A DNA stretch of 64,000 nt from Paludibacteraceae bacterium (GTDB lineage Bacteria; Bacteroidota; Bacteroidia; Bacteroidales; Paludibacteraceae): positions 11,439 through 75,438 of the forward strand of contig JAZNPR010000010.1 of NCBI GenBank assembly GCA_045589755.1, written 5' to 3'. The first letter of the stretch is position 1. Every line of letters begins with the position of its first letter. Position numbers and translations under genes: made by a program. The notes below the pieces were generated by a model that worked only from the letters and a program-made list of their open reading frames with translations, did no database searches and was not told where the DNA came from. Of the stretch, positions 1 to 64,000 are shown one piece after another.

Positions 1-56
1 ACATTGCTACAGATACTATGAGTTGGGTTTTTCTCATGTTGTGGGTCGTTTAGGGT

Positions 57-389
57 TTACGCTTCGTGCTCGTTCCATACAATGTGCCAGATGAAGCTAT
101 AGAGCGATTCATACTGGTTTTGTGCGCGGAAAGCTGCGCTGTCAGCTGCTTGCATAGAAGGGTCTTTCATGCGTTGGTGGGTAGCCTTGGACACGGCACC
201 GAACTTAGCTCGGCGTGCGAGTTCGGTTTCGGTGTATGGGTGGTTTTTGATGTCACGTTGACCAGTGACGGCGCATCCGCGTCGGCGTTTGCCGAAGGTT
301 CGAGTGACCGCGGTGAATCGTGACTTCTTGCCAAAGATTTTGCCTGAAGCGTTTTCGATAGGTGCGAGGTAAGTGATAGTTCCAGCCAT
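57..389 (-). CDS. small basic protein, paralog family copy 1 (function unknown)
   Basis: 110-aa ATG ORF with no signal peptide. Shares the blocks SGK-I/F (N-terminus), PY(T/S)ExELAxxAKFxAV and AAF(R/K)AQxxY...IW with ORF 437..742, and more distantly with 45812..46153 and 46289..46681. Confidence 0.6.
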   Translation of the reverse strand: MAGTITYLAPIENASGKIFGKKSRFTAVTRTFGKRRRGCAVTGQRDIKNHPYTETELARRAKFGAVSKATHQRMKDPSMQAADSAAFRAQNQYESLYSFIWHIVWNEHEA

Positions 390-436
390 CTTATTCGTTT
401 TAAGGTTTAAGGTTTAAGGTTGAAAGAGATGGGTGC

Positions 437-742
437 TTACGCAGTGTAAGCAGCCCACTCCAGTGCCCAGATGTACGAGCGGAAATTGTCGTACTTTTTC
501 TGTGCTTTGAACGCAGCCACATCTTCAGGTGCAGCGGTCTTGACGCGTGCAGCGGTGGAAGCTGCTACGGCTTTGAACTTAGCCTGATGTGCCAACTCCT
601 GCTCGGAGTAAGGCGAAGTGCGTTGGTTGCATCGCTTTTGGGTGTAGAGGGTGTTGCCTCGTTTCGCAAAAGAGATGTCAGAGTGACCGCAGATTTTACC
701 GGACATAGACTTGATTAAGTCCATAGGGGTGTACTTTGCCAT
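437..742 (-). CDS. small basic protein, paralog family copy 2 (function unknown)
   Basis: 101-aa ATG ORF. Clear paralog of 57..389 (same conserved blocks), co-directional and 47 bp upstream of it. Confidence 0.6.
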   Translation of the reverse strand: MAKYTPMDLIKSMSGKICGHSDISFAKRGNTLYTQKRCNQRTSPYSEQELAHQAKFKAVAASTAARVKTAAPEDVAAFKAQKKYDNFRSYIWALEWAAYTA

Positions 743-855
743 CTTGTCGGAAATAGGTTAAGGGTTAGGGTTTAGGGTTAATGGTTAGTATTTCAAAGAG
801 CTCTTTTGTCTTTTAGAGTGCACATGCTAGGCATGCTAGCACGGGCATTATATTG

Positions 856-927
856 TTGCGGGGGTGGGAATCGAACCCACGACTTTCTGCTGATGAGGCA
901 GTCACGCTACCGCTGCGTCACCCCGCT
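856..927 (-). tRNA. tRNA with CAU anticodon (Met/Ile2 class), atypical
   Basis: The reverse complement folds as a cloverleaf: AGCGGGG-TG-ACGC-AGCGGTA-GCGT-G-ACTGC-CTCATCA-GCAGA-AAGTC-GTGGG-TTCGATT-CCCAC-CCCCGCA-A. The D and T arms are perfect and CCA is not encoded. Odd points are an A1xA72 mismatch, an acceptor stem otherwise identical to E. coli tRNA-fMet, no GGG/CCC in the anticodon stem, and a pyrimidine (C) at position 37. Confidence 0.7.
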
Positions 928-969
928 ATACAATTGCAGCGCAACCCCGATGTTTTTCGAATTGCGCTG

Positions 970-977
970 CAAAGGTA
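970..977 (-). promoter_or_regulatory. Bacteroidota -7 box (TACCTTTG) upstream of the CAU tRNA
   Basis: The reverse complement of caaaggta is TACCTTTG, about 45 nt upstream of the tRNA 5' end. An 11-bp inverted repeat (ttgcagcgcaa/ttgcgctgcaa) lies between the box and the tRNA. Confidence 0.5.
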
Positions 978-1024
978 GTAATAAAATCGTTTTTTTGTTG
1001 GTCAAGCTTGCCCACTAATGCGAA

Positions 1025-1201
1025 TTATTTGCATTTTGCTTGATTACGCACGATTTTGCGGATAGAATCTTCATCCAAATCATATCTGTGAGCGCAAGCA
1101 GCATACGCCTGCATGGCGGGCATACCGTTGCGGAGGTGGGCGCAAAAATCCGCGTAAATCTCTCTGTTTCTCCATTCTATAGTCTTATTTCTACGGTACA
1201 T
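1025..1201 (-). CDS. small HTH protein, Mor / sigma-70 region-4-like (58 aa)
   Basis: ORF below the 60-aa track cutoff: MYRRNKTIEWRNREIYADFCAHLRNGMPAMQAYAACAHRYDLDEDSIRKIVRNQAKCK. The pattern RNxEIxxxF...AY...A..Y.L....IRKIV resembles Mor-type activators. ATG at 1201, TAA at 1025-1027. Confidence 0.45.
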   Translation of the reverse strand: MYRRNKTIEWRNREIYADFCAHLRNGMPAMQAYAACAHRYDLDEDSIRKIVRNQAKCK

Positions 1202-1203
1202 AA

Positions 1204-1229
1204 AAACGGTCGTTTGTTTGGTACATAAA
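1204..1229. repeat. left copy of a 26-bp inverted repeat (partner at 5886..5911)
   Basis: aaacggtcgtttgtttggtacataaa is the exact reverse complement of 5886..5911. The sequence is itself hairpin-prone (GTACC..AAAC/GTTT..GGTAC). Confidence 0.8.
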
Positions 1230-1246
1230 TTTAACTTTCGTTTTAT

Positions 1247-1279
1247 CCCGAAGATACCCCGAAGATACCCCGAAGATAG
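1247..1279. repeat. 3 x 11-bp tandem repeat (CCCGAAGATAC)
   Basis: cccgaagatac cccgaagatac cccgaagatag read directly. Iteron-like, next to the AT-rich region. Confidence 0.9.
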
Positions 1280-1282
1280 AGC

Positions 1283-1390
1283 ATGAAAAGACCATCGCTA
1301 ACATACGCTTTAATCTCCATTTTGCTGACTGCGATTTACGCCCTCATTTATGGCGCTATTCAGTTAGTCAAGTGGCTAATCGGCTGTTAA
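1283..1390 (+). CDS. possible 35-aa hydrophobic membrane peptide
   Basis: ATG ORF MKRPSLTYALISILLTAIYALIYGAIQLVKWLIGC, one predicted TM helix. There is no other support. Confidence 0.25.
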   Translation: MKRPSLTYALISILLTAIYALIYGAIQLVKWLIGC

Positions 1391-1409
1391 TATATTTTTA
1401 CTTTTTCGA

Positions 1410-1617
1410 CTATCACACTATCACATTATCACATATTTTTATGAGTGAATTTCTTCTCCATACTGCCCGACTGCTCAAAACATACTTTTTCAAAATCGGC
1501 GATTTTTTAGGGGAATTTAGGGTAGTATATAATTATATACTTAGTATATATTATATTTTTTTCGACCGATACGCCATTCGACACATTTTTTTGTGTGATA
1601 GTGTGATAGTGTGATAG
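1410..1617. other. ori-like region: AT-rich core flanked by inverted TGTGATAG-type iterons
   Basis: The left arm is ctatcacactatcacattatcaca (1410-1433). The right arm is tgtgtgatagtgtgatagtgtgatag (1592-1617), in inverted orientation. The core contains tagtatataattatatacttagtatatattatattttttt. The ORF 1372..1614 on the track is low-complexity and unlikely to be coding. Confidence 0.35.
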
Positions 1618-1655
1618 TAGCCCAATCGACATTCTAATTACTAATTTTTATTAAT

Positions 1656-2016
1656 ATGAAAACGCAAATCACCCCCCCAGTCTGCGAAAATTAACTACGG
1701 CGATGTAATCGCTTCTCTTCGCAACTCTCTCGCGCAGGCGCAATGCGCGCTCAGCCAATTACAACACATTAGCGCGTCAGCGCAATTCTTTCCTGCCAAC
1801 GACTATCGGCGTATCTACATCGAAGTCAAGGCGCACGCCAAAATCGGGCAAACCTTTCCCGCTCCTTTTTCTTCTTATTCTGAACTTGCCGACCTACTTA
1901 CGCCTATTGTAGGCTGGGCGGTTGATGCAGCTTGCTTGCAGTCGTTTTTCTATCGTGCAAGCACAAAAAACACACTCCAGAACGACATTTCCCGCCGTGC
2001 TAATCAGTTAAAATAG
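1656..2016 (+). pseudogene. hypothetical gene interrupted by a +1 frameshift at a C7 homopolymer
   Basis: The ATG at 1656 reads MKTQITPPVCEN and stops at 1692. The +1 frame is open from 1660 to the TAG at 2014-2016 (112 codons: QSAKINYGDVIASLRNSLAQAQCALSQLQH...RRANQLK) and has no ATG, and no GTG/TTG until a TTG near 1934. The two frames join at CCCCCCC (1672-1678), and removing one C would fuse them. Confidence 0.5.
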
Positions 2017-2024
2017 CACTATTC

Positions 2025-2067
2025 AAGCAAACGCTTGCGATTTCGTAGATTTCGCAAGCATTTGCTT
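2025..2067 (+). terminator. 16-bp-stem hairpin after the frameshifted ORF
   Basis: aagcaaacgcttgcga (2025-2040) pairs with tcgcaagcatttgctt (2052-2067) with one mismatch and an 11-nt loop. The downstream T tract is weak. Confidence 0.35.
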
Positions 2068-2090
2068 TCTTACGCCCCGTAAAATCCCAC

Positions 2091-2098
2091 TACCTTTG
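2091..2098 (+). promoter_or_regulatory. -7 box TACCTTTG for the DUF3127 operon
   Basis: Exact TAnnTTTG match 58 nt upstream of the ATG at 2156. Confidence 0.55.
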
Positions 2099-2155
2099 CA
2101 CCCGATTTCAATGCGCAACGAAATCCGCAATGTTTAACTATTAATTTTTAACAAC

Positions 2156-2428
2156 ATGGATTTTACAGGAATTATCAAACACATCGGACAGATCGAGCAG
2201 TTTGAGACCAAGAACGGCACTACGTGTCTTACCCGCGACATCGTCCTAGAAACGGACGAGCAGTACCCACGTTCCGCATGCGTTACGCTTCGTAACGACA
2301 TTGCCCAGTCTTTCAACCTCAATATCGGGCAGCGCGCACACGTGAGTTTCGACCTCTACGCACGCCCTAACAAAGAGGGTACACGCTATTTCAATCAACT
2401 CACCGCATGGCGTATCACACCATGCTAA
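2156..2428 (+). CDS. DUF3127-family protein (OB-fold, ssDNA-binding-like)
   Basis: The 90-aa sequence MDFTGIIKHIGQIEQFETKNGTTCLTRDIVLETDEQYPRSACVTL... matches the DUF3127 pattern I recall (ITGKI...G.SKNG..W.KQ..VLET.DQYPRK.cF.lw). Confidence 0.7.
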   Translation: MDFTGIIKHIGQIEQFETKNGTTCLTRDIVLETDEQYPRSACVTLRNDIAQSFNLNIGQRAHVSFDLYARPNKEGTRYFNQLTAWRITPC

Positions 2429-2439
2429 CGCACACTACT

Positions 2440-2949
2440 ATGACTACTAAGAAGAAACACGTGGAACTTCCACAATCACAAATGATGGGCGCGACCACTC
2501 ATTTCGCGCAAATCGACAACGAACTAACCCAGTACATGCGTTTCAGACGTGAGAACAAAGACCCTGACAACGAACTGCCTCTTATTAATCTGCCATTCGA
2601 TAAGGCGCTCAAGGGTTCTGTCACTTTCCAGCGTGACCCATCTGTCAAGAACGGTAAGTACATTCGCCAAGTCATTCGCCTTTACAAGAAGACCACCGCC
2701 AAGCGTTCGGCTTCAATTCTCGAAACGCGCTATTCCAAAGTGCGCGTAAGTAACTCACGCGTAACGGTTACTATGTCTTTCCCACTTTGCGACGACCCTA
2801 CGCGCCTCAAAGCGCGCATGCAGAATTTCGCCAATATCATCGTGGATGAATCGGATGAGATTGCTGCACTGCTCAACCAAGAGGGCGATGTCAAGGTGCA
2901 AGAAGCATGGCAGAACCTCACAACTAAAGAGGAGGAGGGCGAACTATGA
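2440..2949 (+). CDS. hypothetical protein
   Basis: The ORF is open from 2407. The start at 2440 (MTTKKKHVEL) avoids overlap with the upstream stop. The stop overlaps the next ATG (ATGA). No recognisable domain. Confidence 0.55.
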   Translation: MTTKKKHVELPQSQMMGATTHFAQIDNELTQYMRFRRENKDPDNELPLINLPFDKALKGSVTFQRDPSVKNGKYIRQVIRLYKKTTAKRSASILETRYSKVRVSNSRVTVTMSFPLCDDPTRLKARMQNFANIIVDESDEIAALLNQEGDVKVQEAWQNLTTKEEEGEL

Positions 2950-3065
2950 TAGGCGTATATCTTATCGGATTCCTATTTGGATTTGGTGCTGCTATGGCAA
3001 TCGGTTATTTGTCTATTAAGTTGAATAATAAAGACAAGAAAGGAGGCAACCATGATCAATGTTGA
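2946..3065 (+). CDS. possible 39-aa membrane peptide
   Basis: MIGVYLIGFLFGFGAAMAIGYLSIKLNNKDKKGGNHDQC. The ATG overlaps the upstream TGA (translational coupling), and there is one TM helix. Confidence 0.3.
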   Translation: MIGVYLIGFLFGFGAAMAIGYLSIKLNNKDKKGGNHDQC

Positions 3066-3268
3066 TGCAACCGTCATGCTGTTTTCAGACAGCCAAACAA
3101 CAACGCGCTTCTGCCTACCACCGTGGCGAACCTGCTGATGTTATTGCTTTGCTCGTTGTCGCTGGCGTAGATGACCCTGCTTTCGGGCAAATGATTTTGC
3201 ACGCTTCTTTACGTATCTGTGATGAGTTAGAGAAACGTGGGGTAAAGGAGATACCCGCCGAAACATAA
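3059..3268 (+). CDS. small hypothetical protein, paralog of 3356..3565
   Basis: The shared block AYHRGEPADVIALLVVAGVDDPAFGQMILHAS aligns with FYHGSDTNIAMMLAIVAHADKRFARILDMAN. Confidence 0.5.
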   Translation: MLMQPSCCFQTAKQQRASAYHRGEPADVIALLVVAGVDDPAFGQMILHASLRICDELEKRGVKEIPAET

Positions 3269-3355
3269 CATTTTTCCACGAGCGGGGAGTTCTGCTGCGA
3301 ACACCTTCGGGCGTTTACTCCCTGCTTATTTATTAACTTTTAAGTATCTACTATT

Positions 3356-3565
3356 ATGGCTAAAAAAGATAACCTTCTGAGGATTACAGGCGATGCGCAC
3401 ATCGCATTCAATATCCTTAAAAAAGAAAACGAACAATCGCTTTTCTATCACGGGTCAGATACCAACATCGCTATGATGCTCGCTATCGTAGCACATGCTG
3501 ACAAGCGTTTTGCCCGTATCCTTGATATGGCGAACCATATCACCATCGAAATCCCTAATTCATAA
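3356..3565 (+). CDS. small hypothetical protein, paralog of 3059..3268
   Basis: 69-aa ATG ORF in tandem with its paralog. Confidence 0.55.
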   Translation: MAKKDNLLRITGDAHIAFNILKKENEQSLFYHGSDTNIAMMLAIVAHADKRFARILDMANHITIEIPNS

Positions 3566-3587
3566 TTCTTAATTCATAATTACTACT

Positions 3588-5879
3588 ATGTTTCCTAGAA
3601 TTTGCATACAAGATTCTATTATCGCGGGTACACCGCGCCCAGTCCTTTGGGCAGACATCGAGGCTGCCATGCGACAACCCTCTGTCCAAGACATCTGCGA
3701 TAAAATCAAACTCCTTGACGGCAAAGACCCCAACGAGATGGCACTACTCAAAAAGCACCTACCTATCATCACGCCACACACTTGCCGCTTCCGTGGCGAT
3801 GGCGCGCGTAGGTCATCCAATGCCGTCCCATCGGGACTGGTCATGCTCGACATCGACCACATCGACGACCCTCGCGAGTTCTTCTCACGTTGGATTGCTC
3901 CACAACTCACCGCTGAGAACAAAATTTACTTCGTAGCCATCACACCAAGCGGTCACGGCATACGCGTAATCGCCGAGCGCGAGCCAGAAGAAACTATCTC
4001 AGCCGCACAAAATCGCCTTGCCACTTGGTTCTGCCTCACCGAGTTCGATGCCGTCACCAAAGACCTGGCACGCGCGTCCTACCTCATGCCTTGGTCGTAT
4101 GTCCTCTATTGCGAACCTACTGGGCTCAACTTCGATACAGCCGAACGCGAAGCCGTTGTTACCGCCCATTTCGCGCAACTCGAAACCAACTCTCACACTA
4201 TCACACTATCACAACAAAATGTGAGCGAAACACCCGCTTCGAGCGAAGCGAACTTCAAGCAACGCGATCTGCCAACTACAGGCGAAGCCGACCCCACCTT
4301 TCGCGGCATACCATACAGCGCTATCATCTCCGAGCTGGAAAATCTCCTTGGCGGGGCACCTGCAATGGGTGAGCGAAACCAATTTTATTTCACAATGGTA
4401 CGTTACATGCGCTATATCTGCGATTTCAATGCAGACAAGTGTGTAGCCGTCCTGCCTGATTATGGACTTTCTATAGGCGAGCGCCATGCCACAGCCATGT
4501 CCTCTGTCAATCGACCACGCAAAGGTGACATGCCCGAACTACTCAACCGCGCCATTACCACCGCCGAACACGCCAATAGCGAAGCCGAGAAAGAAAACTC
4601 CCTTCCTTCTAGGGAGGGGTTGGGGGTAGGCTTACCGCCATTACCTCGCGTACTCGAACTAATTTGCCGTCGCTTGCCTGAGCCTTTCCGCCCTGCCATG
4701 GTCATTGCTGCCTTGCCTATCCTTGGCGCGTTGGCTACACGCGTGCGCTTTCAGTACCTCGACAAGCAGGAGCACTCCTTCTCCTTCATGTCATGTATCA
4801 CCGCGCCAGCGGCTACAGGTAAGTCCTTTATCCGCAAGCCCGTCAATCTTCTACTAACCCCTATTGACCGACAAGATGAACTCGAACGAAAACGAGAGGA
4901 GGAGTACAAAGAGGCTCTGCGAGCAGCCAAAAACTCCAAGATGCAACCTACCAACCCACGCGCCTGCCCACGCAACAACGGTATTAACGTATCCATCGCC
5001 AAACTGCTACAACTCCTTGCATATTCCGATGGAAAGCACCTTATCGGCATTGGCGAGGAGATTGATACTTTGGTTAAGTCCGAGCGTGCAGGGGTATGGT
5101 CACAGAAGTCAGATATCTATCGTCTTGGCTTCGACAATGCCAAGTACGGACAAAACTACATGTCTGACAATTCATTCTCTGCCAATGTGCCTGTTTTCTA
5201 CAACCTTCTTCTCACAGGAACTCCTGGGGGTATGTATCGTTTCTTTAAGGATGTCGAAGACGGACTTGTTACCCGTTTTTGCTTTGCGCAATTACCCGAT
5301 ATGTTTGGCAGTGACATCCCAGCCTTTGAGAACTATACCGAAGCAGAGGAGCGTGAGATCATTGATATAGCCGAGTGTTTGGATAAGGCGGCTGGTACCA
5401 TTGCATGTTCGCATGTAGGTGTGCGTATTCGTAGGTGGTTGAATGAGAAGCGTGATTTGGCAATACGCGAGGATAGTCGTGCGGTGGACACCTTGCGCAA
5501 GCGTGCTGCTGTGATTGGCTATCGTGCGGGCATGTTGGCTTACCTGCTCAATGAGTGTGTGTATGAGAAGTCGGTGGGTGAGTTCACTACATGGGTAGCG
5601 GAGTATGTGTTCCAAAATCAAATGCAGCTGTTTGGCAGTAAGTTTGAGGAGGTAGCGCAGAGCCAGTTAGTGATGAATGAGCGCAAGAGTTGTGTTGTGT
5701 CTTTGTTACAGCAGTTGCCTGAGCAGTTTACGAGAAACGAGTTGATGGCATTGCGTGCAAGGAATGGTCAGAGTACGAGGGTGGACATGGTCATAAGCCG
5801 TTGGAAGTCTTCGGGCTTCATCACGCAAGTGGACAAAACCACCTACAAAAAGACCCCAAAAGCTCACCTCCCAAAATAA
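3588..5879 (+). CDS. VirE-N (BT4734-like) / PriCT-like / DUF3987 primase-helicase-like replication protein
   Basis: 763 aa. The N-terminus (LPIITPHTCRFRGDGARRSSNAVPSGLVMLDIDHIDDP...ITPSGHGIRVI) looks like the VirE N-terminal domain. The central GERNQFYFTMVRYMRYI is PriCT-like. The C-terminal half has a P-loop-like APAATGKSF and looks DUF3987-like. This combination is typical of Bacteroidota mobile elements. Confidence 0.7.
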   Translation: MFPRICIQDSIIAGTPRPVLWADIEAAMRQPSVQDICDKIKLLDGKDPNEMALLKKHLPIITPHTCRFRGDGARRSSNAVPSGLVMLDIDHIDDPREFFSRWIAPQLTAENKIYFVAITPSGHGIRVIAEREPEETISAAQNRLATWFCLTEFDAVTKDLARASYLMPWSYVLYCEPTGLNFDTAEREAVVTAHFAQLETNSHTITLSQQNVSETPASSEANFKQRDLPTTGEADPTFRGIPYSAIISELENLLGGAPAMGERNQFYFTMVRYMRYICDFNADKCVAVLPDYGLSIGERHATAMSSVNRPRKGDMPELLNRAITTAEHANSEAEKENSLPSREGLGVGLPPLPRVLELICRRLPEPFRPAMVIAALPILGALATRVRFQYLDKQEHSFSFMSCITAPAATGKSFIRKPVNLLLTPIDRQDELERKREEEYKEALRAAKNSKMQPTNPRACPRNNGINVSIAKLLQLLAYSDGKHLIGIGEEIDTLVKSERAGVWSQKSDIYRLGFDNAKYGQNYMSDNSFSANVPVFYNLLLTGTPGGMYRFFKDVEDGLVTRFCFAQLPDMFGSDIPAFENYTEAEEREIIDIAECLDKAAGTIACSHVGVRIRRWLNEKRDLAIREDSRAVDTLRKRAAVIGYRAGMLAYLLNECVYEKSVGEFTTWVAEYVFQNQMQLFGSKFEEVAQSQLVMNERKSCVVSLLQQLPEQFTRNELMALRARNGQSTRVDMVISRWKSSGFITQVDKTTYKKTPKAHLPK
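4194..4213. repeat. CACACTATCACA iteron copy inside the replication-protein CDS
   Basis: cacactatcacactatcaca is translated in frame as SHTITLSQ in the linker between the N-terminal and central domains. It is the same word as at 1410-1433, 1592-1617 and 6027-6046. Confidence 0.8.
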
Positions 5880-5885
5880 CCATTT

Positions 5886-5911
5886 TTTATGTACCAAACA
5901 AACGACCGTTT
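5886..5911. repeat. right copy of the 26-bp inverted repeat (partner at 1204..1229)
   Basis: tttatgtaccaaacaaacgaccgttt is an exact reverse complement of the left copy. It lies 7 nt after the stop of the replication gene. Confidence 0.8.
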
Positions 5912-5930
5912 GGGTGGTACATTCCGAGTG

Positions 5931-5938
5931 CAAAGGTA
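5931..5938 (-). promoter_or_regulatory. orphan minus-strand -7 box (TACCTTTG) facing the 3' end of the replication gene
   Basis: The reverse complement of caaaggta, with upstream context gcatatatgcgatattttttgTACCTTTG identical in style to the genuine promoters here. No minus-strand CDS follows. Confidence 0.35.
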
Positions 5939-6026
5939 CAAAAAATATCGCATATATGCAAATAAAATCAACAAAAAAAATACACAGAAGATACACAGAA
6001 AATAACATAATAGACACACGTACTCC

Positions 6027-6046
6027 CACACTACCACACTATCACA
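6027..6046. repeat. CACACTA(T/C)CACA iteron copy
   Basis: cacactaccacactatcaca read directly. Confidence 0.8.
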
Positions 6047-6152
6047 TAAAAAAATGCGTTGAAGAGTTGTTTTTTTCTGTTTACACATAATACTTAATCT
6101 TATTTTTATTTAGATTTCTGCGCGCAGCGCAAGGAGATAAATTTATATACCT

Positions 6153-6272
6153 ATGCTACAAATTCATAAATGCCTCAAATGCGGTAACGAGTTTCCGGCA
6201 GGCGGTTTCATTGCAGAGCCATTGCCCAAATGCCCGCACTGCGGGAGCCGCCTAACCCGTCCGAAGTTATAA
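6153..6272 (+). CDS. possible 39-aa zinc-ribbon protein
   Basis: MLQIHKCLKCGNEFPAGGFIAEPLPKCPHCGSRLTRPKL has two CxxC pairs. It is below the track cutoff. Confidence 0.4.
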   Translation: MLQIHKCLKCGNEFPAGGFIAEPLPKCPHCGSRLTRPKL

Positions 6273-6310
6273 AAATGACAAATACTCTTGCAGGAATAGA
6301 AAATTATTTG

Positions 6311-6318
6311 TAACTTTG
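6311..6318 (+). promoter_or_regulatory. -7 box TAACTTTG
   Basis: Exact TAnnTTTG match 20 nt upstream of the ATG at 6338. Confidence 0.5.
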
Positions 6319-6337
6319 CCGAAAAATATCAAAGCAG

Positions 6338-6766
6338 ATGAAAACAACCAAATTTCTCTACACATGCTGTATGTTGCTTGGTATGCTGCTCCTTGGCGGG
6401 CAGACACTACAAGCACAAAACACTCGAATGGTGCAAGTAGCCAACGAGATAGTGCGCATCAACCCACAGAAAGCTAATCAAATCGACTACTCCACCAACG
6501 GCGGACGCACATGGATGTCACGCTATTCAGGTTCTTCGTGTGGCGAGTTTATTGACCTTGTCCACTACAACAACGAACTCATTGCCATTACTACCAAAGG
6601 CATCTATTACTCCACCAATAGCGGACGCACATGGATGAGTAGATACACAGGGACCTCTTGCGGCAAGTTCCTCTCCCTGATGAACAATGGTAAGGAACTT
6701 CTGGCTCAAACCGACAAAGGGCTCTACTATTCTACCAATAGCGGACGTACATGGATGAGGAGATAA
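6338..6766 (+). CDS. secreted protein with three BNR/Asp-box-like repeats
   Basis: Signal peptide (LLLGGQTLQAQ). Three ~38-aa repeats each contain YSTN(G/S)GRTWMSRY(S/T)G(S/T)SCG, which fits the Asp-box pattern S-x-D/N-x-G-x-T-W. Confidence 0.65.
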   Translation: MKTTKFLYTCCMLLGMLLLGGQTLQAQNTRMVQVANEIVRINPQKANQIDYSTNGGRTWMSRYSGSSCGEFIDLVHYNNELIAITTKGIYYSTNSGRTWMSRYTGTSCGKFLSLMNNGKELLAQTDKGLYYSTNSGRTWMRR

Positions 6767-6890
6767 ACACTATCAAAAATATCATATCTTTTGCGCCCCA
6801 GAAAGTTTATTGGGGCGCAAGTTATTTATATTGTTTTCTTCAAAAACTAAACTTTTATTCGTTTTTCTTGCTTTTCTACATTTTTTTTCG

Positions 6891-6898
6891 TACCTTTG
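6891..6898 (+). promoter_or_regulatory. -7 box TACCTTTG for recJ
   Basis: Exact match 11 nt upstream of the ATG at 6909. This argues that the 33 N-terminal codons of track ORF 6810.. are not translated. Confidence 0.55.
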
Positions 6899-6908
6899 CA
6901 GCCGAATC

Positions 6909-8702
6909 ATGACCTACCAATGGAACATACGGCATTTGACTGCGGTGGAACAGGAGTCGCAACAGCAGTTGGAGCGCGAACTGAACATCAGTTCCGCTGC
7001 CGCGCGTATGTTGGTCGTACGAGGCATACAGACCGCCGATGAGGCACGCGCTTTTGTGCGCCCATCGCTGGACAATCTACATGACCCCTTCCTCATGAAG
7101 GACATGGACAAAGCCGTAGAGCGTCTGCACCAAGCCATCACACGAGGCGAGAAAATCCTCATCTACGGCGACTACGATGTGGACGGCACCACCGCCGTAG
7201 CGCTCATGTACCGTTTTTTGGAGGGGATAATGGATAATGGACCAATCGCCAATAGCCCGCAGGGCGTCCAATACCCAATAGGCGGAACGCCGTCCAATAT
7301 CGACTACTATATTCCCGACCGCTACACCGAAGGCTATGGCGTATCGCAACAGGGAATTGACTACGCAGCTGCACAAGGTTGCTCACTCATCATTACACTC
7401 GACTGCGGTATTAAGGCGGTAGAGAAAATCGCATATGCCAACAGCAAAGGCATTGATGTCATCGTTTGTGACCACCACACCCCTGGCGATGAACTCCCCG
7501 CAGCCGTAGCGGTGCTCAACATGAAGCGCCATGACTGCCCATACCCATACAAAGACCTTTCGGGTTGCGGTGTCGGTTTCAAACTGGCGCAAGCATATAC
7601 GCAACGCTACCTCGCCTCTCGCCTTTCGCCTAATAGCCTCATCGCCTTGTTGCCTCTCACTCAACTGCTAGCGATGTCTATCGCTTCGGACATTGTACCT
7701 ATCACAGGCGAAAACCGAATCTTGGCGCACTTCGGTATTCAGCAACTCAACACCCAACCTTTCACGGGTTTATCGGCAATCATGCAAGTGGCAGGTATTG
7801 AGGCAAAGAAGATAACAATCAATGAATTAGTATATAAGATTGGGCCGCGCATCAACGCTTGTGGACGCATGAAATCTGGTCGTGCAGCCGTAGAACTATT
7901 GCTCACCGACGACCCTGTTTTTGCACGCCAACAAGCCGAAGAAGTCAATCAGCACAACGATGACCGCCGCGACTGCGATACAGAAACTACCAAAGAGGCA
8001 TTGCTACAATTGCAAGACGACCCTGCCTTCGCTAACCGCCGCTCGACCGTAGTCTATGCCCCTCATTGGCACAAAGGAGTTGTGGGTATTGTGGCATCAC
8101 GTTTGACCGAAACCTACTACCGTCCTACTATCGTTCTCACCGCAGGCGAGGATGGTATCATCTCAGGCTCGGCTCGTTCGGTAGGAGGATTTGATATCTA
8201 TGCTGCTATTGATTCGTGCCATGACTTGCTCACTAACTTTGGCGGACATAAATACGCTGCGGGACTCAGTATGCACATCAATGACCTGCCTGAGTTTAAG
8301 CAGCGTTTTGAGGCATACGTAGTTGCCCATATACAGCCCAATCAGTTGCAACCCACATTGGATATTGAGGCAGAATTGCAATTGGGTGATATTACCAAGC
8401 AGTTCTACAACGTGTTGCGCCATTTGGAGCCCTTCGGCCCAGGCAATCCGCGTCCGCTGTTTGTGTCGCGCCGACTGATCAATCACCGCGACACGCGTGC
8501 TGTAGGCAAAGAGCGTGAGCATTTGCGCTTGGACGTTACCGACCGCATGAATGCCATCACTGGCATCGCCTTCGGGCGTGCCGACATGGCAGAGTATATC
8601 CAAAACGGCAACGCCGTGGACATCTGCTACGAACTTAACGAAAATACATTCAACCACTATACCACCATCCAAATGATGGTACAAGATATTAAGCCATCCT
8701 AA
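6909..8702 (+). CDS. recJ: single-stranded-DNA-specific exonuclease RecJ
   Basis: DHH-family motifs IYGDYDVDGTT, DRYTEGYG, LIITLDCG, VCDHH, and the DHHA1 motif GGHKYAAG. The start is set at MTYQWNIRHL, just after the promoter box. Confidence 0.9.
   Translation: MTYQWNIRHLTAVEQESQQQLERELNISSAAARMLVVRGIQTADEARAFVRPSLDNLHDPFLMKDMDKAVERLHQAITRGEKILIYGDYDVDGTTAVALMYRFLEGIMDNGPIANSPQGVQYPIGGTPSNIDYYIPDRYTEGYGVSQQGIDYAAAQGCSLIITLDCGIKAVEKIAYANSKGIDVIVCDHHTPGDELPAAVAVLNMKRHDCPYPYKDLSGCGVGFKLAQAYTQRYLASRLSPNSLIALLPLTQLLAMSIASDIVPITGENRILAHFGIQQLNTQPFTGLSAIMQVAGIEAKKITINELVYKIGPRINACGRMKSGRAAVELLLTDDPVFARQQAEEVNQHNDDRRDCDTETTKEALLQLQDDPAFANRRSTVVYAPHWHKGVVGIVASRLTETYYRPTIVLTAGEDGIISGSARSVGGFDIYAAIDSCHDLLTNFGGHKYAAGLSMHINDLPEFKQRFEAYVVAHIQPNQLQPTLDIEAELQLGDITKQFYNVLRHLEPFGPGNPRPLFVSRRLINHRDTRAVGKEREHLRLDVTDRMNAITGIAFGRADMAEYIQNGNAVDICYELNENTFNHYTTIQMMVQDIKPS
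7225..7300 (+). repeat. interspersed 'CCAATA/GGCGGAACGCC' repeat element inserted in frame in recJ
   Basis: ggataatggataatggaccaatcgccaatagcccgcagggcgtccaatacccaataggcggaacgccgtccaatat. A 52-bp core recurs almost identically at 42869-42920. It encodes GIMDNGPIANSPQGVQYPIGGTPSN, about 22 aa that E. coli RecJ lacks between ...SLG and NIDY. Confidence 0.8.
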
Positions 8703-8750
8703 ATGGCAGGATGCCTCTTTGAGGCTATAGGACGGTGCAGGGCACCTAAG

Positions 8751-8852
8751 GGATAATGGACGCTCGCATGCGAGCTAATGGATAATGGTCCAATCCCCAA
8801 TAGGCGGAACGCCGTCCATTAGCGAAGCGTCCATTAGCAAAGCGTCCAATAA
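8751..8852 (+). repeat. intergenic copy of the same repeat family
   Basis: ggataatggacgctcgcatgcgagctaatggataatggtccaatccccaataggcggaacgccgtccattagcgaagcgtccattagcaaagcgtccaata. Contains the palindrome gctcgcatgcgagc and the hairpin ggcg-gaa-cgcc. Confidence 0.8.
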
Positions 8853-8864
8853 CAACAAAAAGAT

Positions 8865-9458
8865 ATGTTTAGTGAATTAGAGACCAAAGGTCCTCGTCTG
8901 CGTCGAGGCAGTATAGAAGTAGTTTGCGGAAGTATGTTCTCGGGTAAGACCGAAGAACTCATCCGCCGTATGAAACGCGCACAGTTTGCCAAGCTCAAAG
9001 TGGAAATCTTCAAACCCGCTATCGACGTGCGCTATAGCGAAGCCGAAGTGGTCAGCCATGACCGCAACGCCATCCAATCCACACCTGTGGATAGCAGCCA
9101 AAACATCCTCCTCATGGCAAGTGATGTGGATGTCGTTGGCATCGACGAAGCACAGTTCTTCGACATGGGCATCGTAGAGGTAGCCAACGAACTTGCTCGC
9201 CGCGGCATTCGTGTCATTTGTGCAGGCTTGGACATGGACTTCAAGGGCGTACCCTTCGGCCCAATGCCCGCATTGATGGCTATCGCTGATGATGTGTACA
9301 AGACCCACGCTATCTGCGTACATTGTGGCGACTTGGCATATGTCAGCCACCGTACTGTCAGCAGCGACAAACGTGTCCTCCTCGGAGAGACCGAGAGCTA
9401 CGAACCGCTCTGCCGTGCTTGCTACGAGAAAGCCAAAGCGCAGGAGACGGTGGGGTAG
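8865..9458 (+). CDS. tdk: thymidine kinase
   Basis: P-loop [23 protein letters not shown], and the C-terminal zinc ribbon CxxCG...CRxC. Confidence 0.9.
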
Positions 9459-9475
9459 TGGGGATTGATACAGAT

Positions 9476-9509
9476 AAAAAATGAGTTGGATATTCCAACT
9501 CATTTTTTG
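9476..9509. terminator. bidirectional rho-independent terminator
   Basis: aaaaaatGAGTTGGAtattTCCAACTCatttttt: an 8-bp stem flanked by an A run and a T run. It sits between the convergent genes tdk and 9547..10464. Confidence 0.75.
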
Positions 9510-9546
9510 TTTCCGCGCCTCTCGCCTTTAGCCTCATCACCTAACA

Positions 9547-10464
9547 TCACCACTCTCCTACAGGAAGGCTATTCTGGGGCACCAAAACAGTATCGGTAGT
9601 CTCGCCTATCCATGTGAAGCGATAGATGTTATAAATGTTTCTCGGTAATGGAAATTTCAGCGGAGCATCAAGAGCCGCCATTGCGGTGTAATAGGTAGTA
9701 CCTTCTTTAAAATAGGTAGCGGAAGTGCCGTCGCTGACACCATTATTCTCGTGCGCATATATACCATATAATATACGCTCGTAGTCTTCATGATATACAT
9801 GCTTAAAGCGCTCAAAAAAGTATTCACCAGGACTATTCCAACCACCATCACGAATACTGACACTATCTATAGTCTCACCCACCCAAGGGATGGTAGAAAT
9901 GATTTCACCCATAGAATCTGTCGGGTAAATATAATCCCAATAGCCATCTATACGATACTCAAATTGAACAGGTATTCTACTTGTACTATCTGTGGTAATA
10001 GTTTCCACGAAGAGTTTGCCCGCAGGCTTATTCGTTATTGGATCAACTACAAAAGCATATACCCAATACTCGGTATTAGGGTGCAATAGCGTGAAGAAGT
10101 GTTTAATATTACCATATTGCAGCGAGTGGGATGGAAAATCCGCTACGAAAGGTATAAGTTGTTGCAACTGCTTATTGCGCCAATAGAGGTAGTCCGCATA
10201 TGCGCTATCCAGCGATAAAAGCATAAACGTCTTGGCTATCTTTTGTGGATCAATATCTTCTCTCGTAGGTTGGATACTGATCAAGTAAAACGCTTCTTTA
10301 TTAGTGGAAAAACGCACTTGTGCAAAGCCTGCCGATACTTGCTCTACATCAATCGTAATCTCTACGCCCTCAGTATAAGCCACAGCATTGGGGTTACATG
10401 CTGCCAATACAGCGCAAAGAACGATGGGCAATAGGCGACGGATATTAGAAACTAAAGTTGCCAT
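9547..10464 (-). CDS. lipoprotein, function unknown
   Basis: 305 aa with a lipobox-type signal (VLCAVLAAC-NPN). Its start overlaps the end of the upstream gene, suggesting an operon. Confidence 0.6.
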   Translation of the reverse strand: MATLVSNIRRLLPIVLCAVLAACNPNAVAYTEGVEITIDVEQVSAGFAQVRFSTNKEAFYLISIQPTREDIDPQKIAKTFMLLSLDSAYADYLYWRNKQLQQLIPFVADFPSHSLQYGNIKHFFTLLHPNTEYWVYAFVVDPITNKPAGKLFVETITTDSTSRIPVQFEYRIDGYWDYIYPTDSMGEIISTIPWVGETIDSVSIRDGGWNSPGEYFFERFKHVYHEDYERILYGIYAHENNGVSDGTSATYFKEGTTYYTAMAALDAPLKFPLPRNIYNIYRFTWIGETTDTVLVPQNSLPVGEW

Positions 10465-11761
10465 TTTCTTCTTTTTCGTCGTTTTCTAATAAGGTTTGTA
10501 CAGTATAAATAAATCGAATACAACCTATCTGATGGTTGCCATAATGACCAAAACTATATTGGATATTTGCATTTTTCCACTTACTCTTAGCACGCATAGC
10601 ATTCTCAAATGGTACCACATCATCATCCATAGAGTGAAACATGAATACAGGTGCCTCTGGTGTCCATGAATACGTAAGGATAGAGTTCTCTGTCATGGCT
10701 TTATATAGTTCCGACACCTCTTTGCTAGTACGGTCTCTACCCACTTTGGTAAGCAGTTCGCTTGTGACTTTTGTTCCAATCAATGCGTTGATTTGGTTCG
10801 TGGTGTAGAGTTTGCTATTTACCCATTTGTCCAAGTTTCTATAGATATGCCTTGCCATCAGTTTACTCATGTCCAAATTGAGTTTGTTTCCGACCACCAT
10901 TCCCTGCATCATGATAGGCACAGCGCATGGATAGGATGCCCAATCTGTTTCCACAAATTGGTCATAGGTATATTTGATGTCATATGGGCCTCCACCTGCA
11001 AAGACACGTCTAATCTTAATCGGCTCATCGTGGTGTTCTATCGCATGTTGTACTGCCATCGTGGTTGCACCTCCCTGCGAATAGCCCATTAGGTATATGT
11101 CATCGTGTTCGGGGGCGCAACCCGCTTTTTCCATAAATGGTACCACAGCGTAGTACATATCCAGCACATTGCGTGCCGTGAGCTCCATCACTAGATACGG
11201 GTGTACTTTATCCACTGTGACACCATATCCGATGTAGTCGGGTATAATCAATGCATAGCCCAATTTGACTAATAGTCCTTCTAGCGAGAAGATATTACTT
11301 GGAGCTTCTCTATCGCTGGCAATAGTGTAGTGCGATACGAGTATGTATCGTTTGATGGGGCCTTTGGCTGGCAAAATCACTTTGCCTGATAGCAGGATAG
11401 GGTTATTATCCACGTCCACCGATTCATACACGCCACTCACCTCAATAGCCGTAGCCGCTTTGCTAAAGTCTAGCAATTCTTGCATGATATTCGCAACGGA
11501 TGTAGATGTGGCTCGTTGAGGATTAGTCACGCCTGCCACATTTGCTTGTGGCGTGGCAGTTGTGTCTGTAACACCCCATAATGCCAACATATCGGGGTCA
11601 TTACTTAGTTCTTGCAGGTCGGTTGTTTTTTGTGTTATCACACGAAACGTGCTGTTTTCAGCCATGCCCAAATTTGCGAAATCGACATAACGCACTTCGC
11701 CTTTATAACATCCTGTTAGCAACAGAAAAAACAGATATGCAACAATGATATAGCGATTCAT
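10445..11761 (-). CDS. alpha/beta-hydrolase lipoprotein (lipase/esterase-like)
   Basis: 438 aa, lipobox LLLTGC, nucleophile elbow GYSQGG, acidic and His residues late in the sequence (HSMDDDVVP, FGHYGNH). Confidence 0.6.
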   Translation of the reverse strand: MNRYIIVAYLFFLLLTGCYKGEVRYVDFANLGMAENSTFRVITQKTTDLQELSNDPDMLALWGVTDTTATPQANVAGVTNPQRATSTSVANIMQELLDFSKAATAIEVSGVYESVDVDNNPILLSGKVILPAKGPIKRYILVSHYTIASDREAPSNIFSLEGLLVKLGYALIIPDYIGYGVTVDKVHPYLVMELTARNVLDMYYAVVPFMEKAGCAPEHDDIYLMGYSQGGATTMAVQHAIEHHDEPIKIRRVFAGGGPYDIKYTYDQFVETDWASYPCAVPIMMQGMVVGNKLNLDMSKLMARHIYRNLDKWVNSKLYTTNQINALIGTKVTSELLTKVGRDRTSKEVSELYKAMTENSILTYSWTPEAPVFMFHSMDDDVVPFENAMRAKSKWKNANIQYSFGHYGNHQIGCIRFIYTVQTLLENDEKEENGNFSF

Positions 11762-11778
11762 ATTCTCTAATCTATTCT

Positions 11779-12579
11779 TTAAAATCTACAACCGACCGAG
11801 GCGGTAAACATGCGTGAACCTGCCAAATAGACTTCGTTGATATTTATCAGCGAATATAATCCACCAAACTCCACTGCACCAAACCACCGTTCGTTACCTA
11901 CACTCATTCCTAGAACTGTGAGGCTTAATGCAGGTGCTAACGCCGTCTTTCGATCACGATAGTCTATTTCTGAACCAGTATTGACATTCACGCCTGCACC
12001 TAGTCCCGAATACAGCGACACATATTTGGAGTGCATATATGTGAATCGTGTAGTGAGCATGATGGCTATGTTATGGAAGTCGCAGTTCTTGTCTCGCCCA
12101 ACCTCCTCGCCTCTGCCATTGCGACGAACCTTATCCCATATCACACCACTATAATCTACCATGATACCTACGTTAAACCAATACCGAACGCGATACTGAT
12201 ATTCTGCAAACCAATGTTGTACATAGCGATATTCTTCGTTGTATTCTCCTATGTATGATTCAGGGTAAATCGTAGGGTGTGACTGATTGTACCATATCAG
12301 GGATTCGAATATCTGGTCGCCCCAACCAATGCGCAGTTGATGAGGATATCTGCGAGCTATAGAACGCAAATCCTGACGTACAGAATCGCGCATGCTGCGA
12401 ATGTTCATATACATGTTACCTCGTGCTACGCGCATGCTATGCTTCAGCGAATCACGTATGTGGCGTATATCCGACCTGTAATAGAGCGTGTCGGCACTGT
12501 GCGTATCAGCTACCACTGACACTGCACAGCACATCCATAACAGAAAAACGACTCCTATTTTTTGATACCACGACATCAC
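11779..12579 (-). CDS. putative outer-membrane beta-barrel protein
   Basis: Signal peptide, alternating hydrophobic strands in the C-terminal half, and a terminal aromatic residue (..SVGCRF). Its ATG overlaps the pepD stop. Confidence 0.5.
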   Translation of the reverse strand: MMSWYQKIGVVFLLWMCCAVSVVADTHSADTLYYRSDIRHIRDSLKHSMRVARGNMYMNIRSMRDSVRQDLRSIARRYPHQLRIGWGDQIFESLIWYNQSHPTIYPESYIGEYNEEYRYVQHWFAEYQYRVRYWFNVGIMVDYSGVIWDKVRRNGRGEEVGRDKNCDFHNIAIMLTTRFTYMHSKYVSLYSGLGAGVNVNTGSEIDYRDRKTALAPALSLTVLGMSVGNERWFGAVEFGGLYSLININEVYLAGSRMFTASVGCRF

Positions 12580-14015
12580 AACGCTTTCAGTGTGGCAAGC
12601 AAGAAATCATAGAACTTCTCCACCGATGCAATGTTCACGCGCTCATCGGGTGAGTGAGGATACTTGATGGTAGGACCAAACGAAATCATATCCATGCCAG
12701 GGTAGTTTCTTCCAATGATACCGCACTCCAATCCTGCGTGGATAATAATCACGCGTGGCTCAATGCCATAGTTGGTTTGGTAAGTGCTCTTCATTACGTC
12801 CAAGATATGGCTCTTGAGGTTTGGCTTCCATCCTGGATACGAACCCGAGAACTCTACTTCTGCACCTGCCATGGCGAATACGGATTGGATAATCTCCTGC
12901 AACTCCTCCTTGCGTGATTCTACTGACGAACGAGTCAAGCACATCACAGTCACGCAGTCCTCTGCGGTGGTCAACATCGCCAGGTTGTTGCTTGTCTCTA
13001 CCACATCTGGCATTTCTGGTATCACGCGATATACGCCGTGCGGGCAAGCGGTGATAGCATGAATCAAAAAGTCTTGTACATCCTCTGGTAACTCGGTTGC
13101 AGGACATGCCACCTCCTCTGCGGTCAAGCGGATATTGTCCTCTACACCGTCATATTCTGCTACAAACAAGTCTTCACATTCTGCCACCAAATCCATAATG
13201 TCTTCCACACCTTCAGCAGGTACGGTGATGATAGCTGATGCCTCGCGTGGGATAGCGTTGCGCAAACTGCCACCCTCTACACTTGCCAAACGTGCCTCGT
13301 AATTCGCTACTGCCTCTTTCAAGAAGCGGAACAGCAGTTTGTTGGCATTAGCGCGTTGCAAGTGAATATCGCAACCCGAGTGACCGCCCTTGCAACCTGT
13401 GATGCTCACTTTCACTGCTACATCGCCTTCTTCCACTTCTACTGGCGTGTAGGCAAACTTAGCGGTAGTGTCCACACCACCTGCACAACCTACATACAAT
13501 TCGCCTTCGGCTTCAGAGTCCAGATTGAGCAATGTCTTGCCTTGCAGCATACCACCTTCCAATGCAAATGCACCATACATGCCAGTCTCCTCATCTACTG
13601 TCACCAACATCTCCAGTGGAGGGTGCACCGCGTTCTTATCCGCCAAAATAGCCATCGCAGCGGCTACGCCGATACCATTGTCAGCACCTAAGGTAGTACC
13701 TTTGGCTGTTACCCATTCGCCATCAATATATGCTTCGATAGGGTCTTTCTCAAAGTCAAAAATGGTATCGTTATTCTTTTGTGGCACCATGTCCATATGG
13801 CCTTGAAGAATCACGCCTGGGTGATTTTCATAACCTGCGCTGGCTGGTTTGCGAATAATCACATTGCCTATGCTATCAACAATGGTTTCCAAGCCCAATG
13901 AACGACCAAATTCTGCCAAAAAAGCAGATACTTCTTCTTTCTTTCCCGATGGACGGGGGATTTGTGTCAGGCTATGGAAATTGCTCCATACAGCCTGTGG
14001 TTGTAAATTTTTCAT
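12576..14015 (-). CDS. pepD: aminoacyl-histidine dipeptidase (Xaa-His dipeptidase, M20C)
   Basis: 479 aa. The N-terminus LQPQAVWSNFHSLTQIPRPSGKKEEV, and GHMDMVPQK, GADNGIG, TVDEETGM are all typical of PepD. Confidence 0.85.
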   Translation of the reverse strand: MKNLQPQAVWSNFHSLTQIPRPSGKKEEVSAFLAEFGRSLGLETIVDSIGNVIIRKPASAGYENHPGVILQGHMDMVPQKNNDTIFDFEKDPIEAYIDGEWVTAKGTTLGADNGIGVAAAMAILADKNAVHPPLEMLVTVDEETGMYGAFALEGGMLQGKTLLNLDSEAEGELYVGCAGGVDTTAKFAYTPVEVEEGDVAVKVSITGCKGGHSGCDIHLQRANANKLLFRFLKEAVANYEARLASVEGGSLRNAIPREASAIITVPAEGVEDIMDLVAECEDLFVAEYDGVEDNIRLTAEEVACPATELPEDVQDFLIHAITACPHGVYRVIPEMPDVVETSNNLAMLTTAEDCVTVMCLTRSSVESRKEELQEIIQSVFAMAGAEVEFSGSYPGWKPNLKSHILDVMKSTYQTNYGIEPRVIIIHAGLECGIIGRNYPGMDMISFGPTIKYPHSPDERVNIASVEKFYDFLLATLKAL

Positions 14016-14050
14016 TATTTCTCCTTCCTTTAAACTTTAAACTCTAAACA

Positions 14051-15082
14051 CTAAACTACTGTCATCTCCCCACATAGGGATACCGACAGCATTTTCTTTA
14101 CTTTTGCTAGATCATCGCCGTGCTCTCCCAATACATGCATCATCTTGGTTAGCAACGCTTCGGTGGTGATGTCATAACCCGATATTACCCCTGCTTTCAA
14201 CAAGTTCAGACTCACAGCATATTGTCCCATGCTCACTGAACCTGTATTACATTGTGTCTTATTCACAATCACCACACCGCGCTCTACTGCATTGCGCAGG
14301 TGTTCGTACAACCATTCGTGAGTAGGCGCATTGCCCGAACCAAATGTTTCTAATACTACGCCACGCAAATCGGGTATATCCAATATGGCAGATACTACCG
14401 ATTCCGTAATTCCAGGGAATAACTTCAGTATTGCTACGTGCGTGTCAAATCGCTTGTACACGTGCAATCCGCGTGCTAGATTACCTGCTGCTTGTATTAG
14501 ATTTTTGTTGTAGGTGATATGTACTCCAGCCCGCGCAAGTGCAGGATAATTGTACGAATTAAAGGCTGAGAAATGCTCTGCATTGCGTTTGGTAGTACGA
14601 TTACCTCGATATAACTCGCCATCCATATATACTGTTACTTCGGGCACGATAGGCAGACCATTGGGGTCGTATGCCCCTGCAATCTCTATGGCTGTTAGCA
14701 GATTTTCTTTTGCATCAGAGCGTAAAACACCCACAGGTAATTGGCTACCAGTAAATACAACAGGTTTACATAGGTTATCCAGCATGAAACTCAGTGCGGA
14801 TGCCGAATAAGCCATCGTGTCGGTACCGTGCAAAATGACAAAACCATCGTAGGCATCATAGTGGTCAGAAACCATTTGTGCCATTTGTAGCCAATTATCT
14901 GGATTCAAGTCCGATGAATCAAGCAATGGCTCAAAAGGTATCATATCCACGTGAATGTCACCTGCAAATAATTCGGGAACAAACGCCTTGAATGTTTGCA
15001 TATCTGCGGGATGTAGAGCCCCAGTATGCAAGTCACGAACCATAGAGATTGTACCTCCTGTAAAAATGAGCAATACTTTCAT
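14051..15082 (-). CDS. ansA: type I L-asparaginase
   Basis: MKVLLIFTGGTISM (catalytic Thr motif), HGTDTMAYSA, 343 aa, no signal peptide. Confidence 0.85.
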   Translation of the reverse strand: MKVLLIFTGGTISMVRDLHTGALHPADMQTFKAFVPELFAGDIHVDMIPFEPLLDSSDLNPDNWLQMAQMVSDHYDAYDGFVILHGTDTMAYSASALSFMLDNLCKPVVFTGSQLPVGVLRSDAKENLLTAIEIAGAYDPNGLPIVPEVTVYMDGELYRGNRTTKRNAEHFSAFNSYNYPALARAGVHITYNKNLIQAAGNLARGLHVYKRFDTHVAILKLFPGITESVVSAILDIPDLRGVVLETFGSGNAPTHEWLYEHLRNAVERGVVIVNKTQCNTGSVSMGQYAVSLNLLKAGVISGYDITTEALLTKMMHVLGEHGDDLAKVKKMLSVSLCGEMTVV

Positions 15083-15218
15083 GGTGCAAAATTTTGATAC
15101 AAAGGTACAGCTTTTTTTTTGTTCTTACAAATTATTGTTTAACTTTTTTCTCTTTTGATTGTTTTTACCTTTTTGGCACGGTATTTGTGTTGGTAAAGGT
15201 AAACTAGTATTTAGCTTT

Positions 15219-15896
15219 ATGACAACACATATATTGATTATTGAAGATGACGTTACGTTGAGTACTGTTCTTGCCGATTTTTTACGTGGCAAGGGATACG
15301 TAGTGGAAACCGCTAATAACGGCGAAGAGGGATGGAATATGGCTAATAAGAGTCATTACGACCTTTTGTTGTCGGACATCATGATGCCTCGTATGAATGG
15401 TTGGCAGTTGTTGAAAGCCTTACGTGATAATAATAATTTTGTTCCGTTCATTTTTTTGACAGCTAAAATTGACCGTGAAGATATTATTCGCGGCTACGAA
15501 TTAGGATGTGATGACTATGTACTAAAGCCTTATTCGTTGGATATCCTTGTTTGCAAAATGGAGGCCGTGCTACGGCGCTGTAGAATGCAAAAGGAGAATA
15601 GTGATACTGAATTCGAATTAAACGGCAAACGTTTTGACAGTGTCCGCCAAACATTGGATGGAAAGCATCTTAGTACGCGTGAAAATGAATTGTTGTTGAT
15701 TCTTTGCCAAAATATGGGCAAGTTGGTTGAGCGTAATCGCATTTTGATGAGTCTTTGGGGAAGCGATACCTATTTCAATGCCCGCTCGTTGAGTGTATAT
15801 GTCAATCACCTTCGTAATTATATAGGTAAAGATAGTCCCGTTAAAATTTACAGCGTACACGGGAAAGGGTATAAACTGGTTATAATGAATGAATAA
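15219..15896 (+). CDS. OmpR/PhoB-type response regulator (no adjacent kinase)
   Basis: REC domain (ILIIEDD..., LLLSDIMMP, LTAK) plus a winged-helix C-terminus (LSTRENELLLIL..., VHGKGYKL). The start is set at MTTHILIIEDD; the 20 upstream codons of the track ORF are probably not translated. Confidence 0.85.
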   Translation: MTTHILIIEDDVTLSTVLADFLRGKGYVVETANNGEEGWNMANKSHYDLLLSDIMMPRMNGWQLLKALRDNNNFVPFIFLTAKIDREDIIRGYELGCDDYVLKPYSLDILVCKMEAVLRRCRMQKENSDTEFELNGKRFDSVRQTLDGKHLSTRENELLLILCQNMGKLVERNRILMSLWGSDTYFNARSLSVYVNHLRNYIGKDSPVKIYSVHGKGYKLVIMNE

Positions 15897-16130
15897 ATGT
15901 ATAAAAACATTTTTTTTATCATTAGTTTTTGAAAGTTTGGCACAGTTTTTGTGAAAATATTTTTGAACATGTGCAACGCAAAGCGCAAGTAATTGTGTTA
16001 TTTAATAAATAGTGTTTTTCATAATGGAAAAAGAGTTCGATGTGATATCGCGCTCTTTTTTTCTTGCCCATACCCCATACCCATTACCCCATATCCAACA
16101 AAAAAATTTGCACACATGCAAAATTTTTAC

Positions 16131-16138
16131 TACCTTTG
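16131..16138 (+). promoter_or_regulatory. -7 box TACCTTTG for priA
   Basis: Exact match 9 nt upstream of the ATG at 16147. Confidence 0.55.
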
Positions 16139-16146
16139 CAGCAGAA

Positions 16147-18450
16147 ATGTCCAACGCCATATTGATTGATATTATTTTGCCGCTGGCAATAGCGGATGTG
16201 TACACGTATCGGGTATCGGGTATCGGAGAGCGGATATCGGATACCTCGTTGATGGGGTGTCGCGTGTTGGTGCCACTGGGCAAGAAGACGATTACGGGTG
16301 TCGTTTATCGCCTTCACCAGGGCGACTTGCCCGCTTCAGTCAAGGTGCGAGATGTGGTGGATATTATTGACACTCAACCCGTTGTTACGGCTTATCAGTT
16401 GCGCCTATGGCAATGGATGGCGGAGTATTATATGTGTACTTTAGGCGAAGTGATGGCTGCGGCATTGCCTGCGGGAATCATCGACGACAACTATACCGCC
16501 CGCACGATTCAGTATATCCATTTGCATCCTTCGATAGCAGATCCTCGCCAGCAAGAACTAACGCTTGATAGTTTGCGCCGCGCTAAGTCGCAAGAGCAAC
16601 TCTTGCGTTGTTTCCTGCGTATGAATAATAACGGTGTAGAGCGCCGTGTACTCTTAGAGGCGAGTGGGGTAGGCAGTGCGGTGTTGCGTACAATGATTGA
16701 CAAGGGAATATTTTTAGAGGAGGAGCGACCCGTCTCACGATTGCGACAATATACGGGTCAAATGCAGCCGCTACATGCCCTTGATAATCAGCAGACAAAG
16801 GCTGTTGAATCAATACGAGCAAGCTGGCAAACAAAGAACGTAACCCTCTTGCATGGTGTGACGTCCAGCGGAAAGACGGAGGTGTATATTCATCTCATAG
16901 ACGAGCTGCTCAAGCAAGGCAAACAGGTGCTATATCTCGTGCCAGAGATAGCCCTGACTACCCAACTCACCGAACGCTTGCAAGCTGTTTTTGGCAATCA
17001 GGTGTTGGTTTATCACTCGCGCTTCAGTAGCGACGAACGCACAGAGATATATTCCAGCCTATTACCAATATCCAATAGCGAAGCGTCCAATATCCAATAT
17101 CCAAATCTCATCCTCGGTGCCCGCTCCGCGATATTTCTTCCGTTCACCAACTTAGGACTGGTCATTGTGGATGAGGAGCACGAACCCAGTTACAAGCAGC
17201 AGGACCCTGCTCCGCGTTACCATGCACGTTCATCGGCGATAATGATGGCGCAGTGGCATGGCGCTAAGGTACTTTTGGGCACAGCCACACCTTCTGTAGA
17301 ATCTTATCATAATGCTCTGTCTGGGAAATATGGTTTGGTTGAGATGACGGAGCGTTTTCGTGGATTGCAGTTGCCCAAAATTACGATGGTGGACTTGCAG
17401 CGCCAATACCACCGCAAAGAGATGTATGGTCATTTTGCCGACCCTGTGGTATTTCGTATCCGCGAGGAGATTGCCAGAGGCAAACAAGTTATTTTGTTCC
17501 AGAATCGCAGGGGGTATGCACCTTTCTTGCAGTGTCCTAATTGTGGCGAGGTGCCCAAGTGCTCGAACTGCGATGTGAGTATGACCTACCACAAGAGCAA
17601 CAATACCCTCATCTGCCACTCTTGCGGTCATACCCATTCAATATCCAATAGCCCAGAGGGCGTCCATTATCCCATCTCCAATACCCGAATTTGCCCCAAG
17701 TGTGGCTCTGAATGGCGATTGCAGGGTTTTGGTACCGAGCGTTTAGAGGAAGAAATACAGCATCTTTTCCCGCATGCGCGCGTGGAGCGTATGGACTTAG
17801 ATACTACGCGGCGCAAGGATGCTTATCAGCAGATTATTGATCGTTTCGCGTGCCACGAAGTGGACATACTCATTGGCACACAAATGGTTACGAAGGGACT
17901 GCATTTTGATGATGTCTCGTTGGTGGTTGTTTTGCAGGCTGATACGTTGGTTAATCAGCCCGACTATCGGAGTGCCGAGCATGCTTTTCAGATGCTGGAG
18001 CAGGTGTCGGGGCGTGCAGGGCGCAGTGGCAAACAGGGCGAGGTGATGATTCAGACTTTCGACCCTAAGAATCCCTTGTATGCATTGCTGTGTTCGCACG
18101 ATTATGCGGGACTATACCATAGGGAGATTAGCGAGCGACAGATGTTCTGTTTTCCCCCATTTCATCGGCTGATTGTGCTCAGTTTACGCCATCGTGATGT
18201 ACAGCGTTTGGAGAGGAGCAGTGTGGTGCTGATGCAGGCATTGAGAGGGGTGTTTGGCGGGCGTGTGTCTGGTGTGATTACGCCATTGGTTTCACGTCGT
18301 CAGAATCAGTATATCCGCCAGTTGCGTTTGCGTGTGGAGCAAGGCGCAAATGTGCAGCGTGCCAAGCAGTTATTGCGCGAACAAATCCGCTTGCTTTTGC
18401 AACAGACGGATTGCAAAGGTACGATTGTGTCCATTGATGTCGATCCTTAA
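16147..18450 (+). CDS. priA: primosomal replication-restart helicase PriA
   Basis: Walker A GVTSSGKTEVY, DEEH box, Cys-rich zinc region (CPNCG..CSNCD..CHSCG..CPKCGS), helicase motif VI QVSGRAGR. The start is set at MSNAILIDIILPL, after the promoter box. Confidence 0.9.
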   Translation: MSNAILIDIILPLAIADVYTYRVSGIGERISDTSLMGCRVLVPLGKKTITGVVYRLHQGDLPASVKVRDVVDIIDTQPVVTAYQLRLWQWMAEYYMCTLGEVMAAALPAGIIDDNYTARTIQYIHLHPSIADPRQQELTLDSLRRAKSQEQLLRCFLRMNNNGVERRVLLEASGVGSAVLRTMIDKGIFLEEERPVSRLRQYTGQMQPLHALDNQQTKAVESIRASWQTKNVTLLHGVTSSGKTEVYIHLIDELLKQGKQVLYLVPEIALTTQLTERLQAVFGNQVLVYHSRFSSDERTEIYSSLLPISNSEASNIQYPNLILGARSAIFLPFTNLGLVIVDEEHEPSYKQQDPAPRYHARSSAIMMAQWHGAKVLLGTATPSVESYHNALSGKYGLVEMTERFRGLQLPKITMVDLQRQYHRKEMYGHFADPVVFRIREEIARGKQVILFQNRRGYAPFLQCPNCGEVPKCSNCDVSMTYHKSNNTLICHSCGHTHSISNSPEGVHYPISNTRICPKCGSEWRLQGFGTERLEEEIQHLFPHARVERMDLDTTRRKDAYQQIIDRFACHEVDILIGTQMVTKGLHFDDVSLVVVLQADTLVNQPDYRSAEHAFQMLEQVSGRAGRSGKQGEVMIQTFDPKNPLYALLCSHDYAGLYHREISERQMFCFPPFHRLIVLSLRHRDVQRLERSSVVLMQALRGVFGGRVSGVITPLVSRRQNQYIRQLRLRVEQGANVQRAKQLLREQIRLLLQQTDCKGTIVSIDVDP
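16206..16245 (+). repeat. heptamer word repeat (GTATCGG)x3 plus degenerate units inside priA
   Basis: gtatcgg gtatcgg gtatcgg agagcgg atatcgg atacc encodes VSGIGERISDT. Confidence 0.85.
17061..17106 (+). repeat. CCAATA-family repeat in frame in priA
   Basis: attaccaatatccaatagcgaagcgtccaatatccaatatccaaat encodes LPISNSEASNIQYPN. Confidence 0.8.
17633..17687 (+). repeat. CCAATA-family repeat in frame in the priA zinc-binding region
   Basis: cccattcaatatccaatagcccagagggcgtccattatcccatctccaatacccg encodes HSISNSPEGVHYPISNTR between CHSCG and CPKCG. E. coli PriA has about 9 residues between these cysteine pairs; this gene has 22. Confidence 0.8.
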
Positions 18451-18717
18451 TGGATAGTCGTGGCAGTTATTTATATTTTTTTTGTTGGCTTTCAACTTCT
18501 CGACTAAATAATCGAAGAACCCCCTCATTTTCCCCGCTCGCACCGCACAATAACCGCACTATTACCGCACAATAACCGCACAATTCCTGGCGGTCATGGC
18601 CCCCCCCATTTGCAGAAAATTAACACTGTGATTACTGGTTTAGTGCTCGGCGTTAATTCGCCGAGCAAAAAAACACAAGAAAATGCGATTTTTCTTGCAT
18701 TTATGCAAATTTTGTAG

Positions 18718-18725
18718 TACCTTTG
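18718..18725 (+). promoter_or_regulatory. -7 box TACCTTTG ~290 nt upstream of the LRR gene
   Basis: Exact match, with the usual upstream context tttttcttgcatttatgcaaattttg. Confidence 0.5.
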
Positions 18726-18732
18726 TCCCCGA

Positions 18733-18955
18733 TTCGGTAAAGCGTTACCCATCACTACATAATTTAATATAGCGTAATAAGCCCAAACTTGATTGTTTGA
18801 AAACTCGACACTTTCAAGAATCATTGTTTATTCAAGTACGGTTTATGCACGCTCATGCTTTCAGCGTGAGTTTTCCGTGCGTAAATTTGAATAAACAAGG
18901 TAGTCGAGAACCTCAAACAATCAAATTGAAGCGAACGAAAGTTCACGCTTTTTCT
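18733..18955 (+). ncRNA. candidate structured RNA or long 5' leader (unclassified)
   Basis: Nested long-range pairing: ttgattgtttga (18789-18800) with tcaaacaatcaa (18914-18925); tcgac with gtcga; attgtttattcaa (18822-18834) with ttgaataaacaa (18887-18898); gcacg with cgtgc; apical hairpin ctcatgc-tttca-gcgtgag. This is followed by agcgaac-gaaa-gttcacgct plus TTTTT (18930-18952). Confidence 0.3.
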
Positions 18956-19017
18956 ATCTCTATACACCAATAGCGAATAAATAAACAACAATATTAACTT
19001 TTAAAATTCAAACAATT

Positions 19018-22000
19018 ATGAGAAAACTTTTATCTGTTTTATCCTCCACCCTTCAGGGGGGAGTTAGAGGGGGGCTTCTTTTCGTGGCATTCCTCGCCAC
19101 CACCACCCTCTGGGCTGCTGATTTCTGCTCGGGTGATCTCTGTTACAATATCACTAGTAGTTCCGAACCTTATACTGTAGTGGTTGCTGACGCTAACTCG
19201 TCTATCACCACCGCCAACATCCCCGAAACTGTCACTTACGACGGCACTACTTACAGCGTAACGGGTATTGGAAATTATGCTTTCCAGCATTGCTCCTCCC
19301 TTGCCTCTGTTACCATCCCAGAAGGTGTAACAGGTATTGGAATGTGGGCTTTCTCTGGATGCTCTTCTCTGACCTCTATCACCCTCCCAAACAGCGTATC
19401 ATACATTGGGAAAATGGCTTTTTCTTGGTGCTCTGCTTTAACAATTATCAATATTCCAAGTAGCGTGAAGGCTATTGAATCTGATGCATTTTTGAACACT
19501 AAAATCTACAATGATAAATCTAATTGGGATGGTCTTGTTTTATATATTGATGATTGTTTAATTTCTGCGAATCGATATAATGGATCATCACGAACATATC
19601 TATCAGATCCTATTTATAGGATTAAAGAGAATACTCGATTAATTGCTGACGACGCATTCTGGAGTTGTGATAAGGTAACTGAGATTATTATTCCTAATAG
19701 TGTAAAAATAATAGGAAGCGGTGCTTTTTCTGGTTGTTCTTCTCTTTTAGCAATTTCTATTCCTGAAGATGTAACGACTATTGGTCAAGGTTCTTTTTCT
19801 GGTTGTTCTTCTCTTTTAGCAATTTCTATTCCTGAAGGTGTAACGACTATTGGTCAAGGTACTTTTGCGGGATGTTATTCTTTAGAAGAGATTACTTTTC
19901 CCAATAGCATAACTTATTTAGATGCGGATTGTCGCATTGAAAATACAAAATGGTATACAAATCAAGAAGACGGATTGCTATATATTGGTTGTGTACTATA
20001 TAAATATAAGGGTGAAATGCCTGCAAATGCATCAATCACTATTAAAGATGGTATTGTAAGAATAAATCCAAAGCTATTTTATGATTATAGCGATAAAATA
20101 ATATCTATCACCCTTCCTAATAGTCTCAAAAGTATCGGTAGAGATGCTTTTTATTTCTGTAAATTAGAACAAATTAATTATATGGGTGACATTGCAGATT
20201 GGTGTAAGATTAAATTTGAAAATTCATACGCACACCCTATGTATTATTATACTCGGTTTTTAATAAACAACCAAGAATTAGTAGGAGATTTGGTGATTCC
20301 TAATACGGTTGATTCAATATACGATTATACATTTCAATACTTCGAAAACATAACCTCAGTTGTAATCCCCAACAGCGTAATAAGCATTGGAAGTTGGGCT
20401 TTCGATCGTTCCTCTCTCACTTCTATCACTATCCCCAATAGCGTAACGAATATAGGAAATTATGCGTTTCTTAGCTGTTCCTCCCTCACTACCATCACTA
20501 TAGGTAGTGGTGTAAAGACTATCGGAAAGAGTGCTTTTGAAAATTGTTCATCCATTACCAAGGTTAATTACACTGGTGATATAGCAGATTGGTGTAAAAT
20601 ACAATTTGTAGACGCCTTTGCAAGTCCATTTCAACTGAATAAAAGTTACAATAACTATTATAGTATAACGAAATTCTACTTGAATGAACAACCGTTCGAT
20701 GGCATATTTCCCAATAACGTAGATCGAATCAATGCTTATGCTTTTGCTCGTGCTTCTTTCGATAATGAACATTATAATTCCATAACGATTGGAGATAATG
20801 TGAAGTATATTGGAGATGGCGCATTTAGTGGATGTACTGATTTAGAGAGAGTTTATCTACCAACTACTCCACCAAAATTAGGAAAGAATGTGTTTGACTA
20901 TGGATGGGATGGAATTAGTTACTTTTATATCCCATGTGGTCTGGAAAAAATCTATAAAGAATCTGATTGGAAAAATTATACTAATGACGACACCAAATTC
21001 TCTTCATATCATAAAATAATGCATTCAGGATATTGTGGCGATAGTCTAAATTTATCATGGAGTTATAATGCAGAGAAACTTACAATAACTGGGACAGGAG
21101 AATATCACCCTTATGGTTGTACACCATGGGAACTGTTAATAGGTTCTATTAAAACACTTGAAATAGGACAAGGGATAACCAGTATATCTGACAACGCATT
21201 TGATGAATTGGTAAATTTAAATACTCTTATTTTGCCTAATAGTATTGAAGAAATAGGAGCAAAAGCATTTAATACTTGTAAGAAATTGTATGATATTTAT
21301 TGTTATGCACAATTTCCTCCAGAAACATCCAATAATACTTTTGTAAACTATAATGCATTCTTACATGTTCCGTGTGATTATCAGCGTTACTACACAGCCG
21401 ATATGGTATTTTCCAAGTTTACTAATGTAGAATGTATTAGTGCCGAAACAATTTCTACAGATAGCATAATCGTTTCTCCTTCCTTCAATGATGTCGTATT
21501 TACTTGGCCTACAGAATCCAATGCTGGAAGTTACACTCTGACTATCAACAAAGACGGCGAAGTATTCTGCACGCTCACTTTCAACGCTGCGGGTCAATTA
21601 ACTGGCATTGCCTTTGCTCCTTCACGCAATGGACAACGCCACGCACCTGCAGCTACGCAATCAGCTAATGGATTCACATTCACCGTGACTGGTTTAGACG
21701 AAGGAACAGACTACAGCTACAATCTGGTTATTAAAGATAATGCAGGAAAGACATTGCAAACCTATTCAGGCGACTTCCGCACACAAAGTACCAATGATCG
21801 CACCGTTACGGTAGAATACGATGCTTTGCAAGGTGAGGTAATAGGTGCTGGCGTATATCAAGTTGGCGATACTGTTACCCTTACTGCTATTCCTAACGAT
21901 GGCTATCGTTTTGTTCGCTGGAGCAATGATGTGGAGGATAATCCTTATACCTTTGTTATCTCGGAGAATATAATGCTCTCAGCAGAATTTACGATAGAAC

Positions 22001-22122
22001 AAACTGCAGTAGAAAATATTTCATCGCCAACAACCAATTGTCAAAAGATTATCCGAGATAGACAACTGTATATTTACCATAATGGTAGTACATACAACGT
22101 AATGGGAGTAATAGTGGAATAA
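19018..22122 (+). CDS. BspA-type leucine-rich-repeat surface protein with InlB-B-repeat-like module and T9SS C-terminal sorting domain
   Basis: Many ~23-aa units of the form IP.(S/G)VT.IG..AF..C(S)SL.SI. A GYRFVRWSND module near the C-terminus. The tail TAVENIS...KIIRDRQLYIYHNGSTYNVMGVIVE matches the short T9SS CTD pattern. Confidence 0.85.
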   Translation: MRKLLSVLSSTLQGGVRGGLLFVAFLATTTLWAADFCSGDLCYNITSSSEPYTVVVADANSSITTANIPETVTYDGTTYSVTGIGNYAFQHCSSLASVTIPEGVTGIGMWAFSGCSSLTSITLPNSVSYIGKMAFSWCSALTIINIPSSVKAIESDAFLNTKIYNDKSNWDGLVLYIDDCLISANRYNGSSRTYLSDPIYRIKENTRLIADDAFWSCDKVTEIIIPNSVKIIGSGAFSGCSSLLAISIPEDVTTIGQGSFSGCSSLLAISIPEGVTTIGQGTFAGCYSLEEITFPNSITYLDADCRIENTKWYTNQEDGLLYIGCVLYKYKGEMPANASITIKDGIVRINPKLFYDYSDKIISITLPNSLKSIGRDAFYFCKLEQINYMGDIADWCKIKFENSYAHPMYYYTRFLINNQELVGDLVIPNTVDSIYDYTFQYFENITSVVIPNSVISIGSWAFDRSSLTSITIPNSVTNIGNYAFLSCSSLTTITIGSGVKTIGKSAFENCSSITKVNYTGDIADWCKIQFVDAFASPFQLNKSYNNYYSITKFYLNEQPFDGIFPNNVDRINAYAFARASFDNEHYNSITIGDNVKYIGDGAFSGCTDLERVYLPTTPPKLGKNVFDYGWDGISYFYIPCGLEKIYKESDWKNYTNDDTKFSSYHKIMHSGYCGDSLNLSWSYNAEKLTITGTGEYHPYGCTPWELLIGSIKTLEIGQGITSISDNAFDELVNLNTLILPNSIEEIGAKAFNTCKKLYDIYCYAQFPPETSNNTFVNYNAFLHVPCDYQRYYTADMVFSKFTNVECISAETISTDSIIVSPSFNDVVFTWPTESNAGSYTLTINKDGEVFCTLTFNAAGQLTGIAFAPSRNGQRHAPAATQSANGFTFTVTGLDEGTDYSYNLVIKDNAGKTLQTYSGDFRTQSTNDRTVTVEYDALQGEVIGAGVYQVGDTVTLTAIPNDGYRFVRWSNDVEDNPYTFVISENIMLSAEFTIEQTAVENISSPTTNCQKIIRDRQLYIYHNGSTYNVMGVIVE
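19725..19862 (+). repeat. near-perfect 69-bp tandem duplication (one LRR unit) within the LRR gene
   Basis: tttttctggttgttcttctcttttagcaatttctattcctgaag(a/g)tgtaacgactattggtcaaggt occurs twice with period 69 and one mismatch over the shared 66-bp block (the 3 bases flanking each unit also differ at 2 positions). Confidence 0.9.
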
Positions 22123-22141
22123 CCGCTTAACTACTCTGATA

Positions 22142-22215
22142 GCGTTCATGTCGCTATCATCCTACAACAACAAAAGCACCCGAAAGGTGCTTTTGCTGTC
22201 GAGGAGAGGCGACTC
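22142..22215. repeat. direct repeat copy 1: terminator plus 17 nt of the tRNA-Pro 3' end
   Basis: gtcgctatcatcctacaacaacaaaagcaccc(g)aaaggtgcttttgctgtcgaggagaggcgactc matches 22329-22394 with one mismatch over the 66-bp core. Weaker similarity extends about 8 bp further left. Confidence 0.85.
22171..22195. terminator. bidirectional terminator hairpin after the LRR gene
   Basis: aaaAGCACCcgaaaGGTGCTtttg. Confidence 0.6.
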
Positions 22216-22320
22216 ATCGTCGGAATGGACTTGTCGCATTGACTACTGCTACGCAGCATTAGGCGACCGTCATTCCTCCTCTTCCCCAAAAATTAAAAAT
22301 TTTCGGGGACCCCTTTGGTG

Positions 22321-22394
22321 GCGTTCTCGTCGCTATCATCCTACAACAACAAAAGCACCCAAAAGGTGCTTTTGCTGTCGAGGAGAGGCGACTC
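22321..22394. repeat. direct repeat copy 2 (overlaps the genuine tRNA-Pro 3' end)
   Basis: See copy 1. The spacing between copies is 179 bp. Confidence 0.85.
22351..22375 (-). terminator. terminator hairpin downstream of tRNA-Pro
   Basis: aaaAGCACCcaaaaGGTGCTtttg. On the minus strand it is followed by a T-rich run. Confidence 0.6.
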
Positions 22395-22450
22395 GAACGC
22401 CCGACCCCCACGTCCCGAACGTGGTGCGCTACCAACTGCGCTACTCCTCG
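22378..22450 (-). tRNA. tRNA-Pro (CGG)
   Basis: The reverse complement is CGAGGAG-TA-GCGC-AGTTGGTA-GCGC-A-CCACG-TTCGGGA-CGTGG-GGGTC-GGGCG-TTCGAGT-CGCCT-CTCCTCG-A. This is a perfect 73-nt cloverleaf with anticodon CGG; CCA is not encoded. Confidence 0.9.
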
Positions 22451-22492
22451 TATTCCCACTCGCTTACGAAGCTCGTGGGATCTTTATACCAA

Positions 22493-22798
22493 TTACTCCT
22501 CGTAATCCACAGCGCTACGCGCTGCTTTGCACTTGCCGATATATTGCGCCACCCTCACATGCTCAGGGTGCGTAGCGTACGCATCCAAATCCTCCCATGT
22601 GCGGAAGGTGCAAGTCAAACAAATATCGTGGTCGGTGTTCTTCGCATTAGGGATATTGATACCCACCGTCTCATCCACCAATACATCAATCTTCTCGCGC
22701 AATGCGAGCAATCCTTCACGAATAATCTGGGCATTCTCCAATTTCGTCTTGCCCTCTGCCTCGTCTAACAGACGAAAAAATACTACATGCTTTACCAT
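22493..22798 (-). CDS. Dabb (stress-responsive A/B-barrel) family protein
   Basis: 101 aa: MVKHVVFFRL...THPEHVRVAQYI. Typical Dabb length and motifs. Overlaps the pepO stop by 7 nt. Confidence 0.7.
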   Translation of the reverse strand: MVKHVVFFRLLDEAEGKTKLENAQIIREGLLALREKIDVLVDETVGINIPNAKNTDHDICLTCTFRTWEDLDAYATHPEHVRVAQYIGKCKAARSAVDYEE

Positions 22799-24804
22799 AT
22801 TGATACACGTTTTTCTGGTTCAAGATACAATGGCGACTCCTCGGTCACATTCCATGCCTCATACCATGCACCGATATGTGGCAATGCGCCATTCACGCGC
22901 CACATGCCGAGGGAGTGAGGGTCACTCTTCGTGCGTTGCAATACCTCCTCTGGACGGATATTGCCTGCCCATACATTCGCATACGCCAAGAAGAATCGTT
23001 GCTCTGGCGTAAAGCCCTCCACAATGCCCAGTTTTCCGTTTTCACCTTTCAGTTTTTCGTTGTTCAAGAACGCCTGATATGCCACTTGCAAACCACCGTG
23101 GTCAGCGATATTCTCGCCCAAAGTAAAGGCACCATTCGCATATACACCAGGGGCTACCTCAATGGCATTGAAATACTCCTCCATCACTTTCGTGCGCTCC
23201 TCAAAGCGTGCACGATCTTCCTCTGTCCACCAGTTGATCAGGTTACCGTCTTTGTCAAACTGACTACCTTGGTCATCAAAACCGTGGGTCATCTCATGAC
23301 CAATCACCACGCCAATCGCACCATAATTAAACGCATCGTCCGCGTTCATATCGAAGAATGGGTATTGCAGAATACCTGCGGGAAAACAAATCTCGTTGGT
23401 CGCAGGGTTGTAATATGCGTTCACGGTTTGTGGGGTCATAAACCATTTATCCTTGTCTACTGGCTTGCCCAAGAATGACAACGAATAATCTTGCTCAAAC
23501 TTTGCAGCACGCTGAATATTAGCATAATAGGTCAACTCAGGGTCAATCTCCAAAGCCGTATAATCGCGCCATTTATCTGGATAACCAATCTTCACGGTGA
23601 AGGTAGAAAGTTTCTCCATGGCCTTCTCTTTGGTCTCATCCGACATCCACTTCAGGGCTTGAATTCTTTCACCCAATGCCACTTGCAAGTTCTTCACCAA
23701 ACCTATCATACGCTCTTTGTTCTCCTCTGGGAAGTATTTCTCCACATACATTTGTCCCACAGCTTCGCCGAGTGTACCATTCACCATCGCTACCGCGCGT
23801 TTCCAGAGTGGGGTAGGCTCTTGTCTTCCGCTCAAGATGCGACCGTAGAACTCAAAGTTCTGCATGAAGATCTCCTCGGTGAGGAAGTCGGCACTACCGT
23901 CAATGATTTGCCATTGGAAGAGGGTTTTCATGTCTTCGAGTGACTCCTCTGCGAGCATCTTACCTGCCTCTTGGAGGTGGCGTACTTGACCTACGCTGAG
24001 GCTATCAGGAGCGATGTTAAGACCAGCGAAGTATGCTGCCCAATCTACCTGAGGCACAAGCACTTGGAGTTCGTCAATGGACATCTTGTTGTAGTTAGCA
24101 ACTGGGTCACGGAGTTCTACATTGCTGAGCGCTGCACCCGCCAAACGAGTCTCCAAACGGAGTACGGTTTGTGCTTTCTCGGCAGCGTTATCCATACCAA
24201 AGAGCGTGAACATTTTCTCTACGTGCTTGAGGTACTCGGCACGGATATGTGTGGTGTGCTCATCTTGGTCGAAGTAGTAGCTCTTCTCGCTGAGTGCGAA
24301 GCCAGCTTGGTATTCGTTGAGGATGTTCATGGATGAGTTCATAGCGTCTGCGTCCACGTACATAGCCCATAATCCGTAGTCCATGGCTTTGCCAAGAACA
24401 GCAGACCATTGGTCTTTGTCGGTTACTGCGTCTAGTTCAGCGAGTACTGGGAGTACAGGAGCGATGCCTTCTGCATTGCGGCGTTCGATGTCCATACTCA
24501 AGTTGTACACATCGCCAATCTTCTGTGGGATAGACCCCATAGGGTGTTGTTTAGCAGCGATGTCTGCGATGAGACCGTTGACTTGCTCCAGGTTTTGGAG
24601 TCCGAGTTTGTCGAATGAGCCAAAACGGCTGTACTCGTTAGGGAGTGGGTTGTTCTTCATCCATCCGCCGCAAGCGTATTGGTAAAAATCGTTTTGTGCG
24701 ACTACGGTGGTGTCGAGGTTCTCGAGATGAATACCGGTAGTCTGTTGCTTGGTACATGCTGTTAGTGCCATAAGCGATAAGAAAAATAGAAATGGTTTGT
24801 TCAT
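22792..24804 (-). CDS. pepO: M13 family metalloendopeptidase (PepO / endothelin-converting-enzyme-like)
   Basis: Lipoprotein signal (LMALTAC), zinc motif VIGHEMTHGFDDQG, downstream ENIADHGG, C-terminal ...RVSIW. Confidence 0.85.
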   Translation of the reverse strand: MNKPFLFFLSLMALTACTKQQTTGIHLENLDTTVVAQNDFYQYACGGWMKNNPLPNEYSRFGSFDKLGLQNLEQVNGLIADIAAKQHPMGSIPQKIGDVYNLSMDIERRNAEGIAPVLPVLAELDAVTDKDQWSAVLGKAMDYGLWAMYVDADAMNSSMNILNEYQAGFALSEKSYYFDQDEHTTHIRAEYLKHVEKMFTLFGMDNAAEKAQTVLRLETRLAGAALSNVELRDPVANYNKMSIDELQVLVPQVDWAAYFAGLNIAPDSLSVGQVRHLQEAGKMLAEESLEDMKTLFQWQIIDGSADFLTEEIFMQNFEFYGRILSGRQEPTPLWKRAVAMVNGTLGEAVGQMYVEKYFPEENKERMIGLVKNLQVALGERIQALKWMSDETKEKAMEKLSTFTVKIGYPDKWRDYTALEIDPELTYYANIQRAAKFEQDYSLSFLGKPVDKDKWFMTPQTVNAYYNPATNEICFPAGILQYPFFDMNADDAFNYGAIGVVIGHEMTHGFDDQGSQFDKDGNLINWWTEEDRARFEERTKVMEEYFNAIEVAPGVYANGAFTLGENIADHGGLQVAYQAFLNNEKLKGENGKLGIVEGFTPEQRFFLAYANVWAGNIRPEEVLQRTKSDPHSLGMWRVNGALPHIGAWYEAWNVTEESPLYLEPEKRVSIW

Positions 24805-24852
24805 ATGTTTGAAAGTTTAAAAAGTTCCAAAGTTCTAACGGTTCTAAAAGTT

Positions 24853-26880
24853 CTAAAGTTCTAAAAGTTTCAACGATTGTTTGTGACCGTTTTTGTGGAT
24901 GGTCAGAATATAAATCCCCTGCGCTAGGCTTGGGAGAGGGTGGGTGGCGGAGGTGATATGCTCTTGTGCCACGATGGTGCCATCTATATTATATATGGTG
25001 TAGCTACCACCTTGCGCATTTTCAATGGCACGGATAGCGTGGTTGTAATAGAAAGCGTAGGTGGGTGAAGTGATGTCGGTGGTAGTGTTGTCTTTGCCCA
25101 ATCTGAGTCCGATCAGGATAGGGTCATGGTCGCTGCAACGGAACATCGTTCCGTCGTTGGACGAGCCATCGTAGGTGTATGCATCTTTCTCAGGTGCGTT
25201 GATATGATAAGGTGTCATACCGGTCACTTGAGGGTAGAGCGTGCTGTTGCAGAGTGCATGGTCGAGATAACCCAAAGTGCCTTGATACACATAGCTATAG
25301 CTGCTGTCTGCATGGAACGTGCGATGGAGGTCAATCATCCCCCAATCGGTGAGCGTGGTGATAGGATCTTCCTTGCCATAGGCATTGAGGTCGCCCACGA
25401 TGAGGAAATCCTCGTCGCCAAAAGTGGAGGTGTAAGAAGCATAACGAGAGATGATAGAGTTGGCTTCTTGTACGCGGGCAGCGTTGTAGGAGCCTTGTCC
25501 ATCGCCTTGATCTTTGTTAGCACCCGAACCGCTACCGCTCTTGGCTTTGAAGTGGTTGATGGAAAGGATGAACTTCTCGCCGCTGGCTTTCTCGGTGAAG
25601 CCTTGCACTTTCTTGCGGTTTTGGACATAGGTGTCGTTGTGCTGCATATTGCCGTGAGGGGTGACCTTGTCCGTGCAATAGACAAATCCTGCCTTAGTAA
25701 AGGTCCCATCAATGCTACTGCCGTCGTTGATGTAGGTGAAGTTTCTGCCCGTGTTTTTGGTTAGGTCAGCAGCCAGTTCGGCTAGTGCGTCTTGCCCTGT
25801 TTGTATCTCCACAAAAGCGTAGATGTCCGCATTGATTTTAGTCAGGGCTTGACTCACTTTGGCACGTTGCGCTTGGTGTTCGGTATTGTTAGCTGGACCA
25901 TAGGAGTCGAAGGCTTCTACAATGTAATATTCTAAGTTCATGCAGCACACCAGCAGTGTGTGTTCGCCGCGTGCGTCAATGGCTTTGAGGTCAATGCCTT
26001 TCTCCATCTCTGCGCGGGTGTTGCCTCGCCAGTCGCCTGAGACGAAACTGAGGTTGTTGTAGGAGTTGACTTTGACCTTGAGGTTATGCACTCGTTCGTC
26101 GATGCGATGATAGCCGCTGACATTGGTGAGTGTGAGGGTTCCTTGCTCGTTGAGCGAGAGGATAGATTGGTAGTCCGATGAGAGCGGAAGTGCTTGATTA
26201 GTAGGGTTAAAGATACGACGAGGAGCGATGGTGAGTTGCCCTGTTTTGGAGTTGTTGGTCACATAGAATGGAGTAGTGAACTGCACCTCTTTGCCCACAA
26301 ACTGGCTCATCTCGCTATTGGTCCAGAGGTCGGGGTCGGTGATGGTGATGACGCCGTTTGTTTCGTCGGTGTAGTCGCCAGTAGGGGTGTCGCTGCCGCT
26401 GATGAGGGGATTGGTGGAGTTCCAAATGTATGCCTCGCGGTCAAGTGTCTCGTAGATAGGGGTAGAAGAGGCATTCTTCTGATACTTGGTGAGCTCGCCA
26501 TAGAGTACCACGAAGTCGCCCACGGCGATGGTGCTTGGGTTGGTAATCTTTAGATTATCAATACCATACACGCGGTATGCGTAGAAATCGTCGGCGGAGT
26601 TGGCTCCTTTGACTTGCTCGATATAGAAGGACGCGTTGCCGTATCTGGAGACATTGTTTGCGTGGCTGGAATCAATCTTCTTAACATAGCCCATGACATA
26701 GTATTTGGTGCCAGTTGTGGCGCCAGATGCCAGTTTGGAGCAGATCTCACGTGCTTGCAGCACATCAATGGCTTCTGCGGGGATATTCCAGCCTTTTGCC
26801 TCCTCGGGAATGGTGATGGTCGCCGCAAAAGTATTGGCGGCGAAGAGGAGGGGCAGGAGTATGAAAGTAAGTTTTTTCAT
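24853..26880 (-). CDS. ExeM/NucH-type extracellular nuclease (EEP superfamily) with T9SS CTD
   Basis: EEP motifs (ADIYAFVEIQ, INHFKAKSG, IVGDLNAY, CSDHDPI). The C-terminus YTIYNIDGTIVAQEHI...GIYILTIHKNGHKQSLKLLEL is T9SS type-A CTD-like. The start is set at MKKLTFILL. Confidence 0.75.
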   Translation of the reverse strand: MKKLTFILLPLLFAANTFAATITIPEEAKGWNIPAEAIDVLQAREICSKLASGATTGTKYYVMGYVKKIDSSHANNVSRYGNASFYIEQVKGANSADDFYAYRVYGIDNLKITNPSTIAVGDFVVLYGELTKYQKNASSTPIYETLDREAYIWNSTNPLISGSDTPTGDYTDETNGVITITDPDLWTNSEMSQFVGKEVQFTTPFYVTNNSKTGQLTIAPRRIFNPTNQALPLSSDYQSILSLNEQGTLTLTNVSGYHRIDERVHNLKVKVNSYNNLSFVSGDWRGNTRAEMEKGIDLKAIDARGEHTLLVCCMNLEYYIVEAFDSYGPANNTEHQAQRAKVSQALTKINADIYAFVEIQTGQDALAELAADLTKNTGRNFTYINDGSSIDGTFTKAGFVYCTDKVTPHGNMQHNDTYVQNRKKVQGFTEKASGEKFILSINHFKAKSGSGSGANKDQGDGQGSYNAARVQEANSIISRYASYTSTFGDEDFLIVGDLNAYGKEDPITTLTDWGMIDLHRTFHADSSYSYVYQGTLGYLDHALCNSTLYPQVTGMTPYHINAPEKDAYTYDGSSNDGTMFRCSDHDPILIGLRLGKDNTTTDITSPTYAFYYNHAIRAIENAQGGSYTIYNIDGTIVAQEHITSATHPLPSLAQGIYILTIHKNGHKQSLKLLEL

Positions 26881-26971
26881 TTGTCTGTATGAATGAGCCT
26901 GCAAAGGTACGAAAAAAAATGCAGACAAGCAAGAAAACCCGATTTTTCTTGTGTATGTGAGAAATTTTTTG

Positions 26972-26979
26972 TACCTTTG
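26972..26979 (+). promoter_or_regulatory. -7 box TACCTTTG for glgB
   Basis: Exact match 37 nt upstream of the ATG at 27016. Confidence 0.5.
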
Positions 26980-27015
26980 CGCGCTATTTCATGTTGGTAT
27001 GATAATTATTGTACA

Positions 27016-29052
27016 ATGAAGACATTAAAACTGATACAATCTGATTCTTATCTCCGTCCTTATGCTTCGGCCATTGAAGGACGTTATAACTACGCCATCG
27101 CGCAAGAAAAAAAACTGACAGGCGGTCAGAAACTCAGCGACTGGGCGAATGGCTACATGTTCTTTGGCTTGCATAAGGTGGGCAAGAAATGGGTACTGCG
27201 CGAGTGGGCTCCTAATGCCACTGCTATTTATCTCATCGGCGACTGCAATGGCTGGCAAAAGGACGAGGCATATCGTTTGCAGCCCACCGAGAATGGTGTT
27301 TGGGAGATTACTCTAGCTGAGAAGATGCTCCAGCATGAGCAACTCTACAAACTGCTCGTGGAGTGGCAAGGTGGATGCGGAGAGCGCATTCCCAGTTATG
27401 CACGCCGCGTGGTGCAAGACCCTGTGACCAAACTCTTCTCCGCACAAGTGTGGGAGCCAAAAGAGGTAAAAACGGAAAAGTTAAAGGTAAAAGGTGCAAA
27501 GCGCAGAAAAGCGGGCGATCCGCTGTTCATCTACGAATGCCATATTGGTATGTCCAGCGAGGAGGAGAAGGTGAACTCCTACGATGAGTTCCGTCGCGAT
27601 GTACTGCCTCGTATTGCAAAATTGGGCTACAACTGCTTGCAGATTATGGCTATCCAGGAGCACCCCTACTATGGCAGTTTTGGTTACCATGTGTCGAACT
27701 TCTTCGCCGTTTCTTCGCGTCAAGGTACCCCCGAAGAACTCAAGCACCTTATCGCAGATGCACATGCCTATGGCATGGATGTAATCATGGATATTGTGCA
27801 TTCGCATGCCGTGAAGAATGAGTTGGAAGGCTTGGGCATGTTCGATGGTACTCCATATCAATACTTCCACGATGGCGCCAAACGCGAGCACCCAGCATGG
27901 GATAGTCTCTGTTTTAACTATGGCAAGGACGAAGTGTTGCATTTCTTGCTCTCCAACTGCAAGTATTGGATGGAAGAGTATGACTTCGACGGTTTCCGTT
28001 TCGATGGTGTGACCTCAATGATGTATCAAAGCCATGGACTTGGCGAGGATTTTGTGGACTACTCTTGCTACTACAACGGCAACGAGGATGGCGATGCAAT
28101 ATGCTATCTCACCCTAGCCAACAAACTCATCCACGAGGTGAAGAAGAACGCCATTACTATAGCCGAAGATATGTCGGGAATGCCTGGATTGGCTTATCCT
28201 ATCAAGGATGGCGGTATGGGCTTTGACTACCGATTGGCAATGGGTATCCCAGATTTCTGGATTAAATATATCAAAGAGGTACGCGATGAGGATTGGAAAG
28301 CGGGACATATCTTCTACGAGATGACCAACCGCCGTCAAGACGAGAAGACCATATCCTATGCCGAGAGCCACGACCAAGCCCTCGTAGGCGACAAGACTAT
28401 CATCTTCCGCCTCTGCGATGCGGATATGTATTGGCACTTCGAGAAAGGACACTCTACCTATATGGTGGACCGCGGTATCGCACTGCACAAGATGATTCGC
28501 CTCGTTACTGCTTCGACAATCAATGGCGGTTATCTTACTTTCATGGGCAACGAGTTTGGTCATCCAGAGTGGATTGATTTCCCACGCCAAGGCAACGGAT
28601 GGAGCCATAAATACGCTCGCCGTCAGTGGAGTTTGGTGGACAGTCCACGCTACTTCTTCTCTTGCCTGAATCTCTTTGACGAGAAGATGGTACACCTCTT
28701 GCGCGAGCACTTGACACCTGTGAAGGATAGTTATGGCGTGCACTTGCCATGGGAGGATAAACTCTGCGACAACGAGGGCGATCAAGTAGTAGCATACCAA
28801 CGCGGCGACTTGGTGTTTGTCTTCAATTGGAACGGTGTGAAGTCCTTCGAGGGTTATGGTATTCCTGTTCCTGCGGGCAAGTACAAAGTAGTACTCAACA
28901 CGGATGCCAAGGAGTTCGCAGGATTCGGCCTGTCGGATGACACAGTGGAGCATTTCACCCTGCCTGATACAGGATACCTACCCGCTAATAAAGGATGGCT
29001 ACAACTCTACCTTCCTGCACGTAGCGCAGTCGTACTTCAGAAAATAGATTAG
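27016..29052 (+). CDS. glgB: 1,4-alpha-glucan branching enzyme (GH13, eukaryote-like type)
   Basis: GH13 conserved regions DIVHSH, GFRFDGVTSM, AEDMSG, ESHDQ. The start is set at MKTLKLIQSD. Confidence 0.85.
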   Translation: MKTLKLIQSDSYLRPYASAIEGRYNYAIAQEKKLTGGQKLSDWANGYMFFGLHKVGKKWVLREWAPNATAIYLIGDCNGWQKDEAYRLQPTENGVWEITLAEKMLQHEQLYKLLVEWQGGCGERIPSYARRVVQDPVTKLFSAQVWEPKEVKTEKLKVKGAKRRKAGDPLFIYECHIGMSSEEEKVNSYDEFRRDVLPRIAKLGYNCLQIMAIQEHPYYGSFGYHVSNFFAVSSRQGTPEELKHLIADAHAYGMDVIMDIVHSHAVKNELEGLGMFDGTPYQYFHDGAKREHPAWDSLCFNYGKDEVLHFLLSNCKYWMEEYDFDGFRFDGVTSMMYQSHGLGEDFVDYSCYYNGNEDGDAICYLTLANKLIHEVKKNAITIAEDMSGMPGLAYPIKDGGMGFDYRLAMGIPDFWIKYIKEVRDEDWKAGHIFYEMTNRRQDEKTISYAESHDQALVGDKTIIFRLCDADMYWHFEKGHSTYMVDRGIALHKMIRLVTASTINGGYLTFMGNEFGHPEWIDFPRQGNGWSHKYARRQWSLVDSPRYFFSCLNLFDEKMVHLLREHLTPVKDSYGVHLPWEDKLCDNEGDQVVAYQRGDLVFVFNWNGVKSFEGYGIPVPAGKYKVVLNTDAKEFAGFGLSDDTVEHFTLPDTGYLPANKGWLQLYLPARSAVVLQKID

Positions 29053-29096
29053 AGAATACTAACGATTAATTATTAACTACTAACTATATAAACACC

Positions 29097-29906
29097 ATGA
29101 GACTTATCGTTCAACCCAACTATGACCTGCTTTCAGAGTGGGCAGCAAACTATGTAGCAAAACGCATCAACGAGTTCGCTCCTAAAGAGGGTACTCCTTT
29201 CGTTCTCGGTCTGCCAACAGGTTCTTCACCTCTCGGCATGTACCGCAACCTTATTCGCCTTTACCAAGAGGGTAAAGTCAGTTTCCGTAATGTCGTTACC
29301 TTCAATATGGACGAGTATGTGGGCATTCCAGAGGATCACCCAGAGAGTTACCATACTTTCATGTGGAAGAACTTCTTTTCACATATTGACATTCGTCCTG
29401 AAAATGTGAATATCCTCAACGGTAACGCCGAGGATTTGGCTGCTGAGTGCGCTCGCTATGAAGAGAAAATCAAGAACTACGGCGGTATCATGCTCTTCCT
29501 TGGCGGTATCGGTCCTGATGGACACATCGCCTTTAACGAGCCAGGTAGTTCACTCACTTCGCGCACACGCAAAAAAGAGTTGACCACCGATACTATCATT
29601 GCCAACTCTCGTTTCTTCGACAACGATGTAAACAAAGTGCCTAAGACAGCTCTCACCGTAGGTGTAGGTACTATTATGGATGCCAAAGAGGTACTCATTA
29701 TGGTAAATGGCCACAACAAAGCACGTGCTCTCCAACATGCTATTGAGGAGCCAATCTCACATATGTGGACTATCTCTGCCCTCCAAATGCACCAACATGG
29801 CATCATCGTAGCAGACGAAGCTGCTTGTGCTGAACTCAAAGTGGGCACCTACAACTACTTCAAAGACATTGAGAAGAATAACCTCGATCCAAAATCACTG
29901 CTCTAA
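29097..29906 (+). CDS. nagB: glucosamine-6-phosphate deaminase
   Basis: MRLIV...[12 protein letters not shown]...FNMDEYVG...[15 protein letters not shown], 269 aa. Confidence 0.9.
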
Positions 29907-31369
29907 TGCTTCAGATTTATAATACATTAAGTAGACAAAAAGAATACTTCAAACCCTTGCACGAAGGACACGTAGGCATGTATGTCTGCGGTCCTACTGT
30001 GTATGGCGATGCACACTTGGGACACGCACGCCCTGCTATCACCTTTGATTTACTCTATCGTTATTTGATGCACCTCGGTTACAAGGTGCGCTATGTGCGT
30101 AATATCACGGATGTGGGTCACCTAGAGCACGATGCGGACGAGGGCGAAGATAAGATAGCTAAGAAAGCGCGTCTTGAGCAGCTCGAACCTATGGAAGTGG
30201 TGCAATACTTCACGAACCGCTACCACAGGGATATGGAACTGCTGAACGTGTTGCCACCATCTATCGAACCACATGCCAGCGGACATATCATCGAGCAGAT
30301 AGCTTTTGTGCAGAAGATCATGGACAAAGGCTATGCCTATGTGAGCAACGGAAGCGTGTATATGGATGTGGAGAAGTATGCCAAGGATTATCCATATGGC
30401 AAGTTGTCGGGTCGTAACTTGGAGGATATCGTGACTGAGACGCGCGAGCTGGACGGACAACAAGAGAAGAAGCACAGTTTCGACTTCGCCCTTTGGAAAA
30501 AGGCATCGCCTGAACACATCATGCACTGGCCCAGCCCTTGGAGCGAAGGTTTCCCTGGCTGGCATATGGAGTGCTCTGCTATGGGTACAAAATACCTCGG
30601 TGAGCAGTTTGATATCCACGGTGGTGGTATGGATCTCATGTTCCCTCACCACGAAGCAGAGATTGCACAGAGTTGTGCTGCCCTTGGACACGACAGTGTC
30701 CGCTATTGGATGCACAACAATATGATCACCATCGCGGGCAAAAAGATGGGTAAGAGCTACAACAACTTCATCACCCTCGAGCAGTTCTTTGCGGGCAATC
30801 ATGAGTTGTTGGAGCAACCATTTAGTCCAATGACCATTCGCTTCTTTATTCTCCAAGCGCACTATCGTTCTACGGTGGACTTTTCCAATGATGCCCTCGT
30901 TGCAGCAGAAAAGGGATTAGGTCGTTTGACCGAAGCATACCAACGATTGATGAAGATCAAAGCATCTGCTACCTCTACCGTAGAAATCGGCAACCTCCGC
31001 GAACGTTGCCAAGAGGCGATGGACGATGACCTCAACTCACCTATCGTGATTTCGCATTTGTTTGATTCGGCTCGTGCTATCAATACTGTCTTTGACGGTA
31101 AGGGTACGATCTCTGAGGCAGACTTGGAGGAGTTGCGTGCTGTATGGAAGACCTATGCGATGGATATCCTAGGTTTGCAATTGGACGGAGCGCAAGATGC
31201 AGGTGCAGGTATGGACGCATACAAAGGTGCTATAGACATGCTTCTCAATATGCGACTCGAAGCGAAGCGCAACAAGGATTGGGCTACCAGCGACAAGATT
31301 CGCAACGAACTGACTGCGCTAGGATTCACCATCAAAGATACCAAAGACGGTTTTGAATGGAGCCTATAA
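29906..31369 (+). CDS. cysS: cysteine--tRNA ligase
   Basis: HIGH-type HLGHAR, zinc-ligand context GWHMECS, KMSKS-type KMGKSYNN. 1-nt overlap with the nagB stop. Confidence 0.9.
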
Positions 31370-31378
31370 AACGGAAAA

Positions 31379-32077
31379 GTGAAAACAAAAATCCGACATA
31401 TTAGAAAATTAGTCCTGCTAATGGCGGGACTAATTTTTGGTTTCTCTGCATGTAGTTCAAAATCCGATTCCCGAAACCCTAATCCCGATTCCCTAATCGA
31501 GGACACCATGGTGTCATACCCTGGTCGCACTTTCAGCTACAAGCAAAAGTTCAATGATACACAAGCTAAGCAGGAGTTGGCTGCCAAAGCCATAGGACTG
31601 GCGACACCACCGAAGAATCGCCAAGAGGCAGTGCGTATGCGAGGTCAACTAAAACTGATCAAGAGCAACGATAACTATATTGTGGACTCACTCACGCACT
31701 CCATCCCTTTCCTTGTTCCTGCTGCGGCTGCGGAACTGGAGCGTATCGGCGAAGGGTTTGCCGATATTCTGCAACGCAATGGCTTGCCGCATTATCAGTT
31801 TTATGTCACGAGTGTGCTCCGCACGAAGGAGGACATAAAGCAACTACAAAAAAGTGGTAACATCAATGCTACCACTAATTCATGCCACAATTACGGCACG
31901 ACTTTCGACTTGGCGTACTTCCGATTTAATAAGGTAACGCGCACGCGCGAGTACATGCACCAAGATAATCTGAAACTGGTCTTAGGTCAAGTTCTTCTCA
32001 ACGAACAGCGTGCAGGACGTATCTACGTGAAGTACGAATACAAACAAGCCTGCTTCCACATCACTGTGAGAGAATAA
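31379..32077 (+). CDS. DUF5715-like lipoprotein
   Basis: GTG start, lipobox GFSAC. The block VTSVLRTKEDIKQLQKSGNINATTNSCHNYGTTFDLAY matches my recollection of DUF5715. Confidence 0.55.
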   Translation: MKTKIRHIRKLVLLMAGLIFGFSACSSKSDSRNPNPDSLIEDTMVSYPGRTFSYKQKFNDTQAKQELAAKAIGLATPPKNRQEAVRMRGQLKLIKSNDNYIVDSLTHSIPFLVPAAAAELERIGEGFADILQRNGLPHYQFYVTSVLRTKEDIKQLQKSGNINATTNSCHNYGTTFDLAYFRFNKVTRTREYMHQDNLKLVLGQVLLNEQRAGRIYVKYEYKQACFHITVRE

Positions 32078-32100
32078 TCCTATTTCCAATATCCAACAAC

Positions 32101-32424
32101 CTATATCCTACTCCTAATCTCCACTAGTTCGGCGCGGACGCGTTGAAGAATCTCGGCGGCACGCTGACGGAAGTCGGCTTGGCGTTTGCCTTGCTTGAGT
32201 TCTTGGCGAATGGCCTCAATACGCGTGATATGCATCTCATCACGTAAATACTTAATCTGCTTAATCAGCTCAATATCCGCCATAGTATAATAGCGATTAC
32301 CATGACCATCCTTGCGTGGATCCAACTGAGCGAAATGCTTCTCCCAATAACGCAATGTGGTAGCAGGAAGCCCCGTCATCTCTTGGGCTTCGGTCATAGA
32401 ATAATATATCTTCTCACTCACCAT
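32101..32424 (-). CDS. MerR-family transcriptional regulator
   Basis: The N-terminal HTH YSMTEAQEMTGLPATTLRYWEKHF...RKDGHGNRYYTMADIELI is typical of MerR. Confidence 0.8.
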   Translation of the reverse strand: MVSEKIYYSMTEAQEMTGLPATTLRYWEKHFAQLDPRKDGHGNRYYTMADIELIKQIKYLRDEMHITRIEAIRQELKQGKRQADFRQRAAEILQRVRAELVEIRSRI

Positions 32425-33704
32425 TATACGTTTGGTATCTTGAGCGTTTTGCCTGCGCGTATGAAGTCAGACTTCAGTCCATTAAATGCCTTCAGTCGTT
32501 TGACACTCACATGGAACTTAGCCGCTATACCGCCCAGCGTGTCCCCCTCTTTAATCTTATAATAGGTGATACCGTTCACCGAATAGCCACCATTCAATCC
32601 TGTTTTTTGCATAAGGTCAATCTCTGAACGGCGGTTGTGTATCAGTTCTTTGGCTTGATATGCCAAGATGGTATCCTGCTGGTCAATATACGAACCTGAA
32701 ATAGCGATAGGCAAACACAATGCATACTCCTTTCCCCCAGGAATAATATCGCGGGCATATTGTGGATTCAATCGGCGCAATTCCTCAATGGTAATATCTA
32801 AATTTGCAGCAATCTGCTTGAGGTGCTGACGCTCCGTCGTTATAATCGTATCGGTAATGGGATAGAGATTATCGGTAGATGGACAAATACCGTGTACGTC
32901 GGCATAGTTCATGGCATACGATGCTGCGATGAAGATAGGCAAATATCCGCGCGTTTCTTTTGGTAAAAAAGGATAGATACTCCAGAAATCGCGTTTACCT
33001 CCTGCACGGTGAATGGCTTTATTCACATTGCCTGGACCGCAGTTGTAAGCGGCAATCACCAAGTTCCAGTCGTTGAAAATTTTATACAATGCACTCAGGA
33101 ACTTACATGCTGCTTCGGTAGAGCGGATAGGATCCATGCGCTCGTCAATGAGCGAGTTGACTTCCAATCCATATTTCTTGCCTGTAGCAGGCATGAATTG
33201 CCACAAACCCACGGCTCCCATATGCGAACGTGCTTGCGGATTGAGTGCAGATTCTATCACAGGCAAATAGCAGAGTTCAAAGGGTAGTTCATGTTTACCC
33301 AATATATCCTCAAAGATGGGAAAATAATACTCAGCTTTGCGTTGCAAACTGGCGAGTTGACGAGGGCTATGCTTCACATAGCGCAAGATATACCGACGTA
33401 CCACCTCGTTATAAGGCACTTCTATTACAAAGGGCAATGCCTGCAAACGGGATTTATAGATTGAGTCGGGCAATTCAGCAATCAGCGTATCCGATGTACA
33501 TTCTGTTGTATCCAACCATGCCAATGCTTCATCGAAAAAGATAGGTAGTTCCAGACTATCCAATGACGAATCAACCAAACTATCTGGTGTGGAGATGTTT
33601 GAGATTTCAGGAGTGGAATCATGTAGGCACTCAGGAATAGAGTCCTGAGCTATTATTGGTGCATTCAATGCACAAAGCAGTACTATATGAAGGAGTTGTT
33701 TCAT
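32424..33704 (-). CDS. lytic transglycosylase (SLT domain) with LysM repeats, MltD-like
   Basis: SLT catalytic context VIESALNPQARSHMGAVGLWQFMPATG, AAYNCGPGNV. A divergent LysM-like repeat (RQHLKQIAANLDITIEELRRLN...) and a C-terminal LysM (YKIKEGDTLGGIAAKFHVSVKRLKAFN). Confidence 0.8.
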   Translation of the reverse strand: MKQLLHIVLLCALNAPIIAQDSIPECLHDSTPEISNISTPDSLVDSSLDSLELPIFFDEALAWLDTTECTSDTLIAELPDSIYKSRLQALPFVIEVPYNEVVRRYILRYVKHSPRQLASLQRKAEYYFPIFEDILGKHELPFELCYLPVIESALNPQARSHMGAVGLWQFMPATGKKYGLEVNSLIDERMDPIRSTEAACKFLSALYKIFNDWNLVIAAYNCGPGNVNKAIHRAGGKRDFWSIYPFLPKETRGYLPIFIAASYAMNYADVHGICPSTDNLYPITDTIITTERQHLKQIAANLDITIEELRRLNPQYARDIIPGGKEYALCLPIAISGSYIDQQDTILAYQAKELIHNRRSEIDLMQKTGLNGGYSVNGITYYKIKEGDTLGGIAAKFHVSVKRLKAFNGLKSDFIRAGKTLKIPNV

Positions 33705-33711
33705 TTTTAAT

Positions 33712-34416
33712 CTAAAATCGTATTGCCAATTTCACTTCGGCGGTTCGTTGGTGATGCATGTCGTAGTAGAGTTGTGGTGTAATATCTAGCGATAAATCAT
33801 TGGATATGTCAAAATCGAATAGTTGAGCATCCACATATGCATCAACCAGTGATAGTGCATAGACCAACACGGTTACCAAGATAGATAGGTCTCGTTGCCT
33901 GAGTGCTGCATTTTGCCAGGTTTTCAATCTATTTTGATAGGTTTGAGCTCCACCCATACTACTGATAGTATAGCCTTCAGGTAGGATAGCATTGTATGAT
34001 TTGATAGGATCGTCGGTCAGTGTGCCATTTTGCATGTCATAATAGATATCGCGATAAGCCGTTTTGTAGCTGTCATATTGGTTGCTAGTCCAAGTGATAG
34101 CATAGATACATCCCATGAATCCACCATAGACAATGGGGAGTTTCCAATAACTTCGATTGTAGATTTGACCTAATCCAGGAACTACAGCACCTAACCAGAC
34201 AGCACGACCAGGATTGGGTTTCCAAAACAATCGATCCATTTCTTTCTGGGTAAGCGGAACGGAGTCAATAAGGCTAACAGAAGATGTGTCGGCAGTGGAT
34301 TGTTGCTTCAATTCCTCCGAAGTCATCCACTCGCTGTCATCTACCCTGAATTCCGCTTGTTGTGCCCGTAATGGCATAATAATCAGGGCTAATAATATGC
34401 AGAAAATTAGCTTCAA
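33712..34416 (-). CDS. DUF5683-family membrane protein
   Basis: PNPGRAVWLGAVVPGLGQIYNRSYWKLPIVYGG is the characteristic motif. It follows parB, as is common in Bacteroidota. Confidence 0.65.
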   Translation of the reverse strand: MKLIFCILLALIIMPLRAQQAEFRVDDSEWMTSEELKQQSTADTSSVSLIDSVPLTQKEMDRLFWKPNPGRAVWLGAVVPGLGQIYNRSYWKLPIVYGGFMGCIYAITWTSNQYDSYKTAYRDIYYDMQNGTLTDDPIKSYNAILPEGYTISSMGGAQTYQNRLKTWQNAALRQRDLSILVTVLVYALSLVDAYVDAQLFDFDISNDLSLDITPQLYYDMHHQRTAEVKLAIRF

Positions 34417-35237
34417 TGTATTCGTTGTATAATGCTATTTAATTCGTCTTCGTTACGGAAGGTAATAATAATTTTCTGACCAGAAATCTTGGCTGCTTTG
34501 CCCAATCGATCGGTGAGATATTGCTGCTGAGCAGTGTATGTCAGTTTTTCTTTTTTCTCTTTTTTATCAAGTTTTATGGAACTGACCAACTCTTCTACTT
34601 TGCGTACAGATAGACCATTTTGCAGAATACGTTTGTATATGCTGAGTTGTTGTTCTGGTGACGTAGAACCCAAGATAGCGCGTGCATGCCCCATGTCGAT
34701 TTTCTTCTCTTTGATGCCGAGTTGTATTTCTGCGGGCAGTTTGAGCAATCGAAGGTAGTTAGCTACCGTAGCACGTTTCTTGCCTACGCGCTCTGACATG
34801 CGCTCTTGAGTTAGGTTATATTCGTCCATCAATCGTTGATAGGCTAATGCAATCTCAATAGCGTCAAGATCCTCGCGTTGGATATTCTCAATGAGTGCCC
34901 ATTCCATCACTTGCTCATCTTTGGCAGTGCGGATATAAGCGGGTATAGAAACCAAACCTGCCATCTTTGCGGCACGAAAACGACGCTCACCTGCGATAAT
35001 CATATAGCGTTTGTTTGCATCTTTGCGCAGTGTGATAGGCGATATAACGCCATGTTCTTTGATGGATTGCGCCAATTCGCTGAGTGCTTCTTCATCAAAA
35101 GTGCGGCGTGGCTGATCAGGATTGGGATAAATCTTTTCCAACGCAATCTCACTGATGGTCGAAGAACCCTCAGTAGCAATATGTGTAGTATCGATCAGCG
35201 CATCCAATCCGCGCCCTAATCCTAATGATTTTTTCAT
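34413..35237 (-). CDS. parB: chromosome partitioning protein ParB
   Basis: LGRGLDALI, ParB box IIAGERRFRAA, and an HTH region. Confidence 0.9.
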   Translation of the reverse strand: MKKSLGLGRGLDALIDTTHIATEGSSTISEIALEKIYPNPDQPRRTFDEEALSELAQSIKEHGVISPITLRKDANKRYMIIAGERRFRAAKMAGLVSIPAYIRTAKDEQVMEWALIENIQREDLDAIEIALAYQRLMDEYNLTQERMSERVGKKRATVANYLRLLKLPAEIQLGIKEKKIDMGHARAILGSTSPEQQLSIYKRILQNGLSVRKVEELVSSIKLDKKEKKEKLTYTAQQQYLTDRLGKAAKISGQKIIITFRNEDELNSIIQRIH

Positions 35238-36001
35238 GCTTGATTCCTCCTGATAAGTTCTTTAGCTAGGTTGATATAGTTTTTGGCTCCCCTACTATGT
35301 TTGTCGTATTCAAGTACGGACATGCCATGACTGGGGGCTTCGCTCAGTCGCACATTACGTGCGATAACGGTGTTAAATACCAGATCTCCGAAGTGGCGGC
35401 GCACCTCATCGTGTACTTGCATAGACAGACGTAGGCGACCATCGTACATGGTGAGCAAGAATCCTTCGATACGCAGTGAGGGGTTGAGGTTTGACTTAAT
35501 GATCTTAATGGTATTCAGCAGTTTGGCAATACCCTCTAGTGCAAAGAACTCGCACTGTACTGGAATAATCACACTATCGCTGGCGGTAAGCGCATTGATG
35601 GTAATCAAACCCAATGAAGGAGAGCAGTCTATGAGTATATAGTCATACAATGGACGTAGTGGTGCTAATACGCGCTTGAGCAAATTCTCTCGGTCATCAA
35701 TGTTGAGCATTTCTATTTCTGCGCCCACTAAGTCAATGTGCGAAGGAATGAGGTCTAGGTTAGGTAATGTCGTATGTGCAATAGCAGTTTTGGGATCAAT
35801 ACCGACTACTAGACACTCGTAAATAGTATTTTCAAGGTTGCGTATGTCTATACCTAAACCCGATGATGTGTTGGCTTGTGGGTCGGCATCAATGAGAAGG
35901 ACCTTTTTGCCTTCTGATGCTAATGAAGCCGCCAAGTTGATAGAGGTAGTGGTCTTACCTACACCACCTTTTTGATTTGCCAATGAAATAATTTTTCCCA
36001 T
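35234..36001 (-). CDS. parA: chromosome partitioning ATPase ParA/Soj
   Basis: Deviant Walker A NQKGGVGKTT, LLIDADPQ, IPVQCEFFALEG. Confidence 0.9.
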   Translation of the reverse strand: MGKIISLANQKGGVGKTTTSINLAASLASEGKKVLLIDADPQANTSSGLGIDIRNLENTIYECLVVGIDPKTAIAHTTLPNLDLIPSHIDLVGAEIEMLNIDDRENLLKRVLAPLRPLYDYILIDCSPSLGLITINALTASDSVIIPVQCEFFALEGIAKLLNTIKIIKSNLNPSLRIEGFLLTMYDGRLRLSMQVHDEVRRHFGDLVFNTVIARNVRLSEAPSHGMSVLEYDKHSRGAKNYINLAKELIRRNQA

Positions 36002-36032
36002 GTTATATAGTAGTTTAGAAATTCAGTAGTTA

Positions 36033-36707
36033 TTATTTGATTTTTATTTCCCACATGTATGCAAAGTTCACACTCAAGTTCATCGAGTTAGACTGGCTAA
36101 AGTAGGCCACTTTGCGGTTGCTGTAGATGGTTCCTAAGCTGAAGTTAAATCGTGCTTCAAGTTGGAATATACCTATCTTTTTTGTGCGGTAGTAGCATCC
36201 CAATCCGCCTGCCAATCCCCAATCAAATGGATTGTCCAGAGGTAGATATTGGGGTGAAGCCACATTACTTGGTAATTCGGTGCTCACGTCGCGGAAGCAA
36301 TAGCCTATTTGTGGTCCTAGATTAAGAAATCCGCGAAAACGCTCTTTGCCCAAATACAAATGCATGAGTAGTGGCACCTCCAGATAATGCAGGGTGCGAT
36401 AATAATCTATTGTGTTGCCATTATCAAGAGCGATAGTCTCATGCCATCCACGTGGCATATAGTTGATTTCGGTTTGAATAGCGCATACTTTGTGCCCTGC
36501 ATAGCGGAAGACCAGTCCGCCATTGAAGGCTAGTGGAGACTGTATGATGTCTATTTTTGCTACATTGGGAACAAACGTCACCGTAGATGCCATGACACCC
36601 GCATGCACTCCTATGTACATCTCTGGACGGCGCAGACGTGGTTGAGCCATACTTATGCTACTTATGAGCAACAAAACAAGCAATATGATAAAATGTCGTT
36701 GGCGCAT
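36033..36707 (-). CDS. outer-membrane beta-barrel (PorT/OmpA-beta-barrel-like) protein
   Basis: 224 aa with a signal peptide, alternating amphipathic strands and an aromatic-rich C-terminus. Confidence 0.55.
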   Translation of the reverse strand: MRQRHFIILLVLLLISSISMAQPRLRRPEMYIGVHAGVMASTVTFVPNVAKIDIIQSPLAFNGGLVFRYAGHKVCAIQTEINYMPRGWHETIALDNGNTIDYYRTLHYLEVPLLMHLYLGKERFRGFLNLGPQIGYCFRDVSTELPSNVASPQYLPLDNPFDWGLAGGLGCYYRTKKIGIFQLEARFNFSLGTIYSNRKVAYFSQSNSMNLSVNFAYMWEIKIK

Positions 36708-38167
36708 TATTGATGTATGATATGTACGATATGATTTTCATACCCTCCGTCTGCTGCGGTAGGCTGATAGTGAATACGCGCTTGAATGCCATTCCATACC
36801 TCACTGGGTATGGTGTCATGGGTAGTATGTTTATGCTGCTGAAGCATGTCCAGCAGTTGACTGGTGAGGTCGTAGCCTAAGAGGTCGTAGCGTGGTTGAT
36901 AGGAACTCAGTTCGTGGTTGAAATATTGCTCAAAGAGTTGATTATAGGACTCTGGTATCACAGGCGATGGGGCAAACACGGATGTGTATAATTGAGGTAA
37001 AATAATCTTCTCATTTTGCCATGAGTAATGCGAAAACAGGGTGATGCGATACGTACCACAGGCTTTGAGCAGGTGAGGCATGACGGTTTGCAGATTGACA
37101 AAACGCTCGGTATTGAATAAGACAAGATTCTCCAGTTCGGTGCTGAAAGCTCCTTCTATGGAGTCCGACAACAGGGCTTTGAGTGAGATAGTAGTAGTGG
37201 GCACTTGGTACGCTTGCAGGGATTGCTGCAGAGCTTTGATGCCTGATGGAATCACTTCGCCTTCTTTTGCCTCAATCAGTATGCATTGGATACTATCTTT
37301 GCGTTGTGCAAGATAGCGTGCCACAGTATCCGCCTCAATGAGTTCGGATGGGTTGAACTTCATGGCGTATGGATTATTGTTGATACCCTCCACGCGCGAC
37401 AAGAATGGAATCACGAGCCAGATGCTATCATGCTGCAGTGAATCCATGACCATTTCCACTTGCTGACTATATGCGGGACCCACGATGGCATCCACATGTC
37501 GAAGCACGGTGTCTTGCTGTAACAGTTCTTTGATTCGGTTAGCTGTTTTACCAATATCGTAGGTAAAAACTTCCAATAATTGTCCTTTGGCTTGTGCTTC
37601 ATAGATGGCAATCAGTGCGCCAGCGTAGAAGTCATAGAAGCGGTCCATATTCCTGTCGCGTTTGATGGCATCTGCTTGCAATGGCAATAGGAATGCCAAG
37701 CGAATCACGGTGCTGTCATTGATCAACAACGAATCCGCCAGAACGGTATCATGGGATAATGTATCTACCAGTTGCAGCGAATCCAATGAGATGTCCTTTT
37801 GGATGAGGATTTTCTTTTGCTTAGGTTGGTTGGTTTTCTTAGGTTTATTATCTGCCGCAAACACCAAACGATTTCGGTGTTCTTTCTTTTGGCTAACAGT
37901 TTGTTGAGTTGGTATCAAAATTTCTTCTCCGAAGCGTAATCCCTGGTGCTGTAGATGAGGATTCGTTTTTAGAATCTCTTCTTGAGAGACACCAAAGTTC
38001 ACACTGATGCGATACAAGCCTATGCTACGCTCCACGGTGTAGCGATAGTAGATCCTCCCATCAATCGTGTCGGTGGGATAGGGGAGAAGGGGATTCTCTG
38101 CTTGCATAGGGAGTAGTATTCCTAGGCAGAAGCATATTGATAGACAATATTTCAAAAATTGTGTCAT
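36707..38167 (-). CDS. LysM domain + periplasmic-binding-protein-like protein
   Basis: The start is set at MTQFLKYCLS (ATG 38167), 3 nt after the gldG stop. The longer track ORF (to 38449) would overlap gldG by 280 nt. LysM: YRYTVERSIGLYRISVNFGVSQEEILKTNP. Confidence 0.65.
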   Translation of the reverse strand: MTQFLKYCLSICFCLGILLPMQAENPLLPYPTDTIDGRIYYRYTVERSIGLYRISVNFGVSQEEILKTNPHLQHQGLRFGEEILIPTQQTVSQKKEHRNRLVFAADNKPKKTNQPKQKKILIQKDISLDSLQLVDTLSHDTVLADSLLINDSTVIRLAFLLPLQADAIKRDRNMDRFYDFYAGALIAIYEAQAKGQLLEVFTYDIGKTANRIKELLQQDTVLRHVDAIVGPAYSQQVEMVMDSLQHDSIWLVIPFLSRVEGINNNPYAMKFNPSELIEADTVARYLAQRKDSIQCILIEAKEGEVIPSGIKALQQSLQAYQVPTTTISLKALLSDSIEGAFSTELENLVLFNTERFVNLQTVMPHLLKACGTYRITLFSHYSWQNEKIILPQLYTSVFAPSPVIPESYNQLFEQYFNHELSSYQPRYDLLGYDLTSQLLDMLQQHKHTTHDTIPSEVWNGIQARIHYQPTAADGGYENHIVHIIHQ

Positions 38168-38169
38168 AG

Positions 38170-39804
38170 TTATTTGGTATATCTTTTTTTTCGTTGTAGC
38201 ACCACGACTAATCCCACTATTGCCAATAGGGTCAATGGCATAATGATACTGATTATCTGTGCTGTGATGCGTTCTTCTCTTGCGCGCTGATCGTTGATAA
38301 GTCGTAGGGTGATTTGCTTTTGGCGTAGTGACATCCATCCGGTGTCGTCGGTCAGGTAAAGTACAGCATTGACCATGAAATCGCGATTGCCAAACTGCGT
38401 TTGTGTATAGCGGTCGTATCCCAAAGGCAATGGTTGTCCTTGTTGCCACTCGTTGCGTATAGTACTGCCTGCCGCCACAACAATTTGTTTGGTTGGTTCG
38501 CTCTTTTTGCGCAATGGTGCATGCAATTGTAGGTCCTCTGGTGGCAATAAATGAGCGTAGAGTGATGTAAATACGCCTTCTATGCTTGCTGCCACTGGAA
38601 TAAAAGCATATTTAAAGTCGGCTTCCGTTCCGTTGAATAAACTCAGGTTTACTTCTGCTGGCGAAGTTGTGAGCTTACTGTTGGTTGAGGTGGCGAGCAG
38701 TGTTGTTTTGTGCAATCCATCTTCTTCGCCTACCAAGTCAATGCACGAAGCCATCGTGGCGCTCACTTGCATGATATTGCGTGTGATGGGTGACGCTTGC
38801 GAAGTGAGTAGCAATGGTGCGTATGTCCACGGCATGGGTTGCCAATTGGGTTGTTGTGCGTTATCCGATACATCCACGGGCACGGGCATACATTGCAAAT
38901 CCTGAACCAATGCAGGGTTGATGCGTACTCCGTAGCGGAAAAGCATATCTGAAATATTCAAGTCCAATGGAATAATGGGTGTCATACCGTTCTGCGACAA
39001 TGTTCGGTTGGAGAACTGCACTCCGTTCACCACCCACAATATGCGTCCACCTTGCATGAGGTATTGATCCAGAATATACTTGTCTTTTTCCGAGAAGGGT
39101 TCTTGTGGGTCGGCTATAATCACTGCGCGATAGCCGTCCAGCACCCCTGTTTCACTACCCAAGATGCCGCGGTCAATCTGGTAATAGCGCGACAAGGCTT
39201 GGCTCAAGTCATAGACATCTTTTTCTGGCAACTCACCATGTCCTTCCAAAAAGGCTATCTTATCCACTTGCTCGCGCGTCAGTGTGTAGAGGGCTTCCAC
39301 AAAAGCGAACTCCAAGTTCTCGATGCTATGATTCAAGTTCTCTTCGCCGCTTAGTCCACGATTATTGCGCAGCAATTCTACTACGGCAGTCTTGCCCTTG
39401 TAGGTCATTAGTGCATAGGGGTAAACAGTCGTTTGTGCCGTTTGTCCCTTGTGTGTGCGCTCGTGAATGACGGTGGGCGATACGCCTTGCGGAATATCCT
39501 CCGCCGACACCCGATACTCAATCTCTGCGCCTCTCGCCTCTCGCCTCTCGCCTCTCGCTGCTTCCAGCTCCTCCACCATTTCTATGGTAGCGCGTTGGAG
39601 CCGTTGAAAACCTGCGTTCAGTTCGCCATCCAGCAGGATAGTGACTTGCAGCGGAGCGTCCAAATCGTGTATAAGGGCACGAGTGGCTGGGGCAATGCTA
39701 TAGCGGCGGTCGTTGGTCATATCCCAACGCACCACGAACTGCTGCACCAGTATGTTTATCACTACCAGTGCCACCATAGCCGCTATGCCTTTCCACATTT
39801 TCAT
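38170..39804 (-). CDS. gldG: GldG-like gliding/T9SS-associated ABC-transporter auxiliary protein
   Basis: N-terminal TM followed by RWDMTNDRRYSIAPATRALIHDLDAPLQVTILLDGELNAGFQRLQRAT, which matches the GldG pattern, and a C-terminal TM anchor. No gldA or gldF is adjacent. Confidence 0.65.
   Translation of the reverse strand: MKMWKGIAAMVALVVINILVQQFVVRWDMTNDRRYSIAPATRALIHDLDAPLQVTILLDGELNAGFQRLQRATIEMVEELEAARGERREARGAEIEYRVSAEDIPQGVSPTVIHERTHKGQTAQTTVYPYALMTYKGKTAVVELLRNNRGLSGEENLNHSIENLEFAFVEALYTLTREQVDKIAFLEGHGELPEKDVYDLSQALSRYYQIDRGILGSETGVLDGYRAVIIADPQEPFSEKDKYILDQYLMQGGRILWVVNGVQFSNRTLSQNGMTPIIPLDLNISDMLFRYGVRINPALVQDLQCMPVPVDVSDNAQQPNWQPMPWTYAPLLLTSQASPITRNIMQVSATMASCIDLVGEEDGLHKTTLLATSTNSKLTTSPAEVNLSLFNGTEADFKYAFIPVAASIEGVFTSLYAHLLPPEDLQLHAPLRKKSEPTKQIVVAAGSTIRNEWQQGQPLPLGYDRYTQTQFGNRDFMVNAVLYLTDDTGWMSLRQKQITLRLINDQRAREERITAQIISIIMPLTLLAIVGLVVVLQRKKRYTK
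39530..39557. repeat. (CCTCTCG)x4 heptanucleotide tandem repeat inside gldG
   Basis: Read directly. Encodes ARGERREARG on the minus strand. Confidence 0.9.
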
Positions 39805-39811
39805 CTAAACA

Positions 39812-41584
39812 CTACTCCAGTGCTTTTAATACTTCCTCGTTCACCACCACAGGATACTTATCGCGCAGGGTCTGCACCCACAACTTCTCCAGATGGTCTT
39901 GGTAGTCGGTTGTTACTTGTCCGCGAACATCGGTGTATTCTTCTGGTGCTTTGATTACTTTGCCTACAGGAATCACATGTGGGAATTCTTCGGTTGGGGT
40001 GTATTCTGCTGTTTTACTCTTGAAGGCATACTTATCCACAGCAGCATTTTTGCCTTCTTTCCACAGACCGCGCTCCACGCGCACGTACTGTACGCTGTCC
40101 ACGTTCACGCGTTGGTTGATATAACTCATCACCGAATCAGCATTGGCGCTCTTGATGATTTGCTTAGCGGCTTTAGCCACTTTTTCATCCTTTGCGTAGA
40201 TGATATATCCTTTGTAGCGAGGAGCTTCCCAGGTGTAGTTTTTCTTGTTGGCTTTGAAGAATGTTGCCAATCCTTCGGTATCTTTGTTGGCTTTGTCCCA
40301 TACTTCGCGCAATGATACATCGAATAGCAAGATACCATCGTGATACTCGCGAACCAAGTTGCGCAAGTCCGCATACTTCTCCTCCAAGTGTGCATCGGCG
40401 TATGCTTTTACCTCATCGTTGCTCATTTCGGCAGGCAAGTTGTATTCTGCGCGTGTTTTGTTGATAAAACTCTTTTCTGCTTCTTGATAGCGCACATCGC
40501 GTTTCACTTGATTGAGCAGTTGCTGACGCATGCTGTCCAATGGTTGGATGCCACGTTTCTCATAGAGTTTCACAAAGTGCCAGCCGAAGCGTGTTGGGAA
40601 TGGTTCGCTCATTTCGCCTGGTTGCATATCAAAGGTGATGTTCTCGAATGGTTGAACCATCATACCTCTGCCAAACCAACCAAGGTCGCCTCCACGTACT
40701 GCGGAGCCTTTGTCATCGGAATGTGCGGTAGCTATTTCTGCAAAGTCAGCACCTGCCAATACTACTTGATACAAGCTGTCAATATGTTTTTTTGCATCAA
40801 TGGCCATACCTTCGCTGCCACGAGGCATCATTTTCATGATGTGTGCTGCATGCACTTCCTCGAAGACACGTTCTTCCTCTACCAATGCGATGTGCAAGCC
40901 GTATGGGCTGCGGAACACTTCGGTCACTTCGCCAACGGGGGTGTTATATACGGCCTCCTCGAATGGATAGACAAAGCGGAATACTTGAATCCAACCCAGT
41001 TCTCCGCCGTTCTCTTTGCCTGCAGGGTCATCGGTCATCTCGCGTGCTACGTCAGCAAAGGCTTCTGGCTCGCGCACGGTCACCCATTTGCGACCTTGTT
41101 TCACTTTCTTTTCTACGCCTGTTGTCACGCGTTCGCGTGCCAACTGAATTTTAGTTTCCGCAGCTGCCATAGTAGCCGAATCGGCATTGGCTGGGCACTG
41201 AATAGCTATGTGTGCTGCGCGGCGCACGTTGGCTTGACGGTTGTAGCTGAGTTGCACCAAGCTGTCAATAGCCTCGTTATCTTGCATGTATTTAGGTGTC
41301 GCCTGCGCGCGATAGCCTGCCAACTCTTTCTTAAAGGCCTCGGTGGTGTCCACGCCTTGTGCGATAGCTTCTGCCACTTTGAGTTTGAAGTTAATGAATA
41401 GATCCAGGTATTCTTCCATGGATTTCTTTTCCAGACTGCTCTCTTGGTTGTTTTTCTCGTAGATGTACAAGAACTCTGACAGCATCACGGGCTCACCGTT
41501 GATGGTCATAAGCACTTTGTCTTCTTGGGCGAAGCCCATCATGGCACCTGCCAACAAAATGATTGATAAAATTACTTTTTTCAT
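39812..41584 (-). CDS. SurA/PpiD-like peptidyl-prolyl isomerase (two parvulin domains)
   Basis: Signal peptide and two parvulin-like blocks (AAHIAIQ...GGELGW, AAHIMKM...GGDLGWFGRGMMVQPFE). Confidence 0.75.
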   Translation of the reverse strand: MKKVILSIILLAGAMMGFAQEDKVLMTINGEPVMLSEFLYIYEKNNQESSLEKKSMEEYLDLFINFKLKVAEAIAQGVDTTEAFKKELAGYRAQATPKYMQDNEAIDSLVQLSYNRQANVRRAAHIAIQCPANADSATMAAAETKIQLARERVTTGVEKKVKQGRKWVTVREPEAFADVAREMTDDPAGKENGGELGWIQVFRFVYPFEEAVYNTPVGEVTEVFRSPYGLHIALVEEERVFEEVHAAHIMKMMPRGSEGMAIDAKKHIDSLYQVVLAGADFAEIATAHSDDKGSAVRGGDLGWFGRGMMVQPFENITFDMQPGEMSEPFPTRFGWHFVKLYEKRGIQPLDSMRQQLLNQVKRDVRYQEAEKSFINKTRAEYNLPAEMSNDEVKAYADAHLEEKYADLRNLVREYHDGILLFDVSLREVWDKANKDTEGLATFFKANKKNYTWEAPRYKGYIIYAKDEKVAKAAKQIIKSANADSVMSYINQRVNVDSVQYVRVERGLWKEGKNAAVDKYAFKSKTAEYTPTEEFPHVIPVGKVIKAPEEYTDVRGQVTTDYQDHLEKLWVQTLRDKYPVVVNEEVLKALE

Positions 41585-41647
41585 TGTTTTTTTATTCTTT
41601 TTAATTCAAAATTCTTAATTCAAAATTCTTAATTCACATAAAGCGTG

Positions 41648-41655
41648 CAAAATTA
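41648..41655 (-). promoter_or_regulatory. -7 box (TAATTTTG) for the PPIase-gldG operon
   Basis: The reverse complement of caaaatta. The 5'UTR contains a 2x repeat of gaattaagaattttgaatta. Confidence 0.45.
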
Positions 41656-41687
41656 CAAAAAAATTTTGATATATGCAAAAAAAGTAG

Positions 41688-41695
41688 TACTTTTG
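41688..41695 (+). promoter_or_regulatory. -7 box TACTTTTG for nrnA
   Basis: Exact TAnnTTTG match 25 nt upstream of the ATG at 41720. Confidence 0.5.
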
Positions 41696-41719
41696 TAGCG
41701 GATTTTTATTTGAAAGGTA

Positions 41720-42820
41720 ATGGCAACACTTACTCCTATTTTTTCTGCTGCGGAGATTCGTACCGCCCAAGAGTTTATCAATCAGTCGAATAACATAGTT
41801 ATTCTCACGCACATGTCGCCCGATGGCGATGCCATGGGTTCGTCCTTGGCGATGCGCCATTTCTTGGAGGCGCAGGGCAAGCATGTGTCGGTGATTGTGC
41901 CGAATGCTTTTCCCGATTTTTTGGCTTGGTTGCCCAAGGCCGATGAGGATATTATTTACGAGTCGCGCCGTGCGGAGGCGGACGCGCTGTTGGAGCAGGC
42001 GGATTTGGTTATTTGCACCGATTTCAACGAGCCCAAGCGCATTGGTTCGTTGGGCGATAAGTTGCTCACGCTCACTTGCCGCAAGATGATGATTGACCAC
42101 CATCTCCACCCATCCGATTTTCCCGATTTGACATTGTCTTATCCCTCTTCCCCCTCCACCTGCGAACTCGTCTATCGCCTAATAACATGCCTCCAATACC
42201 CGATATCCGATACCCAATACCCGATATCCGATACCCGCTCCCCGATATCCCAAGAAATAGCCACCTGCATCTATACGGGCATGATGACCGATACGGGCAA
42301 TTTCTCCTTTAATTCCAATTATCCAGAGATGTACCAGATTGTCGGTGAATTGGTGTCGTTTGGGGTGAATAAGGACGAGATCTACAACCGTGTTTTCAAT
42401 GCTTATTCGGCGGATCGTATGCGTCTGATGGGCTATTGTTTGTATCAGAAGATGCGCATTTTCCCAGAGTGTCATACGGCGCTCATTTATCTGAGCCGCA
42501 AGGAGTTGTATCGTTTCAATTTCCAGTCAGGTGATGCAGAGGGTATTGTGAACTTGCCGTTGCAGATTAAGGATATTCACTATTCGTGTTTCATGCGCGA
42601 GGACAAGGTCAATCCTACCGAAGTGGCGTTGGCGGGCGGAAGCAAAACGAAGATTAAAATCTCGCTTCGCAGTCAGGGTAATCGTCCTGTGAATGTGTTT
42701 GCTAAGGATATTTTCGGCGGTGGCGGTCATGCCAATGCTTCGGGTGGCGAGTATTATGGTCCATTGCCCGAAGCGGTGCAACGCTTCTTGGACAACTATC
42801 AAGACTACTTTGTCTTGTAA
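41720..42820 (+). CDS. nrnA: DHH/DHHA1 phosphoesterase, NrnA-like oligoribonuclease/pAp phosphatase
   Basis: Motifs HMSPDGDAMGS, DFN, MIDHH, TGMMTDTGNF, GGGHANASG. Confidence 0.75.
   Translation: MATLTPIFSAAEIRTAQEFINQSNNIVILTHMSPDGDAMGSSLAMRHFLEAQGKHVSVIVPNAFPDFLAWLPKADEDIIYESRRAEADALLEQADLVICTDFNEPKRIGSLGDKLLTLTCRKMMIDHHLHPSDFPDLTLSYPSSPSTCELVYRLITCLQYPISDTQYPISDTRSPISQEIATCIYTGMMTDTGNFSFNSNYPEMYQIVGELVSFGVNKDEIYNRVFNAYSADRMRLMGYCLYQKMRIFPECHTALIYLSRKELYRFNFQSGDAEGIVNLPLQIKDIHYSCFMREDKVNPTEVALAGGSKTKIKISLRSQGNRPVNVFAKDIFGGGGHANASGGEYYGPLPEAVQRFLDNYQDYFVL
42191..42251 (+). repeat. CCGATA-type word repeat inserted in frame in nrnA
   Basis: ctccaatacccgatatccgatacccaatacccgatatccgatacccgctccccgatatccc encodes LQYPISDTQYPISDTRSPIS just before the conserved (E)IATCIYTG block. 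Confidence 0.85.
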
Positions 42821-42920
42821 CCCTTACCCCTTACCCATTATCCCTTACCCATTATCCATTACCCATTACCCAATAGCCCGCAGGGCGTCCAATACCCCTT
42901 AGGCGGAACGCCGTCCAATA
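42821..42920 (+). repeat. composite intergenic repeat (CCCTTACCC/CCATTA words + 52-bp CCAATA core) overlapping the 3' end of the exosortase-like gene
   Basis: cccttaccccttacccattatcccttacccattatccattacccattacccaatagcccgcagggcgtccaataccccttaggcggaacgccgtccaatatg. The core matches the recJ insertion at 50 of 52 positions. Confidence 0.85.
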
Positions 42921-43450
42921 TGTGTCCACCACACCCACATGCCGAAGAGCATCAGGTAGAAGAGGTATTTGAAGACATATGTGTGCATCATCTCGAAGAG
43001 TTCGGGGTGATGTTCTATTATCAGGGTAATGAGTGCGATGCGCAATATATTGAATAGGTATATGGCGACGAAGCCGAGTGGGATAAACCACAATTTGCGC
43101 AGCCATTTACCGCGTGCTACGAGCATGATAATCAGCCAGATGAAGGATTGTTTTAGTGCGGTGCAGCTCCATACGATGCGCACGCTGGAACCGCTGTCAA
43201 AGCGCAGGATGTTGTTGGGCAGTTGATGAATGGTGTCGCGCACGAGGTGTACGGTCCAATAGACGGCATTGGCGATGTGTGTAGCGAGGAAATCGAATGG
43301 GGCGGTGATGTCGAGTCCGAACCATGTGACTTGCTCGCCTCCTTCGTCACCTAGCACGGTGTATTTCCAAAAGAAGTTCGCCGCCAGCAGTGCCACCACG
43401 AACAATATAATGTCCGTGTACGGAGCAATCTGTTTTTTCCAATCTTTCAT
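42899..43450 (-). CDS. exosortase/archaeosortase-family intramembrane protein (XrtF-like size)
   Basis: 183 aa from MKDWKKQ. Polytopic membrane protein carrying, in the expected order, the Cys context VRIVWSCTALKQ, the Asn-x-x-Arg context YLFNILRIALI, and a late His (MHTYVFKY), as in the exosortase Cys/Arg/His triad. The 36 upstream codons of the track ORF are probably not translated. Confidence 0.55.
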   Translation of the reverse strand: MKDWKKQIAPYTDIILFVVALLAANFFWKYTVLGDEGGEQVTWFGLDITAPFDFLATHIANAVYWTVHLVRDTIHQLPNNILRFDSGSSVRIVWSCTALKQSFIWLIIMLVARGKWLRKLWFIPLGFVAIYLFNILRIALITLIIEHHPELFEMMHTYVFKYLFYLMLFGMWVWWTHIGRRSA

Positions 43451-43515
43451 TCGCTGTTCGTTTTTAATGATATTTCTTCCGTGTTTCCGTGCCTGTCCGT
43501 GCTCGTCTGTGGTTG

Positions 43516-44535
43516 TTATATGCGGGTTTTTGCGTAGGGTGCGGCATCTACGGGGCAAAACTCCCCCTTCAGGTACTTGTAGTAGCCTGCTTGTGCCACC
43601 ATGGCGGCGTTGTCTGTGGTGTAGGCAAACGGTGGGATATGCACCTGCCAGTGATGGCGTTTGCCGAGGTCGATGAGCGCATCGCGCAGTCCGCTGTTGG
43701 CGCTCACGCCGCCTGCTACGGCAATCTCTTTTATGCCCATGTCTTTGGCTGCTTTCTTCAGCTTATTGATCAGAATATCGATGATAGTCTTCTGCAACGA
43801 AGCGCACAAATCCGCTTTATTTTCCTCGATGAAATCGGGGTTTTCTTTCAGTTGGCCGCGCAGGAAATAGAGGAACGAGGTCTTCAGGCCCGAGAACGAG
43901 TAGTTGTATTCGGGTATATGTGGTTTGCTGAATTGGAACGCCTCGGCATTTCCTTCTTTGGCAAGGCGGTCTATCCATGGACCACCAGGGTAGGGCAGTC
44001 CCATGATTTTCGCGCATTTATCGAATGCTTCGCCTGCCGCATCGTCTATCGTCTGTCCGATGATCTCCATGGTGTAGTGGTCTTTCACCAGCACAATCTG
44101 ACTATTTCCTCCACTCACCAACAAACACAAGAACGGAAAATTCGGAGCCTGATGCCCATGCTTCTCCTCGATGAAATGGGCCAAAATATGCGCTTGCAGG
44201 TGGTTGACTTCCACCAGCGGTATGCCTTGCGACAATGCCAATCCTTTGGCAAAACTGGTACCCACCAGCAGACTACCCAGCAACCCTGGTCCGCGTGTGA
44301 AGGCAATCGCGCTGAGTTGGTCTGCCGTCACGCCTGCGCGTTTGAGGGCGGCATCTACTACGGGAACGATATTCAGTTGGTGCGCGCGGCTAGCAAGTTC
44401 GGGTACTACGCCGCCGAACTCCTCGTGTACGCCTTGTGATGCGGTCACATTGCTCAACAGTATGCCGTCTTTGAGGACTGCTGCCGAGGTATCATCGCAG
44501 CTGGATTCTATTGCGAGAATAATGGTTTCTTTCAT
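43516..44535 (-). CDS. tsaD: tRNA N6-adenosine threonylcarbamoyltransferase TsaD
   Basis: ILAIESSCDDTSAAV, HxxxH-type LQAHILAH, SGGVSAN. 339 aa. Confidence 0.9.
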   Translation of the reverse strand: MKETIILAIESSCDDTSAAVLKDGILLSNVTASQGVHEEFGGVVPELASRAHQLNIVPVVDAALKRAGVTADQLSAIAFTRGPGLLGSLLVGTSFAKGLALSQGIPLVEVNHLQAHILAHFIEEKHGHQAPNFPFLCLLVSGGNSQIVLVKDHYTMEIIGQTIDDAAGEAFDKCAKIMGLPYPGGPWIDRLAKEGNAEAFQFSKPHIPEYNYSFSGLKTSFLYFLRGQLKENPDFIEENKADLCASLQKTIIDILINKLKKAAKDMGIKEIAVAGGVSANSGLRDALIDLGKRHHWQVHIPPFAYTTDNAAMVAQAGYYKYLKGEFCPVDAAPYAKTRI

Positions 44536-44668
44536 CTCTATTTCTTTTATTTTGCCTGCAAAATTACTATATTTCTATGATATACGCAAATTGGTGTGCC
44601 TATATTTATTATCTCATTCCATTGTAATAATTTGGTGTATATTGTGTAACTGATTGTATAATAGTTAC

Positions 44669-45787
44669 TTATAATTGACTTTCGGGGGGGGGTAATTTGC
44701 CAATCTTTATAAATTCAGTTGGCGTATGTCCTACGATTTTCGTGAAATGTCGCCATGCTGTAGCGCGCGACCGATAGCCTGCGTCGTAGAACAGGTCTTG
44801 CACATTGGCGTTGGGGTTGGTCAACAGACATTGACATATATAGTCGATGCGTCTGCGATGTAGCATGTCGGACAAACTTTCGAATCCCAACTCTTTGGCT
44901 GCCAATTGGATATACGTCCTATTGGTTCCCACGCTATGTACTATCTCATCTCCTGTCAGTTCGGGGTCTTGCCATATCTCAGGTTGGTCCATCAGTTCTT
45001 GCAGTTTTTGTGCCACATGGTTGATGGTTTGTTGCGTGCTTTCGGGCGTTTCGGCGGCTGCGTAATAGTCGCGTACTTTTTCCAGCGGCACATGCAGTCG
45101 CTCGTAGTGCTCCGCATAGACGATGAATACGGAGATTATCAGGTAGAAGACCTCGTGGATGATATATCCTACGAATATCTGAATGCAGCGACTGACTATA
45201 TAGGTGCAAACCATCAGAACGAGGCAAGCTGTGAGCAGGTCGATGTATTTTTGTATATCGGGATTCTTGTGCTTATTTCGCATGTGTATCAGTCCAATGC
45301 AATAAGGGATGAACAGGGCTACAAATGCGATACGGATATACACATTTGGTTCCGAGATATGTGTTTTCAGTTGTTCGATGCTGTAGATATTGGTTATATC
45401 TCCCAATGCGCTTAGTGCGATGATGGGTATTGCAACGAGCACCGAGGGCAGTAGTATCAGTGCTGTTCGTTTCAGTGTGAGCCAATGGGGGCGTATCAAT
45501 TCTGCAATATAGCACCAGATCAGGAAGAAAATATAGAATCCTGGTATGAAGATAATGGGTGAAAACAGTTTGTATGTGTCCAGTATGTTGGTATTTTCGA
45601 GTGTCATGATCATCTCTGTGCACGATGCAATGGCAGAAATGGCAAAGAAAATGAATATGTAGTACCACCTGTGATTATCGGGGGTATGGTGTCTGATGAA
45701 AATCAGGGAGGCAGCAGCCAATTGCATGAACACATGTATGCCCAATATCACGAGGTAGAGTACAGATGTCAGATAGGTAAAATTCAT
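44669..45787 (-). CDS. membrane-bound AraC-family transcriptional regulator
   Basis: About 6-7 N-terminal TM helices, then a C-terminal AraC HTH (...IVHSVGTNRTYIQLAAKELGFESLSDMLHRRRIDY...DAGYRSRATAWRHFTKIVGHTPTEF). Confidence 0.75.
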   Translation of the reverse strand: MNFTYLTSVLYLVILGIHVFMQLAAASLIFIRHHTPDNHRWYYIFIFFAISAIASCTEMIMTLENTNILDTYKLFSPIIFIPGFYIFFLIWCYIAELIRPHWLTLKRTALILLPSVLVAIPIIALSALGDITNIYSIEQLKTHISEPNVYIRIAFVALFIPYCIGLIHMRNKHKNPDIQKYIDLLTACLVLMVCTYIVSRCIQIFVGYIIHEVFYLIISVFIVYAEHYERLHVPLEKVRDYYAAAETPESTQQTINHVAQKLQELMDQPEIWQDPELTGDEIVHSVGTNRTYIQLAAKELGFESLSDMLHRRRIDYICQCLLTNPNANVQDLFYDAGYRSRATAWRHFTKIVGHTPTEFIKIGKLPPPESQL

Positions 45788-45811
45788 GCTGTTGTTTCAG
45801 ATAGTCCGTGT

Positions 45812-46153
45812 TTATTTCTTGGGATACAACAATCGGAACACAAACGTACGCAGCGATGCACATGGCTGTTTCTTTCGTTTGCGTGATTCTGTTATGTGTT
45901 TGCGGAAAATCCGCTCATATTCAGCGCGTTGGGTTGGGTCGGCCAGTTGCGTGTCCACCTCTTTCCACGTGTCACGAAAGCGCGCCTGCGCTTGTTGTTG
46001 TGCCTCAGTAGGATTGTCCACGCGATTGGGGTGATCCATACCTATGCCGTATAGTTGTCCCGTGTGCTTGTTGGCACGGATATAGATGCGCTCATTGCTG
46101 ATGAACTTGCCCGTGATTGAGGCAAATGGCGAAGAAGGTGTAATTTTTGACAT
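45812..46153 (-). CDS. small basic protein, paralog family copy 3
   Basis: 113 aa. N-terminus SSPFASITGKFIS and central NPTEAQQQAQARF align with the family at 57..742. Lies 24 nt upstream of the AraC-like gene. Confidence 0.5.
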   Translation of the reverse strand: MSKITPSSPFASITGKFISNERIYIRANKHTGQLYGIGMDHPNRVDNPTEAQQQAQARFRDTWKEVDTQLADPTQRAEYERIFRKHITESRKRKKQPCASLRTFVFRLLYPKK

Positions 46154-46196
46154 ATCATTAAAATTTTGTACTCGTATACAGTTGACACTATATATT

Positions 46197-46250
46197 TATT
46201 CTTGAGCGCGGCAGGGAGTTGATTGCCGCGCAATGTTGTTGAAAATAAAT
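46197..46250 (+). repeat. short version of the GCGGCAGGGAG...TTGATTGCCGCG.AATGTTGT element
   Basis: ttattcttgagcgcggcagggagttgattgccgcgcaatgttgt...atgttgt matches both ends of the 103-bp repeats at 60236 and 60388, minus their internal ~41 nt. 8-bp stem GCGCGGCA/TGCCGCGC. Confidence 0.7.
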
Positions 46251-46288
46251 GTTGTTATGGTTGTTGACTAAGATAATTCTTGTTGTTT

Positions 46289-46681
46289 TTATTCCTGCTC
46301 TTTCGCTTGGGTGTATAGTACATGGAATATATACCCGTATAGTGTGGTGATTACTGGCTTGCGGCGCGATGAATAGGGCAAATGTTCATTGGAGGCAGCG
46401 GGTCGTTTATACGATGGATTATGCTTGTTTGTGTATGCAGCGAACTCTTTCTCCCACATGGCGCGTTTCTCCATATCCGCCATTTCGGCGTATGCTTGTT
46501 TGGAGATTTGACCAAAAAGCGACGAGTTGCGTTTTTGTGTTTCCGATGGTGGTTGCTCATTAGGGTGTGCAATCACGTATGCATGGGTGCGACCATTGCG
46601 CATGCGGTAGATCACTTGCTGGTGTTTAGATATCGCTCCAGCCACCGCCGCTACAGGAGCATCAAGAAGAATCTTTGCCAT
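46289..46681 (-). CDS. small basic protein, paralog family copy 4
   Basis: 130 aa. N-terminus APVAAVAGAISK, central PPSETQKRNSSLFGQISKQAY, C-terminus TLYGYIFHVLY. Same architecture as the other three copies. Confidence 0.5.
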   Translation of the reverse strand: MAKILLDAPVAAVAGAISKHQQVIYRMRNGRTHAYVIAHPNEQPPSETQKRNSSLFGQISKQAYAEMADMEKRAMWEKEFAAYTNKHNPSYKRPAASNEHLPYSSRRKPVITTLYGYIFHVLYTQAKEQE

Positions 46682-46752
46682 GATTGTTATGTTGTTGATC
46701 CGATTGTTTATATTGTTGTTTTATAATAGTTGTCTCTGTTGTCTTTATCCCT

Positions 46753-47181
46753 ATTTCAGTTTGCATATTTATTTTGTTTAGGGTTGCTAATGCGCAATGC
46801 GCATTCTTTCAACCCAAACAAAATAATCTCCTTGATTTTTATTTATTTTTGTAGCCCTCACAGAGGGCGTATTTTTGTTTCAAAAAAACATCCTTGAATT
46901 GACAAGAATTGACAACCCAATTGATGCCAATTGTCTTAATACTCACCCCGTTTCCCGCTTTTATATATTTCAGTTTGTATATTCATTTTGTTTGGGGTTG
47001 CTAATGCGCGTTGCGCATTCTTTCAACCCAAACAAAATAATCTCCTTGATTTTTATTTATTTTTGTAGCCCTCACAGAGGGCGTATTTTTGTTTCAAAAA
47101 AAACATCCTTGAATTGACAAGAATTGACAACCCAATTGACGCCAATTGTCTTACTAATCACCCTGTTTTACGCTTTCGCCT
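46753..47181. repeat. 2 x ~214-bp tandem direct repeat in the divergent control region
   Basis: Copy 1 is 46753-46966 and copy 2 is 46967-~47181, well over 90 percent identical by eye. Each copy carries a 12-13-bp stem (ttttgttt.gggtt / aacccaaacaaaa) enclosing the palindrome aatgcgca-a-tgcgcatt, the hairpin gccctc-aca-gagggc, and the direct words gaattgacaa x2 and ccaattg x2. Confidence 0.9.
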
Positions 47182-47182
47182 G

Positions 47183-47190
47183 CAAAGGTA
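47183..47190 (-). promoter_or_regulatory. -7 box (TACCTTTG) directing transcription through the tandem repeat toward 46681
   Basis: The reverse complement of caaaggta. It would give a ~500-nt leader for the P4-P3-AraC operon. Confidence 0.45.
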
Positions 47191-47271
47191 CTAAATTTCC
47201 CCGACACTACCAAATTTTTTCGCTAAAAAATCTCATTTTTTCCTCATTTTTCCCTCCCCATATCTTTCTAT

Positions 47272-47374
47272 ACATTCCCGATACATACCCGATACATTCC
47301 CGACACATACCCGATACATACGTATATCCCATGAATACTCTACGAATACCCCGCGTATACCCCACGAATACCCC
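47272..47374. repeat. word repeats (CCCGATACAT x4; CGAATACCCC x3)
   Basis: acattcccgatacatacccgatacattcccgacacatacccgatacatacg...ctacgaataccccgcgtataccccacgaatacccc read directly. The ORFs called here on both strands are repeat artefacts. Confidence 0.85.
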
Positions 47375-47573
47375 AAATCGCCTACTAAAATGATAGAAGC
47401 ACCTCCTATCCCCCCACTCTCTATTGGCTGTTTTGTGCACGGCGGTGGTCCGCCGTGTAACCAACTTTGCATGAAACACCCTCTTTTGCTACTTCGACTT
47501 TACAAAATGAAAATAAATGGGGGGGGTAAAATGCTTATTGGGATGTTTAATTGCAAAATTCATATATTTTTTG

Positions 47574-47581
47574 TACCTTTG
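47574..47581 (+). promoter_or_regulatory. -7 box TACCTTTG for cassette 1
   Basis: Exact match ~80 nt upstream of the ATG at 47660. Confidence 0.5.
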
Positions 47582-47659
47582 CACAATTTATAGTGTCTTT
47601 AGTTGAAAAGACTTTTATACGAGTATAAAAAATAGTAGAATTTGATAAAACAACCATAC

Positions 47660-48139
47660 ATGAAACAACTGCACAACACATGGAATTTCATTCACCGACT
47701 CTGGTATAGAGCCGAATATGTCTCCGTGATATGCCTAATGTTGTGGCTATCTGTGCCTACTCAGGCACAAGTGTACTCTACTGCGCGATACTCTACTGCG
47801 CAAACCTACACATACGATATGCCATACGATGCCTACGACGCACAGTTTGGGGAAACGCAAGTGGAGCCCAACAATTATCAGCCCTATCGCTCGACTATCT
47901 ATGAGCCATTCAGCAATGCCAAACCTACTGGACCCCAACGCGGTGGTGCGATTGGCGAGGAGGAAGATGATGACGACAATTCAGAAGACGATTGGGTGGG
48001 CGATTTCGGTCACCCCAGTGACCCTAACCAGTCACAGAACAGCCCTGTAGGCGACGCTTGGGTGCTGCTACTTTTTGCAGCCGTTGCCGCAGGAGTGGTA
48101 TATAAGAAACAACGAACATTAACAACGAAAACATTATAA
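47660..48139 (+). CDS. small secreted/anchored protein with C-terminal SPVGD-TM-basic tail (cassette 1)
   Basis: ATG at 47660 (the track ORF starts at an upstream TTG). Signal-peptide-like VICLMLWLSVPTQAQ, an acidic run EEEDDDDNSEDD, and the tail NSPVGDAWVLLLFAAVAAGVVYKKQRTL. Lies 6 nt before the giant gene. Confidence 0.65.
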   Translation: MKQLHNTWNFIHRLWYRAEYVSVICLMLWLSVPTQAQVYSTARYSTAQTYTYDMPYDAYDAQFGETQVEPNNYQPYRSTIYEPFSNAKPTGPQRGGAIGEEEDDDDNSEDDWVGDFGHPSDPNQSQNSPVGDAWVLLLFAAVAAGVVYKKQRTLTTKTL

Positions 48140-48145
48140 AGCAAT

Positions 48146-51100
48146 ATGAAACACAATATACTCAAATCGCTCTTCATCGCAGCCATTTTCATGGCTGGAA
48201 CAACTAATGTATGGGCAGAGAAAGGATTTTTCGAAAGTGGACAATGGGATGTGTACTATTGGAACGGAAGCAATGACAAATGGGCTGGTTCTCATAACGA
48301 TGGTAGCACCTATGATTTAGGCATCCAAACGACTCTTTACTTAAAACAAGGCTGGGTAAAAACTTGGTCTAATAATAGTTGGACACAATCTGAAGTTGTA
48401 TGGTATTGGGGGTGGAATGACAACTATAGCAACAATTGGAAAACAAACAAGAGCAACGTACAGGGAGATCAAACATGGGATTTTGACATTAACGACTACG
48501 ACATGATTGGTAACGCCCCCAACAATCCTGGTCACAACACATTGTGCATGTATTGGCGATTAGATAATTACGTATCTTCAAAAGCAAGTTATATCAACTT
48601 CACCATCCCTGGTTTTACAACTACAAGCGCAAGCCAAACATTTGATAACACTACCGTTGGTAGCAGCAGTTCAAAAACAATTTCGTTTGGTACACACTAT
48701 GGAACAGCGTTAAAAACATCAAACTGCTCTATTGCGGGAACTAATGCATCGGAGTTTACGGTAACAAGCATAAACGAATCAGGCGTTACTGTTACGTTCA
48801 ATCCAACATCAGCAGGAAACAAGACAGCTACACTAACTATCACAGATGCACACAGCAAGAAATGTACTATTACACTAAGTGCTAAAACCCAATACACGGT
48901 AACTTATTCAAAAGGCAACTACGGAACAGGAAACAACGTAACCGATAACAAAGTATATGGTACAGCTTTGACCCTCAAAGATAAAGGTAACTTCACTCGT
49001 GAACATTACACACAAACAGCTTGGAATACTAATGCAAATGGTACAGGAGGAACATCGTATGCTTTGAAAGCGAGTTATACACAAGAAGCAGCCCTGCAAC
49101 TTTATCCAACTTGGACTCCAATAGAATACCAAATTACCTACCACCACATTGACGGTGCCACACACACAAACCCCACCTCTTACACTGTAGAGACGCCTAC
49201 TTTCACCCTGCAAGCGCCTACTAAAGAGCTCTATACCTTTGAGGGCTGGTATCAGCAAGCAGATTTCAGCGGGGATAAGGTGACCCAAATCACCGAAGGC
49301 ACTACAGGCAACATCGACCTCTATGCCAAATGGTCAGAGACCAAATACTCCGTAAATATCTACTCCAACAATAGCCATTATGGTATCACCACTCCCAGCG
49401 GAGCTAATTGGGTAGGTCCTACTCCTGTAGAAATCACCGCTATCCCTCATAACGGCTATCGCTTTACCCATTGGACTACCACAGGCGGCGCTTCGATTGC
49501 CGATCCGAACAGCGCAACCACCACTATCACAGCTACCGCTACGGGTACAGTCCTCGCCCACTTCGTGGAGAGCCTCTTCCCCATTACCGTTCAGTCGTCC
49601 AACATCGCTCACGGCAAAGTTACCCAATCCGCCACACAAGCAGGCGTAAGCACCGCCATCACTATCACCGCAGACCCAATAGAGGGATTTGAGTTCACTG
49701 GTTGGAGCAAAGATGGCGACATCACTATCGCCAATATCAATAGCGCAACTACTACCCTCACCGCTACAGGTGAAGGTACCGTCACCGCAAACTTCGCACC
49801 AAAAGGTAGTACGCCTATTTATTTCAGAGCAAATCACGCATGGACAGCATCTAAGGCGTGGTTTGCTGTGTATTATTGGGAAACTGGCAAAGACCCAGGT
49901 TGGAGTGTACTCAATCCTATTTGCGGTAATGACTACTACAAAGCCGAAGTACCCGCTGGATATACAGGATTTAAGTTCGTGCGTTTCAGACCTTCAACAG
50001 CTGATGGATATAACTCTGATAATGGTGGTCTGAACTGGACTAATCCATGGAATCAATCAGGCGATCTTGTCGTGCCTACCGATGGAAAGACTATGTTTGA
50101 TACCAAGAAAGTATATCTCAAGCCCAATGACAAATGGAAAACGGATAATATGCGTTTTGCGGCATACTTCTATGTATCAAGCAATGATAGCAAAAACAAG
50201 TGGATGAACATGGAATTAACAAGCATAGATGGCGTATATTCATGTGATATTCCTACCGAATACGAAAGTGCTGATGACTACAACCATGTTATCTTCTGCC
50301 GCATGGATCCAAGCAAAGAAGAAAACAATTGGGACAACTGCAAGAATCAATCAGATAACTTTAAGTTATTTAGCACTGAGAGTGGAACTTTCGACAAGAA
50401 CTGCTTTACCTTATGGAACGACCAATGGGGTAACAAAAGCCAACCTGCCACGGGCTACTGGTCCCTCGTCAACGACGAAGCTACCTACGACGTAACACTC
50501 TACTCTTGTTCGTTTGGTGAGTATGGCTTTATCTACAATAACGTAGAGTACACCTCTCCCGAATCTGGCAATATCACCTACCAAATACCTATCAATGCGA
50601 CTGTCAAAGTGTTTAGCAGACCTTATAGCAAGGAGTACCGCGGAGATGTGATGGTAAACCAATCTGGTACCAAATGGGAAATCACACCAGACAACCCTCT
50701 GCTCAACATTACTTGCAACACTATCCTCGACGACAACTACAAGACTACTGGCGAACACGAAGTGTATCTGGCAGTGCCTAATAACAGTGGTTCATGGGTA
50801 ACGAATGAAGCTACACTCCACTACCTCTACGCTTTCCACGACCGAACAGAATCGGGGCAAGGCATACCCGTTCAGATGACCGAAGTAGGACACGCAAATG
50901 TCGAATTAAATTCACAAAACGTGGACCACATCTACTATCGCTGCGTAATCCCTGCGGAAGTCAATACTATCCGCTTCGAAAAACGCTCTAACGCTACAAC
51001 TACTGTTCTCAGTACCATCGACCTGCGCTACGACATTCCGCTTAATAGCGTAAACTGCTACCGACTCGATAGAAAAGAAGATGCAAATAGCAACCAAAGT

Positions 51101-53461
51101 TACGCAGGCGTTTGGGAGCAAGCCCCAGGCTTCGGCGGCGACTTCCGTCTTGTACATCACCGCGCGAGTGGTGTGACATACACCTCTGACGTTATCCGCC
51201 ATGGCACAATATCGCAAGTAGTGAGTATGCACATCTACCCTGTGGATGCAAATGCTGGGTACCCCAAACTGGAACTCCAACAATGTGTCAATGGTAATTG
51301 GGTAACCGTAAGCGGACAAACCAAACTGGTGAAGGACATCAACAAAATTATGAACGACCAACAAGACAATGGTTGCGGTGTATGGAACTTTACCGTCACT
51401 ACCGATGGCGGCGACAAAGCCGAGGTGAAGTTCAGCACCCCACAACGCTACACGGGCAACTACTATATCCGCACCAACAATGCCGAAGGCGAATGGCGCA
51501 ACTATACCCTCAGCACCAACCACATGACCTTCTCATCCTACGCTAAGAACCATAGCGAATATACCCACTATTTCTGCCGTTACATAGATGTTATAGATAA
51601 TAGCAAAGTACCAGGTCACAACAAGAACGTGAAGTTTATCATCGCCAACGATTATGCAGCTGTTCTCTCCAACGAGATGACTGGCGACGAACATACCACC
51701 TCAGGCGGTGACCTTCCTGAGAGTGCTAACGTGCGCTGGACATGGAACGAAGTGACCAACACAGTCTCCCGCGCGTATATATTAGGTTCGCACGGAAGCT
51801 ATGACCATATCGTTGCAAATGGCAATCGTCTCAACGACCAAGAAGACTGGATATATGAGATTGACATTAAGAATGTAACCAAGGGAACTCTGCTTGATAT
51901 TCAGGCTACATACCCTTCTACAACAAAGGACGGTGTATTGCCTCTAACCCAAACCTTTGCCGAAGACTTGGAGATGATTCACACTGATGCTGGCAACTCC
52001 AACGAATACACCGTGCGCGTAATGTACGACTTCAAGATCAACAAGACCCTCATCATGCTCCTACCCGATCAAGCTGATCCTGCCAATATCGGTGTGGATG
52101 TGCTCATTGACCGCACCGACCAAGGCGAAGCAACACAAGTACAATCTACAGTTACAAGCAACAAGGGCTACACCGTATATTCTACCCTGACGCTGACGAA
52201 GGATCACCTGCTCGGCAATGGTACCGAATGGGAACGCCTCTACTATTGGATTTCCTTCCCATTTGATGTGCGTATCTCCGAAATCTTTGGTTTTGGCGAG
52301 TACGGCAAGCATTATATCATACAATACTACGACGGTGCCGAACGTGCTAAGAACGGTTGCTGGGCAGATAGTCCTACCTATTGGCGACAAATCACCGACA
52401 CTACCTACTCCGCGCGTAGCGAAGATGCCAATGGCGGAAACGAAGACGCCAATGGCAACCCTAACAACGGTATCCTCGTAGCCAACAAGGGTTATGTATT
52501 GGCGCTTGCACGAAACATTGCTAATAGCAATATCTTCAAACATGGCAATGAATACGTGCGCCTCTACTTCCCATCGCGAGAGAAAATCTATAGTATCAAT
52601 GGTGATATACAAAATACCTCTGTCTATCTCATGCCACACACTTGCACCATCACGCGCGAAGACCGTAATATCTACGATAGCAACTGGCATATCATAGGTG
52701 TACCTTCCTACGCAGACAAAACGCAGACACTCACACAAGACGACATGCTCTACTACTATACCTACAACACCAGCAACAATACCTATAGTGTGACTTCGGC
52801 GAAGGATGTGCAAGTAAAATTCAACTCCATGCAAGCTTATATGGTGCAGTTTGCAGGAAACATCAATTGGCAATCGACATGGGAGTTGCAACCGCAACAA
52901 ATCCTCGCACGCCGTACCGCGGAGATGCCTGACCACTACTCCCTCCGCCTCGAACTCCAACGCGATGGTCAATATGCCGACCAGACCTTTATCCAGCTGC
53001 AAGCCGAAGGCGCTACCACGGACTACGATATGAATCAAGACCTGACGAAGATCATCAACACAGGTGCAAACATCTACACCCTCGCAGGCGAGAAGCATAT
53101 CCAATTGGCTGGTAATGTGCTACCTTCTGCCAAGACAACTATCCCTGTAGGCGTACAAGTGGCTCAGGCAGGCACTTACACCTTCGCACTACCTGACGGT
53201 ACCAGTGGCATCAGTGCCACCCTTGTGGACAACCTCTCGGGCATACACACCAACCTGCTGCTGGACGGCTACACCGTCACCCTCGATGCAGGTGCCACAG
53301 AGGGTCGTTTCTATATCGTGCTCGACCCAGACCGCACTGCGACTGCTGTAGAGAACATCGGCGATGCACAAGGCGATAAGACACAGAAGTTCCTCATCGA
53401 CGGACAACTCATCATCAAGCATGATGGCATTAAGTATAACGTACAAGGCGAAAAACTTTAA
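48146..53461 (+). CDS. giant (1771 aa) secreted protein with Listeria-Bacteroides (InlB B-repeat-like) repeats, CBM-like modules and a T9SS CTD
   Basis: Signal peptide. Repeats such as YTVTYSKGNYGTG...YTQTAWNT.ANGTG, YTFEGWYQQADFSG, NGYRFTHW, EGFEFTGW. Two modules resemble starch-binding-like beta-sandwiches (IYFRANHAW..WFAVYYW; VYLKPNDKW..FAAYFYV). The tail TAVENIGDAQGDKTQKFLIDGQLIIKHDGIKYNVQGEKL is T9SS CTD-like. Confidence 0.8.
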   Translation: MKHNILKSLFIAAIFMAGTTNVWAEKGFFESGQWDVYYWNGSNDKWAGSHNDGSTYDLGIQTTLYLKQGWVKTWSNNSWTQSEVVWYWGWNDNYSNNWKTNKSNVQGDQTWDFDINDYDMIGNAPNNPGHNTLCMYWRLDNYVSSKASYINFTIPGFTTTSASQTFDNTTVGSSSSKTISFGTHYGTALKTSNCSIAGTNASEFTVTSINESGVTVTFNPTSAGNKTATLTITDAHSKKCTITLSAKTQYTVTYSKGNYGTGNNVTDNKVYGTALTLKDKGNFTREHYTQTAWNTNANGTGGTSYALKASYTQEAALQLYPTWTPIEYQITYHHIDGATHTNPTSYTVETPTFTLQAPTKELYTFEGWYQQADFSGDKVTQITEGTTGNIDLYAKWSETKYSVNIYSNNSHYGITTPSGANWVGPTPVEITAIPHNGYRFTHWTTTGGASIADPNSATTTITATATGTVLAHFVESLFPITVQSSNIAHGKVTQSATQAGVSTAITITADPIEGFEFTGWSKDGDITIANINSATTTLTATGEGTVTANFAPKGSTPIYFRANHAWTASKAWFAVYYWETGKDPGWSVLNPICGNDYYKAEVPAGYTGFKFVRFRPSTADGYNSDNGGLNWTNPWNQSGDLVVPTDGKTMFDTKKVYLKPNDKWKTDNMRFAAYFYVSSNDSKNKWMNMELTSIDGVYSCDIPTEYESADDYNHVIFCRMDPSKEENNWDNCKNQSDNFKLFSTESGTFDKNCFTLWNDQWGNKSQPATGYWSLVNDEATYDVTLYSCSFGEYGFIYNNVEYTSPESGNITYQIPINATVKVFSRPYSKEYRGDVMVNQSGTKWEITPDNPLLNITCNTILDDNYKTTGEHEVYLAVPNNSGSWVTNEATLHYLYAFHDRTESGQGIPVQMTEVGHANVELNSQNVDHIYYRCVIPAEVNTIRFEKRSNATTTVLSTIDLRYDIPLNSVNCYRLDRKEDANSNQSYAGVWEQAPGFGGDFRLVHHRASGVTYTSDVIRHGTISQVVSMHIYPVDANAGYPKLELQQCVNGNWVTVSGQTKLVKDINKIMNDQQDNGCGVWNFTVTTDGGDKAEVKFSTPQRYTGNYYIRTNNAEGEWRNYTLSTNHMTFSSYAKNHSEYTHYFCRYIDVIDNSKVPGHNKNVKFIIANDYAAVLSNEMTGDEHTTSGGDLPESANVRWTWNEVTNTVSRAYILGSHGSYDHIVANGNRLNDQEDWIYEIDIKNVTKGTLLDIQATYPSTTKDGVLPLTQTFAEDLEMIHTDAGNSNEYTVRVMYDFKINKTLIMLLPDQADPANIGVDVLIDRTDQGEATQVQSTVTSNKGYTVYSTLTLTKDHLLGNGTEWERLYYWISFPFDVRISEIFGFGEYGKHYIIQYYDGAERAKNGCWADSPTYWRQITDTTYSARSEDANGGNEDANGNPNNGILVANKGYVLALARNIANSNIFKHGNEYVRLYFPSREKIYSINGDIQNTSVYLMPHTCTITREDRNIYDSNWHIIGVPSYADKTQTLTQDDMLYYYTYNTSNNTYSVTSAKDVQVKFNSMQAYMVQFAGNINWQSTWELQPQQILARRTAEMPDHYSLRLELQRDGQYADQTFIQLQAEGATTDYDMNQDLTKIINTGANIYTLAGEKHIQLAGNVLPSAKTTIPVGVQVAQAGTYTFALPDGTSGISATLVDNLSGIHTNLLLDGYTVTLDAGATEGRFYIVLDPDRTATAVENIGDAQGDKTQKFLIDGQLIIKHDGIKYNVQGEKL

Positions 53462-53465
53462 GGCA

Positions 53466-56400
53466 ATGAAAAAACTTCTTCTAATCATAGCAGCGGCGAT
53501 ACTATCCCTCGCCCTCATCCAAGCCCAAACAACCGATGGTTACCTCACCAGTGGTGATATTGTAAGTATTAGGTTTAGTTATCCTAACTGGAACATAAAC
53601 AATATGTACCTACAACTCTCCCAACAAGGTATAGGTTCGATTGGTTATCCTGACGAAAACTGCTTGTGGCGTCTGGGTATTGTGGAGAATGGCAATAGTT
53701 ATCAATACACTTTCGAGCATGTCGCTACTGGACTGTACCTTAGAACACAGACCACATCTGCACTGCAAACTGCCGATATCGTAACAGGTAATGCGAGTAA
53801 TAGAACAGCATTCAGATTTGATTGTACAGAAAGAGTCAAGGATAGTTATTTGAGAGGACAATTGGGCTGTGTAATTGTGATACCATCATGGGGAAATGCA
53901 CAAGTATTTGCTTGTTTGACTTCAACCAATGGTTTGCTGCAATTCTGTCCATGGAATCAATTTGACGTATATATTGAGAAATGGACACAATCAGGTTCGG
54001 GTGATGGCACCTTAAAAGGATATTTCTCGCCTGAGTTGCAGAAGTTTGGTTTGGCTAAAGACGATGCCGCAGCACAAGCACAGGCGAAAGACGTTAAGTT
54101 TGTATTCCCAACCCATATCCACTCATCCTTCCACTGTGTCAATCGTCCCGAATTGGTATTGGGTGGCTCGGAAGAAGAGGTTACCACTTTCCCTACACCT
54201 ACCTTCTATTGGAAATCCCAAGGCAAGAACGGCAACAAGATCTCAGTACTTAACCCTGCCAATTATCAAGTACCTGCAGGTGCGCCTGCTATTGAAGGGC
54301 GCAATATGCTTCAGGTGAACACACCTACACAAGACGCAAACGACAACAACATCTGGAACTTCACCATCACGCCACTCAATAAAAGCCCCAAAAACCTCCA
54401 ACACAAAGATAAATACGGTACCTATCGTTGGGTAAACTATATGGACACCCTGGTAGCAGAATACACCTACGACGGTAAAAACTACGCAATAGAAATGCTC
54501 GTGGAGCGCAATTCCTACCACGAAGAGGAATTGCCATCGCTTGTTATTTCGGTTAACCCTCATAGTTATACTTTTGCTCGAACTGCCGAGACGCTAAACA
54601 TTCAAGTAACAGCCGTGCACCAACATGGTACAGTAGTCTATGACGTAGAAGGCAATGCGGTAGAAACTATCTATGCCGATAGCATTACCCCTAACCCAGC
54701 CCAACTATCAACGATAAATGGCAACGGCTGGACAACCACGTTAGAAATAGATTATGGTAGTGGAGAACAAGATTGGATTACCAGTCCTCAAGTCGTTGAT
54801 AACAACACTATTCGGGTTGCAGTGCCAGATCACAACGGCAACAAACGCTCTGCTGTATTGAAAGGCACATTAACTGAAGATACACGACATGGGCATGAAG
54901 GCACGTTCGAGGTGCAACTCCACCAACGCGGTAAGGAAGGAGGAATACAATTCATCACTCAACCTGGTTTTGGTGCATCCGACTCACTTAAGAATATATG
55001 GGGCAACCGCAAGGATCCGCAACCTGTTCACACTGCCGAGCGTACGATTTATTATACCAAAGGACAACAGATCGAACTGAAACTCGCTGAGTCGGGCTTC
55101 TCTGGCTATATGCGTTGGTACGACTACGAAACAGGCGGCAACCCACACTACAACGACCGACATGGTGCAAACTACCCATCTACCGACTGGCACACACAAC
55201 CTCGCACTGCCAATGGTCATTGGTTCGTGAATATTAACACACCACAAAATAGTACAACTGTTAGTGACGAAGGCTACTCATACGGATTATATGCACTGCA
55301 CAAAAATGCCAAAGACAAAGCGGGTCGCCAACTATCAGCCAATCTGGGTGCAATATTGGATGAAACATATAAGACCAACGACCGTCTCGCTCAGCCTGCA
55401 CCTATCCTCTATGGTTGGAACTATACCTACAATGCCAACGCAGCTACCCCAGATGATAAACGTGCTGCGGGCTACCACACCATGGCATGCGATGTGAGCG
55501 CATATACCGATTATACTATCTGGACAAGTCAAAATGGAGCACGTATAGATAGTATCAAAGAGCCCACACTTTCCTATCGCCAACTCTTCCACCTCAAGCC
55601 AGCAGAAGAGATAGCGGATAAGTTTGCAGCATTAGCTGAAAACGAATACCTCGAGGAGTACCACTATATGGCACCTGTCGGACCAGACGTATATCTATCC
55701 ACCGAGTTCCGCCATGCTGCTAAACAACCTGAGACGGAGAAATGTTACTTCTATTGGAAAGACGGAGTGAAAAATGGCACCTTACTTCGTGTGAATGGCA
55801 CTGCGCGTTGGTATGACCAAAATGGCAACAATATTACCCCTGGCACCTATAACGCCAAGGACTATCTGGACGTGGATGCCCAATCACCTGGCACTAAAAC
55901 CTACTACCTACGCGTACCTAATGCTTTCGGAACAGGACAACACTTAAACATTGCCAAGTTTACCGTAGAGTTTATGCACGCTAACGCTTGTGGTCCATCT
56001 GCTGGACTGATCTCTATGGAGCAAATACGCGCACAATATAAGGTGTTAGAGTATATCGACTTTAGTTTTGGAGCCCCAGCACCTGGTACAGACAACGAAC
56101 GTGCATTGCGCACACCTCTCCCTTGGACGTATGCGACCTACGGATTTGTCTATCCAAGCGACATCAATGGCGATGGAAATGCGGACTATGTACGTGGTGA
56201 TAGCCAAGGTGAGTTCCCATACTTCGGCGAGTACCGATTGGTAAACAAAGTTAATAAGAACTTCGGCGGAGATGCAGGTGTTAGTGGCGATAATCACGGT
56301 GGCGCAGCCAACGGATATGCCATGTATGTGGACGGAACCATGGAACCTGGTATGGTGGCAAGTATCTCTACCAAAGCAGTCATCTGCTCCGCTCAGACAA

Positions 56401-59400
56401 TGTATTGCTCCATGTGGTTACGCAACCCAAGCTCCACCGCACACAGCGGTGCGTTGCCTATCTTCCGTTGCAATATCCAAGGACGCAAGAAGACAGACCA
56501 AAAAGATGCACAGGGAAAAACTATCTATACCGAATGGGAAGATGCAGGAGTGTTCTTCGTGGGAAGTATTGATAAAAACTCTGGCTGGAGACAGATTCTC
56601 TTCCCTGTCAATTCGGCGAACAACTACGACGAGACACGCGTATCGCTCTACAACTTCGCTACCGACAACATGGCGAACGACTTCATGATTGACGACATCT
56701 GCCTCTTTGTATCGCAATTGCCATTTGCTGCCTATCAAGGTAAAATGGCATGTCGTACTACCGCTGATAGCAAGACAAACGCCGTGGCTGTGCTCCGTCT
56801 TGACTACAGCAATATCGACAAGGATAACGATGGTTATATGTACTACCAAGTATATAATGAGAACCTCAAAACAGCCGTCAACCTCTCTGGCGATGCAGCC
56901 TACTACCACGAAGCCCATCAAGGCGACCATACAGCAGAAACCTACTATGGTTCCGTAGCAATACCCGAGCAAAGCTACAAACCAACTACGTACTACCAAT
57001 CTGTCACTAAGTTCTTGGACGACCTGATGGCAAGTGGCGAAAAAAACGGTATTGCCTATGTACGTGTAGTGAACGAAGGTATTGATAAGTATCTACTCTA
57101 TGTAGGACATATCATTGAGAATACAGATGCTCCTAATAAAGCAGGCGAATTGCTCTACTCGGGACACGAATATACGCTGCGTATGGCACATACACCCAAC
57201 GAGTTGGACAAAGCAGAGTGCAATATGCGTACACCACTCCACGCAACGCAAGCCACTTACTTCCAATTAGATGATTCCGAAGAAAACTACTGGGACGACA
57301 TCCAGTCCACTTCCTATGACCATTGCGCGAACCAACTCTATTTCCTTACCTCGAAAATCAAGAATAGTTTAGCACTGAATGCTGGTGGAGATATAGAGAA
57401 TTTAGTAGCACCTATTCAATCCGACTGGCTTGTGCTATACGATACATGGAAGGAAATCAATGTATATGCCGAAGCAGTACCTACGGATAATGAAGAACTA
57501 AAAGATTACAACGCACGTTTGGCTGTAGCCGACACCCTCTTCAAACAGAAATATACCTACACGCGCGGACAGATAGCCAATGCTATCCTCCACGACATGC
57601 GACGCATACCTACCGCGGACGACCCTAACCCCAACTACTATGCACGCTCATTCAAGGAATTGGATCCTAACCATTTCCAGACCCATGCTAACTATCAAAT
57701 CATCAAGCACCTGTGCGACAATGATTGGCTGGAGATGCACAAGACCACAACTTTCTTCTTCCTCGGCGCACAAGATACTACTCGCTACTTGGTTTATCCG
57801 ATAGAAGGAACAGCCGAAGCGAAAATGAGTAATGGTACTTCTGTCGTCCTCAAAGACTGTAAGGAAGAGCGCTACGTAGCTATCAGTTCGATGGATTGGG
57901 CATACCACCTCAACGCAACACCTATCCCACACGAGGAGAAAACAGCCCACGAGAGTATGCAATTGCCGACCGTGAAAGTGCTACTCGACAATATCCACAA
58001 TGTGCAAATACCTATCACCGACCTCTTTACTGATAATGATACGCATATTAAGATTGGTGGCAAGGCATACACCCACGGCGCGACGATTACCATTGACCTG
58101 AGCAATTTGCCCGCCTACATGACCTATATGGATATGAATACGGGTAAACCTATGAACAAGCCAACACTTGAAGTCGGCAAAGAATATACTCTCCGACTGC
58201 AATACAACAACGCAAACGATAGCCCTACCAATGATGCTAATAGCGATAAAGCTAAGGATGGCAAATGCCCTGTGGGCTATGTGTTCTTCCACCTACTAGT
58301 AATCCCTAACACTATGGTATGGACACCAGAAGGAGCATCATTCAACGGTTGGGGCAAGAACGAGAACTGGCGCGGATGGAAGGACACCAATGGCAACGCC
58401 ATCATTGATGAGGATGAACTCACCGAGGGCTATGTACCTATCAGCGGCTCCGATGTCATCGTTCCTAAACTTGACAACTCGGCCCTTTATCCATACATCG
58501 TACCAGAGGAGGAGCACAACCACTATGAGATGACCATCAACTTCGACCCACACCACTGCCGAAACATCTACTTCCAAGTAGGAGCACAAATCAATAACCA
58601 GCACATGCTCCACTACGAGAAAGCCTTTGTGGATATGTACGTTCCTGCTGCCAAATGGAACATGATGGCATCACCACTCCAAGAAGTATATTCTGGCGAT
58701 ATATTCATACCACACACCTCCTATGGCATGGTTGAGAATCCCGAACCATTTGAGATAGCCGCATGGGAAGGAAAACGCTATAGCGATGCACCATACGCCT
58801 TCTGGCAAGCACACTTCAACAAGACCGTCACTACCCATTACAGCTCAGGCGCTACGACCACCGCACTATCCAGCAATACCGCCGAGTTTGCACAAACCAA
58901 TAGCCTCGACGTACTACTCGAACCAGGTACAGGCTTCCAACTACAGGGATATGGCCCTAATAACAACGCATCCGACTCCCTCATTGTGCGCCTACCTAAG
59001 AACGATAACCAATACTTCTACTACTCCTCTCGTGGCGAGCAGACCGACCGCTATGCCACCATCCCTCGCACCAGCAACACGGGCAAACTGGCATACGATA
59101 ATAGAAGTACTAACGGCGAGAAAACCATCGTCCTACGTGGCGAAGAAGAATCCAACTACTTCGTCTTTGGTAACCCAACCATGGCATACATCGACTTGGT
59201 ATCTTTCATGGAAACGAACAAAGACATTAAAGCGGTTTACCAAATGAGCAGCAACACGTGGTTGGCAAACACCGACCTCTCTATGTACCAAACAGCCGAC
59301 CGCTATCTGGCACCTACACGCTCTATTCTCGTAGAGGTGGAAAATAGCAGTACCACTCTGACGCTGACCCTCAAGCCTGAGCATCTCACACTAACCAACC

Positions 59401-60179
59401 TTTCTCCAAAGGCAGAGGCAGAGCGAAGAAATGAACGCCGACGCACACCAAGCGTTGACAACAACGATACCCACCTAATGACTATCTACGCCTTCAACAC
59501 CAAAGGTATTGCACGTAGCATAGTAGCATACAACGAATATGCCAACAACGACTACCAACAAGGCGAAGATGCACTCTTCCTATCCACAGGTATCGACACC
59601 AAGGCAGAGACCAATACTCCAACATCGCCTATCAACCTCTACTCGCTACACAACCGCGTACCAATGATGGTGGATATGCGCGAAAACATCGATACTATCC
59701 CACTGGGAATGCTCGTGAGCCCTAACCACCGCACCGCAAAAATGCAGATGGCATTCTACCTCTCACAAGATTGGGACAAGACGTGCTACCTCTATGATGC
59801 ACAAACCAATACCAGTACACGTATCATGGACGGACTCTTGCTCACATTGGACATGCCATTCAACCACGAGAATCGCTATTATATCGTTGGTCCTGACCGC
59901 ACTTCCAACGGCGAAGATATTGTGACTAATCTTCCGAACGTTAATCAGGGCGATATACACGTTTGGGCATACTCCGAGCAAGCGGGCAATATCACAGTCT
60001 GCTCCAACGATATTATCCAGTCGGTAACCGTATATGACATCACAGGTCGCCTTGTGGGGCATAAGACCCTCGACTTGCTCTATAATCAGGTATCGTTACC
60101 AGTAGGTCAAGGTGTACATATCGCCGAAGTTACCCTCCGCGACAACTCCAAACACTACACCCGCGCTATTGTCAAATAA
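53466..60179 (+). CDS. giant (2237 aa) T9SS-secreted protein, function unknown (paralog of 61198..)
   Basis: The start MKKLLLIIAAAILSLALIQAQ is 4 nt after the upstream stop. The C-terminal ...ITVCSNDIIQSVTVYDITGRLVGHKTLDLLYNQVSLPVGQGVHIAEVTLRDNSKHYTRAIVK is a T9SS type-A CTD. There is an internal jelly-roll-like signature NDFMIDDICLF. I recognise no catalytic motif. Confidence 0.8.
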   Translation: MKKLLLIIAAAILSLALIQAQTTDGYLTSGDIVSIRFSYPNWNINNMYLQLSQQGIGSIGYPDENCLWRLGIVENGNSYQYTFEHVATGLYLRTQTTSALQTADIVTGNASNRTAFRFDCTERVKDSYLRGQLGCVIVIPSWGNAQVFACLTSTNGLLQFCPWNQFDVYIEKWTQSGSGDGTLKGYFSPELQKFGLAKDDAAAQAQAKDVKFVFPTHIHSSFHCVNRPELVLGGSEEEVTTFPTPTFYWKSQGKNGNKISVLNPANYQVPAGAPAIEGRNMLQVNTPTQDANDNNIWNFTITPLNKSPKNLQHKDKYGTYRWVNYMDTLVAEYTYDGKNYAIEMLVERNSYHEEELPSLVISVNPHSYTFARTAETLNIQVTAVHQHGTVVYDVEGNAVETIYADSITPNPAQLSTINGNGWTTTLEIDYGSGEQDWITSPQVVDNNTIRVAVPDHNGNKRSAVLKGTLTEDTRHGHEGTFEVQLHQRGKEGGIQFITQPGFGASDSLKNIWGNRKDPQPVHTAERTIYYTKGQQIELKLAESGFSGYMRWYDYETGGNPHYNDRHGANYPSTDWHTQPRTANGHWFVNINTPQNSTTVSDEGYSYGLYALHKNAKDKAGRQLSANLGAILDETYKTNDRLAQPAPILYGWNYTYNANAATPDDKRAAGYHTMACDVSAYTDYTIWTSQNGARIDSIKEPTLSYRQLFHLKPAEEIADKFAALAENEYLEEYHYMAPVGPDVYLSTEFRHAAKQPETEKCYFYWKDGVKNGTLLRVNGTARWYDQNGNNITPGTYNAKDYLDVDAQSPGTKTYYLRVPNAFGTGQHLNIAKFTVEFMHANACGPSAGLISMEQIRAQYKVLEYIDFSFGAPAPGTDNERALRTPLPWTYATYGFVYPSDINGDGNADYVRGDSQGEFPYFGEYRLVNKVNKNFGGDAGVSGDNHGGAANGYAMYVDGTMEPGMVASISTKAVICSAQTMYCSMWLRNPSSTAHSGALPIFRCNIQGRKKTDQKDAQGKTIYTEWEDAGVFFVGSIDKNSGWRQILFPVNSANNYDETRVSLYNFATDNMANDFMIDDICLFVSQLPFAAYQGKMACRTTADSKTNAVAVLRLDYSNIDKDNDGYMYYQVYNENLKTAVNLSGDAAYYHEAHQGDHTAETYYGSVAIPEQSYKPTTYYQSVTKFLDDLMASGEKNGIAYVRVVNEGIDKYLLYVGHIIENTDAPNKAGELLYSGHEYTLRMAHTPNELDKAECNMRTPLHATQATYFQLDDSEENYWDDIQSTSYDHCANQLYFLTSKIKNSLALNAGGDIENLVAPIQSDWLVLYDTWKEINVYAEAVPTDNEELKDYNARLAVADTLFKQKYTYTRGQIANAILHDMRRIPTADDPNPNYYARSFKELDPNHFQTHANYQIIKHLCDNDWLEMHKTTTFFFLGAQDTTRYLVYPIEGTAEAKMSNGTSVVLKDCKEERYVAISSMDWAYHLNATPIPHEEKTAHESMQLPTVKVLLDNIHNVQIPITDLFTDNDTHIKIGGKAYTHGATITIDLSNLPAYMTYMDMNTGKPMNKPTLEVGKEYTLRLQYNNANDSPTNDANSDKAKDGKCPVGYVFFHLLVIPNTMVWTPEGASFNGWGKNENWRGWKDTNGNAIIDEDELTEGYVPISGSDVIVPKLDNSALYPYIVPEEEHNHYEMTINFDPHHCRNIYFQVGAQINNQHMLHYEKAFVDMYVPAAKWNMMASPLQEVYSGDIFIPHTSYGMVENPEPFEIAAWEGKRYSDAPYAFWQAHFNKTVTTHYSSGATTTALSSNTAEFAQTNSLDVLLEPGTGFQLQGYGPNNNASDSLIVRLPKNDNQYFYYSSRGEQTDRYATIPRTSNTGKLAYDNRSTNGEKTIVLRGEEESNYFVFGNPTMAYIDLVSFMETNKDIKAVYQMSSNTWLANTDLSMYQTADRYLAPTRSILVEVENSSTTLTLTLKPEHLTLTNLSPKAEAERRNERRRTPSVDNNDTHLMTIYAFNTKGIARSIVAYNEYANNDYQQGEDALFLSTGIDTKAETNTPTSPINLYSLHNRVPMMVDMRENIDTIPLGMLVSPNHRTAKMQMAFYLSQDWDKTCYLYDAQTNTSTRIMDGLLLTLDMPFNHENRYYIVGPDRTSNGEDIVTNLPNVNQGDIHVWAYSEQAGNITVCSNDIIQSVTVYDITGRLVGHKTLDLLYNQVSLPVGQGVHIAEVTLRDNSKHYTRAIVK

Positions 60180-60192
60180 TCGGTAGCCCCCT

Positions 60193-60233
60193 AAAAAAAA
60201 GCCACTTTGTCTTTTCAACAAAGTGGCTTTTTT
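60193..60233. terminator. strong bidirectional rho-independent terminator
   Basis: aaaaaaaaGCCACTTTGTcttttcaACAAAGTGGCtttttt: a 10-bp stem with flanking A and T runs. Confidence 0.85.
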
Positions 60234-60235
60234 AT

Positions 60236-60338
60236 TCCTTGCCGCGGCAGGGAGTGCGGGGGCCCCGAAAAAGCCTCCTGCTTTTTGGGGTGCTTTTGAT
60301 TGCCGCGGAATGTTGTCTATGTTGTTTTCTTACCCAAC
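60236..60338 (+). repeat. 103-bp direct repeat copy A
   Basis: tccttgccgcggcagggagtgcgggggccccgaaaaagcctcctgctttttggggtgcttttgattgccgcggaatgttgtctatgttgt... Outer stem CCGCGGCA/TGCCGCGG, inner stem ccccgaaaaagc/gctttttgggg. Confidence 0.9.
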
Positions 60339-60387
60339 TGACTCCTTGTTTCCGTGTCCATCCGTGTCATCCGTGGGCGGTTATATC

Positions 60388-60490
60388 TCCTTGCCGCGGC
60401 AGGGAGTGCGGGGCCCCCGAAAAAGCCTCCTGCTTTTTGGGGTGCTTTTGATTGCCGCGGAATGTTGTCTATGTTGTCTTCTTAACCAAC
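60388..60490 (+). repeat. 103-bp direct repeat copy B
   Basis: Near-identical to copy A (period 152 bp). The differences are ggggg/cccc versus gggg/ccccc plus two substitutions near the end. Confidence 0.9.
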
Positions 60491-60671
60491 CGCATTCCTT
60501 GTTTTTGGTTGGGATAGTTTAGATTTCTGCCCATTAGGGCAAGGATACATTTAGTGTCAATACGAATATACATTTCTTAAAAAATGTTGCAAAATCCATA
60601 AGAAATGTGATGTTTTGCCAAAATGAAACACTTATTTGCTGCCATAAAACATAGTTTTAGGGAAAAAGCAG

Positions 60672-60679
60672 TACTTTTG
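60672..60679 (+). promoter_or_regulatory. -7 box TACTTTTG for cassette 2
   Basis: Exact TAnnTTTG match 24 nt upstream of the ATG at 60703. Confidence 0.5.
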
Positions 60680-60702
60680 CACGGAATTTCGGATTTTCCA
60701 AA

Positions 60703-61185
60703 ATGTTTGAACCAACAACTACATATACTCCTATCACTTCTTCTGCTTTAACAAGCAGTAAGAGTATCATGACGAGCAACCACTCGTCATCGTTTGTGGT
60801 GAGTACCAGTTTGGGTAGCAGTTTCAATAGTCACTCATCATCGACAGTTGCTCCTATCTCGGTACGTACATCGGATAAGACGATTCGTTCCTTCTCGACG
60901 GGTGGCGTATATGAGTATGTTATTCCTAAGGGTGTAGGTTCGTTTGTGAGGATGCATCGGGATAACGTAACGCTAAACTCATACGGTTCTGGCGTTCAAC
61001 CGCCGCGTCGCTCAATAGCGTTCCCTGGAGAAGACTACGAAACACCACCTACAGGTGAGTTGGATCCAGATTTTGCGAGTCCAGTAGGTGATGTATTGTT
61101 GCCAATGCTGTTGATGGCATTTGTGTATGCCACTATTCGTTTTTTTAAGAATCGTAAACTTCAAAAATCGATAAATAATCAGTAA
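60703..61185 (+). CDS. small protein with C-terminal SPVGD-TM-basic tail (cassette 2)
   Basis: 160 aa with a Ser/Thr-rich N-terminal half and no obvious signal peptide. The C-terminal half aligns with 47660..48139 (P-x-R..I..GE(E/D)...DP.F.SPVGD). The tail is ASPVGDVLLPMLLMAFVYATIRFFKNRKL. Lies 12 nt before the next giant gene. Confidence 0.65.
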   Translation: MFEPTTTYTPITSSALTSSKSIMTSNHSSSFVVSTSLGSSFNSHSSSTVAPISVRTSDKTIRSFSTGGVYEYVIPKGVGSFVRMHRDNVTLNSYGSGVQPPRRSIAFPGEDYETPPTGELDPDFASPVGDVLLPMLLMAFVYATIRFFKNRKLQKSINNQ

Positions 61186-61197
61186 ATTCCTATCCCA

Positions 61198-64000
61198 ATG
61201 ATGAAAAGATATTTTTACATTCTACTCTTATGCGCGTGCGCGTTGTTCGTTTTTGTTGGTAATGCTGCTGCACAGATAAAAAGTGACGATATCGTTACGA
61301 TTAGTTATAAAGTGACTGATCGAAATGGTAATGTTACCTCTAACTACTTATGTGCTGATGGCACCAGCATAAATGACAAATCTACATATGATGAATCTTG
61401 TCTGTGGAAAATAGCGATTTCAGGGACAAATTATTCGTTCCAAAATGTTAAGACCCCAACATATAATTTGTACACTTACAAAAGTGGAAATACATATAGT
61501 TTAACATTAGGAGAGAATGCTTCTAGTTTTACCTTTAATGGAAGTAATGTAAACAATGTGGCGCAAGGTACCTTGTCTTATAAGTATAATAATAGTACGA
61601 GGTATATTAGATTCTCTAACAATCGTTTTCAAATGAGCAGTACCTCCACAACTCTTACCATCGAAAAATGGACTCGTGTTGAAACGAAGGGTAATGTTGT
61701 GTGTACTCCTTCGCAATCGTCACATACTTTTACTGGTTTTATAGAAGATGCAACATTATCAGAGAATGCAACGATAACGGTCAAGGTGGAGCGAGAAGCA
61801 GCAGAAGCGTATTATCAAAACATGAATAATACTACCCAGAAAATTGAGATTACTTCATCTGGTTCTACGGAAGTAACTCAGCCAACTATCGACCGTGCAT
61901 CTGCGATATGGGTATCTAGCAATAATTCCACTTCAAGTGCGACATGTGCCGTATATGGAGAGGAAACAAAGAAGCATTCACTGTTGTCTGTAGGAGCGCC
62001 GACTGCTAAAGGTAATAATACTTGGGAATTTCCTATTTCAACCATAGGGAAGAGCCCTATGGAAATGACGACTGACGATAGTAAGTGGGCAGACTATTCT
62101 GACATGATTCGATTTGCATTCCATGATAAGGAAACAGATGCAACATATTATGCCAATATAACAGTAGCACGATATTCATTTCATGAGGAAGAGTTGCCCA
62201 ATTTTGTTGTAAAGACGGAACCATCATCAGTAGTATTTACCAAAGGTGGCGGAAATAAATCACTAAAGATAACCCTTACTCATCAGCATGGTAAGCTGGT
62301 TCGTCATATGCATGGCAACATATCTGACAACACTTCGGATTACACAAAAGAGGTGGGTGTAACAAAAGAGGAGTTGACTGATTTGAGTTTTGCTACCTTC
62401 AGCGCTAAAAAAGTAACGGATGAGACAGCATCAGAATGGTTGACAGTAGGAACAATAGCTGCAGATGGTACACTTACCTTAAGTGCGCCCGCAAATGATA
62501 CGGGTGGAATGCGCACCGCACGATTGGTGGGTTTGTTTAATTATACCAATCCTTTAGACCCTTCAGATCAACACTATGAGTATATTGAAATGCAGGTTAC
62601 TCAAAACGCGAAAGATGGTAATTGGAAATTAATTCCAAACAAGGGACACTCTGGTGATAATTTTGTTAAAAACCCATATACGAAATCCGATCAGCAACAA
62701 GTGCATACTGTTGAAAAAACAATATACTACACACCTAATCAAGCCGAAATAGAGCTTCGCCTAACAGAAACAGCGTTCCGAGGTTATATGCGATGGTACG
62801 ATTATCAAACCGGATGTAATCCCGTTTATAATGCTGACGCGAATCAACGTACTACATGGCAAACAGCACCTGGATATGGTACTACTACTAACTTTACCGA
62901 AATAAATACCACAGAAGGGGATTCGTATGGACTATATGCGGTGGTAAATAACAAAGGAAATATTACTAATCCCAATACACCAAGATTAAAAGGGTGGGCT
63001 GATGGTCAGCCACATATCATGGCTTGTGATGTGAGTTCACACAAGGATTATACCGTTGATAATACGAATCAGACAATTACAGAACCTACGCTTTCTTATC
63101 GTCAACTATTCCATTTGCGTCCAGCTGCGGAGATGGCTGATAAATTTAAGGCGGCTGCTAGTATAACAGATGGCAGTCAGTTCTTAGAGAATTACGAGTA
63201 CACAGCCCCAAGTGGTAAGACGGTAATGCTTTCCACACAATTTAGGTACAAATCGTTTACAAAACCTCGTAACTCACATAGTTCCGAGTTCTGCTACTAT
63301 TACTATAAAAACGGTACTAGTGGCGAATTGGGGCAAGTGGGCGTAACTGCAGATGTAACTGCTAAATGGTACAAGGTAAATGGCGCGACACTAACGGAAG
63401 TGGAAAATCCAACATACCCTACCTTCGACTATCTGCAAATTGCAGGTCAGGCGGCAAATACGGAGGCTGAGTATCAGCTGATTGTCTCTGGTGTACATGG
63501 AGGAAAAGACTTAAAAATTGCACGCTTTGTAGTCAAGTTTGTGGATATTAACACACATGGTCCGGTGAATTCGATAATGACTCAGGCAGATATTGCTGCG
63601 AGGTATCAAATTCTTGAGTATAATGATTTTAGTTTTGGCGCAGCTGCTCCTGGCACAGGGAATATGACACATCTATACAAACATTTGCCTTGGGAGGAAA
63701 GTACATATGGTTATTTTTACCCCACCAATGTGGCTAATGAATGTGATAGGCAGAATACGGACATCCCATATTATGGTGAATACGCCCTAATAAATTACTA
63801 CAGTAAAAACTGGGCGGGTGGTGCTCAACATGGTGGTGCAGACAAAGGTTATGCGCTATTTGTGGATGGAACGACGGAACCTGGCTTGGTGGCAAGTATT
63901 TCTACCGATGCGGTAATCTGCTCGGGCCAAACATTATACTGCTCGGTTTGGCTGATGAACCCTCGTAAGAATAACCAAGGTGGAACACCTCCTGTTTTCC
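61198..64000 (+). CDS. giant secreted protein, 5' part only (runs off the window), paralog of 53466..60179
   Basis: Not on the ORF track because it has no stop in the window. My translation from ATG 61198 is open to position 63999: MMKRYFYILLLCACALFVFVGNAAAQ... Blocks shared with the 2237-aa protein include EKTIYYTPNQAEIELRLTETAFRGYMRWYDYQTGCNPVYN, EPTLSYRQLFHLRPAAEMADKF, ILEYNDFSFGAAAPGTGN and FVDGTTEPGLVASISTDAVICSGQTLYCSVWLMNP. Confidence 0.8.
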   Translation, partial: MMKRYFYILLLCACALFVFVGNAAAQIKSDDIVTISYKVTDRNGNVTSNYLCADGTSINDKSTYDESCLWKIAISGTNYSFQNVKTPTYNLYTYKSGNTYSLTLGENASSFTFNGSNVNNVAQGTLSYKYNNSTRYIRFSNNRFQMSSTSTTLTIEKWTRVETKGNVVCTPSQSSHTFTGFIEDATLSENATITVKVEREAAEAYYQNMNNTTQKIEITSSGSTEVTQPTIDRASAIWVSSNNSTSSATCAVYGEETKKHSLLSVGAPTAKGNNTWEFPISTIGKSPMEMTTDDSKWADYSDMIRFAFHDKETDATYYANITVARYSFHEEELPNFVVKTEPSSVVFTKGGGNKSLKITLTHQHGKLVRHMHGNISDNTSDYTKEVGVTKEELTDLSFATFSAKKVTDETASEWLTVGTIAADGTLTLSAPANDTGGMRTARLVGLFNYTNPLDPSDQHYEYIEMQVTQNAKDGNWKLIPNKGHSGDNFVKNPYTKSDQQQVHTVEKTIYYTPNQAEIELRLTETAFRGYMRWYDYQTGCNPVYNADANQRTTWQTAPGYGTTTNFTEINTTEGDSYGLYAVVNNKGNITNPNTPRLKGWADGQPHIMACDVSSHKDYTVDNTNQTITEPTLSYRQLFHLRPAAEMADKFKAAASITDGSQFLENYEYTAPSGKTVMLSTQFRYKSFTKPRNSHSSEFCYYYYKNGTSGELGQVGVTADVTAKWYKVNGATLTEVENPTYPTFDYLQIAGQAANTEAEYQLIVSGVHGGKDLKIARFVVKFVDINTHGPVNSIMTQADIAARYQILEYNDFSFGAAAPGTGNMTHLYKHLPWEESTYGYFYPTNVANECDRQNTDIPYYGEYALINYYSKNWAGGAQHGGADKGYALFVDGTTEPGLVASISTDAVICSGQTLYCSVWLMNPRKNNQGGTPPVF

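Follow-up and report, generated by a model that had tools for sequence, protein, structure and literature searches.

Two small proteins encoded on the stretch of Paludibacteraceae DNA analyzed here (64,000 nucleotides, called the window throughout) end in the same way: a short SPVGD motif is followed by one hydrophobic helix and then by a cluster of basic residues. An earlier note on this DNA read the layout as a sorting signal of the kind handled by exosortases, and pointed to an exosortase-family gene lying 4 kb upstream. Is the tail such a signal, and does the neighboring enzyme act on it?

Small A (47660..48139, forward strand; 159 aa in the ORF listing, stop codon at 48137..48139) begins with a clear signal peptide (...LWLSVPTQAQ) and continues with an acidic low-complexity region containing GPQRGG. 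Its tail, at 48041..48115, is composed of SPVGD (48041..48055), the helix AWVLLLFAAVAAGVVY (48056..48103) and KKQR (48104..48115), after which TLTTKTL leads to the stop. Small B (60703..61185, forward strand; 160 aa) is a Ser-rich protein with ISVRTSDK and PPRRSI motifs, and within the window it has neither a signal peptide nor an upstream in-frame extension. Here the tail (61078..61158) is built from SPVGD (61078..61092), the helix VLLPMLLMAFVYATIRFF (61093..61146) and KNRK (61147..61158), followed by LQKSINNQ and the stop. The residue directly before the motif is N in small A (NSPVGD) and A in small B (ASPVGD). The ORF listing confirms that both ORFs are real and that they share the tail of motif, hydrophobic helix and basic cluster described in the earlier note. 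Its placing of the cluster at the extreme C-terminus was inaccurate: 7–8 residues come after the cluster in both window proteins, and typically 3–8 do so in relatives.

The bodies that carry these two tails appear unrelated. BLASTP of small A with small B aligns nothing but their ends (13/28 residues identical, pairwise E = 4e-4), and homology between the A and B family profiles is undetectable once the tails are removed (hhalign probability 0.4%). When all six frames of the 64 kb were scanned with the tail pattern, these two proteins were the only places where SPVGD-type tail sites turned up. With the family tail HMM, small B scores 72.6 bits (E = 1e-20) and small A 49.8 bits (E = 2e-13). It could be argued from the low complexity of the protein bodies that the likeness is fortuitous or that the ORFs are non-coding. 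This explanation, whose probability is vanishingly small, is ruled out by tail HMM E-values of 1e-13 to 1e-20; hundreds of homologs are conserved at the amino-acid level, and the genes keep a fixed tandem position beside giant genes, at gaps of 1–55 nt. Judged by these scores, the tail similarity between small A and small B is not chance. The AlphaFold2 model of small B (mean pLDDT 52.6) is disordered save for a helix at residues 129–158, which starts at the Gly-Asp of the motif, and it offers no fold for structural comparison.

A first search with both window proteins as the query returned 197 small relatives, none with a Pfam domain, which split into an A type (including P0012, P0018 and P0059–P0076, homologs of small A) and a B type with the tail as their sole common region. 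When a 42-column tail profile was run with HMMER against 1.84 billion cluster representatives, 187 matches were obtained at E ≤ 1e-3. The HMM search proposed in the earlier note has thus revealed a large family, and the possibility raised there that only these two proteins carry the motif is ruled out. Of the 187 matches, 150 were listed, and nearly all of these are proteins of 44–330 aa that carry the tail C-terminally. Large enzymes or adhesins are absent from the matches listed; the only long ones there are P0360 and P0377, which are apparent fusions of a small protein with a giant, and the multi-stretch matches P0267 and P0269.

The consensus of the tail is S-P-[VI]-G-D-[AVM]-[LVW]-[LI]-P-[LM]-L-L-M-A..Y..VV...R-x-R-K. 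Across 142 representatives, the position profile reads S45%-P97%-[V61/I28]-G100%-[D81/E17]-[A/M/V]-[L/V/W]-[L/I]-P78%-[L/M]-L-L-M-A80%-x-A-Y60%-x-V-V-...-R66%-x-R-K, so that an acidic residue (D or E) fills its motif position in 98% of them, and conservation extends into the helix at P+7 (78%), A+12 (80%) and Y+15 (60%). In the same set the distance from the motif to the stop is 25–49 residues with a mode of 31, the 20 residues before the motif are acidic (net charge about -2), and the region after the helix carries about +3.7. GldG-like proteins from related loci, whose C-terminal anchors also consist of a helix and basic residues, served as a negative control for the family tail HMM; these anchors reached 8–17 bits, versus 48–72 bits for genuine family members. 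The module exists, is strictly C-terminal and is conserved. According to a hydrophobicity heuristic, 65 of 114 full-length representatives (~57%) have a signal-peptide-like N-terminus and ~40% lack one. The strongly conserved module marks an uncatalogued superfamily, apparently restricted to one lineage, whose members are small membrane proteins (about 100–230 aa) that are intrinsically disordered and cross the membrane once.

The statement of the earlier note that no SPVGD-type signal is known to have been described agrees with the curated models of Pfam and NCBIfam, which contain none covering the tail. Searches of Pfam, NCBIfam (release 20.0) and PHROGs gave nothing above cut-off for the window proteins, the isolated tails or 122 family members. 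NCBIfam sorting-domain models did not match the window tails at E ≤ 10, and neither of the two window proteins was matched by a Pfam model at E ≤ 0.1, PEP-CTERM (PF07589) included. A sequence search of the PDB was empty, and the PxGD motif did not turn up in literature searches covering XrtX and exosortases of Bacteroidota and Prevotella. Below the thresholds, the 122 family members gave matches to JDVT-CTERM (17), Loki-CTERM (15), MYXO-CTERM (6), GVDTG (4) and PGAP-CTERM (4), besides Gram_pos_anchor, the LPXTG anchor, in 5; Pfam PEP-CTERM was weakly matched in 7 of them (best E = 0.083), where the motif is PxGD, not PEP. Such C-terminal sorting-domain models dominate the sub-threshold library matches of the family. 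The tail shares with JDVT-CTERM, Loki-CTERM, MYXO-CTERM, GlyGly-CTERM and LPXTG an overall tripartite layout, but it differs from them in motif, and the host lineages and cognate enzymes differ as well. The matches are far under cut-off and probably reflect composition; they are a sign of architectural likeness, not of membership.

In every context examined, the tail gene abuts a giant gene. In the window, small A, giant 1, giant 2, small B and giant 3 run on the forward strand. Giant 1 (48146..53461, forward strand; 1771 aa), which starts 6 nt after the stop of small A, has a signal peptide, Listeria-Bacteroides (Flg_new) repeats and a C-terminal ...KFLIDGQLIIKHDGIKYNVQGEKL motif. Giant 2 (53466..60179, forward strand) is ~2237 aa long when MKKLLL is taken as the start. 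It carries a signal peptide, and its C-terminal fragment matches a T9SS type A/C C-terminal domain below the threshold (TIGR04183, 20.6 bits; cut-off 23). Giant 3 (61198..64000, forward strand), a paralog of giant 2 with a signal peptide, begins 12 nt after the stop of small B in the same frame and continues past the window end. The small proteins themselves are not matched by the T9SS C-terminal domain models (TIGR04183, NF033708). These five genes diverge from three on the reverse strand: a multi-pass membrane regulator of the AraC type (HTH_18; 44669..45787), which travels with this type of cassette, and two conserved small basic ORFs that are cassette members of no known family (45812..46153, 113 aa, and 46289..46681, 130 aa). 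The intergenic repeats near the cassette gave no Rfam or tRNA match.

A metagenome scan with the tail pattern yielded 79 loci, by their names mostly rumen and gut contigs and mostly short. All of their tail ORFs are small, with the tail ending 1–18 residues ahead of the stop. In 15 of 15 loci that extend 3.5 kb or more beyond the tail gene in both directions, an ORF of 1748–2923 aa precedes or follows the tail gene on its own strand at a distance of no more than 150 nt. Giant adjacency is also seen in the individual loci, namely the window (both small genes), L001 (two pairs), L003, L007, L011, L013, L016, L101 and L103. Two types of module recur. In the first, a small protein with a signal peptide stands beside a giant with Flg_new repeats, whose terminal motif is K-x-[LV]-x-[DN]-G-Q-[LM]-x-I-...-G-x-x-Y-...-G-x-x-[VL]. 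In the second, a Ser-rich B-type protein without a signal peptide precedes a giant with a sub-threshold T9SS type A C-terminal domain. The small proteins are thus firmly coupled in genetic terms, essentially one-to-one, to giant secreted proteins, and the strongest association of the tail is the adjacent giant gene, not the exosortase. The hosts of these pairs are uncultured gut and rumen Bacteroidales, in records labeled Paludibacteraceae.

The surroundings of the B-type cassettes bear on a regulatory explanation. The AraC/HTH_18 membrane regulator and the two small basic ORFs accompany such cassettes in the window and in L001, L011, L021–L030, L035, L071, L097, L107 and L116. Since the B-type proteins lack a signal peptide, they could be imagined as tail-anchored regulators that contact the AraC-type protein by helix–helix pairing and control the expression of the giant, the tail being an interaction motif. 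This is very unlikely. Members with a signal peptide carry the same tail beside giants with no AraC-type gene nearby (L013, L101), the charge distribution predicts an N-out orientation for both classes alike, and an interaction of the two membrane proteins is purely hypothetical.

The gene at 42899..43450 (reverse strand) encodes a membrane protein of 183 aa, a candidate sorting enzyme and a candidate member of the system. The earlier note was right to place it in the exosortase/archaeosortase family: it passes TIGR04178, the signature of that family, with 62.4 bits (cut-off 23), and C95, N133 and R136 (N-x-x-R), H147 and H155 are invariant in 28 homologs of 58–90% identity. With Pfam Exosortase_EpsH, it scores 24.0 bits, slightly under the cut-off of 25.7. 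By its signature and these residues, the protein is a genuine member of the exosortase family. All specific Xrt models, on the other hand, score it below their cut-offs. The XrtF considered in the earlier note does not fit (TIGR04128, 41.6 bits versus a cut-off of 90), and XrtX (NF046081), the best specific model, is likewise rejected with 80.7 bits versus 170. A gene for the XrtF-associated membrane protein, as Fjoh_1449 beside Fjoh_1448, was not encountered, as judged from the neighbors tsaD and a DHH phosphoesterase. The enzyme thus resembles XrtF and XrtX in phylum (Bacteroidota), size (about 170–190 aa) and catalytic signature, but it differs from them in falling under both cut-offs and in having tsaD as its conserved neighbor, not an XrtF-associated membrane protein.

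The window copy of tsaD (43516..44535, reverse strand) is the conserved upstream partner of the exosortase gene and is taken here as context. Both genes belong to a housekeeping stretch that also encodes a DHH phosphoesterase, a PPIase and a GldG-like protein. Homologs of the exosortase fall into at least 779 clusters. When one genome per GTDB species was scanned for it, 366 species were obtained, of which the best 80 were used downstream; these are almost all MAGs that bear a Paludibacteraceae or Bacteroidales label and come from the guts of ruminants and other animals. The exosortase of one of them, L021, is 94% identical to that of the window and probably marks the closest relative of the window organism. 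Of 76 species, 70 have tsaD immediately upstream of the exosortase gene and in the same orientation.

Does the enzyme follow the tail? Among the best 80 of the 366 species, a tail gene was found by the tail HMM within 10 kb of the exosortase gene in 10, of which 7 are close relatives with the arrangement of the window. L058, L071 and L097 share a second arrangement. A third is seen in L035, where a 2260-aa giant is followed downstream by the enzyme gene at a distance of 87 nt. No cassette is present within 10 kb of the tsaD–exosortase pair in L005, L006, L010 and L012; the exosortase proteins of L010 and L012 are identical to that of L011, where a cassette lies on the other flank at 2 kb. Of the 79 tail-centered metagenome loci, most of them short and only about nine with ~10 kb on both sides, none contains the exosortase gene. 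If about a dozen tail genes were scattered over each 3-Mb genome, a figure that is our own unmeasured estimate, a rate of about 10 in 80 would arise by chance, and the distance of 4 kb is therefore treated as uninformative. Exosortase proximity carries little weight since the enzyme is fixed beside tsaD, the cassette is a variable island, and the tail-centered loci are devoid of the enzyme. The closeness of the gene 4 kb upstream, to which the earlier note had pointed, is set aside as weak evidence, and nothing observed here ties the tail to that gene. At the level of genomes, tail genes and the exosortase gene co-reside in at least 11 MAGs, in one of them on separate contigs (L046, L103), and the named sources of both families all belong to the same Paludibacteraceae/Bacteroidales MAG lineage. 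This amounts to a coarse co-distribution.

A direct role of the enzyme would take the following form. The tsaD-linked 183-aa protein would recognize the PxGD-helix-basic tail ("PxGD-CTERM") in the membrane and cleave it at PxGD, which we regard as possible but doubtful. The acidic disordered peptide would then be released or transferred to the envelope in the service of the neighboring giant, a continuation that is just as tentative. For a cleaved signal in general speaks an invariant motif at the outer end of the helix, with a basic patch near the stop, which is the mark of PEP-CTERM, PGF-CTERM, GlyGly-CTERM and LPXTG. Moreover, the cytoplasmic tail of ~7–12 aa is too short to signal, the helix-breaking Pro and Gly residues in and before the helix are typical of substrates of intramembrane enzymes, and the genomes of the same lineage hold an exosortase without an identified substrate. 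The involvement of this particular enzyme is favored by the strictly C-terminal placement of the tripartite tail, by its presence as the only common part of otherwise non-homologous bodies, by the dominance of CTERM models among the sub-threshold matches, and by the conserved family signature with its Cys, Arg and His. Three gene arrangements bring cassette and enzyme within 10 kb, and both families stem from one lineage.

The same proposal meets several difficulties. The enzyme neighbors tsaD regardless of the cassette, and 10 of 80 species with a nearby tail gene, 7 of them of one clade, is about the chance rate at the estimated gene density. In addition, the tail has never been seen on diverse cargo: all bearers are small and associated with giants. 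About 40% of them, small B included, have no signal peptide, which is unusual for known exosortase substrates. Neither gene position nor phyletic distribution points to the enzyme. The sorting-signal reading of the earlier note stands in part: the tripartite architecture and the tail common to otherwise unrelated bodies support it, while the restriction to small proteins and the missing signal peptides do not. What keeps an exosortase substrate in consideration is the precedent of Flavobacterium johnsoniae, where surface colonization, biofilm and zorb formation depend on xrtF together with its associated gene, and where loss of the mini-exosortase XrtF gives phenotypes that match those of T9SS porU and porZ mutants (PMC10936215). 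According to the same authors, the substrates of XrtF are still unknown and probably unlike PEP-CTERM (PMC10936215). In short, the tail is an uncatalogued C-terminal module with the architecture of a sorting signal, for which dependence on the exosortase is plausible at a low level of confidence.

Comparison with the PEP-CTERM/exosortase system (XrtA/EpsH) shows both likenesses and differences. Common to both are a single C-terminal helix with a short motif at its outer edge, a basic cluster near the stop, bearers that are often small low-complexity paralogs, and an exosortase-family protein with Cys, Arg and His in the same genomes. Unlike PEP-CTERM, the tail has a P-[VI]-G-D motif instead of P-E-P, its helix is itself conserved in sequence, and it is found only on small proteins paired with giants, so many of them lacking a signal peptide (~40%). 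Exopolysaccharide genes were not seen beside the tail genes or the enzyme gene. Compared with XrtA/EpsH, the window enzyme is a 183-aa mini form that shows only the generic family signature.

The tail could instead be recognized by another membrane enzyme, for example a rhomboid or a rhombosortase-like protease, a glutamic protease of the CPBP/JDVT type or a T9SS-associated factor, with the exosortase unrelated to it. Of the sub-threshold resemblances, that to JDVT-CTERM is the strongest, and the enzyme cognate to JDVT-CTERM is a CPBP-type protease and not an exosortase; the tight link to T9SS-type giants suggests a partner related to secretion, and one related locus, L005, contains a rhomboid gene. 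However, the 122 ORFs flanking tail genes, when clustered, comprise further secreted proteins, GH88-type enzymes, AraC-type regulators and housekeeping genes, and no recurrent protease or other membrane enzyme is among them. With a specific candidate not found, and with sorting-model matches so far under cut-off that they probably reflect composition, such an enzyme is unlikely.

The reading to which we lean slightly, on about even confidence, is that the helix is a retained anchor or a recognition element serving the neighboring giant and is not removed by a general sorting enzyme. A retained anchor is at least as likely as dependence on an exosortase. Counted in its favor are the occurrence of the tail on small proteins only, the position profile of the tail, the giant adjacency, the disorder of small B, the share of members without a signal peptide (~40%), the absence of an exosortase from the 79 loci and that of any other recurrent membrane enzyme from the 122 flanking ORFs. 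The helix would insert into the cytoplasmic membrane so that the acidic juxtamembrane segment faces outward and the R/K cluster stays inside, an N-out/C-in insertion that is expected because acidic residues precede the helix and basic ones follow it. The invariant P-x-G-D would cap a Pro-kinked conserved helix (P+7, A+12, Y+15) and form with it a recognition surface for a membrane-embedded partner; since the cap is invariant and the Pro-containing helix is conserved, specific recognition by something in the membrane is suggested. The variable disordered ectodomain might then work with its own neighboring giant as an escort, tether or display adaptor, a role of the small protein which we purely infer.

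A parallel may be drawn with sprF, which lies beside sprB in Flavobacterium as a cargo-specific T9SS accessory gene of the PorP/SprF family in tandem with a giant adhesin. In both cases, one accessory gene accompanies one giant secreted protein. SprF-type proteins are outer-membrane β-barrels, whereas the tail proteins are disordered, single-pass and without sequence similarity to SprF. A weak PorP-family match in 1 of the 122 family members (E = 0.0098) is not meaningful.

Should the exosortase prove responsible after all, the PxGD-helix-basic tail would be the substrate signal of the tsaD-linked mini-exosortase, and small acidic peptides would be cleaved or transferred to act as envelope adaptors for T9SS-type giants, an outcome that we hold to be rather improbable. 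It would provide the first substrate class for those small exosortases of Bacteroidota that are related to XrtF and XrtX, and would functionally connect exosortase sorting with type IX secretion. Since the tail module is confined to a lineage in which such an enzyme is also present, it represents a concrete candidate for this class. Apart from the enzyme question, the tail proteins constitute a new family of accessory genes that stand one-to-one with the giants of abundant uncultured rumen and gut Bacteroidales, and the pairing offers a handle for annotating such loci and for studying the export and display of adhesins of several thousand residues. A further large protein search with a 45-aa tail profile matched only 13 short fragments and yielded no taxonomy. 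Within the family itself, a loose GPRR/PPRR-like motif lies ~20 residues upstream of PxGD in 43 of the 142 representatives.

The exosortase-family gene of the window and tsaD form a pair (42899..44535, minus strand) whose members are directly adjacent and on the same strand in 70 of 76 species (loci L021-L100). This extreme conservation suggests that an exosortase-family membrane enzyme is co-transcribed with a housekeeping tRNA-modification gene. In one species, at locus L035 (3114-13834), a 2260-aa giant is followed after 87 nt by the exosortase gene, both lying on one strand, and the opposite strand carries tsaD. Next in order come an AraC gene, one of the small B type and another giant; the exosortase gene is therefore embedded between two halves of a cassette, that is, of small tail-protein genes with their adjoining genes for giant secreted proteins.

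Other genes travel with the cassette of the B type. A multi-pass membrane AraC/HTH_18 regulator (44669..45787) and two conserved small basic ORFs of 113 aa (45812..46153) and 130 aa (46289..46681), all on the minus strand of the window, accompany it in other genomes (L001, L007, L021-L030). Searches of Pfam and PHROG returned no family for either small ORF. Both small tail-protein genes of the window are preceded by intergenic tandem direct repeats, comprising two units with a spacing of about 214 bp and 89-96% identity upstream of small A (46752..47176), and two 103-nt copies, 152 bp apart and 97% identical, upstream of small B (60236..60490). Rfam and tRNA searches of these repeats gave no match, and they may be regulatory.

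Small A shares one reading frame with giant 1, as does small B with giant 3, with one stop codon plus 2-4 codons in between (48137..48148 and 61183..61200, respectively). In protein P0360 (2016 aa), an A-type small protein is fused in frame to its giant, and P0377 is apparently a similar fusion. The shared frame and the fusions could reflect readthrough, sequencing error or coincidence. At its other end, small B is preceded by a short plus-strand ORF (60623..60751, starting MKHLFAAIKHSFREK...), which is fused in frame in many B-type homologs (e.g., P0055-P0058 and P0101) and lies in a different frame from small B in the window. The short ORF is not hydrophobic and thus supplies no signal peptide; possible identities for it are a conserved leader region and a 5' UTR.

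Across the family of small proteins, a loose G-P-R-[RK]-like motif occurs about 15-30 residues before PxGD in 43 of the 142 tail-family representatives and is followed by an acidic run. Its counterparts in the window are GPQRGG in small A (47930..47947, plus strand) and PPRRSI in small B (61003..61020, plus strand). The motif could serve as an additional site of function or processing.

Many secreted proteins of the cassette loci, giants and proteins of 280-700 aa alike, have in common a C-terminal motif some 25 residues long, K-x-[LVI]-x-[DN]-G-Q-[LM]-x-I-x-x-x-G-x-x-Y-x-x-x-G-x-x-[VL], an example of which is KFLIDGQLIIKHDGIKYNVQGEKL. It forms the C-terminus of giant 1 (53386..53461, plus strand) and is found in secreted proteins at L013:4089-8360, L016:3509-9970, L101:2127-9989, L150:10101-11864, L178:10642-12735 and L103:15851-19563. 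The motif matched none of the NCBIfam T9SS C-terminal-domain models at E <= 10, and may be a signal for secretion or attachment that has yet to be catalogued.
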